Source of the DNA: Paraspadella gotoi
Lineage: Eukaryota; Animalia; Chaetognatha
NCBI GenBank assembly: GCA_051294375.1
Contig: CM119269.1
Coordinates: 19,038,418-19,102,417 of the forward strand
Length of the DNA: 64,000 bases
Direction of reading: 5' to 3'
A program made the translations under genes and the position numbers. The stretch's first letter is position 1. Each line of letters opens with the position of its first letter. The notes below the pieces were generated by a model. It was not told the origin of the DNA. It did not search any database and saw only the letters and a program-made list of their open reading frames with translations. Of this stretch, positions 1 to 64,000 are shown piece by piece.

Positions 1-1175
1 CAACTCACCTACTCCCAGTTATTCCATCCCCACCACCCCCGCCACCCCCGACGCCCCCTGCTCCATTTCCCACTCCTTTTGCTAATCCTTCCAGATATCG
101 CCTCCCATTTTCCTTCGTTTTCTCTCTAATCTTTCCCCGTTATCACATTTCCTCTTTTTCCAGACTTTCTCGATAATTCCCTCTAATACTTTTTTTTTAT
201 TCTTTCTTTTCTCTCATCTTCCTCTTAATTATTTTTGTCTTTTGCATTAACGAATTTTTTTTTCCGTTGACCTAAGTTTTAATGAGTCTTTAATGATTAT
301 TTCCCCGACCTTTTTTTGAAAAGAATGATACAACTTTTAATTTGGTTCCGAAAAAAAAATACTACGCATTCAACCGTTGAGTATTTTCCATGTAAATTGT
401 AATTACTAATAAGTCGGGTCTAAAACTTTATCTCGCATAAACGTGTACCATTTTCGTCACTCCCAGCTTCAGCTACTTTACCTCTGTTAGGCCCTAGAAA
501 TCTCTAATCCTTGTCAGGCCTTCTCCGTCCTCCCTTCTCATTCTTCTTCGCCCATCCTGTGTCATCTTTTTTGAACCCCTGTCATTCTGCGTCGTTCTCG
601 ATCTTCCTTAGTCAGTCAGTCACTCCCTCTCGCCTCCTTTTATATAAATCGTCGATTTTCCCTCAAAACGTTTTTTCGCGTCGTCGATCAAAACCTCATT
701 AGCATACTACATCTCCGCCGCAGCTACCTTCGCTGCTCTCCCCTCTCCCTTTGATTATTTTATTGTACTTTAATTGTATTCATCGCGTAATTTGTGACGC
801 TTCGAAGGATTTTTCCTCTTCGACGCACCTTGGTCGAGGAGAGGGATGCGTTGGGGGGGAGGGGGGGTGAAAAGAGGTTCGAGGAGACAGAGAGGAGGAG
901 CGAGCACCTGTCCAGGGAAGGAGCGCGCGTATTACGCTTGCGCACGTGGAGCAGAGTCTCGAGTCTCGAGTGAGGACACGTTAAAACGATAGAAACAAAA
1001 TGTGTTTGAGGAAAGTATTTTTTTTTCTATTAACGGATTAAGTAATACGTATGCCGAGGAAACAGTAATAAAACTACGTCGTTCCTTGAACGGTTTACAC
1101 AGTACAGTGTACACTGTACAGCGCACATGCTTCCTCGGGAAAAAAAGACTGTATGCTGGGGGTTGTCGGCGGAGT

Positions 1176-1206
<31 letters not shown>

Positions 1207-1967
1207 GGCGGCGGCGAGCGGCCTTAAAATTTCTCATTTTCCACTTGATGAGATTTCGTTTCGTTGGAAGAAAAAAAGAAAGAAAAAGAGGAAAGGAGGA
1301 GATAAATTGAAGAAAAGTGAAGGAAGGAAAAAGAAGGCGAAAAAAGGGGATGAGAGAGAAAAAAAATAGTAAAAGATGAGGAGAAATATTGAACAAAATA
1401 GATGAAAATTTAAAAAAAAAAGAATCAAATGAAAAAAGTAGGAAAAGAGGATCGGGAAACAGGAGCATCAAAAAGCATTAGAAAGCAAGGGAGGTCAGAG
1501 GTCGAAATAATAAAAATAAATTTTAAAAGAAAAAAAAATTTAAGTTAAAGAAATGAAAAAATTTCAACCGTTTGATACAAAAAAAAACTGTAACTAAAAT
1601 AACAAATGCTTAATGAAAAAAAAATTTTGAAATAAGAGAAAAAAAAGTCGCGAAACTCGGATTTGAAATCATTTTCTGTTTTACGTACTGTTCCTGTAGG
1701 AGGAAAATTTTCAAATTGAATTTTCAAATTTTCAAATATTACGAGTTACTTTAAGAGCGAGCGGATTTACAAGGCGATCGTTTATTTTTTTTCCTACATA
1801 TAATCGAGGTACAATTTTTTTAATTTTTTAATATGGTTGTCTTTTCATTTCCTCTTTTCCTTCTTTCTGCATTTCAGAAATGGAACGAATCCAAAGACAG
1901 AAAATAGAATCGTCAGTGATTCAGACTCAATCTGCAAAATTACTTCGCCAACGACACGAATCGACGG

Positions 1968-1970
<3 letters not shown>

Positions 1971-2065
<95 letters not shown>

Positions 2066-2067
2066 CT
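1971..2067. repeat. (CT)n microsatellite, representative of many
   Basis: Near-perfect (CT)n/(GA)n tracts also lie at ~2886-2990, 11000-11110, 11215-11272, 20449-20485, 42074-42138, 50098-50135, 56095-56150, 56695-56808 and 63721-63808. (TTTC)n is at 54885-54978, (GAAA)n at 57048-57098 and (TTTCA)n at 63088-63141. Confidence 0.95.
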
Positions 2068-2883
2068 GCTCCATTTTTTTCTCTTTAACTTTTTATCTCT
2101 AGCACCCCCAAAGGTTGTCTTATTGCCAATCAAACCTAAACGTTTCCGACTTCCCTCTCTTTCTCCTCCCTAGTTTTCCTCTTCCTCCTCTGACTGAACC
2201 TCCGCTCTTTCCTCTCTCTCTCTCTGTTCCGTTTCTTTATCCTCTCTTTTTCTGCTTTTCTCTTTCTTTCTTAACCTTCTTCTAATTCCTTCCTTACCTC
2301 TCTCTCTGTTCTATGTACATTCCTCACCCTCTTTCCTCCCTCCCTCGCCCCAGAACGACAAACGCCACTTGAACTCGGTTTAATGGAATTCTTTCATGAT
2401 ACCCCATCCTCCTCCTCCTCCTCCTCCTAACTTCCCCGCCGCCCCCCCCGCGCTCCCTCCCATCTGGCGGTAAATTGCCGACGTAGCATCCGCCGACACG
2501 ACATCGTTGATTTCATGGACGGACGAAGGCGGGCGGAATCCGCTTATTGCGTTACTAGGCTTATTTCGTTACGTCGATATTTTACAGTATTCTTTTTTTA
2601 AACAGATAATATTATTGTTTATTGATATCTTTGAAACGCGTTGTTGCTACCTAATTTATATTTTATCTTTTTACTCCTTCGTGTTTTATTATAGGGAAAG
2701 TTTGTTAGTGTTAAGGTTAGTTTCAAATTTTAACGATGAGGAGAAATTGTATACGAAAGTAGTAGAATAATAATTGAACGAGACACTTTCACTCCGAGAC
2801 TTTCTTTCCTTAACCTAAAGATATGGAGAAAAAGATTTTTCAGAAATGTTATTTTCGTTTCATTTCCTCTTTTGATTGGAAGG

Positions 2884-2953
<70 letters not shown>

Positions 2954-5356
2954 TCTCTCTCTCTCTCCCCCTCTCTCTCTCTCTCTTTCTCGCCCGACGT
3001 CAACTGTTTTCTCTGTCAACATCATCTCATTTCTGCAACGAAGACAACGACGTGGATGGGAGGATGAAAACGACAACGACCACGTTGAGATAGAGCGAAT
3101 CTCTGGATTTTAACGTTAAATACTACTGAATTAATCAAAGTAATCCGAGATAATTCAATTACCACATGAAAATAGCCTCGTTTTCGATGAGTATGAATAA
3201 TGTCCAAACCAAACGATAAGAGCGGAGTGATATCGAGAACAGGGGAAGCGAGCTAAAGCTGCCTCGACTGAGAAAAGAATGTTAAGTTAAGTTACGTAAG
3301 GTTAAGTTAATTTAAGTTAAGCTAAGTAGGTCGTAAAAGAGAACAGATAGTCCGAGAGAATACAGATTATATAAAAACTCTCTTCACGCATAGCCACCAG
3401 ATATCTCGATGTCGACCTGCCTACTTTCTCAGGACAAGTTACGACGGTGTTAGAATCCGGAAAATAAGAAAATTTTATTTGTATCTGAATCAATATCCAT
3501 GTTTGATGTCGCAACGTTTTGACCGATATTAATCATCCTTTTATGTTTTATGTCTTCGTTTTATAATTGCAAACATTGGTATTTGATTCTCCGTTCCTCG
3601 TCGCCAAATTATTCGTTGATAATTAAACCTACAGTCATGTTCAAAATTCTTAATCGTTCGTTCTCCACACTTATTCGTATAATGTCAAAGAATATCAAAG
3701 AAAATTCTGTCGACGACTCAAGGCACAACCTGTTTTTACGAAGAAAAAAAATTATTTCTTTATTTTTTTTCGCTTTCCTTTCATTTCTCCACCTTTTCTT
3801 ATTTTTCTCAATCCCTTTCCTTTTCAACTCCTTTCCTTTAGATCTTATTATTTCCTTCTCGCGGAGCAAATCTTCGGTCGGTCTGTCGGTCGGTCGGTCG
3901 TTATATCTGTCCGTCGGTCTGTCCCACTGACGTTAAAAATGTAAGTAATTTGCCTATAGTTGGTTGCTCATTTGTTAAGACAAGAAAAAAACCTCAAATC
4001 TAAGGGATTGCTAGCGACGCCTTCAGAAAATCCTAAAACTAAAAGGAATAAAAGACGGAATTTCGATGCAGTGCATGTCATAAACACAAGGGCTTAAAAA
4101 GTTTTTTAGTCATGTCTTGTCATGTCAATACGCATGAAAATAAAGTCACTGCGGCGCAACACATTGGAATCACCGTTCTTGTTTTTACGTTTCTCTTCCT
4201 TCTTACTCGTCTCGTCCTTATTTATTCTCTTTTCTTTCCCTCATTTTTTCTTCAACTTTTCCTTTTTTTCTACAAAATTCGCTACTTTAGTATTCGACCT
4301 ACAGTAGTTATCATTCTTTTCTTCTTCTGAGCGTGGAGGCATTTCTATTGGACATATTTTTGTATTTGCTTTTATTGTTATTTATATCAATAAAATTTAA
4401 AAATACTTTGTTAGATTATAAACGTAATGAGTTTAAGAGACAAAGTAACTGATTGTACATTATGCGAATATATATATATATAATACTAAAGAATACTTTT
4501 AAGTAAAAGAATTGTTTTTTTAATATCAATAAAAAATATAAATGGTGGCGAAACTGGCAATCTTTTTTAAAAAGTAAAAGTCGTTCGCTTTCCTTTTTTT
4601 CTCGCCTTTTTTCTTTCATGAAAAAAAAAAGCGTGCATCGAGAAAAGAAATGATTTATAGCAAATTTGTATTTACCGAATAACGTCGTCGCCATGGTTGT
4701 TGTCGTCGTCATCGTCATCGTCGTCGTCATCACCGAAGTCACGTTTTATTCAAGAGAAGCGCCTTTTGAAGGCTAATCTCGTCTCACATGGCCATTTCTC
4801 TTTACAAGCAATCAATACTTACTTTTGCTCGTTTCCTACCTTCTCTCTTTTTTTACAAGCTTAAAGCATCCAAGCTTTGAAAATTCGTCCTTAATGTTAA
4901 AGCTATCAGGTAGTCTCTACAGTCATATCACCTCATATCATTGCTATTGGCTTCTCGAACTCAGACTCTAAGCAGCTTTCGCCTCCGCTCACCCTCGACA
5001 GCCTCTCCTCTCCCCTCGCTTTGCAATCGACCCATGGAAGCGCACACGCGCTCTATGGAGATTCGGTCAATACGAGGGCGCATTCCCCCATAAAATCTCC
5101 ATAAGCCTTTCAAAGAAGTTAAAGGTCGAATAGTGAGAGTGGAAAGTTATATTTAATAGATTCCAGATCGATCGATCGATCGGTCTATCTATCTGTCTAT
5201 CCATTCATCTATTTTGTTATCAAACACTTCTTAAATATGTTTACAATCTATCACATCTAATGAAATATTTATATTAATATCCCTAAAGTTCTCGATCTAT
5301 CTTTAAATTCTCACAAAAAAATTCTTCCGTTTTTCCTCGGAACTCGCTCGATATTC

Positions 5357-5387
<31 letters not shown>

Positions 5388-5489
5388 CCACGCTCTCTAT
5401 ATCTCTCTAAATTTCTCACTCTCCCGCATTTTTGTTTATCATTCATTTCGCTCACGTCTTCTTTTCATATCTCTCTTTCCTTGGCCTCC

Positions 5490-6050
5490 TTGTCCTCTTC
5501 ACTTTCATCACATCATCCTCATCTCCTCCCTTCTCTCTTCCTTGCCTCCTGTCCTTTCTTCTCACATCGTTCCTCATCTCTCCCTTTCTCGTTCCTTGTC
5601 CCTCGCTTTCATCACATCGTTCCTCATTCCTCTCCCTTTCTCTTCTTGCTCCTTCTATTTCATCACATCGTCCTCTATCTCTCCTCCCTTTCTCTCCTTT
5701 GTCTCCTCGCTTTCATCACATCGTTCCTCATCCTCTCCCTTTCTCTTCCTTGTCTCTCCTTTTCACATCGTCTCCTCATCCTTTCTCCTTTCTCTTCCTT
5801 GTCCCTCCTCGCTTTCATCAATCGTCCTCATCCTCTCCCTTTCTCTTCCTTGTCCTCCTCGCTTTCATCACATCTCCTCATCCTCCTCCCTTTCTCTTCC
5901 TTGTCCTCCTCGCTTCATCACATCGTTCCTCATCCTCCTCCCTTTCTCTTCCTTGTCCTCCTCGCTTTCATCACATCGTTCCTCATCCTCCTCTCTTCTC
6001 CTTGTCTCCTCGCTTTCATCACCATGTCCCTCATCCTCCTCCCTTTCTCT
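5490..6050. repeat. Pyrimidine-rich minisatellite, ~50-55 bp unit
   Basis: The unit tcctcctcgctttcatcacatcgttcctcatcctcctccctttctcttccttg recurs ~10 times with variants. It explains the ORFs at 5432-6335. Confidence 0.85.
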
Positions 6051-7678
6051 TTTCCTCTTTCTCTACTCCAATTCTCAGTTTTCGTTGACTCTTTTCCCCC
6101 TCAAACCCTTCTCAAACCAACCAATCACTTCTTTTTTTTCCCTTTCTTTAAACTCACTCTTAACTGTAACTCTCTGAACTCTCCCTATCTTCCTTCTTTT
6201 GCCTCACCCCTTCTCTTTCCCCCATATCTCCTCTCTTTCCTCTCAACCACCCTCCCCCCTTTCCACCTTCTCCCCCATCCCCATCTTCTTTTCCCTGCTC
6301 GCGCATTTATTAATCGCGACGTCGTCTTCGTCTGACGCCGACCGAGAAATCCTCCGTTCCCAGGAGGACGTCAACGACGACAACCAAAACAACGACAGGA
6401 ACAACAACGACAAATAAAATATCGCAACATCTGCGGCGACAGCATCAGTAAAAGTGTCGGAAATTGACAGTTTAAACTAGTTGAGTCTGTTAAAAAAACA
6501 ACTTTTTTTCATGATGTTTGAGGATGCCACAATTTGTTAAGACAAAGGACAAGATATATCTTATCTATTGAATGAATGGATAATTAATCGAATAGTTGTA
6601 GCAATTTCATAAAATATACATACATGCAGTACCTATTTCTTTATTTATGTATCTAAATTTAATGATTTAATTTGTTTGTGCCTCTCTCGATTTGCTTTAC
6701 TTTTTTATTGGCTGATTATTATAGGTTTATTATAAACAAATAAAATGGAGACGAAGAACGGATTTCTAATGTTGAGTTTATAAAAAACGATGGTGAAATT
6801 AACGAGTTTAATTTCGACGGTAAAAGGTTAAAAACGTGAGATTAAAAACACTTATAAATTTAAACTACAAACGCTGAGTTAAAAGCGTTGAACGTCCGTG
6901 TTTTCGAGAGGCACTTTTCTCTCCCTCACGACGTTTCAAACGTTAAAAATAATCACGATATTCTTCTTCAAATTTCAATATTTTTCTTCGCGGGAAACGG
7001 GCGAGGCAGCAGCCAGATATCATCTCGTCCCACGACCACGCTCGTGTTTTGTCATGACCGGCGTAACTTATTTTTTTTAAATGTACAATAAATAGAGGAT
7101 AACATTTAAGAATTCTGTTATTTTTATCTACCAGTTTTCTCTTTATTTTTCTTTTATATCTACCTCCTCTTTCCCTTCTTTCTTTTTTCTTCCACCTACG
7201 ACTTTTTTTCCTTTCCTCAATTCTCAATCCTTTTTCCCCACTCATTTAATTTTTTCCTTGCTCCTGCCAATTTTCCTTTTCACTTCTATGGCCTCCTCCT
7301 CCTCCTCCTCCTCCTCCTCCTCACTCACCCTCGTTACGTACTTAAAAGGGCGACCGCCATCTTACCAGTTATAGTTGTTGCATTATTATTTGTTGGGATC
7401 GCGCCTAATAGCTCGCCCCCTTCCCGGGCCCCAATCGAGCGTTCTTCTCGCCACCCACCCGCCACGCCTCCTCCGTTGCGGTATAGATCATAACATCTCC
7501 TCAATCTTCGCTCTTCTTGACTCTTAGTCATCGTTGCAATCTTTTTCCTCGAGACCTGACCTCGAACCCGGGATTTTTTTCATCAAAGTCGTATTAAGTA
7601 ACCAACTTTGCTGAATTCTAGGCGGTAGTGATTATTTCTCCCCAATTCATTTTATCTCTCTCTCCTCTCTCTCTCCCT

Positions 7679-7712
<34 letters not shown>

Positions 7713-7859
7713 CTCTTCTCTCTTCTCCTCTCTCTCTCTCCCTTAATTAAGTCAAAAAATTTTCGCCATGCGAGAGACTTGACGATCGTAAAGGCTCCGA
7801 GTGGATGGAGAAGGGGAAGGATCTCACGCCTCGGACTCTCGGAGGATTCCAATCTTCTC

Positions 7860-9065
7860 CTTCCCTTCCTTCCATTTATTCTTCTCTTCTCACTTTTTTT
7901 TCTCGCCCTTTCCTCTCTTCTCGCTTCCCTTCCTCCATTATTCTTCTCTTTCCTTTTTTTCTTTCTCGCCCTTTCCTCTCCTCTCTCTCCTTCCCTTCCT
8001 CCTTTTATTCTTCTGTCTCCTTTTTTTTTTCTCCCCTTTCCTCTCCTCTCTTCTCCTTCCCTTCCTCCATTTTATTCTCTCTTCTTCCTTTTTTTTTCTG
8101 CCCTTTCCTCTCCTCTCTTCTCCTTCCCTTCCTCCCTTTTATTCTTCTCTTTTCCTTTTTTCTTTCTCGCCCTTTCCTCTCCTCTCTTCTCCTTCCCTTC
8201 CTCCATTTTATTCTTCTCTTCTCCTTTTTTTTCTCGCCCTTTCCTCTCCTCTCTTCTCCTTCCTTCCTCCCTTTTATTCTTCTCTTTTCCCTTTTCTTTC
8301 TGCCTTTCCTTCTCCTCTCTTCTCCTTCCTCCTCCCTTTTATTCTTCTCTTTTCCTTTTTTCTTTCTTGCCCTTTCCTCTCCTCTCTTCTCCTTCCCTTC
8401 CTCCATTTTATTCTTCTGTTCTCCTTTTTTTTTTCTCGCCCTTTCCTCTCCTCTCTTCTCCTTCCCTTCCTCCATTTTATCTTCTCTTCTTCTTTTTTTT
8501 CTCGCCCTTTCCTCTCTTCTCCTTCCTTCTCCATTTTATTCTTCTCTTTCCTTTTTTCTTTCTCGCCCTTCTTCTCCTCTCTTCTCCTTCCCTTCCTCCA
8601 TTTTATTCTTCTGTTCTCCTTTTTTTTTCTCGCCCTTTCCTCTCCTCTCTTTCCTTCCCTTCCTCCTTTTATCTCTCTCTTCTCCTTTTTTCTTTCTCGC
8701 CCTTTCCTCTCTCTCTTCTTCCTTCCCATCCTCCCTTTTATTCTTCTTCTTTTCCTTTTTTCTTTCTCGCCCTTTCCTCTCCTCTCTTCTCCTTCCCTTC
8801 CTCCCTTTTATTCTTCTCCTCTCCTTTTTTCTTTCTCCTTCTTTCCTCTCCTCTCTTATCCTTCCCATCCTTCCTTTTATTATTCTCTTTTCCTTTTTTC
8901 TTTCTCGCCCTTTCCTTTCCTCTCCTCTCTTTTCCTTCCCTTCCTCCTTTTTATTCTTCTCTTCTCCTTTTTTCTTTCTCGCCCTTTCCTCTCCTTCCCT
9001 TCTTCCCTTTTATCCTTCTCTTCCCCATTTTTTTCTCGCCCTTTCCTCTCCTCTCTTCTCCTTCT
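7860..9065. repeat. Pyrimidine-rich minisatellite, ~65-70 bp unit
   Basis: The unit tttctcgccctttcctctcctctcttctccttcccttcctccattttattcttctc(t)n is repeated many times. It explains the F/L/S/P-rich ORFs at 7779-9563. Confidence 0.85.
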
Positions 9066-10997
9066 CTTTCTCTCTTCTATTCTTATCCAGTCGTCTGTTC
9101 TAACTTCTCTTTTCCTTTCATATCATCTCTTTTCTTTTCCTCCTCACCCCTCTTTTTCTATATTCCGCTCTCCTCTCTCCTCTTCTCTCTCTACTTTTCT
9201 TCTCCTCTTCTTTGGTCTCAGTCCCTCTCCTTTCTAATCTTCTCCTATTCTCTCTACTCACCTCTCTTTTTCTCCCTTCCCCTCTCCTCTCTTCGCTTTT
9301 CCTCCACTCTCTCTCCTCTCATTCTCCTTTCTCCTCCCATCTCCCTTCTTTTCTTCTCACTTCTCTTTACCTCTCTTGCCCTCTTCTCTTCTTTTTTCCT
9401 CTACCCTCCCTTCCTATATTACTTTCTATTTCCCTCCATCTTCCTCTGGGTCTTCCCCCTGACAACACATCCATTCTATCTTTCTCGCTTTTCTAGGTCC
9501 AATCTCCCTATGCTTCTTTTGCATATTGTATTTCGAGTCTTTCCGTTTTGTTATCCTTGTTAATTTTTTTTTAAAGCATCGTATCAAAGTTTTCGCCAGT
9601 TTGTCACAGACGCCAGTTCGGAAATTTCCGACGGGCCATTGCCGGTTATGCCGGTTCACACTCAGTTCCCAAAGAAGCCGCTCGAAACGGGGATGTTAGC
9701 CGAAGGCAGCAGGGATGGGTCGGGGTAAATAGTTTGTTGAGGAAATTTATTAGGTTGTTAAGCAGTATTTTTCTTATATTAGATTTGGCTAATACTAATC
9801 GGAAAGATATAATTTAAATTACGTATCATTAGGCCCTTGAGCTACAAAATATTAGCAAAATTTTATTGTCGCGAAAAAAGAGAGAAATAAGAGACTATAA
9901 AAAAATCAATAAAAAATACTTATTATTTTGATTCGTTGACAAGTGAAAAATTAGTGTGCGTCCTTTTAAACAATCGAAAGAATTTTCGCTTCTTCATTAC
10001 GTATATCTAAAATAAGATACTTATGAGACTGTGGACTAAATTAAGATTAGATATGAGATGTGGCTGTGATATTCAACATCTTGTTCTCTTGTCTGTGAAT
10101 TTTTGAAGAGGAAACCACGAAATCAGCGAAAGAGAACCAAAATCCATTAAGCTTAAATCCTTATTTTTTTTTTTCATTTCTTTTCTCGTTCCCGACTTAA
10201 AAAAAAAAAGTTTTAGTGACTTCTTCGTATCTTATTTTGGCTTTGATTTCGTATAACTTTTTTGTTTTGATCCTTCTAAGGATTCGCTTCGTTTCTGGAC
10301 AGACGGACAGCTCCTTCCGCAGCCATCTTCAATCTGGTCTCATCTTCTGCCATTAGGTGCATAACTCGTGCCATCCCGCGCCTTCCGGTGCTACTCGCTG
10401 CTTCTCAAGGCCGATCGGCGCCATCTAACGACGCCTCGTCCAAATTTACTCTGGCGAAGAAAAAAAAAAGAGAGAGGGAGAGAGAGAGAGATGAAGGGAG
10501 AGAGAGATGTAGAGAGAGAGAGGGAGAGAGAGAAAGCAAAAGAGAATAGTAAAGACGGCCTTGGGCTTTCCGTGGTGACAATACCAAGCGGTAGTTTAGT
10601 GTGAGAGAGAGGGGGAGAGAGAGAGGGGGAGAGAGAGAGAGAGAGAGAGAGAGAAAAAAGAGAGTGAGAGAGAGAAAGAAAAAGAGAGAGTGAGAGAGAG
10701 AGAAAAAAAGAAAGCCTATAAATTCAAATATAATATTAGATCGACTTTATGGTAAAAAAGTGATGATGGTTAAGATTTGATATTGATTAGATACTTTTTT
10801 ATCTGTGTGATTATTCAATCAAATAAAACATTTCAACTTTAAATTATTGTCTAACAAACATTTAACGAACTAATCCCGTCACGTGACTTTTGTCCCGACT
10901 GCTTTAGAATTAGACCCTCTACCTCCTCTGCTTGCTCGTCAGCTCCAGTCATCGTCGAAGGAAGTTTCGAAAAGACCAAGAAATTTGATCTGGAGAG

Positions 10998-11116
<119 letters not shown>

Positions 11117-11211
11117 CCACTCCGCTCTTCTTTTTTAAAGCTAAGATGTAAACCAGAGATTTAGTAGCGTTGACTGTCAACTGACATCACCAGAAACTAG
11201 AATCTTCACTT

Positions 11212-11273
<62 letters not shown>

Positions 11274-13625
11274 GTCCCATCATTTTTTTTTCTTTTCCCC
11301 GTCCAATTCATTAGCGACGTGAGAAAGTAGCCTCTGCTAAAGACGAAGGAAACGACGACGATTATGAACGCGACGACGACGACGACGACAGCAACCACGA
11401 CAGCGACGAGAACACCAACGAAGACTGGCAGCTCGACTAGAAAGTTTCGTTTTTTTTTTCAGTCGTAGAGCAATTTCAAAATGATATTTTCATTTTGTTC
11501 ATTTTCTTCTCTTTAGTTGCTAAGTACGTTTAACGTTTTAAGATTGGCTTTTTCATTTAAGTTTAATAAATATATTCATGAGACTCTGCTCAATTGATAA
11601 AAATTCATAAAACGCGATGAAAGAATGAAAAACAGAGGAAGCAGGAACGGAGGAACCTAGAAAGATGGAGGAAGAGAGAGAAACAAAAAGAGAGAAACAA
11701 AAAGAGAGAAATAAAAAGAGAGAGAGAGAGAGAGAGAAAGATGCTTGTCACGGTTCCTCTTCCGCGACCGAATCGGGCTGACTAAAATCTGCTCTGACCT
11801 CGCAGAACCAGTTTGACCTCGACTGACCTTCCGTTGGCCTTACCCTCTCTCATCCTCGCTTACCCTCTCTTTCTCATCCCCGAACTTCTCATCTCTTCTC
11901 AATCTTTCTCCTCGCGGATCAACATTTTCGCCTCAATTTTTATGCCCGAAGTGAGAATCGCGAGTGAAAAAAAAAACCCCATTTTTAATTAATCGACAGT
12001 TTCTTTTTTTTTTTTTACTTTTTTGTCTTTCTTCTTTTAACTCTTTTTTAAATTTTATTTCAAGAAAATGTTTAGAACGGTGTCCAAAATAAACGAAATT
12101 TATTTCTTTTCTTTTAAAAATTAAAATACGATTAACGAGTTTTGGTGAACCAATCGAACTGGAAAATAACCCGAAAACCTAATTTAATTTGTGGACCCTT
12201 CGAATTAACGGTGTTAATTAGACTAAAAAAAAATGGACCGGTGTATTATGTCTCCTTTTAAAAATCTTTATTTTTTCAATATATACTCCAATGAACTTTA
12301 TGTTATGAAATTAGTACAACCAATATAAAAATTATCTATTGATTTAAAAAATAAACTATATTGCTGTGAAAATTTACAAAATTACTTGTTTCATTTGATA
12401 TTAAATAGTTTTTCATTATGAGATGCCTGTGCTATAATTATAATTATACTCCCTGTGCTTGTGATGACGTTTAAAGAATTAATACTTGTTTCACTATTTT
12501 ATATTTTTATATTTTATAAAGGTTTTACTACTCCATCTTTATTATCTAAATATATATATATATATATATATTTGTTTTTGTCTCAACACAAATTTAGACT
12601 ACAATCTGTCCTAGTTTTCTAATAGATATCACACATCATTCCTGTTAGAAAGTCATTAATAAAAAATCATAATATCTAAGAGTAAGATGCTGGACAGAAA
12701 GGGATGGGAAAGGATAATTTTTTGAAGGGAGACCAGTTATTTATGATTTTTTTACCAATAGGGATAAGACTACCATGTAGAATCGTATGTTCTGATAGGG
12801 ATACATACTGGGGAAAGGTTTATAAGGGCACATTTATATCATGAACATAATTTTAAAATACTTGAATGAAAATTTCATTTTTTCTTTATCCTATTTTTTA
12901 ATTATTTTTCTTTTAATATTTTTTTATCTTTTATGTTTACACAATGGGAAGGTCATCAGTTGGGATTGAAATTTTCTCTCCCAATGAGCTTCCCTTTCTC
13001 GTCATAGTTTATTTTGATTTATTATATTATTCATTGGTCTAATTTTTTCTATTGGTATAATTTTTAAGTTTTCTAAGCCATGATTTTCATTGTTAAAATG
13101 TTGATGGATAATTTGAAAACTTTTTCCTGACTTTTTTTTATGACCATTAAACCTTATTCTTAAACTATTCTATAACTTTTATGTATTATTATTATGTTAT
13201 TTTTTTTACGCGGATTTTCGGAAAATTACGTAAAAAGTGCAAACTTATTCGGAAAAAAAAACAACCAAAAAAAAACACAATTGAATAAATGAAAAAATTG
13301 AATTCATAGATAAGATAAAAAAGTATTCTATGTCAAAATAAAAAAAATTAAATTAGTAGATCTGCAAAAAAACTGACGTTTATTCTAAACGTCAATAAAG
13401 ATTAAAGATAAAGCTCTTCGAAAAATTCGTTTTCTCGAGATTTAAACAAATAAATGTTAAGAAAATCGCCATTCATACATAATCTTTTCAATTTAAATTT
13501 TTTTTTTATCTCGCGATTTCTAAATGAGTCACTAAACTTTTGGATGTTAAAAACTTTGGAGGTCGAGTTGTACATATTTTAATCCGCTCCAGCCAAGACT
13601 TTTTCGTCACACCCACGCGTCAACA

Positions 13626-16600
13626 ATGCCCATCACCAAGATGTCCGTTTCTTCCTGGGACTACGTCATTTTCGCGGCTTGTCTCGCCGTCTCGGCCGGG
13701 ATCGGCGTCTATTACAGGTCGGTCTCATCGACTGTCGTCTGCAGTCCGCTCGAATTGTCCAGCTCAATTTCCTCACGACTGAGTAGTTTTTAATTTCTCA
13801 TTTTTAATTCTGTCAAACCTTGGGAATCCATGCCTTTCGTGTAGCCAATCTTTGTTCCGTCGTCCGCGTACCACTTCATTTCGTCCAACATTGTCTCCAA
13901 ATTTTTTAAAGTTGTCCCCGTATTCATCTCAGCGTCAACTTCGTCATCTACCTCGTCACCTTCAGCCGACACGAGATTGATATTTATGCGACGACGTTCG
14001 CTCGGAGGAAGGAAAAAAAAAAGAGACTCGAATATTCTCGATACTTCGACGCAGTCGCGGGTCACGTGACCGAGCTATAAATTCCTTTTCTTCATGAATT
14101 AAAAGACATTTTCTTTTTTTTGGGGGGGGAGTGGGGGGGGGTGGAGGGCACCGCGGCAGTTTCGTTGGGTGAGTGCATGTTTAAACAAATTAAATCAGCT
14201 TCGACAAAATTTTGCGTAAATCGGGTGTCGGGCCCCTGTCTCCCTCGACCCGTCGGTGAGCCTGGTCGTTGAGCGATGGGTCAAAATAGTGGAGGGCTGG
14301 AGGGCAAAGTGGAGGGCGCTGGAGCATCTTGGGTCTTCGTAGGTGAGGAATGAAAAAAGGACAAAAGAGAGTTAGGAAAAATTAAATTTGCATGTCGCGG
14401 CTTTCGTTCCGTTGCAACTGAATTATCAACTCTGTTGATTATCTTATGTTTTGAAGTATCAGTATTATTTATTTACCGACTGGACTACAAAACTACTCGA
14501 TATTACAGATATTAGCCAGTATTCACTAATAGTAAATCTTGGGGGCTGAAAAAGAAAACTCGCCATCTGTCCGCAAAACACTTCCTTCAACCAAAAAAAA
14601 AAACAAAAAACAAAAAACATAAAGAATTGGACTGAAAATTGCCGGGTAACGCGGTGGCCGGAAAAAACGACGTTTCTCACCATTTGTCTCGCGATATTCA
14701 TTTGCGGCTGTTTTCCAGCTAATGATTTTGCCTGCCTCTCTCGCCTCGCCTGATTTCGCCTGCCTCTCTGTCTCTTTTCTCCGCCCTAGCATTTTTCTCT
14801 CACACGGCGTCCTAATTGCGGGATGACAGAAAATCCCTTACCCACGCACTATTCACGCCAGAAGATATTCACCATCCATTAATAATCATTCAGCGATGCA
14901 TCGTATATTTCTTAGATAGGTTTTTAAATTTTTTTTTATATTTATTCTGTTTATTTTTTTTTTTTTTTTGAAAATGGCGCAACCAATATAAAACCAATCA
15001 ATTCATTGATTATAATTTAGATGAGTTAAAGTAATATCACTACTGAAGACGACCAGTAATTATTGATAAGTGTTAATGACAGAACCGTTCAATATAAGCA
15101 GTCCCTGAGCTTCGATCAGGCTGTAACACCGAGTTACAGGCGGGTTAAGCGCCCCGTCCCTCTTAACTGCCAGACGACCACCGGGCTAGAACCCCGGACC
15201 TTTGGGTTGGGAGGCGAATGACTTGCCTCCGGCACCAATGGCCGCTGATGAACGGTTGGTGGGTTTTAGTCCACCATACATCCCCCCCTCCCGTAGGAAG
15301 ATGTCTGTTGCGTCTCTTCAGTGAATTGTTGTTGTTGTGGAAAGGCGTCACCAAGTTGAGGCATGTCGCCTGATGTGTTGTTGGGCGGAAAGTGCATCGC
15401 CAGGTTGAGGCATGTCGCCTGAAAGTGTTGTTGTTGCTGTTGTGTTCGGAAGTCGGGCTCACCAATGAAGAGACAGTGATATTTGTTATGTGTTAGTGAT
15501 AGAACCGTTCAATATAAAGCAGTCCCTGAGCTTCGGATCAGGCTGTAACACCGAGTTACAGGCGGGTTAAGCGCCCCGTCCCTCTTAACTGCCAGACGAC
15601 CACCGGGCTAGAACCCCGACCTTTGGGTTGGGAGGCGAATGACTTGCCTCCCGGCACCAATGGCCGCTGATGAACGGTTGGTGGGTTTTAGTCCACCATA
15701 CTACCCTATTTTGCCTCTGGCTTTACTTTATCGTTGAGCTACTTTGCTTCTGCCTTTCATTTCAATTCAAATCTCCTTTCCCCATATCCCGACTTCATTA
15801 TTCCGCCGTTTTGATATTTTTATCATCTTATAATTTTGTCATTGCAGATTTGCGGGCGGGCGGCAATCAACGACGGAGGAATTCCTGATGGCCAACCGGC
15901 AGATGTCGTTAGTTCCGGTTTCGATGTCGCTCTTGGCCACTTTCATCTCGGCCATCACGTTGTTGGGAACGCCCACCGAGATATTCGTCAATGGACGCAG
16001 GTGAATATAAGAATATGGAATTAATAAGAATATACAATTAATGATAAGTTACATTAAGACTAATGGGTTAATATGTTTTAAAATGAACGGAGAAAGTAAA
16101 CTAATTTTACAAAAATCATTTACTAGGAGATATGTGTATCGATAAAACGGTTTTTATTTTTTATGAATCAGTACGTTATACTCGCCATATCTAACGTTGT
16201 AATGATCCCCATCGCTGCCTATCTTTACATCCCCGTCTTCTACGACTAAGACTAACCTCAGCCTACGAATACTTGGAACGACGTTTCAACAAAGGTAAAG
16301 AAATTCTAAAAAGCGATCGCATCGTCAGAAAGTTGGATTTATCGTTTTCCTTGCTCATTTATCAGTCAAATTATTGCGTAATTATAAAAAAATAATTAAA
16401 AGAAAAATTTCAATTTGCATCTTGCAGTGTTACATTCCATTGGTTTAAAACTTAACTTACAATGTAAATATATCTTTACATAGAATTAGAAGAAAATATA
16501 ATTTTCTATCGTGTTTTATAATTTTTGTAGTTCAAACAACCGATCGTTTTCAACAGCACTGAATTCAAAATTTTATAGATGTAACACATGCAATAAATAT

Positions 16601-19600
16601 TCAATCTTTTGCAAAAGCGGATTTCGTGGATAAATATTAGTTAAAAACAATACCAGAGCTTTACGTCGTAGGAAAATAGTAATGTATGTATAATATACAT
16701 ATACATTGTATATGTTAATATCGTTTTTGTTATTAATAAAAAATAGGAATATAAACATTGCGCGCCTTTTTACCGATAAAGAGGGAAAGTGCTAAAAAGT
16801 TTAACATCAACTATTCTACATTTTAAATTCAATGAACCAAAAATAACAAATAATCCTTGGATAAAAACAAATTTTTTTCGACCTTCCAAAACCCTCGAGC
16901 CACCCGCACCGCGGCGACTCTGATATACTCGGCCGAGATGACCATCTACATGTCCATCGTTCTCTACGCCCCCTGTCTCGCCGTCAGCGCCGTCACTGGC
17001 ATCAACGTCTGGCTCCTCATCATCGTCGCCGGCGCCATTTGCGTCTTCTACACTTCGCTTGGCGGGCTGAAGGTGAGGGATTGAAGATGGGCAATGAATT
17101 TCAAGTATGTCATCCTTCAGATCCTTCTTCCCCGGGGGCGGTGCTAGGGGCGGCCCCTCGGGGTGGTTCCGCGGGGCGGCCCCGAAGTCTGAGCGGGACT
17201 TCAGGGTGACGGAATTCTTTTTTCACACTTATTTTCCCTCCTCCCTCACCCTTCCCTTCCCTCGCGACAGGCGGTCATCTGGACCGACACGTTCCAGGTG
17301 ACCATCATGTACGCCGGCCTGATTCTGGCCCTCATCTTGGGTTCCTCTGCGGTCGACGGTGGCCTGAGCGGCGCCTGGCGCCTGGCGGCGGAGCGGGGCA
17401 GGATTGAGTTCGACAATTTGGACCCGAGCCCCTTCGAGCGTCACACCATCTGGGGTCTCGGCATCGGAGGCACTGTCGTCTGGCTGGGAATTTACTCTGT
17501 CAATCAGGCCGCGGNNNNNNNNNNNNNNNNNNNNNNNNNNNNNNNNNNNNNNNNNNNNNNNNNNNNNNNNNNNNNNNNNNNNNNNNNNNNNNNNNNNNNN
17601 NNNNNNNNNNNNNNNNNNNNNNNNNNNNNNNNNNNNNNNNNNNNNNNNNNNNNNNNNNNNNNNNNNNNNNNNNNNNNNNNNNNNNNNNNNNNNNNNNNNN
17701 NNNNNNNNNNNNNNNNNNNNNNNNNNNNNNNNNNNNNNNNNNNNNNNNNNNNNNNNNNNNNNNNNNNNNNNNNNNNNNNNNNNNNNNNNNNNNNNNNNNN
17801 NNNNNNNNNNNNNNNNNNNNNNNNNNNNNNNNNNNNNNNNNNNNNNNNNNNNNNNNNNNNNACATTCTCTTAAAAGCCCATCATTAGCCCTTCTCCTTTC
17901 CTCTATCAAGGTTCAGCGTTGCCTGGCCTGCCCGACCCTCCGCCAGGCCCAAATCGCCATGTGGATCAACGCCCCTGGCCTTGCTCTCTTCATCCTCCTC
18001 ACGTCGACGCTGGGCCTGCTCATCTTCGCCCGATACGNNNNNNNNNNNNNNNNNNNNNNNNNNNNNNNNNNNNNNNNNNNNNNNNNNNNNNNNNNNNNNN
18101 NNNNNNNNNNNNNNNNTTACCATCATAACGGTCCCATATCATTGAAGGATGAACTCGGTCTCTTCGGAGGCGTGAGTTCGAATCTCACCGCTGCCACCAC
18201 ATTGAAGGATAAACTCATGGATTTCAAAACCAGATTTATTCTGAGAATAATAAAGTGACGGTGAGACACACGCAGGAGTCTAGATTAATTCTACTGAAAG
18301 TCTGAAACTAAGGAAAGCTAGGTCTATTTATATCTAGAGAAGAGGATCAGAGGCAAGGGTTATTTTGACAGTTCCATTGATTCTGCAAGCTGATTGGTCG
18401 ATGCCGGTTAAATCTCGACCGATCACGATTCAGTGATTCCGATTCTGCGGCGATCGCCCGAATCCTCCGATCCGATTTCACTTCAAGTGAGGCCGAGTCT
18501 CCTCCACTTAAGAACCCCTCTCGCCAAACTAATGCTGGTCCTCCAAATATATTGAAAAAAAAAAAGCCAGACTTTGGCTAATCGATTAAAATCGTTAACT
18601 CGATCCCTCCCATCCTTCGAGGACGTCATCCGCCCCTACGTCCTTCCCTCAATCGACGACGCCACAGCCACTCGCGTCTCCAAGGCGCTCATCGTCGTCT
18701 TCGGCGTCGTTTGCGTCGCCCTCACGTGGGTGGCGTCGCGTTTGGGCGGAATCCTCGTCGCCTCCCTCACCTTCAACAGCGCCTTGGGCGGACCCATCCT
18801 CGGGGTGTTCACGCTCGGCCTCTTCGTGCCCTTCGCCAACGCCGCGGGGGCGATGGCAGGTCGGTAGAGGTAACGGAAGATTGTCTGTCCGATCGATAAT
18901 TCGATGGTTTTGTTCGTTGCTTGCTATTTTCAATGTGATTGGTACGATGTTGAGGATTTGATTGGGTTTAATCCTGATACAATCATTTTTTTTTGTTGGA
19001 TTCTCAGATGCCATTTGCTATTTTTTTATTTAAAAAATCGGTTTAAGACATAACTTTATTTATAAAATCCTCCTTCGTTCATTTATCCATTTTTTTTTGT
19101 TTTTCAAGTCTTTTTTCATCAGGCCTGGCGACGTCTTTGGGCGTCTCTCTGTGGATCGCGCTCGGATCTATGACGAATCCTCCCCCGCGATCGACCCTTT
19201 GTCAATCGACGACAAATTGCAGCGCCTTCAACGCAACCATCAACTTCAACGCCTCCGCGGTGCCATCGATGCGGTGCCATCAGGTCCTGTTGGAACCGGA
19301 GGCGGAAGAGTACGAGGGACTGTGGCTCTACCGGATCTCGTACATCTGGTTAGATCGGAGAGANNNNNNNNNNNNNNNNNNNNNNNNNNNNNNNNNNNNN
19401 NNNNNNNNNNNNNNNNNNNNNNNNNNNNNNNNNNNNNNNNNNNNNNNNNNNNNNNNNNNNNNNNNNNNNNNNNNNNNNNNNNNNNNNNNNNNNNNNNNNN
19501 NNNNNNNNNNNNNNNNNNNNNNNNNNNNNNNNNNNNNNNNNNNNNNNNACATAATTTCGACAAATTCGCCAACCACAGGTACAGCACCATCTCCGTTCTC

Positions 19601-19774
19601 GTCGTCCTCATTGTCGGCATCATCGTCACTCTTGTTTCCGGCCGGCGTCGATGGGCGTCGCCCGGCGCGCATCTCGTTTCTCCCGGCATCGCCCGATTCG
19701 TAGCAACCAAGGAGGAAATAAAAGTAGATGTAGACAAACAAGAAAAGACAGCGACGGAGAATTCTGCTTTTTGA
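13626..19774 (+). CDS. Sodium:solute symporter of the SLC5A5/SLC5A6/SLC5A8/SLC5A12 (NIS/SMVT/SMCT) clade, multi-exon
   Basis: Manually assembled exons: 13626-13717 (MPITKMSVSSWDYVIFAACLAVSAGIGVYY), 15848-16000 (FAGGRQSTTEEFLMANRQMSLVPVSMSLLATFISAITLLGTPTEIFVNG), 16172-16293 (..IPVFY..LTSAYEYLERRFNK), 16900-17072 (..YMSIVLYAPCLA..FYTSLGGLK), 17271-17513 (AVIWTDTFQ..DPSPFERHTIW..YSVNQAA), 17911-into N gap (VQRCLACPTLRQAQ..), 18622-18859 (DVIRP..GPILGVFTLGLFVPFANAAGA), 19123-19348 (..LYRISYIW), 19579-19774 (..ENSAF*). GGLKAVIWTD, SAYEYLERRF, NQAxVQR and LYRISYxW are family hallmarks. Two apparent 1-nt deletions at ~15995 and ~16244. Confidence 0.93.
15044..15700 (-). mobile_element. Complete non-autonomous LTR retrotransposon (TRIM) with a tRNA-like segment in each LTR, in intron 1 of the SLC5 gene
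   Basis: Near-identical 235-bp direct repeats at 15044-15278 and 15466-15700. 4-bp TSD ctac at 15040-43 and 15701-04. On the - strand the LTR ends ...CTCTTCA and is followed after 1 nt by TGGTGAGCCCGAC (15452-15464), a PBS matching the usual tRNA-Trp 3' end GTCGGGGTCACCA at 12/13. PPT GGGAGGGGGGGA (15281-15292) precedes the other LTR. No coding capacity. Confidence 0.92.
15174..15245 (-). ncRNA. tRNA-like (Gly-CCC-like) 72-nt segment inside the TRIM LTR, a putative Pol III promoter and not a functional tRNA
   Basis: - strand: GCGGCCA TT GGTGCCGGAGGCAAGTCA TTCGC CTCCCAA CCCAA AGGT CCGGG GTTCTAG CCCGG TGGTCGT. A 7-bp acceptor stem (1-7/66-72, two G:U), a 5-bp T stem at 49-53/61-65 with a B-box-like GGTTCTAGCCC, and a CTCCCAA anticodon-like loop. 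D and anticodon stems are degenerate. Also at 60161-60232 (+). Confidence 0.7.
17515..17861. other. Assembly gaps (N runs)
   Basis: Further N runs at 18038-18116, 19364-19548, 21138-21162, 21354-21364, 40447-40471 and 40664-41010. Confidence 1.
18158..18199 (+). tRNA. 3' half of tRNA-Leu including CCA (fragment, not a gene)
   Basis: gtctcttcggaggcgtgagttcgaatctcaccgctgcca+cca: long variable arm GTCTC-TTCG-GAGGC, T arm GTGAG-TTCGAAT-CTCAC, acceptor 3' strand CGCTGCCA, then CCA. This closely matches the 3' half of metazoan tRNA-Leu(AAG/TAG). The 5' half is absent. Confidence 0.85.
18203..18485 (-). mobile_element. LTR (283 bp) of a second LTR-retroelement family in an SLC5 intron
   Basis: Inverted termini TGAAG...CTTCA. 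On the - strand: TATAAATA (18325-18332), AATAAA (18235-18240) ~30 nt before the CA end, then 3 nt and TGGTGGCAGCGGTGAGAT, a tRNA-Leu PBS typical of Gypsy-like elements. No TSD was found. Confidence 0.65.
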
Positions 19775-20443
19775 TTTTTTGTAAAAGAAATGGATATCAA
19801 CGTGATGTTTACATTATACATATCAGTGTTGTAATGATCTTAAGTTACAACTCATATCGTTTTTACCGCAACGATTTTAATTGTTTAATAAATTGTTCTT
19901 CTTGAGACTTGATGTTACGATATTTTGTTATATATATTCCATCTCTAGTAATTACATTTTTTTAAACTAAATTCATAGAACACAAAAAAGAGAAAAAATT
20001 TTGTTTTTGGCATAGTGAACAACTTTTCCGAAAGATGTCGCTTGATTACAAACAAAGGACAATTATATTTTTTACCGTAATATCAAATAATTGGGTTTAT
20101 TGTTATAAAAATATTTTTCTTGTGTATCTACGATACGACTTACGTCGTTATTTATACTTGTATTTGTTTTTCAACATTCTGTCAACAACGTACATTGTGA
20201 ATAGGGAAGGGAAATTAGAACTGAATCCAAAATAAATCGGATTGAGAGCAAAATTAAACCTTTTCCAATTAACTCATTGACTCTAACAATGAACTCAAAC
20301 CTGTTTTCAAAATGATCTGTAGAGATTTTAAAAACAGGTTTAAAAAAAATTCAGGTTTTTGACATTTATCGAAAAAAATATTAAAAACTTAAAAATGTTT
20401 AAATCGATCTCGAGTTGAATGAAAAAGTAAGGCACCCGTCGAA

Positions 20444-20486
<43 letters not shown>

Positions 20487-21162
20487 TCTCCTCTCTCGTC
20501 GTCTCTCATCTCCTATTCTCTCTCTCATCTCTCTTCGCTCCCTCTCCCGTCCCCTTCTGAAATTCAACGAGCCCAACTGTCCAAACGCCACTAGAATGTT
20601 TTTCGAAAGAGCAGAAATCCCCGATTTTTGTCACTCAACCCTTGAGAAACGGACGAAAAAAATTTGTAAGAAAAAAAAACCCTAAGAATCAGTGATGGCC
20701 ACAATGTGTTTAGTCGCAGCACGTTTAAAACTCTTCCTTCTTAAATCAGTCGACGTAGGATCAGTTTCAACTCTATTAGAAAATATGAAAAAAAAACAAC
20801 TGTTTTAAAATTTCCTTTCGTTAATACGTAAAAGTCCGATAAATCCTCTTATCTCATATTTTTAGATTTTTCTGACTTAAGCGCTGTACAACTCATATTC
20901 TGGCAACCTCTTTATTTCTAATGACGAAATTTTGTGTACTTAAATGATAAGACTTTTTATCTTTTATTTAGAAAAAGTTGTTTTTCTTTTAATTTTTGGA
21001 TTCTGTCTTGATCGGTTCGGTTAAATTTAAACGTTTGAAAAACATTTATTTCTTATTACATAATTTCATTATTAATCTGTAAAAATTAACTTCGATTCAT
21101 TCACCCTGCCGAATTTCGTTTTTAAAAATAATTCTTCNNNNNNNNNNNNNNNNNNNNNNNNN

Positions 21163-21514
21163 CTCTCTCTCTCTCTCTCGCTCTCTCTCCGCCCCTTCTG
21201 ATTCAAGAGTCCCAACTGGTTCCAAAGCACAGAATGTTTTTCGAAAGAGAGAAACCCGATTTTGTACTCAACCCTTGAGGAAACGGACGAAAAAAAATTG
21301 AAGAAAAAAAAACCCCTAAGAACTCAGTGACGGCCACAGATGTTTAATCGCGAANNNNNNNNNNTTATGTTGAAAAACATGTATTTCTTATACATAATTC
21401 ATTATTAATCTGTAAAAAATTACAACTTCGATTTCATTCACCCTGCCGAATTTCGATTTTAAAAATATTCTTAGTAGAGGTAAACGATTAGATAGTTTCG
21501 AGACATATGATATT
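21163..21514 (+). other. Small gap-flanked redundant copies of ~20535-20720 and ~21035-21135 (assembly overlap)
   Basis: ccccttctgattcaagagtcccaactg...gaatgtttttcgaaagag repeats 20551-20610. tattaatctgtaaaaaatt..cttcgatt..caccctgccgaatttcg repeats 21070-21120. Both are bounded by N runs. Confidence 0.8.
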
Positions 21515-24500
21515 CCCCTCCCCGCCCCGTCCCGCCTCCCGCGGCCTGCTTGCCCGCGTCCCTTCCCCGCCCGCCGCCGTGCCTCCGCTGCCGCGCGCCC
21601 CCTGGTGTGGCCGCCTCGCCGGGGCTCGGGTCCCCTTGTCGCCCTCCCTCCTGCCCCGCTCCGCCGCCCGGCGCCCGGCGCCGCTCCGGCCCCGTGCCCG
21701 CCGCGGCCCCCGCTGCGGGCCCCGCCTCCGGCCGGCGTCCCTGCTTGGTCCCTGGCCCGTGTAGGTCCCGCTGCCCGCCTGTCGCGCGGCCGGGCCGGGT
21801 GCGGCCGGCCCGCTCCGTGTGCCTTCCGTCCCCCTGCCGTCCCGCTCCCCTTCGGGGCCGCCCCGCGGCCCCGCGGGCCGCCCCTCGCCCCGCCCCCGCG
21901 GCGCCGGCTCTGCCGGCTGCCCTCCTTGCCCTTCCTTGCCCCTCTATCCCTCCCTCCCCTTCCGCCCGCCCCGCGCCGTGTTACGCCGCCGCCCTGGCGC
22001 CGGCGCCGCTGCTGCGGCGCCCGCCGTTTGCTGCCCGTGCCGGCGCTGCCGGCGCGCCGGGGGCGTCGCGCCGCGCTGGCGTCGCTGGTCCTCTCGGCCG
22101 CGTCTCTCCGCGTCGCCGCGGTGCCGGGGGCTCGCGGTTTTGGCCGGTCGCCCTTTGTTTTTCTCCCGGCTTCTTTGTTCTTTTTGGTTCCTTGCCTTCC
22201 CCTGTCGCCTCGTTGCTGTTCCCCTTTTCGCCCTTTCCGTCTTTCTCGGTCCCCCGGGCGCGCCCTGTTTCTCTTCCTCTTTTTCTTCCTCCCGCTCTTC
22301 CTCTCCCTGTCTAGTCTCATTCTCCCTCCTTCCTCTTTTCCTCAGGCCCGTCCCGCTCTGGTCTTGTTTTCCCTCCTCTTTCTCCACGCCCTCCGCTTTG
22401 CCCCGACCTTGCCTCTTTCCTTCCTGTGTTCCCTCTCTCCTTGCCTTCCGTGCTGTTGCCCCCGCTCGGTTTGTTTGCCCTCCCTTCTCCCGCTCGCCCT
22501 TCTCTTCTTCTCCTTCTCTGTCCGCTCTCTTTCCCTGCGCCGTCCTTTTCCCCTGGCCTGTTCCTCCTGCCCGGTCCCCCTTGCCCCTTTTCTTTTCCTT
22601 TAGTTCTCTTCCGCCCACCTCCTTTGCCTGCTCCCTTGCCGCTCCGGCCCGCTCCCTCCCCTTCCTGCCGGCTGCGCTCGCTTTTCGCCTTTCTTTCCCT
22701 TCTGTTGACCCGTCGTTCCCCTCTTCCGTCGGCTGCGGTTCTGTCTTCGTCGGTCGCCGCCGGGGCCTGTCCCGCTCGGCCGCGCCTGGGCTCCCTTCCT
22801 TCGCTCTGGCGCCGTCTCCCGTCCTGCCTTCCTCCCCTCCGATTTCTCGCTCCCCCTCTCTCCTCGTTCCCTGCTTTCTTTGTCCCTTCGTTTCCTTTCT
22901 CCGTTCCTTTCCCCTCCTCCCCTTCGTCTTCCTGTCTCTCCCTTCCTTGTCTCATTCTTCTTCCTTCCTCTTCTTCTCTTCCCTCTGCGTCCCTTGCCGC
23001 CTCTCTCGGTGGGCGTTCCCCCCGTGCTGGCCGCGCTGCCCGTAGGCCCGCGCGCCCTCGCCCCCGGCCCTCCCGCCCTCTGCCGGTTGGCCCTCCGGCC
23101 TTCCTCCGTCGTTGCTTGCCGCCCGCCCCCGCCCCTCTGCTGCCCTTCTCCGCTGCTCCTCTCCCCGGCGGCCTCACTGCCGTCGGCATCTTGGGGGCCC
23201 GGCGCTTTGCCTTGCCCTGCCCAGGCCGCCGCCCGTCGCCCCCGCTCCGTCGCCCGCGCGCCCCTCGGGCGTCGGTGGCCTCCCCCCCCCTGCCGTTTCT
23301 CCGCGGCCCCTTGGTGCCGGCGGCCTCCTTCGCCTCCCCCTCCCCCCGGTCCGGCGGTTCTCGCCCCGGTGTCGTCTGGCCGTTGCCGCGGGGCCGCGCT
23401 TGGGGCGCTTACCCGCCGCCTGTTCCCTCGGTGTTCCCGCCTTGCTCCGCCGCTCCGGGCCGCTATCTCTTGCCCGGTTCTCTCCTCCTCCCTCTCCCTG
23501 TCTCTTCCTTGGTGCGCCCGCATCCGCCCCCACCCCGCCCCCCTTTCCGGCGCCCCTGCCATTCCCCTGGCGCCTGCCCTTTTCCGCCCCCCCACCCTCC
23601 CGCGCCTGCCTCCCGTTGGTCCGCCACTTTCCCCCCCCCCCTTCCCATGCCGCGCCGCCCGCCCTCTTCCCCTCCGGCGGGGGCTGTCTTGGTGGCCTCC
23701 CCCCCGTTCTCGCCGGCCCTTGGTGCCGTTGCCGGCCCGTCCTTCGCCTCCCCCCGCCCCCGGATCCGGGGTTCTCCCCGGTGAAGTCGTCTGGCCCGTT
23801 CCGCGGGCCGGGCGTGCTTCCCCGCGCCTGTTCCCTCGGTGTTCCCGCCTGCCTCCGCCGCTCCGGGCCTGCTTCTCTTGTGCGTTCTGTCTTCCCTCTT
23901 CTCCTCTGTTTCCCTTGTCTCTGTCCGTCGTAGGCGTCTTCTGTCTTCCCTCACTCTCTCCTTCTCCTCCCTGCCTTGGCTTGGTTTTCTCTTGCGTTGG
24001 CCCTTTCTCTTCCCGCTGCGCCTCCCTTCCGCCTCGCCTTCCTCCCCTTTTTTTCTATCTTGTCCAGCCCCCATCTATCCGCCCTCTCCGCTGCCTTCGC
24101 CTGCCTGCTTCTTCCTGGCTGGTGCCTCTCTTCTGGCGTGCCTCGTGGCGTGGTCAGGGCTTTTCTGGTCCTCCCGCCCGATTGCGGGCCGCAGTGTGCC
24201 GCGCCCTGTCTCGGGCGGCGCCCGCGCCCGAGCGGCCGGCGCCTCCGGCGGCGGCGCGCGCCGGCCGGCCCCCTCCTTCGCTGGCCCCGCTGCCCCTGCC
24301 TCCTGCGCGCCCCTGGTGCGCTCACGCCCCGTCGTTTCTTCCGGCCCGCGTTCCCCGGCCTGTTCCGTCCCTCTTCTTTCTGTTTTGTTTTTGATAACAT
24401 TTTTTTTTTGGTTGCCGGCCTGTTTTTGCGGCCGCTGGCGCGTTTTCTGTTATCGTTCCGCCCGGCCCGCTTTCCCTCGTTCGTGCCTCTGCTCCTCTTC

Positions 24501-27500
24501 TGGTTCCCCTCTCGCGTCGTTTGTCGTCGCCGTCGGTCCCTCTCTGCTCTTCCCTCCGCTCTCCGCGTTGCTCCTCCGTTGCCCCGGCCCGCCGCCGCCG
24601 CCCTGCCTTTCCTTTTTCCTCCCTCTCTTTTGTCCTTTTTTTCCTTCCTCATCTCCCGCCGACCCCCGCTGCTCCCGCGCCCCTCGGCCCTTTGGACCTT
24701 CCCGCCCTCCCCTCTTTTGCCTTCGCTCCCCGCCCCCGGCTCCCCGCCGGGTCGCGGGCGCCCGGGGCCCGACCCCCCGCTTTCCGCCCCTTTTGTCGCC
24801 GCTGCTTTCCTTTGTTTCCCCCTGCCCTCCCCCCTTGCCCAGCGGTGCCCTCCCCGCCCCCCCTTCCCCCCCACCGCCCCTGTCTTTCCTTCCTGCCCGC
24901 CCCGGACCTTTCTAGCTCGGTTCCCCGTGCCCGCGCGCCTGCGTCGCAGTCTCGCGCCCTTCCGCGTCTCTTTTTTTTTTCCTTCCTCCGCGCGCCCGTC
25001 GTCGCCTCCTCTCCCTCTCGTTCGGCTGCCCGGTGCCGCGGGTCGCTGCCGCCGGTTGCCGCTGCCTGCCTCCGGGGCTCCGCCTTTTCCCACTTTGGCG
25101 CCCCTGTTGGCCGCCCTGCGTGGCCCGCGGCCGCCGGCCCGCTTGGCTCCCCGCCCGCCTGGCTTCCCCGGTTTGCCCGCCTTCCCTCGCGCCCTTCCCT
25201 CCTCCGTCGTGCCGGCCCTTTGCGCTGGCTTCGCGCGGCCTGCGCCGCCCGTCGCTGCGCCCGCCTGTCCTCGCCGCCCGCTCCCGGCCGCGCCGGCGCG
25301 CCCCGCCGCGCCCTGCCGTCGTTCCCGGCCGCCCGGCCCTCTTGGTGCTGGGCCCTTGTTGCCGCGTGGGTGTCGCCGCCCGTTTGGCTGGCGCGGCTTC
25401 CCCTCTGTCCTCCGCCCTCCCCTTTTTCCCCTCCCCGTTTTCGTTTGCCTCCTTTCGCCCTCGCGCGCTCCTTTCCCTTGCCCCGCTTCTGTCTGCCTGG
25501 GCGCTTTTCTTCCCCTTTCTTTTGTTTCCTCTCGCGCCCCGCCTTTTTCCCGCCGCGCTTTTCTCTTTCCTGCTTTCTTGCCGTTTCGCCTCGTCCTTTT
25601 TTTTGCCGCCTCCTCCTTTCGCTTTTTTTCTTTTGCCCTCGCCTCCTTTTTTCCTCTTCTCTCTGCCTCCTTTTTTTCCATTTTCTTCCTTGTGTTTTTT
25701 TTTGGTTGTTTTTTTTTCCCCGCCTCCGTTTGCCCTTTTTTTCCGTCCTTTTCCGCACCTCCGCGTCCTCCTCCTCTCTCCATCCCGTTCTCGCCTCTGT
25801 TTCCGCCTCCGGTTCCCTCGGTCCTCCCCCGTCCGGCCCGTTTTCCCCTTCTCCCTCCCCTTTTCACCGCCGCTCCTGGCTATCGCCCTTCCCTTCTCTT
25901 CCTCGCCTCGCCCCCTGCCTCCTCCTGCCCTCCCTCCCTCTGCCGCGCCCGGCCGGCTCCTTGGGCGCGGCCCTTTCCCTCCCCCCTGCTGCCACCTTCC
26001 CCTTGTGTCCCTCCTCCCTCTTCCGCCCTCCTTCCTCGGCTCCCGCCCTGCCCTTTTTCCTTGCCGTCTTTTCCCTTCCTGTTCATGCTCTCTCCTGTGC
26101 ACCCTTCTCTTTCCGCCCTCTGTCTCCACTCTCCGCTCCGCTTCCTCCTGGTCCGTCTTCTCCTCTTCGGTCCCCTAACTCCCTCCCTGGATCTCACCCT
26201 TCCCCCACTTCTCCTTTCCACCCGTTTCTGTCCCGCCCTCTTCCTCTTCGCCTCTTCTGCCTTTTTTCTTCCTTGCTTCTCCCCGGCCTGCTGTGTGCTC
26301 TCGCTTCGCCACCCTCGGGCCGCCTTGTCGTCTCCCTTTGTGTTGCGCGCCCTCTCTCTCTCTCTCTCTCCTCTTCGCCTCCTCCGCTGGCGTCGTCCTT
26401 TCTCCTCTCTCCCTGTGCCCCGTCTTCCTTCTTTCCCCCGTCCTCCCCCGCCCCGGGCGTCTCCTTCTCCTTCTCGCCCCGGCCTCTCCTCCTGCTCTTT
26501 CCTCTCCCTGCCCCCCGTCCTTTGTTGTCCCCTTTCCCCAGCCCTCTCGTTTCTTTTTTCCCTCCCTCGCCTTTACTCTGGTTGTCATACCATTTCCTCC
26601 TCCCGGTTCCTTGCGTCTCTCTTGCCCACACTCCCGCCTTTTTCCCCGGCGCCCTCCTCCCCACCGGTCCTTTTTTGTTCTGTCTCCTTCCCCGTTCCTT
26701 CGCCGGGTCCCCTTCCCTTCGGTTTTTCGGGTTCTTTATTCACCGTATCGCTGGTTCCCCCCCTCCGTTCCTCGTCTTTTCCTTTTTTCCCCGCCCTCGC
26801 CCTCCCTTTCGTTTCTTTTGGCCCCGTTCTCCTTTTCTTGCCCTACCCTTTCCCGCGTTCCCGCCGCCCGCCCGTCCCCGCCCCCTGTCGCTTCCTTCCC
26901 TGGGTTTTTTTTTTTTTTCCCTCGCGCTTCTCCCTTCGGGCCTCCCTGCGGCCCCCTGTTGCTCCGCGAGGCGCCCTGCTTGCGCCGCGCTGCGCCGTTT
27001 GGGGCTGCGCCGCGCGGGTCCAGCGCGGCTGCGCGCGGGTCCGCCCCCGCCGGTCCGTCGCCGGTCCCCCTGGTTCTGCGGGTTCCGCGCCCGCTTTTCG
27101 TCCGCCCGCTTCGGTCGCGGCCGCGGCCCGTTGCCCGCCTCTTTCTCTCTCCTCTCTCTCTCTCTTTTTCTTCTCCTCTTTTGTTTTCTCTCTTTTTGTT
27201 TCCTCTCTTCCTCCCATCTTTCTCACGGTTCCTCCGTTCCTGCTTCTCTGTTTTTTCCTTACTTTCCTCGCGTTTTCTGCCTTTTTCTCCCTTGCGCCGC
27301 GTCTCCTGACTCTCATTTCTTCCCCCTTCCCTGCACCCCGCCGCCCTCTTCCCCGTTCCGTCCTTCGCCCCTCCGCGCCGCCCTGCCATGCCCCTCTCCT
27401 TATTGCCCTGGCTCTCCCGCCTGCCCCCGCCCATTTTCTTCGTCCGCGGCTGCCGTCCTTTTCGTTGGTGTTCTCGTCGCTGTCGTGGTTGATGTCAGTC

Positions 27501-28345
27501 GGTCGTCGTACAGTCGCGTTCCTCCTCGTCCGTCGTTTACTCGTCTTTCGACCGCGGCTCCTTTCTCCCGGGTCGCTCTGCCCTTGGCCGGGGCCCGCCC
27601 ATTTGGCTGGCCCTCGCGCGCGCGCGCGCGCCGCGCGAGCGCGCGCGCGCGCGCGCCCGCGCGCGCGCGCGCGCGCGCGCGCGCGCGACCGCGCGCGGCG
27701 CCACGCCCGTGCCGCTTCCGTTTCTGGTGCTGTCCCGCTTGCCCGTGCCTCGCTTCCCCTCCCTCCTGGTTTCCCTCTTCGGCTTTACCACCCCGCACGC
27801 GAGCCGTGGGCGCCAGCGCAGCGCGCGCGCGACGCGCGCGGCCGAGGCGCGCGCGAGCGCGCGCGCGCGCGCGCGCGCGCGCGCGCGCGCGCGCGCGCGC
27901 GTGCTGCTCGCCGCTCCTTTCTTGGTCTTTTCGCCCCTTCCTTCGCCGCTGCCCTGGCGCTGCCGCGCCCGTCGGCCCCCGTCCCGTGCCGGGCTTACGT
28001 TCGTTCCCCTGTTTGTTGCCCCTCCTTTCCCGATTTGCCCTGTTTCTTTGCTTGCTCCTACCACCGACTCCCGTCTCTCCTCCCTCTCCCCTCTTCCCCT
28101 CCTCCCTTTTTTCCCTCCCGTCGCTCTCCTCTTACTCTTTGACCTTTCTCGGCTTTTCTTTTTTTCTCTCTCTCTCCCTCTCTCTTTTTTACTTTCCTCT
28201 CTCATCCACCTCTCTTTTCTCTCTCCTCTCTCTCCTCTCTCTCTCTCCCCCTCTCGTTCTTCTCCCCCTCTCTCTCCCTCTCCGCGCTTGGTACTGTCCC
28301 CGGCCCGACCCCCGGCGTCTTTCCCTCTTCTCTTTTGCCTTTCTC
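21515..28345 (-). other. Assembly artefact: reverse-complement pass over ~17540->10530 with A miscalled as C
   Basis: Reverse-complementing 17410-17514, 16170-16290, 11740-11985 and 10530-10600 and replacing A with C reproduces 21538-21640, 22703-22830, 26900-27140 and 28282-28345. (AG)n tracts appear as (CG)n. A is nearly absent. Confidence 0.95.
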
Positions 28346-28385
28346 CTCTCTCTCCCCACCCCGGCGGCGGACGGCCGCGCGCGCT
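28346..28385 (+). other. PacBio SMRTbell hairpin adapter (A->C corrupted) at the fold-back point
   Basis: Observed ctctctctccccaccccggcggcggacggccgcgcgcgct. The adapter ATCTCTCTCAACAACAACAACGGAGGAGGAGGAAAAGAGAGAGAT with A->C gives ctctctctc(c)n-ggcggcggcgg-cccc-gcgcgcgct. It lies exactly between the reverse and forward copies, both ending at ~10530. Confidence 0.9.
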
Positions 28386-31300
28386 GCGCCGCCCCCGCGC
28401 CTCGTACCCGCCGGCCTTGGGCTTACGTGTGCCCCTCCCCGCGGTCGTTTCGTGTGCGCGCGCGGGGCGCGCGCGCGGGGCGCGCGCCGCGAGCGCGCGC
28501 GCGCGCCCGCGCGCGTGACGCGCGCGCCGCGCCCTTCTGTCGAGCGTGCGCCGCGCGCGCCCCGCCCGCCTCTCCCTTCCTCTCCTCTTCGCTCGCCTTT
28601 CTGGTCCCCGTGCTGCTGGTTCACGCCATTTGCTCTTGCTTCGCTCCTTTTTCTCTGTGTGCTTCTTCCCTCCCATCCCCCACTTTCCCTTTCCCTTCTT
28701 GTAATCCCCTTCCCGCCCTCCTCGGCCGTCCCGTGGCACTTTTGTCCCGCTGTCTCGTCCGCTCCCGTCACTTCGTCGCGCACGGCCGTTTCGCCCGCCC
28801 CCGCCATTTGCTCTGGCGCGCCCTCTCTCGGTCTCTCTCTCGTCTCTCTCTCCTCTCTCTCTCTCCTCTCTCTTCTCTCTCCTCTCTGCTCTCTCTCTCT
28901 CCTCTCTCTTCTCTTTCTCCCTCGCTCTTCTTTTTTTCCCGCTCCGATGTAACCCCGGCTTTCGGTCGCGCGTTGCCTGTCACCTGCCCTCACCCCGCCC
29001 CTCGCCTCTTCCCTTTCTTTTTCTCTCTCCTCTCTCTCGTCTCTCTCTCTAATCCCTCTCTCTATTCTCTTTCTCTCTCTCCTCTCTCTCTCTCTGCTCT
29101 CCTCTCTCTCTCTCTCGTCCCTCCCTTTTTCTTCTTTTCCCGTCCCCTTCCTTCGCGACGTGCGCCCGTACGCCTTGCTCCCGCCGCCGGACCCGCCGAC
29201 CGCTTCTGCCCGACGCAGCCGCCGGCCGCCGCCACGCACCCCCCGCCGCGCCGCGCCCCCCGCCGCCTGGCCGCTCGCCCTCGCACCGTTTCGTTTTTTT
29301 TTTTTTCCGTCGTCGGCCCTTTCCCCTGCTCGTTTTCCTTTTGTTCCTTTTCTTCTGCCTTCGTTGCTCCGTACGCGTTTCCCGTTTTCGCTTGGCTTTT
29401 TCCTTATCCGTTTCCTCCCTCTCTTCATGCGCCTTCTGCTCCCATTGATCCCTTCCTCCCCGCGACTGCCGCCTGCCCGCGGCCGCCGGCCCGGACGGCC
29501 CCTCGCCCGATGGCGGCAGCGCGCGACCCCCCCGCGCGCCCCGCGCAGCCATCCCCGCGCGCGCGCGCGCGCGCCGCAACACGCTGCTTGTCCCGGTTCC
29601 TCTTCCGCGCCGCGCCCTCGGGCTGCCTCCCATCTGCTCTGCCCCTCGCCGCCCCGTTTGCCCTCGACCTGCCCATTGCCGTTGGCCTTCCCCTCTCTCC
29701 TCCTCGCATTCCGCCCTTCTCTTTCTCCCTCCACGCCCTTCTCTCTCTTCTCCCTCTTTCTTCCTCGCGGCATCACCCTCTCGCGCGCCCCTCCCTTTTC
29801 TGCCCGCCGTGCGCCTTCTGCGCGTGCCCGCCCTTTTCCTTCATCGCCCCGTTTCTTTTTTTTTTTCCTTTTTTGTCTTTCTTCTTCAACTCTTTTTTCA
29901 CATTTTACTTTCCCGCCCCTGTTTCGCCCGGTGTCCCCTCCCGCCCTTTCTTTCTTTTCCTTTTCCCCTTACCCATCCGCTTCACGCGTTTTTGGGTCCC
30001 CCCATCGACCTGGACTACCCGCACCCCTCCTTCCTTGGTGGCCCCTTGCACTTCCCGGTGTTACCTTCGCCTCCCCTGGCCGCGGTGTATTCTGTCTCCT
30101 TTTTCCACACACTCTTCTTTTTTCCCTCTACTACTCCCCTGCCCTTTCTGTTCTGCCCTTTCGTCCCCCCTCTCTTCATCTCTTGCTTTACCCTCACCTC
30201 ATACTTGCTGTGCCCCTTTACCCTTCCTTGTTTCCTTTGCTCTTACCTCCGTTTTTACTTCTGCGCTGCTGTTGCTCTCCTTCTCCTTCCCTCCTGTGCT
30301 TGTGCTGCGTTTCCAGCCTTCCTCCTTGTTTCCCTCTTTTTCTTTTTCTCTTTTCTCCCGGTTTTCGCTCCTCTCTATTCTTCTCTCACCTCTCTCTCTC
30401 TCTACTACTCTTTGTTTTTTGTCTCCCCCCCCTTCGCCCCACCTCTGTCCTCGTTTTTCTCCTCGCATCTCTCCTTCCTGTTCGACCCGTCACTTCCTCC
30501 CACCATCCTCCTTCTCTACCGCGTCAGCTGCTGGCCCGCCGGGCTGGGCCAGGATCCTTTTTGGCGGGCGCCCGTTACTTTCTGCCTTTTTTTACCCCTC
30601 GGGCTCCGCCTCCCCTGTCCCTCGTCTGTTCTGCTCGGGCCCTCCTGGGGCCCGGTTTCTCCGGGGCACCTTTACTCTCCTGCACCAACTACCTTTTCCC
30701 TCCCTTGCCTGGCACCTTTCCTTTTTTCTTTCTCACTCTTTTTTCCTTCTTTTCTTTTTCCTCTTTTTTTCTCTTTTCTGTTTCCCCCCTGGGCCGTCAC
30801 TCCGTTGGGCTTGCCTTTTCTCTCCCCCTGACGCTTCCCTTTCTCAGCTCCTCGTTTCTTTTGCTTATTCTCTTCTTCCTGTGGGTGCTTCCTTTTTCCT
30901 CTTGGTCTCCATTTTTCGTTTTCTTCACGCCCATGCTTTTCCTTGTTCCACCTGTTGCCGGACTACATTTGCCCCTTTTTCCTGCTTTATTTTCTGACCC
31001 CTTCCTTCTCTTCCCCTCTTCATCTCACTTTTCTGTCTTCTTCTTCTGTTCTTATTTTTTCGCGCCGGCCTTTTCGGCCCCTTACGTCAACCGTGGCCCC
31101 CTTCTTCGGGCCACCCACCCCACCCCTTGCCTCCATGCCCCCATTGCCTTTCGCTCGCTCCTCACCTCTTCTCATGTCCCCTCACTTCCCTTCGTCAGCT
31201 CGTGCCCCACCTGACCGTTTCTTCTCCCCGTCCCTCCTTCCGCTCCCGCTCTTCGCCCTTCCGTTTTCTGCGCTTCCCTCCTGTTCCGCCTTCGCCCTTC

Positions 31301-33477
31301 ATCCCATCATCTTTCCCTTTCCTTTTTTTTTCTCTCGCGCTTTCTCCCTGCGTGCACCTCCCTTTTGGGCTGTTCACCCCGTTTGGCGGTCGCGTTGTCC
31401 CTCTTTTCCTCCAGCTCGCCGCCCGCCTTTTTCGTCACCACCCCGCGTCCACCCCCCTGGCCCACCTACCCCAGCTGTCCGTTTCTCCTGGGCCTCCGTC
31501 CTTTTTCGCGGCTTGTCTCGCCGTCTCGGGCGCGGGCTGCGCCGTCTCTTCCCGGTGCGGTTCTACCTCGACCTGTCGTCTGCACGTCCCGCATCGCCTT
31601 GGTCGCCGCCTCCCTTTCCTCCCGCCTGCGTCGTATTTTCATTTCTCACTTTTTCCTTCTGTCCCCCTGGGACCTCCCTGCCTTTCGTGTCGTCCCACTC
31701 TTTTGTTCGCGTCGTCGCGTCCACCACTTCCTTTCGTCCCACCCTTGTCTCCACTTTTTTTTCAACGTTGTCCGGCCGTCTTCCATCTCCGCCGTCACTT
31801 CGTCACTCTCCACTCGTCCCCTTCCGACCGCCCCGCGCATTGCTCTTTACGCGCCGCCGTTCGCTCGGCGGCCGGACACCCCCCGCGCTCGTCCTTTCTC
31901 GCTTCCTCTCGCCGCCGTCGCGGGTCCCGTGCCCGCGCTCTCCCTTCCTTTTCAATTCCTCCTTCCACGCACTTTTCTTTTTTTTATGGGGGGGGGCGTG
32001 GGGGGGGGGTGGCGGAGCACCGCGCGGCCGTTTTGTTGGGTGCGTGCATGTTTTACCCCCACTTCCTCCGCTTCGCCCCACCTTTGCGTACCCTCGGGTG
32101 TCGGGCCCCTGTCTCCCTACGGCAACTGATGCGGGCCTGGTCCGTTGAGCGCTGGGTTTCACCACTCGTGGAGGGCTGGCGGGCCCCGTGGCGGGCGCTG
32201 GACGCCTCTGGAGTCTTCGTCAGGTGCGGCACTGGCCACCCGGCCCACCACTGCGCAGTTTCGGCCCCACTTCCCATTTGCCTGTCGCGCTTTCGTTCCG
32301 TTGCCCCTGCCTTATCCCCTGCTGTTGCTTCTCTTCTGTTTGCCGTCTCACGTCTTCTTTCTTTCCCGCCTGGCCTCCCCCCTCCTCGCGTCTTACCGCT
32401 CTTCGCCCGTCTTCACCATCCTCGTCCCTCTTGGGAGGCTGCACAGCCACCTCGCCCTCTGTCCGCCCCCCTTCCCTTCCCCCCACCACCACCCCCCCCC
32501 TCCCGCCTTGGCCCTGCCACCATTGCGGGTCACCGGGTGGACGGCCACCCCGCCGTTTCTCCCCTTTGTTTCTCGCGCTCCTTCCTTTGCGGCTGTTTTC
32601 CCGGCTCCTGCTTTTGGCCTGACCTCTCTCGCCTCGCCTGACTTTCGCCCTGCCTGCTCTGTCCTCTTTTATCTCCGCCCTCAGCACTTTTTTCTACTCC
32701 CGGCGTACTCCTTGCGGGCTGCCAGACCACCCCTTACACCACCGCCCTTCTTCCCGCCCGCGACTCTTCACGCCCTCCCTTTCACTCCTCCTTCCGCGCT
32801 GCCTCGTCTCTTTCTTCGCTCGGTTTTTTCCCTTTTTTCTCATTTCTTCTGTTCCTTTTTTTTTTTGCCCCTGGCGCCCCCTCATCCACCCCCTCCACTT
32901 CCTTGCTTCTCACTTTCGCTGCGTTACCCGTCCTCATCCCTCCTGCCGCGCCACGTCCTTCTTGACTCCGTGTTCCATGCCACGCCCGTTCCACCTCTCA
33001 CGCCGTCGCGCTGCGCTTCGGCTCAGTGCTGTCCGCGTTCCCGGCGGTTCCGCGCCCCGTCCCTCTTCCCTGCCAGCCGCACGCCCCCGGGCTACGCACC
33101 CCCGCCCATTTGGTGGGCGGCGCCTGCCCTTGCCTCGGCCCCCTGGACAGGCTGCTGCCCGGTTGGTGGTTTTCGTCCCCACTCCTCCCCCCTCCCGTCG
33201 GCACGCTGTCTGTTAGCGTCTCTTCCGTGACATTGTTGTTGTTGGTGGCCCGTGCGTCCCCCCGTTGACAGGCCTGTCGCCTGCTGTGTTTGTGGGCGGC
33301 CGTGCATTCGCCCTGGGGGGGGGGGGGGGGGGGGGGGGGGAGGGGGGGGGGGGTGGAGGAGGGGAGGGGGGTGGGGGGGGGGGGGGGGGGGGGGGTGGGG
33401 AGGGGGGGGGGGGGTGGGGGGGGGGAGGGGGGGGGGGGGGTGGGGGGGGGCGGTGGGTGGGGGGGGCGGGGGGGGGT

Positions 33478-33510
<33 letters not shown>

Positions 33511-36500
33511 GGAGGGAGGGGTGCCAGGCGCCTGTCGCCTGCCGTGTTGTTGTTGCTGTTTGTGGTTGCGGCCGTCGGGCTTCCTCCCCTGCCGCGCCCG
33601 TGCTACTTTGTTCTGTGTTCGTGCTCGCCCCGTTCCCTCTCAGCCGTCCCTGCGCTTCGGCTCCGGCTGTCCCCCGCGTTCCCGCGGGTTCACGCGCCCG
33701 TCCCTCTTCCCTGCCGACCGCCCCCGGGCTAGCACCCTGCGGCCCTTTGGGTTTGGGCGGCGCCTGCCTTGCTCCGGCCCTGGGCCGCTGCTGCCGCGTT
33801 TTGGTGGGTTTCGTCCCCCATCATACCCCTCATTTTGGCCTCTGCTTTCCTTTCATCGTTGAGACTCCTTTTGCTTCTTGCCTTTCCTTTACCTTCCACC
33901 TCGCTTTCCCCATCTCCCGCCTTCCTTCTTAACGCCGTTTTGCTCTTTTCTCCTCTTCATCCTTTTGTCCTTGCCGCTTTGGGCGGGCGGGCGGCCCTCC
34001 ACCGCCGGCAGGCCTTCCTGCTGGCCCCCGGCCGCTTCGTTTCGTTCGCGGTTCGCTGTCGCTCTTAGCACTTTCCTCTGCGCCCTTCCCGTTGTTGGCC
34101 CGCCCACACGACGCTCATTCGTCCCTGGGCACGCACGGTGACACTCTCAGACACTCTGGCATTTTCCTCCGCCTACTCCACACTTCACTGCTCCGTTCCA
34201 CTGTACAGCCTCACTGGGGTTCATCTGTTTTCCCTGCACCGGCGCACCCGTCCTACCTTTTCCCCGCCATCCTTTCCTCGGCAGCTACTGTGTCTCGCTC
34301 CCCCGTTTTTTCTTTTTTTCCTGCATCCGTCCGTTCTCCTCGCCCAACTCATCTCACGTTGTACCTGACTCCCCGCTCGCTGGCCCGCCGCCCCGCGCCC
34401 GCGCGCACCCCCCACTACTCTTTCCCTCCCCGTCTTCTCACGCCTCACGCATCACTCCGGCCTACCGACATCCTTTTGACCGAGTTCCCAGGTCCCGCCC
34501 TTCTACCCCCGCGCTCGCCTCGATCCGTCACGTTGGCTTTCTCGTTTTCTTGCTCCCTTTCTGCCGGCCAGCTTCTTGCGTCATTCTCCACCACCATTCC
34601 CCGCCTTCACCATTTTGTACCCTGGCCCGTCTTCCATTCCCTTGGTCCCTTTCCCTTTCCCATGTCCCTCTCTCTTTCCCTCGCCTTCGCCGCACACATC
34701 ATCCTTTTCTCTCGTGTTTTCTACCTTTTTGTAGTTCCCCCACCCGCTCGTTTTTCCACGCCTGACTTCCCCATTTTCTCGCTGTACCCCTCATCCATCT
34801 TCCCTCTTTTGCCACCCGCGGAATTTCGTGGCTCACCTCTTCGTTCCCACCACTACCCCGCGCTTTACCGTCAGGTACGGCCCGTCGTCCTGTCTGTCCA
34901 CTCTCCCTCTCCACTTGTCTCTGTTCCTCTCGTTATTTGTTCTTCACATCACCACCTCGCCTCATCCCCTTGCGCGCCTTTTTCCCGATCCCGCGGGCCC
35001 GTGGCTACTCCCGTTTCCTCCCTCTGTCTCCCTTTTACACTTCCTGCCCCACCTCCTCCTCCCTTGGCTCCCCACTTTTTTTCGCCCTTCCCCCCCTCGC
35101 GCCCCGCGCCACGACGCGGGCGCACTCTGCTCTCCTCGGCGCGCAGCTCCCCTCTCCCTGTCGCCTGCGTTCTCTCCGCCCTGTCTCGCCGTCTACAGCG
35201 GCCGTCACTGGCCTCCCACAGTCTGGCTCCTCATCATCGTCGCGGCGCCACTTTGCGTATCTCACACTTCGTCTTGGCGGGCTGCACGGTGCGGGCTTGC
35301 ACGCTGGCCACTGCACTTTCCGTCATGTCCTCTTCCGCTGCCTTCTTTTCCCGGGGCGGTGCTCGGGGCGGCGCCTCGGGTGGATTCGCGGGACGGCCCC
35401 GCACGTCTGCGCGGGCACTTCACGGGTGCCGGCACTTTTTTTTGCCACACTCACTTTTCCTGCTCCTCCTCCCCCTTCCCATTTCCTCGGCCAGGCGGTT
35501 CCATCTGGCCCGCCCCGTTCCCGGTGCCCCTCCTGTCACGCCGCCCTGATTCTGGCCCTCCTCTTGGGTTCCTCTGCGGTCGCCGGTGGCCTGCGCGGAC
35601 CGCCTGGACGCCTGGCGGCGGCGGCGGGGCACGGCCTTCGTTAGACCACTTTGGACCCGCAGCCCTTCGCGCGTCCCACCTCTGGGGTCTCGGCCATCGG
35701 CGCCCTGTCGTCTGGCTGGGCATTTCCCTCTGTTCCATCCGGCGCGTCGGCGGGGTCCTGGGGTTCGGTGACTTGGTGGGGCTGGGGTCATTCATGGCAG
35801 TTTTACACTCTCTGGGTACTATGGACGTTTACCTCCGGCGGTTGCCGCGCACCCCAGAGACCGGCCGCGCGCGCCTCCACCAGCGAGGGGGGGGGCGGGT
35901 GGCGGGGTGGGGGACGGGCGGGATCTGTGGGCTGCGCAGACGACGCGCGTGCAGCGCAGACGCGCCCGGCGAGACGCGCGCGACAGAGACGACGGACGAC
36001 GCGGCGCGCGCGCGTCAGACGCGCGCAGCCGCGCCCGCGGACAGCGCGCCCCTTCTCTTACCACGCCCCTCCGCGCTTCGCCCTCTCCTTTCCTCTCTCC
36101 AGGTTCCAGCGTTGCCATCGCCTGCCCGAACACGCTCCGCCCGGCCCTCGCCTGTGGACAATCCCCGCCCTGGCCTTGCTCTCTTCCTCCTCCTCCCGTC
36201 GCCGCTGGGCAGCTAGCTCACACACCACTGAACTTCCGCCGCGGCCGTCTCTCGCTGACTGCGCCCCGCTGCGGGTCGGGCATCCTCTCCGCGCCCCGCC
36301 CGAGCTTCTATCCGCTTTTAGTGCATGGCCGCAATTGGCGGCGCACGTGGGGCCTGCCGGGCCTCTTCGTCTCCTGCGTCTGTTGCGGAACTATCCTTGT
36401 CCACCCCTCTACACTCACTGTTTGACCACCCTCTTTGGCCGCGGTGATGTTGGAGGGTGCTGGTTGGGGGTGGAGGGGTGTGAGGGTGGGCACACTCAGG

Positions 36501-39379
36501 GTGCTCATGCCGGGGGGGGGGCGGCGGGAGTCGCTGAACCTTTTTCACCCTCCTCCCGGGTCCACTCTCCATTGCAGCTGAACTCGGTCTCTCGGCGGCG
36601 TTGAGTTCGAATCTCACCGCTGGCCACAACATGAAGGATAGAACTTCATGGATTTCAAACCAGATTTATATCTGAGAATAATAAAGTGACCGGTGAGACA
36701 CACGCAAGGAGTCTAGATTAATTCTGACTGAAAGTCTTGAAACTAAGGAAAGCTAGGTCTATTTATATCATAGAGAAGAGGATCAGAGGCTAAGGTTATT
36801 TTGACAGTTCCATTGATTCTGCAAGCTGATTTGGTCCGATGCCGGTTAAATCTCGACTGAAAAAATCACGAATTCAGTGATTCCGATTCTGCGGCGATCG
36901 CCCGAATTCCTCCGATCGCGATATTCACTTCAAGTGAGGCCGAGTCTCCTCCACTTAAGAACCCCTCTCGGCCAAACTAACTGCTGGCCTCCAAAATTAT
37001 TGAAAAAAAAAAAAGGCCAACTTTGGCTAAATCGATAGTTGTAAAATCGTTAAAAAAAACTTGCTCGATCCCTCATTGCCTTCGAAAGGGAGGTGGAGAT
37101 ACCGTCATCCATGCCCTACGTCCTTCCCTGCAATCGACGACCGCCAACAAGCCCACTCCGCTCTCCAGGCGCAATGCATACCGTTCGTCTTTCGGCGGTC
37201 GTTTGCAGGGTCGCCGGCCCTCACGTGGGTGGCGTCGCGTTTGGGCGGAATACCTCGTCGCTCTCCGCTCCGACCTTCAAACAGCGCCTTGGGGCGGGTA
37301 AAAACGCCCCCCCCGCCCCCGCCGCCCGCCCCCCAAATTTTTTTTGGTAGACCCGCCCCCCCCCCCCCCCTCGGGTGTTCACGCTCGCCTCTTCGTGCCC
37401 ATTTTTTTTTTGTTTTTAGTTTTTTTTTTTTTGTTTTTTTTTTTTTTCCCGTTTTTTTTCGTTTTTCGCTATATTTTTTTTTTTGATTTTTACTTTATTA
37501 CTTTGAATTTTTTTTTTTTTTTTTCCCTCCCGTTTTTAATTTTTTTTCTTTTTTATTTTTGTTTTTAACGCCAACGCCGGCGGGGCGATGGCAGGTCGTA
37601 GAGGTAACGAAGATTGTCTGTCCGATCGATATTCGATGGTTTTGTTCGTTCTTGCTATTTTTCAAGTGTGATTGTACGATGTTGAGATTTGATTGGTTTA
37701 ATCCTGATACAAATCATTTTTTTTTGTTGGATTCTCGAGATGCCATTTGCTATATTTTTTATTTAAAAAATCGGTTTAAAGACATAACTTTATTTAATAA
37801 AATGCTCCTTCGTTCATTTATCCATTTTTTGTTTTTCAAAAGTCTTTTTCATCAGGCCTGGCGACGTCTTTGGGCGTCTCTCTGTGGATCGCGCTCGATC
37901 TATGAACGAATATCCTCCCCGCAGATCGACCCTTATGTCAATCGACGACAAATTGCAGCGCCTGTCGAACCAACCATCAACTTCAACGCCTCCGCGGTGC
38001 CATCGATATGCGGGTGCCATCAGGTCCCTGTTGGACCGGAGCCGGACTAGGAAGAGTAACGAGGGAACTGGTGCTCGCTACCGTGGATCATACGTACATC
38101 AATCCTGTCGGTCTGGTTAGATCGGAAACGGAAAAGGGAGACTAGAGAGAAGGAGGAGAGACAGAATGAGAGGAGAGGAGAGAGAGAGAGAGAGAGGATG
38201 AGAAGAGAGAGAGAGAAGAGCCTTTTTGTCATTTTTGCAAAGAATCTTGGAATCAAATCTATCCTTGTTTTCGTTTAAAACGAAAATATGATTTATTAAT
38301 TATATACACTCCTTTGGGAACATAAATTTCGAAAATTCGCCAACGCACAAGGTACAGGCACCATCTCCCGGGTTCTCGTCGTCCTCATTGAGCGGGGGTT
38401 GGGGGTTATGGTGGGCGGTTCGCATCATCGTCACTCTTGTTTTCCAGGCCGGCGTCGATGGGCGGTCGCCCGGCGCGCATACTCGATTTCTCCCGGCAAT
38501 CGCCCGATTCGTAGCAAAGCCAAGGAGGAAAAATAAAAGTAGATGGTACGAACAAACAAATGAAGAAAAGACAGCGACGTGGAGAATTTTCGCTTTTTTG
38601 ATTTTTTGTAAAAAGATGGATATCAACGTGATGTTTTTCATTATACATATCAGTGTTGTAATGATCTTATAGTTACACTCATATCGTTTTTACCGGGCAA
38701 ACGATTTTAATTGTTTAATAAGATTGTTCTTCTTGAAGACCTTGATGTTTAAACGATAGTTTTGTTATATATATTCCCCATCTCTAGTATTACATTTTTT
38801 TAAACTAATTATAGAAAAAAATCAGTCGACAAAAAGAAAAGAAAACATGGTAAATTTTGTTTTTGGCCAATAATATTGGTGAAACAACTTTTTCCGAAAG
38901 ATGTCGCTTGATTACACAAAGTGACAATTTATATTTTTTAGCCGTAATATCAAATAATTGGGTTTAATTGTTATAAAAAAATATTTTTTCCTTGTGTATC
39001 TACGATACGACTTACGTCGTTATTTATACTTGTATTTGTTTTTCAACATTCTGTCAACACGTACATTGTGAATGAGGGAAGGGAAATTAAGAACTGATCC
39101 AAAAAATCGGATTGAGAGCAAAATTAAACCTTTTCCAATTAAGCTCATTGACTCTAAACAATGAAACTCACCTGTTTTTCAAATAATGATCTGTAGAGAT
39201 TTTTAAAAACAGGTTTAAATTCAGGTTTTGACATTTATCGAAAATATTAAAAAGCTTCAAAAATGTTTAAATCGATCTCGAGTTGAATGAAAAAGTAAGG
39301 CACCCGCCGTCGTAACTGACTCTCTCTCCTCTCTTCTCTCTCCTCCTCTTCTCTCTCTCTCTCTCTCTCTCGTCTCTCT

Positions 39380-39419
<40 letters not shown>

Positions 39420-40350
39420 CTCTCTATTCTAGACTTTCTTCTCTACTGTATCTATCTTATCGGTCTTCTCCCGCCCCTTCTGATTCAAGAGTCGCCAACT
39501 GTTCCTAAAAGCACAAGAATGTTTTTCAGAAAGAGAGAAACCCGATTTGTACTGCAACCCTTGAGGAAGGACGAAAAAAATTGAAGAAAAAAAACCCCTA
39601 AGAACCTCAGTTGACGGCCACAGATGTTTAATCGCGAAACGTTTAAAAACTTTCCTGGTTCTTAAACTTCCGACGAGGTCAGTCACTCCTATTTGATTAT
39701 GAAAATAATAAAAAAAACTGTTTTAAAAATCTGCTTTCGTAATTACGAAAAAATACCGATAATCCCTTATTATAAGGCGATTATTTATTTTTAGATTTTT
39801 CTGACTAAGGCTTACAAGTCATTATTCTTTGGCAACCTCTTTTTTCTTATGAACTAAAGAGAAGTAATATATTGATATGTGTTAGTGACAGAACCGTTCA
39901 ATATAAGCAGTCCGCTGAGCTTCGGATCCAGCTGTGAACACCGAGTTACAGGCGGGTTAAGCGCACCGCGTCCCTCTAGAACTGCTAGGCGACCAACGGG
40001 CTAGAACCCGGACCTTTGGGTTGGGAGGCGAATCGAATTTTGCCTTCGGCAACCAATGGCGCGCTGATGAACGGTTAGTGGATATTTAGTCCACATAATG
40101 ACGATAATTTTTTGTTATCTAAATGATAAGACTTTATTTTAATTTAGAAAATTGTTTTTCTTTAATTTGTTGATTTCTGTCTTGAAGTTTCGGTTTAAAT
40201 TTAATGTTAGAAAAACATGTATTTCTTATACATAATTCATTATTAATCTGTAAAAAATTACAACTTCGATTTCATTCACTGCGATTTCGATTTTAAAAAT
40301 ATTCTTAGTAGAGGTAAACGATTAGATAGTTTCGAAGACAATATGATATT
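28386..40350 (+). other. Assembly artefact: forward pass over ~10530->21514 (A->C until ~36580, then indel-rich raw-read quality)
   Basis: Colinear copies: 29583ff=11742ff, 31430ff=SLC5 exon 1, 32940-33825=TRIM, 36580-37000=18150-18550, 37855-38120 and 38350-38600=last SLC5 exons. 40318-40350 (acgattagatagtttcg..atatgatatt) equals 21484-21514, so the true continuation of 21514 is ~40351. Confidence 0.95.
39855..40097 (-). mobile_element. Solo LTR of the TRIM family (noisy read copy), absent from the equivalent site at ~20920
   Basis: Same LTR sequence as 15466-15700 with indels. The flanks ggcaacctct..ttct(a)atga(a)c | atgacga.. join without an insert at 20901-20930. Confidence 0.85.
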
Positions 40351-40479
40351 TATGAAAATTACATTAATCACGCAAACCGTTCCGTCTGTTCACAACTGTA
40401 TGCCATCCCAGGATTTACGAAAAGGACAACCCCGTCGCTCGTTTTANNNNNNNNNNNNNNNNNNNNNNNNNTTGCCGCA

Positions 40480-42071
40480 ATGCTGCAACGGTCGACGTTC
40501 TACAGTCGCTTTGTTGACGACGGATGCGACGACACCGACGACGACGATGAATTCAACGACGACAGCGTCGACGAAGATGATGTGGGTAAGGATGTGGGTA
40601 AGGATGCGGGCAAAAACGTGGCGAAGCGACGCCCGTTCGCTACTGCCTGATACTCTCGTTTTTNNNNNNNNNNNNNNNNNNNNNNNNNNNNNNNNNNNNN
40701 NNNNNNNNNNNNNNNNNNNNNNNNNNNNNNNNNNNNNNNNNNNNNNNNNNNNNNNNNNNNNNNNNNNNNNNNNNNNNNNNNNNNNNNNNNNNNNNNNNNN
40801 NNNNNNNNNNNNNNNNNNNNNNNNNNNNNNNNNNNNNNNNNNNNNNNNNNNNNNNNNNNNNNNNNNNNNNNNNNNNNNNNNNNNNNNNNNNNNNNNNNNN
40901 NNNNNNNNNNNNNNNNNNNNNNNNNNNNNNNNNNNNNNNNNNNNNNNNNNNNNNNNNNNNNNNNNNNNNNNNNNNNNNNNNNNNNNNNNNNNNNNNNNNN
41001 NNNNNNNNNNACCCTTACGTCAAGGTGGGATCACGAAAGCGCCATTCGATGCTTTTTTTGGGGGGCAGAAAATGTCGGAAAAACGCTCCAGTAACAAAGC
41101 TTTTTCAATCCTTTAATCTGGAGGCCCGAACTCTTAGCTAACACATTAATTTACATAAGTTTTAAGCATTAAATTATATATTAAAATTTTTCAAATAACT
41201 ATTTATATATATTACTATTTTCTTCACCGCCCAGTTCAAAGTGGGCCCTAGAACGGTCTACAAATCGAAGCGGATCGACAAGACGCTGGACGCCTGGTTT
41301 GGGACGAAGGCCCTTTCGTGACCCTGCTCATACCAGGAAATCTGCAGGACGAGGTCGTCAGGAATTCAAAAGTCTACGGACAGCAACTGGGGACTCAAGG
41401 GACGATCTCATTGGGATGACCCTGGATCGATCCCAGGTTGGAAATGATGGAGGAGTAAGGGAGAATGAGTAGTTGAGAGGAAATGATGGTGGATCAAGGA
41501 GAATGGAGTCAGTTGAACAGTGGAAATGATGGTGGAGTCGGGAGAATGATATGTAGTTGAGTAGTAAAATTATGTATGAGTAAGGGAGAATTGTGTAGTT
41601 GAGATGGAAATGGATGGTGGAGTAAGGGAGAATGATGTAGTTGAGATGGAATGGTGTGGAGATGATGGTGAGTAAGGGGAAGAAAATGATGTAGTTGATA
41701 AGGATAATGGTTGAGCTAAGGGAGAATGATGTAGTTGAGATGGGAAATGATGGTGGGAAATGTAAGGAGAAATGATGGTATAGTTGGTATGTGAATAATT
41801 GTAGAAACAAGAGTACATTTTTTTTCTTTATTAAGCACAACTTTTTTTTTTTTCAATTAAGGCTAAGGTTGACAAACTGGATAAAGAAAGCACAGTAGAC
41901 GATTTGTGAAATTGCAATTTTTTAGAATTTTAAAACTTTTTAAGAAATTTTTAGAATTTTTTTCGTCTATTTTATTGCAAGATTTGACGGAACAAAAGTT
42001 TACCCAAGTCATTTCATAGAGTAAAACAAAATAATGTTGCCTTCTTTGGTTTGAAGTTCCTATTATTTTGG

Positions 42072-42123
<52 letters not shown>

Positions 42124-45100
42124 CTCTCTCTCTCTCTCTATCCTCCTCTATCAGCACTTCTCCTCTCACCAGTAAAACTGGAAGATTGGACAAACGGCGC
42201 GACTTAGTTTAAGGTTGGAGCCAGAATCTTCGTCGCCGTCGGATGAAGCGGATGAAGCGGACGAGAAGTTGGGGGAAGTTGTGCTCGATGTTGGACTGGA
42301 GAAAAGTGGAGGGGGAGGAGGATGAGGAGAAGTGATTGGAAGAAACGGAGAAGAAGTCAGTGTTACAGGTGAGTCAAGACCTAAAATCATTGGATTTTAA
42401 AACGAAATACGTGGAGCTCTAAAACCACAAAGCCTGTCCAAAGTCAGGGGCAAGATAGCTTATTTATTAAATAATGAAATGGATAATTTTTATATTGGTT
42501 GTACCAATTTCATATATCATTATATAATAATGTTTTGTATATATGTATATTGTATATAAAGTTATTTTTAACTAAAGATTAGTTATAAAAAATTTAAGAT
42601 GTGAAATATATTACGAAGAAATTTGAATTTTTTTGGATCCAGTTCCCTGGTTCCGTTGCCATCCGCTTCCGTCCGGCGCCGGCGCCGACGATGACGCCGA
42701 AACTCCAGCCTCCCGGCGACAAACGTCTCCGTCGATGGAAAGAAACGACGCCGGCCTCAGGCTTCGATTGACGCCGATGCCGGTCGCGTTGACGACCGAG
42801 ACGGTGACGCCGCCGCCGTCTCCGACGATACAAACAACAACGACGACGACGCCGCATCTCGTGACGGTCGTCCTTCGCGAAGGCGACAATTTGCCGGCGA
42901 TGGACGCCGACGGAGGATCAGATCCTTACGTTAAAGTGAGAGCATTTTGTTTTGCTTTTTATTTATTTATTTATTTATTACTTTAATTTAGATTTATTTT
43001 AATTTAAAATTATCAATCTCTTTCCTCTAATTCTCCACGCTCCAACTGCAGCTCCGCCTCGGTCGTCAAAAGCGCAAGAGCAAAGTGAAGCCATCGACGC
43101 TTCACCCTCGTTGGTTCCAGACTTTCGAGTTCCGCGTGGATTCCATCTCTCGATCTCCGCCGCTCCAGTTGGAAGTGATGGACCGGAACCTTGGGTCACG
43201 GGACGACCGCATCGGCGGAGCGGAGGTAGCGGTGGCGGCGTTGGAGGCGGAGAAGACCCACCACTTGACGGTGAGAGAGTTGGTGGCGGTTGAGGGGAAG
43301 ATTTAAGAAGATGATCATTCAAATAAAGATAGAGAGAAAAAAATAAGGGAAGGAGAAATAGAAATAGAGAAATAGCGAGAGAAAGAGAGAAAAAGAACGT
43401 TTGAAACTTAATCTTACTTCATCTCTCCAACTTTATTTATCCTAATTCTTGATTTAGTACAATTGTTGACACTTGCCGGCCCGCCTATCGTGGTATTTCA
43501 TGGCTTCTCATTTCCATACCCTCTTTCCACCATCAAGCTATCTCTCGGCGACGCCGACCGCGGAAGACTCAAACTCTCCGTGACCCTCACTCGCCTCTCG
43601 ACCGACCACGACGACGACGTCGACGCCCTGGATGACCGGTTCCGACTCGCGCGGACGCTGGAGCACCCGCTCGAGGTCGGCCTGCTGCGACTGAGAGTGC
43701 TTCAGGCGTCGGGACTCCGGCCTGCAGATTTCAACGGCAGCAGCGACCCTTTCGTCGTGGTGCGCCTCGTTAACACGCGGTTGCAGACTCACACTCTTTA
43801 TAAGGCGAGAATTGATTGAGCGAGGATAGATGGATTGATAGAGAGAGAGCAATGGGCAAATAATAAAGAATTTTACCACAGTCTGAACATAGATTTATAT
43901 TTCCAGACTGTGGAACCAAACTGGAACAAAACCTTTCTCATTCCCGTCAGTGACGTGTCCAGCGTTCTGGAAGTAAGTTCTAACTCAGAGATGCCGTCCT
44001 TACCTTGCTTATCTCGCCTCACTTTGATTTACGTATACAGATTCGCGTCTTTGACGAAAACCGAAATCGGGCGCCGGAATTTCTCGGCGCCGTTGATTTG
44101 CCGCTGCTCGGCGGCGCCCAAAGCGGGCGGCGCTGGTTCCAGTTAAGAGACGAGAAGTTGAAGGGAAATGTCAAAGTGAGTGAAAAAAGAAAGAGAACAG
44201 GAAATGAGGAAAATATCTTTTAAAAATATAATGATAATTAAAGGAAGAAAGAAACGAGAATGAGGAATTTTGAAGTGGCGCTTCAAGTTTTAAAAGAATT
44301 TGGTTCAAAACGTTTTATTCATCAAAAAATAATTTTTGTTAAAGGGAAGCATTGAGTTGGAGACGCATCTCGCCTTCAACTGGATTCGCGCGGGATATCG
44401 ACTTTTGCAGCCGAAAGAGGAGATACACCGGAAGAAGAAGCCTGTCAAAGGTGAGGCTTAGAGGAATGATGTAATATTACTAGGGATAAAAGCTGAGGTA
44501 TTTATGTTCTTATGTTATCTAAAAGCGTAAAGGCGACTTAGTACCTATTTTTCTATCGAGGAGACCCCAGATAATATTTTCTTTTTTGAATTTAATAAAT
44601 ACAATTTTTTATTAAGGCAATTAATAACTATTTAACTGCGAAACGATCAAGACAAGTTTGTTCTTCAATAACACGAAAACGGAAACGAAAACCTTCCAAT
44701 GACAATAATTTGAGAGCGAAAGAGACATGAGAAGCAGACATATTTTATACTTGCGGCTCTCAATTCAGTTTAGTATCATTGAATTTTATTTATGCTTAGT
44801 TAAATTTTTGATGCATTTGCTTTTGATGACTATCAGGAAATTCAATTTTTTTTTACCCATGAATTATCGCGAAAACGAGGTTATAAAATGGCATTCAATA
44901 AGCAGGATAATATAATTTTCCTAAAAAAATAAATTATGACGAACTAGGGACAGCATGCAAAAAAAGCGATTAAAAACCGATTCTATTCTTCCTGCATCAG
45001 CCAACGTAAAACTACTCCGCCGCAACTACGATCGCGCATGCGCAGCCCTCGACCGCGCATCGTTCGTCGCCCGCGTCGCCAATGACGTCCTCGCCTGGCA

Positions 45101-46099
45101 ATCGCCCTTTCTCTCGATCGTCGCGTTATCGTCTTCGTCGTCGTCGTCGTCGGCTTCGACTTTTGGTGGATTCCGTTGTCAGCGGCGGTGGCGCTGATCG
45201 CCGGCGGGTGGCGGAGGGGTGGGGGAAGGATGAGGAGAAGGTGGAGGAGGCGAGAGGAAGGAGAAGTAGGGATGAGGAGGAAGGAAGAAAGGGGGAGGGG
45301 AAAAAAGGGATGGCGGATCAAACGCAGGTTCAACTTGATGAATGAATTTTATGAATGAATGAATTAAAAAGAAATAAGAGGGAAAGAGCTAAACTGCTGG
45401 AGAGAGAGAGAGGAGAGAGAGAGGAGAGAGAGAAGGAGAGAATGGAGAAGACGAGATGACGAGAGAGGAGAGGGAGAGAGAGAGAGAGAATTAGAAAGAG
45501 AGAGTAAAAAACGGACAAGCAATTACTACCTATTCCAGCTGCTGATGGATCTTGCTATGCAAATGCAAGTTCTCAGCGATTTGGCGGCGGCATTCACAGA
45601 ACGGGTCAGGAACCTATTTAACTGGACGACGCCGTTTCTGTCGGCGTTTGCGTTAGCGGCTTCCGTAGCGGGCGTCCTTGTCGTTTACATTGTTCCCGCC
45701 AGATGGCTGGTCCTTCTCCTTGGTTTGCACATGGTCAGTGATTTCTCATGAGAGAAACAAAATAACAAGTACATACTTTTAACAAATTGACAAAAAAATA
45801 TTACACAATAAGTCAAATGCTTACAGTGGAATATATATTTCTATTTCAGTTTTAAATGGCTCTCTTTCTCATCTTTCTCCAGGAGATTTGATATCTCTAC
45901 ACTACATACGTCTTTTTATAATTATATTATATCTTAATTCCGCCAGATGACGAAAAAATTCCGCGACCGCCATCCTCTGGAGCAGCACACCCTGTTGGAC
46001 TTTTTGGCGAGGGTCCCGTCGAACGAGGAGCGAGAGAGTCGTCGTCGTCTTCCTCCCGCGCGGCGATCGAGGTCCGCGTCGCGGCGAAGTCGGACATGA
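40480..46099 (+). CDS. MCTP: Multiple C2 and transmembrane domain-containing protein (MCTP-like), multi-exon, with indel errors and part hidden in an N gap
   Basis: Exons: possible first 40480-40585; ..PYVK ending 41024; 41235-41436 (FKVGPRTVYKSKRIDKTL.., C2A, frameshifted); 42173-42368; 42643-42935 (VTVVLREGDNLPAMDADGGSDPYVK); 43052-43270 (LRLGRQKRKSKVKPSTLHPRWFQTFEF..DDRIG); 43538-43804 (LRVLQASGLRPADFNGSSDPFVVVRLVNTRLQTHTLYK); 43907-43972; 44041-44175; 44345-44450; 45001-~45327; 45539-45733 (ERVRNLFNWTTPFLS + TM); 45947-46099 (LLDFLARVPS..*). Three C2 domains plus a PRT_C-type membrane C-terminus is the MCTP architecture. Confidence 0.9.
41440..41785. repeat. Intronic minisatellite, ~38-40 bp unit
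   Basis: The unit gatggtggagtaagggagaatgatgtagttgagatggaaat is repeated ~9 times with variants. Confidence 0.8.
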
Positions 46100-46726
46100 A
46101 CTTTATTTTATTGACTGTTATATTATTGGCACTTTTTGTGTTGTTGGCATTATATTCTCTGATCTTTCTTTGTCTCTGTTTTTTTCCTTGACTTCGGCGT
46201 TAGATATTAAGATCTTGTGGAAGACGAAAATAATAATAATAAAAGTGAGGAGAAGGTGAAGAATTGTGACGAAGTAAGAGAAGTAGTTTGCTATTTATGA
46301 CAAATCAATTAAATAAGTCATTTGTTTTTTCCTCCCAAATTTTTATTTGTATGAATGAGTGACAAGATGTGACAAAATTTTGTTCCACTATATTTACATG
46401 CGTCATTGGATAATGTACATATTCATTTACAAAGCTGAGCACATAAAAATTGAATTGAAAAAAGAAAATGGTTGCAAAATTAAAATATTAAATTAACCAG
46501 TTAAAGAAATTTAGCTCTCCTTTTAAAAGCAGGGACTTTTTCAATTAGTGTACCAAAGAACAAGGCAAAAACGAAAATAGATTTGTATGTGTGCTGAACG
46601 GATTATTAACTACGTGTAAGCAATGTTAACTTGGTGCGTGCGCATACCGAATTACCTATTCGCCAAACGTTTTCAAACCCGTTTGTATTTAGAAGTGATT
46701 TTGAATTTAAATCAGTTATATTAAGT

Positions 46727-48958
46727 CTAGACATAATGAACCAAGTACCCTTTATCAGTCAACCTCTCCATTTCCATCTCGCAATCGTCCTCATTCATAA
46801 ATTCTACAATAACAGCTTCCCTCTGTTTAAAACTCCATTGTCTTTCTTTTTTAAATTTTTTGAGGAATTTCTTCGTGTCTTCGTCAACGATCGTCCATCC
46901 GTGGGCTTTGACCCACGTTGTGTTTCCGCGACGCCTTTTCCACAGACAGAATTTGCGGCGTCGCTCCGTCGGCGGCGGCGCGAGGTTATATATCTCGAGG
47001 AACGACGTCGCCTTCTCCACATCTTCGGCGCAAGCGAAGAGCAACAGCCCGGTGGGGTTGGGTGCGCCGTCTTCTTTTTCATAAGAAATACAATTGGCGA
47101 AAAGAGTGACGCTCCTTTCATAGCGGAATTTATCCAGGATCTCGGGAAACTGGCCGCCTTTAAGGTTCCTCACCAAAATTACTGGGGGAGGAGGACCGAG
47201 AAGTGAAGGAGTCTCCTTGATATGAGCAGAACTAAATTCGAGTTCAGGTGGTCGCGACTGATTGCCAAAGGAATCTCGTCCATGAGGACCCGAATAACTT
47301 TTTTCCGTCTTAAACACCTTTGATTCAGATTTAATTTGAACTGGTAGTGATTCGGGTCGATTATTTTTCTCGAATGGCTTGATATTGAATGGGTTGCCTT
47401 CAGAGCCATTTTCAAGGTCGAGTCGATATGAATCGGCGTCGTTTTCATTTTTAATAAAATATTTATCCGACGGAAAGGAGGAAGATCTGGCAGGATAATA
47501 TGAGCCTGATTTTGACGATTTCAAAATTGACTTTGTATTTATGTCATCTAAGGCGGTGATGTTAGAATCACCGACTTCATTCATTTCATATCTTTCGCGA
47601 AAGTCACTGGCGCTGTTTCTCCGACCACTGCTTCCACCATTAATTCCAGCTCCGCCGCGGACTTTACATTTACCTTTAAGTAAATACTTATCATTGTGTT
47701 TCTCAGCTTCTCTTTCGTCTCGACCATTTAAACGCCGCCCTTCCTTGGCTTTCTTTGCTCTTGCGCTGACTTCTCTATCGAATCGACACTTTTTCTCGGT
47801 ACTATTTTTAGCTCTATCATCGATGTTGACCCAACCTTGCGAAGGCTGTTTATCTTCGACTTTATGAGTACTTCTTCGGACCTTATTACTTTTACTAATA
47901 CCGCTGCATTTTCCAAATTCTGATGTGGAATCAATATGGACACAAGGAACGCCCCCTCTCCACCCAGATTTTGTCTCGTCGCGAACGTAATGTTTATCCT
48001 TGAACTTGTTTGTCCCTTCTTTCTGGGACAAGGAGTTAAAGACATTGTCTAAGATCCCTGGCTCGATATTATTGTTGTTGTTGTTTACGTCGTCATTTGT
48101 GATCAAGGATTTCAGGATGGAACCGGTGAGTTTGTGAAGTCTTTCTTCCGCCGATAATCTAGATTGTCTGTGGGGTTATGGGACCAGGGACAAGAGTAAA
48201 CGTTTAGCAAATTTAAACAAGTTTAAGAATGAGAAGGAACATATATTTTTAGCCCAACTCGCAGTAATTTAAAATTGCATTTTTGTCATAGTAAATTACG
48301 AACGTTTCACTTATCCTGACTAAAAAAAACTCTATGCAAATTTTTTCTGCCAAAACAAAAAAAATTACAGAAATGTTTCACCGGCATTTTTCACAGGCGT
48401 ACAAAGACAGACGAGCATTTTCCATCCTCAGCACTTCGAAGGATCTTCCACAGTTGGTACACTGGGTTAAATTTCTTATGCATTCGCGCCAATCTGAAAA
48501 TTTTTATTTTTTTATTTTAAATGTCTTTATTTCAACAATATAAAGATAATATATAGTACCTTAATCTATATATAAATAGTAATAAATAGTAATGTAATTA
48601 ATACACTCGGTAAATGTATAAATATATACATAAAAACTACTAACTACTATAAGTTTTCTACACTTTTTCCAGTTAAAATCATTTTCCAACGATTTAATAC
48701 ATATTCTGAGCAATTTTTTTTTCTTCGTTTTTTAAAATTTATTTATAATTATATTCCTTATTTGTCATGTATATCCTCTTCTTTTTTTAATTTTAACTAT
48801 GACAAACCTCTGTTCTGTTTAGGACACGAATTACGCTCGAGTGTTTTTTCTCGAGATAACACGTCTTTTGCGCGAGACGTTTTGCCACAATTCGAGCAAC
48901 AGCTCAACCCGAGCTTTGGAGAATCCCAAATTTCAGTACACTTCTTTATTTTTTCCAT
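46727..48958 (-). CDS. Unknown protein A (~567 aa): Cys-rich N-terminus, low-complexity linker, C-terminal RRM-like region
   Basis: Exons 48958-48808, 48493-48382 and 48167-46727 with GT-AG introns. 1704 nt in total, in frame. N-terminus MEKIKKCTEIWDSPKLGLSCCSNCGKTSR..SCP..CTNCGRSF..LYACEKCR. C-terminus VILVRNLKGG..GLLLFACAEDVEKA..AVIVEFMNEDDCE..VHYV. Confidence 0.8.
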
Positions 48959-49002
48959 TTCGAGGGGACTCGGAACTGAAAAAAAAATTGGACCTAATTA
49001 AA

Positions 49003-49716
49003 TTAGAGTAATTTTGGGTTCAAATGAGGAAAAAGATTTAAGTAAATGTGACTTATGTTTTTCATCTTGAATCGTTTTTTAAACTTGAATCATTTTTTTC
49101 AATTTAATTAATTAATTAATTAATTAATTAAAAAAATTATTCGGAATCATAAATAATAAAAATTCAAGTCAACTTGACATTGGTTTTTTCAATGAAAACA
49201 AACTTACACTCTCACGATTCCATCGAAACTTTAAATCCAGCTTCATCACACACTTTTCTACCCACACACAAAATTTCATCTCTATCTATCCATCCAATTA
49301 TGATTAATTAGAGTAATTTTGGGTTCAAATGAGGAAAAACATTTAAATAAATGTGACTTTTTGTGTTTTTTCCATTTAAACTCATTTCCACTCGCACGTT
49401 TCCATCGAAACTTATCCCAAGCTCAATTCACACACTTTCCTATCCACACACAAAATTTCATTCCACTCCATTAATCCAATCACGAGTAACTGTAGTTTTT
49501 TTGCTAGGGACGGACGGACGGACGGACGGACGGACGGACGGACGGAAGGACGGAAGGACGGAAGGACGGACGGACGGACGGACGGACAGACGGACGGACG
49601 GAAGGACATTTTTTTGGCGTAATTTATCATAATTTGATGTTCTGACATAATTTAAGTGATTTCCCGACAAGACTAAGGGGCGGACCGACGGACCGACAAA
49701 GTGAATTATAGAGTTA
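49003..49716 (+). mobile_element. Probable Helentron/DINE-1(HINE)-like non-autonomous element remnant
   Basis: Internal duplication ttagagtaattttgggttcaaatgaggaaaaa (49003, 49309), repeated cacact..cacacacaaaatttcat core, (GGAC)n tract 49508-49607, and a terminal ggaccgacggaccgacaaagtgaattatagagt. Core repeats plus a tetranucleotide microsatellite is the DINE/HINE layout. Family assignment is an inference. Confidence 0.45.
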
Positions 49717-50093
49717 TTATAGAATTATATACCGATTAAAAAAATAGAATATTTCATTACGCAATAAAATACTAGTATGACGCAATGTTGTTTGTTTACT
49801 TAAAGACAGGGAGCCGCAGCGGACATCTAAACCAGAATTTTTGACTGAAAAATTGAAAATTGAAAAACAAAAGAGCTAAAACAATATCGATCTAAGTATA
49901 CAACTCGGATTTAGGAGTCAAAAAAGTTAGTGTTGCAATAGAAAATATTTAAATAATTCATGAAGTATTATTTTAGTTATTTATTTTCAATCGTTTTTGG
50001 GTCAGTTATTTTATATTTAAGATGAAAAAAAAAGAACGAAAATGCTGTGGGTCTATGAAGAGAGGGCGTGAAAAAAGAGCGAATTTTCGTAAG

Positions 50094-50140
<47 letters not shown>

Positions 50141-50347
50141 GAGAGAGGAGAAGAGAGAGAGAAAAATATTTAAATTTTGACGACGGGGAGAACACTAAAT
50201 GTGTCCTTCTACCCAAGCTAGTACGTCATGTTACGCCATGTGATGCAAAAAAGTTTAACGACAAACGAGGAAGCGGAGTCAACTTGATGAGAGAGAAGAG
50301 AATGCGAAAAGACATGAGAGAGAGAGAGAGAGATGGATAGGAGGAAG

Positions 50348-50381
<34 letters not shown>

Positions 50382-51065
50382 AGCCAATTAGATTTTGACG
50401 ACGAGAAGAACACGAATTGTGACCTACCACTCAATCTACATATTAGGGCAAAGTGAAAGTTTGAAATCAAATTATATCTTAAAAGCTATTGTATTTATAA
50501 ATACTTATCCATATTTTTTATTATTTTGTTTATAGTATATTTAAATAATGTCAAAATTTTAAAATTTAGTTTTAATTCTGAGAACAGGATCAGATTCCTC
50601 ATAAAAAATTAAATTTTTAAGCTAAAAATATAAAATCGGCATTTTTTATATTATAAAATATAAACTATTAATTAAAAAAAATTAAAACAAATTTATACTT
50701 TCATTTACAAACTTTTTGCAACAAAACCAATTCTGGTCTCAGAATTTAATAATTTATTTTTTAAAATTTTAGTGATTATATATTTATTATTTTATATATA
50801 TATAGCTCACTGATTCCCACTAATGTATAAAATTTGAAAATTATTATACTAAAGTATTTTTATAGGTTGCATCACTCTACTATTTATATTATGGACTTAT
50901 GACAAACGAAAAAGCGGAATGTACTTCATAGGAAAAAGAGAAAGATGAAAAAGAGAGAGAGAGATAGAGAGAGAGAGAACTAAAACTAAGTAAAAGCTAA
51001 ATTTTTATGAACAATCTGTTATAAATAAATATATTTTTAAACCCGGATAAGCTGTTAAAACCGCT

Positions 51066-51624
51066 CTATAATTATTAAGGCGGAACAAGGTAAAAACTAA
51101 GAGTTCTGTCATATAAATAACGTTAAAGCATCCATGTGGGATAACGAAATTTAAAAAAAAATAAGATTTTATGTATAGTTAATAACATAGAAGCATTTAA
51201 AGTTTATCGTATTACTATAAATCATGAAAATTTTATATTTCAAATTCAGAATTTTTAAAAATAAATAAAAAATATTATTACAAGAATTCCAAATTTTTAT
51301 GTTTTATTGGCTAAAATTAGCAAAAACAATAAAAATTATGGTATGATGATGATCATCGAAATATTGAAAAACGCATTTTACTTTGTGTAGACAACTTTTT
51401 ATGGGCTATCTGAATCCGTTCTTAAAAAATAAATTTAAAAAAAAAATATTTTTCATTGCCTATGCATTTATAAATATTTAAATACTTCAATGTTATACTG
51501 TGCTTCACTAGTTATAAAAGTGATAGCAAATATTGCTTAAGTATATGATGGACAAATGAATTTTATATGACAGAACTTCTAATGATAAAAAGGGATCAAA
51601 TTTAACCCGCCTTAATAATTATAG
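51066..51624. mobile_element. MITE-like element with 18-bp perfect terminal inverted repeats
   Basis: ctataattattaaggcgg (51066-83) and ccgccttaataattatag (51607-24). A second inner inverted pair agttctgtcatataaa (~51101) and tttatatgacagaact (~51562). AT-rich non-coding interior. No TSD identified. Confidence 0.75.
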
Positions 51625-52602
51625 TATAAATATAATCTTTTTTATCTTTACGGACTTCTCTCACTTTTAAATATCATTGTTCAACAAACGTTTACGAAAT
51701 ACGTTTAATTTCCCCAAAAAGATTTTGAATATCAAGGGGATATAGGTAATTTCATTGTTTACTCAATTATGAAATTGTGTTACAGTGTTTTAGTATTTAT
51801 TCTTTGTTTTTTTGTTATAGGGTGTATTTTTTATAGTGTGTATTTTTTTAATTTTTTTTTTTAAATATGAATGAGATTGTCTGTCGGAGGCAAAGTAATG
51901 AAATAAATTAAACTTCTCAATAAATCTTTTGTGTCGGTACAGGCTTAAATATTTCGCTTCAAAAACTTCAAAACTTCAAACTTCAAACTTCAAAAACCAA
52001 GCTTCTCCCAGACCACGTAATTGAATTAAACTGGCGTTTCAAGAGACGGAAAAAGAGATAAAGAGATAAAATGGAGAACCAAAGTTTGTGCCTATCAATG
52101 TTTGGTCCTTCAATGCTCAATACCCTTGCATTTAAAATCTTTGTATCAAGAAATAAAATGTAACCGAGCCGTTTTTAACATTTGACTATGGCGACGTTGT
52201 TGACCATAAACGCAATTTACCCTCTCAACCCTTATGAGAATTTCGTCATGTTTTTGCTATTATAGTTCATTGAATTATCAAATTTTTATTTTGCGAGATT
52301 TTAAGTTGATTTTAATAAACGTCTTCGATCTACTTTTCGGTTACTTTTTTGTTGCTCACTTGGACAATAGCATATTTTCTCAAATACCAATATTTTTTAA
52401 ATATTTATCTTCTTCTACCTACTATAATGGCTTTAAAGGAAAGCTGATTCTATAGGAAAGCGCTGGCTGTAATATACGAGTAAAAACAATCGGTTAACGT
52501 AGTGAATTTATCAAACAGAAATAAAAACAGTATAAAGTTGAATTATATGTTCAATATGAGATTACATGCGAGAACAATTAGAGAGAAAACAAGTACGGTA
52601 AT

Positions 52603-52789
52603 TTGTTGCGCGGCAGGGACTTTCTTATCCGTAACTTATGTGCCCCCTCGGCAGCAATGGAACGGGTCCTGAGCTTGGAACCAGGCTTGGGGGTTTTCCA
52701 GGACCCCAAGGGTAGGTACCAGGTTGGGATTGAACGCGGTACGCAGTGGTCACGAGCTGATGGCATTACTCAATTATGCAATGCCCGAC
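52603..52789 (-). mobile_element. Probable tRNA-derived SINE
   Basis: An isolated GC-richer ~190-bp island. The - strand starts GTCGGGCATTGCATAATTGAGTAATGC (A-box-like) with GTTCAATCCC (B-box) ~45 nt downstream, followed by a hairpin-rich body. Single copy in the window. Confidence 0.5.
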
Positions 52790-53040
52790 TACAGATTCTT
52801 TACCCGATTGTTACGATTTTATTTGTATTAAAATACAGACATGTTTCGACTCTGTTTCGAGTCATGTCTGTTTTTTACTACAAATAAAATCGTAACAATA
52901 GTAACAGTAACACTTGCAACAAAAACAAATTTTGCTAAGATTTCTTTATCATAATTCTATCAATGAAAAAAAAGCCTAACATAAAGAAGTCTATCATTAA
53001 AATGAACAACTATTATGGAGGCAAAGTAACAATGTTCGCT

Positions 53041-54884
53041 TTACACAAAGTGAACCTGAAACGATCGGTCCCCCAAAATCCATCTCGCCCTCTGGCAATC
53101 CTCTTCTTCGCCATATTCCACGACGAGGGCCTCCTTCATGTAACTGTTTGTATTTTTGTTTTTAATATTAAGAACGCTGCCGAATTCCGAGAAGACGATC
53201 GGCAAGTCCTCGTCGACGATCTTCTCTCCCTTGTCTTTGACCCAGCGCGAATGGTATCGGTGCCACCGCCACAGGCAGAGTCTGCGGCTCGGCTCCGTCG
53301 GCGGCGGCGCGACGTCAAATTTAGTCAGCAGCCGCATCGCAATGTGAACGTCGGAGGCGTTCTCGAAGAGAAGGCCGGCGATGCCCTCGCTCATCAATCT
53401 GAAATCGGCGAGAAGATTGAGACTAGAACTACGAAGGCGCTCGCTGATGGCGGGAAAGTCGGAGTTCCGAAGATTCCGCACGACAAGGGCTGGAGGAGGA
53501 GAGGGAGGACGAGAGGGAGAAAGAGGATGTACAGGAGGCTTAGTCGATGCGGTGTTGGCTATGCTCGACAACGGACGCAAAGTCGGCCGAGACCTAGGGA
53601 ATGTTGACGGGCTGGAGCTGGAACCCGACCGATCACAATAGTTTTTGTCTTTGATTTTGTGTCTGGGTTCGAATGCCTGGGACTTGAAACGTTTTCTTTG
53701 TCTGTCCGGGCTCCGATCTTTTTTCGCGACAAAATTAGATTTTGGGAAGAATGTCAAATCTTCAGGGACGCTTCTCTCACTACTTGGCCATAAGGGAGGA
53801 GATCTCAAGACACTGCGCTCTCCTCTGTAGTTCATAATCTCACGGCCTGAAGTTGTGAACGATGAGGAAGATAAAGAAAGTGAACTTGCCTCTGGTTGAT
53901 GTGTCTCGAATGGAACCTGGTCGTCGCACGTACTATTGCCGAAAGAAGGTCCTTGGCTATTGCTGTATCTATTGCTACTTTTTCGAAAAGCGCCTCCGAT
54001 GCCACGTTTGTTGTCTTGACATTTCGTGAATCCGCCTTTCAAAAATCTCCCTCTTAATCCCAGATCAACTTCATCGTTTTCAACTTTGTTAGTTTTTGGC
54101 CCACCGTCAAGTATTTCATCAATTAATTCAGTGACTCCCTTGCTGGTAGATCCGTTATCCGGCAATGACGACGCGTCGGTTGTTTTTTCTTCGCTCTCCA
54201 GCGCAGTGCTTTTCTCAGTACGATCCCCAACGGCTTCTTTAGATCGATTAACTCCGTCCTTCCATCGCAAAAAATGAGATTTTGCATGGAACCGGCCGGT
54301 TAGCTCGTTGGAGAATTGTTTCTTGCACACGCGGCATTGATGAAAAACGCCACGTGTACCGATCAGGGATGATGGTGTAAGACGACGAAAACTTTCAGTT
54401 GATTCTTCTTTGATTTCTTTGTCTTCTTTGTCAACGTTCAGGATCTTTGATCCATCTCGCTTCAAATTATATACGACGATATCGCTCAGCATTTGCAGGC
54501 GGTTGGCTGTCGAAAGTGGGCCGCTTCTGAGGGCGAAATGAAAACAAGAATTTAGTAGTATAGATAAGAATATTTTATTTTTTTTAAGTTACCGGCATCC
54601 GGTGCAGGCGTATAAGGACCGGCGAGAATTACGAGGCCTCGCAACTTGAAAGAGTTGTCGGCAAATTGTACATTTTACCGACTCGTCTTTTGAGTCTGAA
54701 AAAGAAACCAGAGAAAATCTTTGAGTTTGATGAACTTCAGAAGAATTTGCAGAGCAAATTTCGAACCCAATTCGATCTTCCGTATTTTAACATTTTAACA
54801 CAACTTAGTTAGTTTGTTGGTTTTTTAATCAAGTGTTCTTTTTTTTCTCCCTCTTTATCTATTAATTTTACCATCTTTTTTTTT

Positions 54885-54976
<92 letters not shown>

Positions 54977-55163
54977 TCCTTCCTTCCCGTTACGACAAAC
55001 CTTTCGTTTGAGGACAGCGATGTTTAGCCAGAACTCCGCAACGAGTCACACGCTTTTCGCCGCGAGATGTTTTTCCGCAGCTTAAGCAGCAGGCGAGCCC
55101 AAGAGATTTGCTGTCCCATATCGAGGGCAGGATCAGACACATCTTCTTTGTTACTTCATTCAT
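53041..55163 (-). CDS. Unknown protein B (~583 aa), paralog of protein A, with an additional C2H2 zinc finger
   Basis: Exons 55163-55001, 54695-54593 and 54526-53041. 1752 nt, in frame, with the same intron phases (1,2) as gene A. IWDSKSLGLACCLSCGKTSR..HRCP..CTICRQLF..LYACTGCR; C2H2 CRVCKKQFSNELTGRFHAKSH; C-terminus LVVRNLRNSDFPAI..GLLFENASDV..APPPTEPSRRLCLWR..EALVVEYGEEEDC..VHFV. Confidence 0.8.
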
Positions 55164-56092
55164 TTTGATGGACTCGATACTGAAAGAGATTTTTGTCAGA
55201 GAATATTCAAAAAAACTCTTTTATTGTCGTTAAAATTAATGATTTTAAAAACACAAAATGTGGTATCATGTAAAAATATCGCGCTGTTTCGGTTTGTATT
55301 TGCCGGTTTTTATCGCTTCTTTATATATTCTACTTTAAATCAAGTTTCACGCAATGTTTATTTACTTTTAAAAATGGCAACAGCGACAATTTATGAAAAC
55401 AAAATAGCAAATAGATTTTGACGGGAAAAAAATTTACAAAAGAATCACGTATAGGGCTTCAATTGATGAAATATTGCAAACAATTAAAATTACGAAATGC
55501 TTGTAAATTTAGAGATATTAACCGATTTAGTACGTTTTAAAAAAGGAAGAAGGGTAAAAGACAAAAAATAGAAAAAAACAATAAAAGGTTATGGAGATGA
55601 AAATAGTGTGATGTCGCCTTAGTAGTTTTAAAATAGCTTTTCAGTGTCATTGAGTTTAGGTTCGGTTTTTATATCTTCCGGTCAAGCGTACAAAAAATGT
55701 TATTATTTTCAGAAATAATTTTGAGGACACTATACATATACCTTTCAAGAAGTTAAAACGTTTTTAAGTTTTCTATTTATTTTCAAATTTTTATCATACT
55801 ATCATTTAAAGGAGTTTTTAAAGAGTTTGATGACCACCGACGAGTAGTAGGCTTTTTTATTTTTCTTCTAGTATTATCTTTAATTAAAATCAAGCGTTGT
55901 AAAGCGAAAATTTCTTCTTTGAAAGTGAACGACATCGCTTTTTTAATAAAAATATTTAAATTTGTTTTTCTTTTTTTGGCGCTCATTTCGTTCCCCAACA
56001 AAATATTTGTCTTCGAAGACGAGTTGGAAACTACAGGAACGAATGATGATCGAGTGAGAGAGTGAGAAGAGTGGGGAAAGAGTGAGCGAGTG

Positions 56093-56153
<61 letters not shown>

Positions 56154-56690
56154 AAGAGAGAAGAGAGAAGAGGATCAGAGTCTACAAGAATTTCCGCGCC
56201 AACGATACAGAAATAAAACCATGGAAAAGCAGGCGATTATTAAATTTGCTGAATGTCCTTTAGTTCTTTTTCACCTTAATCTTTAAATCGACACGCGAAG
56301 CCTAATTAATATATATTTTATTTTGAAAATACTATTATTCTTTCTTATCCTCAAGTTCCCCATTTTACGACTTTTTTCTTCCCATTTAGACTTTAAAATT
56401 CCGAAGTCAGAGCCAAAGCGGAAATGAAAGAACAGTTGTTGAGTCTTAACTTGAAATTTTCTTGTAAACAAAATAATTTTATGCGAAGATTTTTTTTTAA
56501 TGATTCGATTTTTGAGATTAGACTCTCGGACGAGATTCTTTATGGAATTGTTCGCTCCTTCAGTCTTTGTAACTGGCAGAGTGCTCATCCTTTTCCTTTT
56601 TCTCAGTCTTTATAAACATTTTATCGTTCAAACGAATCTCACAAAAGTGATCAAAGCTTCAACACCCCGTCGGCGAGCGAGACTGCCAAT

Positions 56691-56810
<120 letters not shown>

Positions 56811-57048
56811 CATTCAGGATCGGTCCAATGATCCGAAGCAAGTAAGCAAATATTCTATGAATAGCTCCGCCGACAAAATCTTTTAGACGAACAAACCAAA
56901 TATAAAGAATATTTTTCATTTTTGCTTTGCCTTCCCTCCTTAGTGCCCCAGGCCTTTTTACAATCGATCGTAACTGACTTAAGATTAAACAACAGACGCG
57001 ATAGTAATCAGAGAGAACCTCCTGACACGTCGATACATTCGGGAGAAA

Positions 57049-57100
<52 letters not shown>

Positions 57101-60100
57101 GAAAAGAAGGTAAAAGAGAGAGAAAGAAAGAAGAGAAAGAATAAAAAGAAAAAGAAAAAAAAACGAAGGAAGCAGCTCTCGAGCGAAGAATTGACTCTTC
57201 CTGTTTTCATCAAATACAGAATGATTTTTCTCGTTTGAAACATTTTGTAACAGTATATCTATGCAACACTCAAATTTAAAAAGATTAATAATTTTAATTA
57301 AAGATTTTAAAGATCTCGGTGAGGCAATTTGTATGATTTATAATACAACATATTTGTAATAAGTCTTCTTTATTTAGTGACTGTCTATTAAGAGAAGGTC
57401 AAATATGAAACTTCATCAATGAATATTATAAATTTTTTATGATGATTAAAAGGTATTTAAAATTAAAGCGAAAATAATTATGAGGTAATAAACATGTAGC
57501 ATTTTTTTCTTTTTTAAATTTTTTAATTCAAATATCAAAATACCACTGACAGCTAAAAATATAAATCAAGGGTATTAAACAAGTAGTTAACCATTAGTCA
57601 TAGTATTGTTCAATGCATGAAAACAAAACTTGTACCAAGTTATTAAGATTAAAAAATTGAATATTTCATATTACCCATTTTTTAGATTAAGAAAAAATTT
57701 AAAAAATCAAGTGACATTTTATAAAAAATTCATCTTCTTATTATTTTTAAAAGTTATTAAGCACCTAAGCATTAAACGAATATAAAATCTATACAACATT
57801 GAAGAGTAGGCACAATGCTACATTTCGCATACTATACGTTTAAATTTAACTAAGTTTTGATTGGTTGACTACGTGAAACATTAAAAGGTAAAAAAAATCA
57901 AAAGTTGATAGACAAATTTGATAAGTTCATTAGAGCAAAGAAGTTAATACTAAAGACTTGATCGATTCAAAAATGCCAGACGATTAATTAAAGGTTCGAC
58001 TAATGACGTTAGAAAAATAAAGGAGAATTCATGAATTACATAAAATACGTTTGTTAACAAATATAAATTTATAAAATGATTAGGTTTCGGTTCAAGAACA
58101 ATATGATGGCAATGCAGACGGCCCAGACTGTTTGACTTGCAGCGGTGAAGCAGAACGGCGCCTTGTATACATAGGAACCGTGGGCGCCGCCTGCGGGTGG
58201 AAATGACGCCGATCCCACCCCCATGAAGAATGTGGTCGCGGCGACGGCGCCGACTCAACGGCGATGACCGACCAGATCCTAAAATTTAATATAATTTAAT
58301 TTAATACGTTGTTATACGTTGCGTAATTTGTTTGAGTTAGAAAATGAATTGTTTGTTAACGTACAACGAGTTTTATTAAGAAACATAAATTTCGGACATG
58401 TTTCGGTTTTGTGAAACAAATATTTTTCCAGACTTGGAAGTTTGTGAAAATATAAATAAACAAAAATGTTAGATTTTCCGCAAGTAAAATCAAAAGAAAA
58501 TGAACGAGCGAAAGACAAAAATAGCTTTCATAAATAAAACAAAATATTGATTGTAATCTGAATAGTTAAATAGCGTAAAGTGACATTGGCTCGAAGATAG
58601 CGAGGGTTTTTTCGCTTAAAAGTTCATTTAAATTCTTAGGTTCAAACACTTAACAAGGCGATAGTACTCTATCATTTGATCGCTCTTGTGATGTTTATTC
58701 CGGTCAACTTTTTTTGTGTTTTTATGTATAGAGCAAACCATGCAAAACCAAATAGAAGATTTCGTTCAGAGAGATCTTGCGTGGACATTAATTTTTTGTA
58801 GATCAAACTGTCTTTTGTTTCCTCAATGTCGTCACAGAGCGCTACGTTTCCATGAAATCGCCAAGTTTTATTTCAACAAAAGCGCAAGGGTCGAAACTCA
58901 AAAGTTTGGTCTAATTTTGTCAATTTTTTTAGTCTTGGTTATTCTTTCAAGTTGTTAGTAAAAATAAATGACTTCCTAATGGAATTTTTTTTGTATTGAC
59001 CACGGAGTTAACCATCTGGTTCTTACCGAGGAAAAACTTGCAATCGTCGTTCTAAACAATCAATTGAGAAAAACAGTGACAAAACGTTCGCATGTCTTTA
59101 ATTTCGTAATATGAGGTGCAAATGAAACTGAGAACGTTTTCAAGGAAAACTTACAAATTATTTTTCTTTGTAAAATATATTTTTATAAACATAACTAAAA
59201 GTTAAAACTATGAATATTGCACAGTCAATTAAACAGATCTATAATAGCGGTAGCCGACCAAATTCAAATTTTAATGGGAACAGCATTAAACTAATCCATT
59301 ATTGGTATTAATTATTGTGTTAAAATATTTTTTTTGCAAAAATGTTCCGAACCATGAGTAATTCGCTAATTAATATTATTATATTGCTATATAATGTCAA
59401 AAATTTTTTTTGGATATTTTAAGTTTTTTTAATTGAATCTGATAGAGCTTAAAAAGTGAAGCAAAAAATATAATTACAACTTTTTAAGATTTTGATGTTT
59501 TATTACTAAAAATTAGTAAAAACTGCTAAAATCATCGGATGATGATGATGATGATGATTTTTTAAGGTTTTTCTCAATTTTAACCCACTTATCATCAAAA
59601 TATTGAAAAAAGAATTATACTTTGCGTAGATAACTTTTCATAAGCTATTTGAATCTTCTTTTAAAAATAAAAAATTCCAAAAAAAATTTTTGACATTTCC
59701 TATCTATAAAAAATATTAAAAAATTAATTACTAATGCTTCTTGCCATTTTAGAAAATTTTGCTCCATTGAAAGTTTTCTCAGAAATGTATGAAGTTTCAT
59801 TTGGAAAGGTTCCCAAATCAAACTTCTGACCCACCCCATTGACGAAGTTTGGCTCTATCTATAACAGTAGAAATAACCGCCATTATTATGAGCATTTGTT
59901 AAGGATTTTCAGCTTCCTAAGCTCAAATAAAATTTATGAAATTGGTACTACCAATATAAAAATTATGTAATACTTTACTTCAGATTCCTATTTCGTTAAA
60001 AAAGTGTTTTGGTAAATATATTGTTTTCTTTGAAAAGCTAGCTTCATTTGGGTTAAATTTTCAATTAAATAAGAAGGCGTTTCACCAAAATATCATAATA

Positions 60101-60127
60101 TTGTAAATGAGTTTAAAGAGTCAATAT

Positions 60128-60361
60128 TATGGTGGACTAAAATCCACCTACCGTTCATCAGCGGCCATTGGTGCCGGAGGCAAGTCATTCACCTCCCAAC
60201 CCAAAGGTCCGGGATTCTAGCCCGCTGGTCGTCTGGCAGTTAAGAGGGACGGGGCGCTTAACCCGCCTGTAACATGGTGTTACAGCCTGATCCGAAGCTA
60301 AGGGACTGCTTATATTGAACGGTTCTGTCATTAACACATAACAATAATTACTGTCTCTTCA
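60128..60361 (+). mobile_element. Solo LTR of the TRIM family
   Basis: Reverse complement of 15466-15700 with few substitutions. Termini TATGGTGG...CTCTTCA. 4-bp TSD atat (60124-27, 60362-65). Confidence 0.92.
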
Positions 60362-62968
60362 ATATGAATTTAAATATACAATGGAGTTCATCATATCTCT
60401 CGTAAAGAAAATATCAAAGTCCAATGTAATTTATTGAATAATTTTTTATTCACTGCTCGTACATAATAGATGAGGGTTAAACTCCGACGATTTAACAATG
60501 TCTAGCGAATAAATAAAAACAACGGCGTAATAGCATCACGTTAGTATAACAATTTAACTATGACTCACGACTGAACAAACATTTTAAAGGACCACAGAGC
60601 TAAAATCCCATTCCAATCTCAATTGTTTGTTTGTTTGTTCCTCATTTCCATCTCATTTTTCAAAGCAGATTTGGTCAGAGAAACGAGGACTCGGGTCAGA
60701 TTAGGGTCAAGTCTGTAAGAAGGGCGTGACGAGGTGAGGAGTGCGTGAGTAAGGAAAGTATGAGGTTCTATGGGATGGGACGGGTAACCGGTTAACCCGC
60801 CAGATCCGAATCTCTGGACTACATGAATGTGACACCGCTACTGGTCTGTTTCCCTGAAAAAACAGCCTCTTCAGAGGAACCATTACTCTTCAGTACGCTT
60901 ACGTTCAAGAAAAAATACGGCTTCGGTCAGCGTATCCAAGTCAACATCTCAAAGCACTCTTTATAACTATAAAATGTATAAATGTAGAGATAAATCATTA
61001 AAGTTCTTAACGGTCATGTCCGTGTTACATCAATTGTTTCCCTTCGTCGCTACATACAAACCCGAACCAACAGAAGAGAATCCAAGTTCCACACGCGATT
61101 CCAACTCTGCGCATGCGATCTTGTTGCGCGCGCAAAACCCGTCTTTTCATGCACGCAATCGTTTCATCTTCGTCGCCGGGATTTTAAAAGTCGTGCACGC
61201 GATTCTCATCCAAAAACCGACTTTCACCATCGCCACCATCACCACCACCCCCACCAACGCCATTTCCATCCCCCTCGGCCACCGCCGCCGCCGCCCCCAC
61301 TAAGCCACAGCAGGCGCCGCCGTCCACGTACACCTTTCGGACCGGGAACACGAAATGGGGAATAAAAATAAGAAAGTTCCTGGGCGAAATTTCGCGGCGG
61401 CCGAACGGGACTCGGACGCAGCTCTCTGTTTTTTTTTCGTTTTTCGTTTCTATTTTTCGTTTTATTTCCATTTTGTTTTTGTTTGTTTGTTTTTTTTAGT
61501 TCCGATTACGAGCCGCCTGTTGGCTTTTCATTAGTCGTGACCCGAATGCGCTTCGACTGAACTACCGTTTAAAAATTCTTCAGCTAGTAGGAACTAATTA
61601 GATTTTTTTTAGCCCATACTAAAATTGCTATTTTATTGGTTAAAATAAGAAACTAAAAAAGCACAATTAATCATGTGCCTAATCGTAATTTGTCAATAGA
61701 TTATAATTTTTCAAAGTTGGTGCCTAAAAAAGAAATTCACTTTTAGCTGCAAAAACTTTTTTCGAACCTTCGAGAAGTTTTTGACGATAAGATAAGGACA
61801 ATGACGATCGAAGACGACAACAACAGCGGAATTTGACCCTTGATTTATTTCGTTAAAAATCATAAAAGGGAAAAAAAACGATTTTTATCTTGATTATCGA
61901 TCGTCGATCTCACCCCACGCGATTCAGTTTTTTTTTTTTTTTAATTTTGTTTGTTTTTAAGGTCTACATTTTACTACTGTTACAATTACTGCGGCGAATG
62001 TGAAGAAAAATCCTTCGCAAACGACATTCAAAACATAACTCTCTATCACTAAAAAAGCGGCGAACCAAAAAAAAAAAGCTTCAAAATCACAAGTTTCCGA
62101 CGAAAGAAACAAAAAAGCACAAAACAAAACAAAGTGGTTGTTTTGAGAAACGAGGCAGTTAAAGAAATCCCTGCGTGAAATAATCGTTTAGGAAAATTAA
62201 AGAGGCACTTGGTTAATGTTAAGGAGTTCTTTCCGGAAAAGGTGAAACCTTCATTCCGTAGAACGAGGAAAACCGAGTGGGCGTGGCGCCAACTTTTGGA
62301 ATCCTTCGACCGGCGCCATTTTTTTTTTCAAGCGGGGGTTAATCTTCCTCTTCCGGTGAAAGAAGAAAACTAAACTGAGGATCATCCACCCGGAGCGACG
62401 GACGAATTGAAGATCAAGTTGGCGTCGAATAAGGCTCGGGTCTTTTTGCTTTCTGCTTTTTATTTTTTTCCCAAAGGTAATTAAATCGCGACTGCAAAGG
62501 TCAATACTAAAACAATAATTTAAATAAGCGTTCAATATTCCGGAAATAAAAAATATCCGTAGTTAACTAAGAGTCCCACCTACGAAATTAACTCTATAAA
62601 ACTATGTAAAAAAAAAAACAGATCTAACGGGAAGACGAAAAAAAAGGCAAAAGTGAAAATGGAAGAAAAATTCGTTTTAAAGTCGAAAGAAGTCGAAATA
62701 TCTACTTAGAGTGAGACAGGAAATGGGAAATGGAGAACAACAAAAGAAAAAGAGCTTGTAAACAGAATCAGAAATTCGCATATTCTTATCAATTTTCGTA
62801 TATGTTTGCAAATGATATTTCGGGCCCATTTTATCCGACATGTGCTGTGTTGTGGATGTGAGAAAAAGAGAGAATTATTCTAGGAATCAGGTGCCTCCGC
62901 TACTTTTCTTTTGACCGTTAATTTCCATGGCACTGAGTTCCATCTCCGGAATTACTGGCCCTGGGGAA

Positions 62969-63011
<43 letters not shown>

Positions 63012-63718
63012 GTAAGAAAAAGAGCCAATTCCGTCGTCTCTTCCGCTTTTGAAAGAACTCGACCGTAAAAGATTTCGCGACTCTTCGTTTCATTTCATTT
63101 CATTTCATTTCATTTCATTTCATTTCATTTCATTTCATTTCCGCACTTTTTTCCTCGTCTCGTTGGCGCAAAGGAAGATCGCGTCAACCCGTCCAATGTC
63201 TCAGTCTGAGTCACCAATAAAGGCAGATTAACAGTAAATACTGAAAAGACAAATTAAAGAAATAGGAACAATTGATAAAGACTAAAGTTTATCATTCGCT
63301 TAGATTAAGCAAAAAAAAATGGCGACCATTTTCAAATGGTAAGAAAGAAAAACAAGGACCGTGTTTATTTTCACGTTGTCATGAGAATGAAATCGTGTTT
63401 TCCAAGGCCCAAAGAGAATTTCTTATCCTTGATAGTCGGAGTCCGCCTTAAATCTCCCCATATCATTGGGAAACGTAATTATGAGTATTAAGTCGGACTA
63501 TTGTTTGCTTTTATGACCTCAACATTTTCAAATCAAAACTTAAGGTAGCAAGTTTTAAATTAATTCATATTTGTAAACCATGGATCATTTAATTTTTTTT
63601 TCAGAGTGACGCCTCTTGAAACAAGAGGAAAAAGAAACAAAACTAACAAAATGAGGACGCATAAGTCCAAAAAATTTCGGAGGAAATGGAAAGAATTGAC
63701 GTTGCTTGCAGGTAAATG

Positions 63719-63812
<94 letters not shown>

Positions 63813-64000
63813 TCATAGTCATCTATCATTGTTAACTTTAACCTAACCTTTTACCAGTTCAAATACTTGTCTTTCTGCCGTTGACACCTGTGCCCACGAC
63901 GGCGACGACGGCAGCGACGACAGCGACAGCAGCGACGACAGCGACAGCAGCGACGACGACCTCATCGACGACGGAAACCACGCCCTCTTCCTGCGACGAT

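Follow-up and report, generated by a model that had tools for sequence, protein, structure and literature searches.

The described systems closest to the element reported here are the Helenus TRIMs of animals and the retrozymes. The tRNA-like segments of Helenus are mostly not functional tRNAs, and transcription of these elements by Pol III has been proposed but is unvalidated (PMC10886601); the same study lists a Trp-primed Gypsy element in Nasonia. Retrozymes, as described in reviews, use hammerheads and seem to be promoterless, and those of animals are without LTRs, PBS and PPT. For the hammerhead retrozymes of the axolotl, dimeric cleavage has been shown, and RtcB circularises the monomers in vitro. 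As for twister ribozymes, high-throughput tests found the catalytic bases and the pseudoknots to be sensitive, whereas flaws in P1, P2 and P4 were tolerated (McKinley 2024), and P1 has been reported to be dispensable. PMC11662667, PMC5408937, PMC7761336 and PMC6765202 served as further sources.

Here we describe an element from the chaetognath Paraspadella gotoi, found in a stretch of 64 kb (hereafter the window, meaning the whole of the DNA that was analysed), which is likely a Helenus-type TRIM with a predicted twister ribozyme in each LTR. The twister directly 3' of the tRNA-like segment is its main feature and was absent from a first-pass annotation of the same DNA. In the literature searched, which was mostly open-access and had Repbase and Dfam outside its scope, we found no twister-bearing LTR element, nor the combination of such an element with a tRNA-type promoter.

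Results

A short LTR element in an intron of an SLC5 transporter gene

The plus strand of the window carries at 13627-19800 an SMCT-like gene for an SLC5 sodium-solute symporter, which is interrupted by assembly gaps, and the element lies antisense within the intron ahead of an exon (15848-15992) that matches human SMCT1 with an E-value of 1.5e-12. The full element measures 657 nt (15044-15700) and has the minus strand as its sense strand. It has the features by which a TRIM is recognised, being shorter than 1 kb and non-coding, with two LTRs, a PBS, a PPT and a TSD (Table 1). This anatomy, including the interior of 187 bp, had been proposed in the first-pass annotation and is confirmed.

Table 1. 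Features of the element, its copies and the adjacent host exon, by position in the window. Pairing partners are separated by a slash.
Feature	Position	Strand	Remarks
Host exon of the SLC5 (SMCT-like) transporter gene	15848..15992	+	upstream donor 13717/13718, splice phase fits
5' LTR	15466..15700	-	235 nt as assembled; ends TA...CA
3' LTR	15044..15278	-	235 nt as assembled
Interior	15279..15465	-	187 nt, non-coding
Target-site duplication, left copy	15040..15043	not applicable	CTAC
Target-site duplication, right copy	15701..15704	not applicable	CTAC
PBS	15452..15464	-	12/13 match to the tRNA-Trp PBS of Kojima Fig. S2 (PMC10886601)
PPT	15281..15292	-	followed by TG (15280-15279), outside the integrated LTR
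Two imperfect direct repeats of ~46 nt	15339..15433	-	in the non-coding interior
tRNA-like segment, 5' LTR	15595..15667	-	Gly-CCC-like frame; A and B boxes degenerate
tRNA-like segment, 3' LTR	15174..15245	-	72 nt; 7-bp acceptor stem with G-U pairs, CU-CCC-AA loop, AGGTC variable loop, B box
Predicted twister fold, 5' LTR	15519..15592	-	P5-type order, intact, 74 nt, directly 3' of the tRNA frame
5' LTR P5	15592-15588/15523-15519	-	pairing pattern
5' LTR P2	15584-15581/15566-15564	-	bulged
5' LTR G-A	15580-15579	-	
5' LTR T1	15578-15576 with L4	-	pseudoknot
5' LTR palindromic P1 region	15575-15570	-	6 nt
5' LTR predicted cut	between 15569 and 15568	-	U^AA
5' LTR T2	15563-15562	-	pseudoknot
5' LTR P3	15561-15543	-	8 bp
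5' LTR P4	15542-15538/15529-15525	-	5 bp
5' LTR L4	15537-15530	-	8 nt, ends AAGC
Predicted twister fold, 3' LTR	15098..15170	-	predicted cut between 15147 and 15146; L4 of 7 nt vs 8 nt in other copies
Solo LTR	60128..60361	+	TSD ATAT; twister fold 60236-60309, one P4 mismatch private to the copy
Solo LTR	39855..40097	-	error-rich; TSD unreadable

Comparison of the two LTRs shows 7 mismatches and several 1-nt indels. Two bases of the 3' LTR (15050 and 15053) are missing from the contigs that span the locus in the public runs X1 and X3 and are, for this reason, probably assembly errors. The integrated ends read 5'-TA...CA-3'. In run X1 the LTR is left at 15278 in 106 contigs as against 15280 in 10, from which we conclude that the TG between the PPT and the 3' LTR is not integrated. 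The PBS is separated from the 5' LTR by one base. Priming by tRNA-Trp, which had been suggested earlier, is likely, as judged by comparison with the tRNA-Trp PBS of another species; 12 of the 13 positions agree, and the one mismatch does not appear in the list of family variants at a share of 10%. The interior also holds, at 15312-15320, an inverted 9-nt copy of the U5 end of the LTR (15466-15474); both pair in the folded RNA, where they could possibly form a packaging or priming structure.

Elsewhere in the window, near 37800-38700, the last exons of the SLC5 gene appear a second time, with errors. The exons at 42600-45750 (+), which have C2 domains and match PRT_C, likely belong to an MCTP-type gene, a name that we infer. 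Two long open frames on the minus strand, of 481 aa (46730-48175) and 514 aa (53044-54588), are alike in their C-terminal regions, and one of them has a zinc-finger-like CxxC...H...H motif; neither has a Pfam match, and the leads from Atlas were RRM-like only and scored below 0.9. An array of GACG/GAAG tetranucleotides with a structured flank occupies 49490-49720 and is possibly part of another repeat family.

A dispersed family and an assembly artefact

BLAST within the window gave five loci for the element. Three are real insertion sites, as had been thought, namely the full element and the solo LTRs at 60128-60361 and 39855-40097, and the TSD is legible at two of the three (CTAC and ATAT). 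The copies near 23.3-23.9k and 33.0-33.8k were rejected as insertions: both of their flanks are the same as those of the 15-kb locus and carry A-to-C miscalls; in one flank of an artefact copy, for example, 178 of the 193 A that could be aligned have become C. The block of about 16 kb at approximately 21400-37300, in which the plus strand is almost without A, is an assembly artefact in which the neighbouring locus is repeated in both directions with its A miscalled as C, and features called inside it are suspect.

In the public runs X1 and X3, which are from the same organism, each LTR end is represented by about 100-130 distinct junction contigs, whose flanks are AT-rich. They agree with the high copy number that had been suspected and, together with the two solo LTRs, support a mobile and dispersed family. 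Contig depth summed over the LTR is ~10^4 times the flank depth, a sum that is not a copy number; that the family has hundreds of copies is safe to say, and thousands are likely. Run X9, which we guess to be RNA, contains contigs of the element and has coverage of the host exon, though none of the intron flanks; as contigs reveal neither strand, start nor level, we do not count those of the element as expression. Run X10, from a different organism, yielded 2 records only, and an exact 20-mer of the family had no match in metagenome contigs.

A worn tRNA-like segment in each LTR

The first-pass annotation had placed a tRNA-like segment of 72 nt at 15245-15174 and had named tRNA detection programs as a check. 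Neither ARAGORN at default settings nor Rfam calls a tRNA there; the segment itself nevertheless beats shuffled controls. With the ARAGORN threshold relaxed to 80%, a tRNA-Gly(CCC) is called in three of the four LTR copies and in the same frame, and the call persists up to 86% in two of the four, a level at which a call of any kind appears in 32 of 2000 shuffles. We also scored landmarks, combining the acceptor stem, A box, anticodon loop and B box, with standard box motifs. None of 5000 shuffles reached the score of the 3' LTR, and 7 of 5000 reached that of the 5' LTR. The pattern of A and B boxes at fixed spacing is not significant window-wide when taken alone (16 of 100 shuffles).

The B box is present as GGTTC, and the A box departs from TRGCY, the Helenus consensus being TRGCY...YGG. 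Preferential conservation of the two boxes across copies, which had been put forward as a test of the tRNA reading, is shown only in part: canonical A14, which the window copies do not have, occurs in about 11% of the family depth, and changes in the B box make up 2-4% of depth among 40 of the 91 variant rows. Two common variants of the acceptor stem, which in X1 account for 14% and 39% of the depth, change G-U pairs to G-C pairs. Read from its sequence, the segment is a worn, degenerate tRNA of the kind seen in Helenus, and it likely acts as a Pol III promoter. The sense strand of the element contains no TTTT, an absence for which we estimate a chance probability of about one in three.

A predicted twister fold directly downstream

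The domain that follows the tRNA-like segment is ordered as P5, linker, P2, GA, T1', P1 region, UAA, P2, GC, P3, P4/L4 and closing P5, where P3 starts with CUGUA and ends with GUUAC and L4 ends with AAGC. Both order and sequence fit the layout of the S. mansoni twister in its P5 permutation (PMC8501958, Table 1) and the Rfam consensus, and P3 resembles the consensus of RF03160. The 5' LTR has the general acid A and the A next to it, the general base G, and the two pseudoknots. A structural descriptor, which we composed after sight of the sequence, has a single match in the window, in the 5' LTR and on the sense strand of the element, and was matched by one of 20,000 LTR shuffles. Among 40 of the 91 variant rows, 8 family variants fall in the 74-nt fold as against 10 in the 52-nt tail; with six positions excluded at which the reference copy alone deviates, the non-CpG variants of the fold are confined to the linkers, the P3 loop or its closing pair.

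Searches elsewhere gave a measure of how often such motifs occur. The bare twister motif string was found in 118 metagenome stretches from 28 of the 64 parts scanned, none of them homologous to the element by BLAST; their stems are missing, the best total for P3 and P4 being 8 bp compared with 12 in the element. In viral contigs the canonical P4-L4 motif appeared in 119 distinct contexts, 36 of which were in P5 order, 25 of these with a P2 of 3 bp, and Rfam confirmed twisters at 8 of 20 viral loci tested, three of them in P5 order with a 3-bp P2. The T1 pair of the element is swapped, and the swapped form also occurs in natural folds of viral contigs: 15 of 61 motif matches in P1/P3 order and 11 of 60 in P5 order passed the stem filter, where chance may account for some of those in P5 order. 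Candidate twister-like folds with the swapped pair were seen in the viral contigs at L355, L356, L377, L452, L480 and others.

Other observations count against the fold. The P1 helix is replaced by a self-complementary 6-mer, placed in register with P1 of Rfam, that forms at most 1-2 bp as a monomer and 6 bp with a second copy (-8.3 kcal/mol); the monomer is without the P1 stem of a twister. A scan of viral contigs for short P1 helices found no natural counterpart of this palindrome; it returned 3 of 82 candidates, two of which resemble tandem P1-type copies. P2 can pair only with a bulge or a C-A pair, and P4 is closed by A-U where 22 of 22 aligned natural examples have G-C, although 16 of these were forced by the search motif. 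On 88 nt, Rfam (RF02684/RF03160) gave no twister match even at E<=10. Our own covariance model, made from the twister 3' half of 22 natural twisters, aligned the 5' LTR in the right columns, but at 8.9 bits and an E-value of 0.5, and a chance match in the artefact region outscored it. The pseudoknotted core is not formed in minimum-energy folds. Of the four real LTR copies in the window, only the 5' LTR has the fold intact: the loop of the 3' LTR is one base short, which may be either real or an assembly error, the copy at 60k has a mismatch in P4, and that at 40k is noisy. At a T1 base that is a CpG site, G-to-A occurs in about 12-13% of family depth (X1 and X3).

Other assignments fared poorly. 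Rfam matches to sR38, RCNMV and UPD-PKc were far below gathering scores and were rejected, HDV-like and hammerhead folds, judged by eye, did not fit the downstream domain, its resemblance to 5S was faint with nil support from Rfam, and no hammerhead was found in the LTRs by Rfam scans.

On the whole of this evidence we are confident, short of certainty, that the domain is a true twister fold, and we predict that it probably still cleaves itself. The element might instead be an ordinary Helenus TRIM, with a Pol III transcript, normal strand transfer via an R region and a twister that survives as an inactive relic. Such a reading agrees with the presence of every sequence-level feature of Helenus, with the near loss of P1, with profile searches that give no significant twister score and with a fold that is flawed in three of the four window copies. 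Given that the catalytic bases and both pseudoknots of the 5' LTR are intact, that no non-CpG variants fall on them among 40 of the 91 variant rows, and that natural twisters tolerate flaws in P1 and P2, we consider a relic unlikely.

Discussion

A model for replication through a unit RNA

On balance, we favour the reading that the element is a high-copy, non-coding LTR retrozyme which replicates via a unit RNA of 422 nt and has in each LTR a tRNA segment and a predicted self-cleaving twister. First, Pol III would initiate in the 5' LTR, at its tRNA segment, and read through the element. Each LTR twister would then cut at U^AA, and the two cuts (15569/15568 and 15147/15146) would free 422 nt, made up of the interior and a single LTR and ending in a 5'-OH and a cyclic phosphate. 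Within a transcript, both ribozymes may pair with each other through the P1 6-mer and cut as a dimer, an arrangement that would spare the transcripts of solo LTRs. Once freed, the unit would be closed into a circle by a host ligase of the RtcB type. Finally, a Gypsy helper would prime at the Trp-type PBS, copy more than one round, rebuild both LTRs and integrate with a 4-bp TSD.

It is likely that the twister fold alters the replication route. Since the 422-nt RNA is without a terminal repeat, its copying needs circularisation, as has been argued likewise for plant retrozymes, and we hold the chances of the circle route to be even. Contigs cannot reveal the circle junction because ligation would restore the LTR sequence. 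That cleavage of the two LTRs is paired is suggested by the P1 region, with its 1-2 bp within a molecule and 6 bp between copies; a strict requirement for the dimer, which follows from this modelled pairing, is a tentative proposal.

An active twister could also serve as a former of 3' ends in place of a T-run terminator, cutting mainly the 3' LTR and leaving a linear RNA with an R of ~99 nt and normal strand transfer. This would make sense of the lack of TTTT on the sense strand and of an outer stem of 9-10 bp, formed by U3 and the LTR tail, which encloses tRNA and ribozyme and which, in a transcript made by Pol III, the 3' LTR alone can form. However, the 5' copy is complete too, with its whole fold, P5 included, downstream of the predicted start, and the palindromic P1 region suggests a paired, two-sided action, which makes such a role quite improbable. 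That the promoter is dead and that the two ribozymes excise the element from Pol II read-through RNA of the host, as proposed for promoterless retrozymes, would suit the degenerate tRNA segment, the dependence on read-through proposed for retrozymes and the intronic site of the window copy, but we can give it hardly any credence, as the tRNA spacing of both boxes is kept, the canonical A14 is found in some of the family, the common acceptor-stem variants change G-U to G-C, and the window copy is antisense to the host gene.

If the retrozyme reading with a 422-nt unit RNA is true, the element, being an LTR element of an animal in which every LTR combines a promoter of the tRNA type with a twister, would join TRIMp3 and the retrozymes. 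The twister would gain a role in LTR retrotransposition, and the element would offer a direct test of LTR copying from a circular template; a natural twister that depends on dimers would be a new ribozyme behaviour. In its boldest form, which we regard as speculative and rather doubtful, the proposal is that the element is an LTR retrozyme of animals which brings its own Pol III promoter and whose twister acts strictly as a dimer, the two LTR copies pairing via what is left of P1. Full-length transcripts alone would then be cut to a 422-nt circle, solo LTRs in their thousands would stay uncut, and the element together with the hammerhead-bearing Helenus of Synergus would make up a Trp-primed lineage of TRIMs with tRNA promoters that swaps ribozyme classes.

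Comparison with known systems

Helenus (TRIMp3; PMC10886601) is like the element in being shorter than 1 kb and non-coding, in having a tRNA-like segment in sense orientation in each LTR, and in its PBS, PPT and animal-type TSD of 4 bp. This match of layout to the families of Kojima 2024 upholds the comparison with Helenus drawn in the first-pass annotation. Nearest in layout are Helenus-2_SyJa and Helenus-2_SyUm from Synergus, both with the same Trp-type PBS, and LTRs that start with TA also occur in some Helenus families of wasps. Five motifs of our family have no match in Data S1 of PMC10886601, taken as a whole file. The element differs from Helenus in the twister that follows the tRNA segment; the portion of the PMC10886601 text consulted contains no twister, and the word ribozyme only in the title of a reference. 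Instead of a twister, Helenus-2_SyJa-LTR and Helenus-2_SyUm-LTR in Data S1 have, by eye, a hammerhead core behind the tRNA segment.

Judged by eye, the motif of these two families is a type III hammerhead, complete and with loops that are complementary to each other, and it goes unmentioned in that portion of the main text. A 12-mer at 15141-15152 (-), spanning the predicted cut, is common to both Ajax LTRs of Data S1, where a hairpin comes after it; as we estimate that chance would yield about as much across Data S1, this is a lead only, and may be chance or a twister relic.

The plant LTR retrozymes (PMC4918200) resemble the element in that they are non-autonomous, with a self-cleaving motif in each LTR, a PBS, a PPT, a 4-bp TSD and solo LTRs. 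For them too a Gypsy helper has been proposed, and cleavage in both LTRs yields a unit RNA that lacks an R repeat. They differ in their type III hammerhead, their Met PBS and a unit of about 600-1000 nt, whereas our element has an animal host, a Trp PBS, a predicted unit of 422 nt, putative circles and a likely internal tRNA-type promoter. Its motif is of the twister type, and the hammerhead by which LTR retrozymes are defined is lacking.

With the type-P5 twister RF02684 the LTR domain shares the order of parts, the catalytic G and A, UAA, T1, T2, the AAGC loop and a P2 of 3 bp. In contrast to RF02684, its P1 is a self-complementary 6-mer, a P3 is present as in RF03160, P2 is bulged, P4 is closed by A-U, and the whole lies below Rfam detection. 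Lastly, the twister variants of Schistosoma Perere-3 (PMC8501958) and the non-LTR retrozymes of animals (PMC7229834) are further cases in which small ribozymes process the RNA of animal retroelements, and they have in common with the element weak helices and dimeric cleavage, the latter predicted in our case. Perere-3 and the animal retrozymes are non-LTR elements without PBS and PPT, whereas the element described here is of the LTR type.
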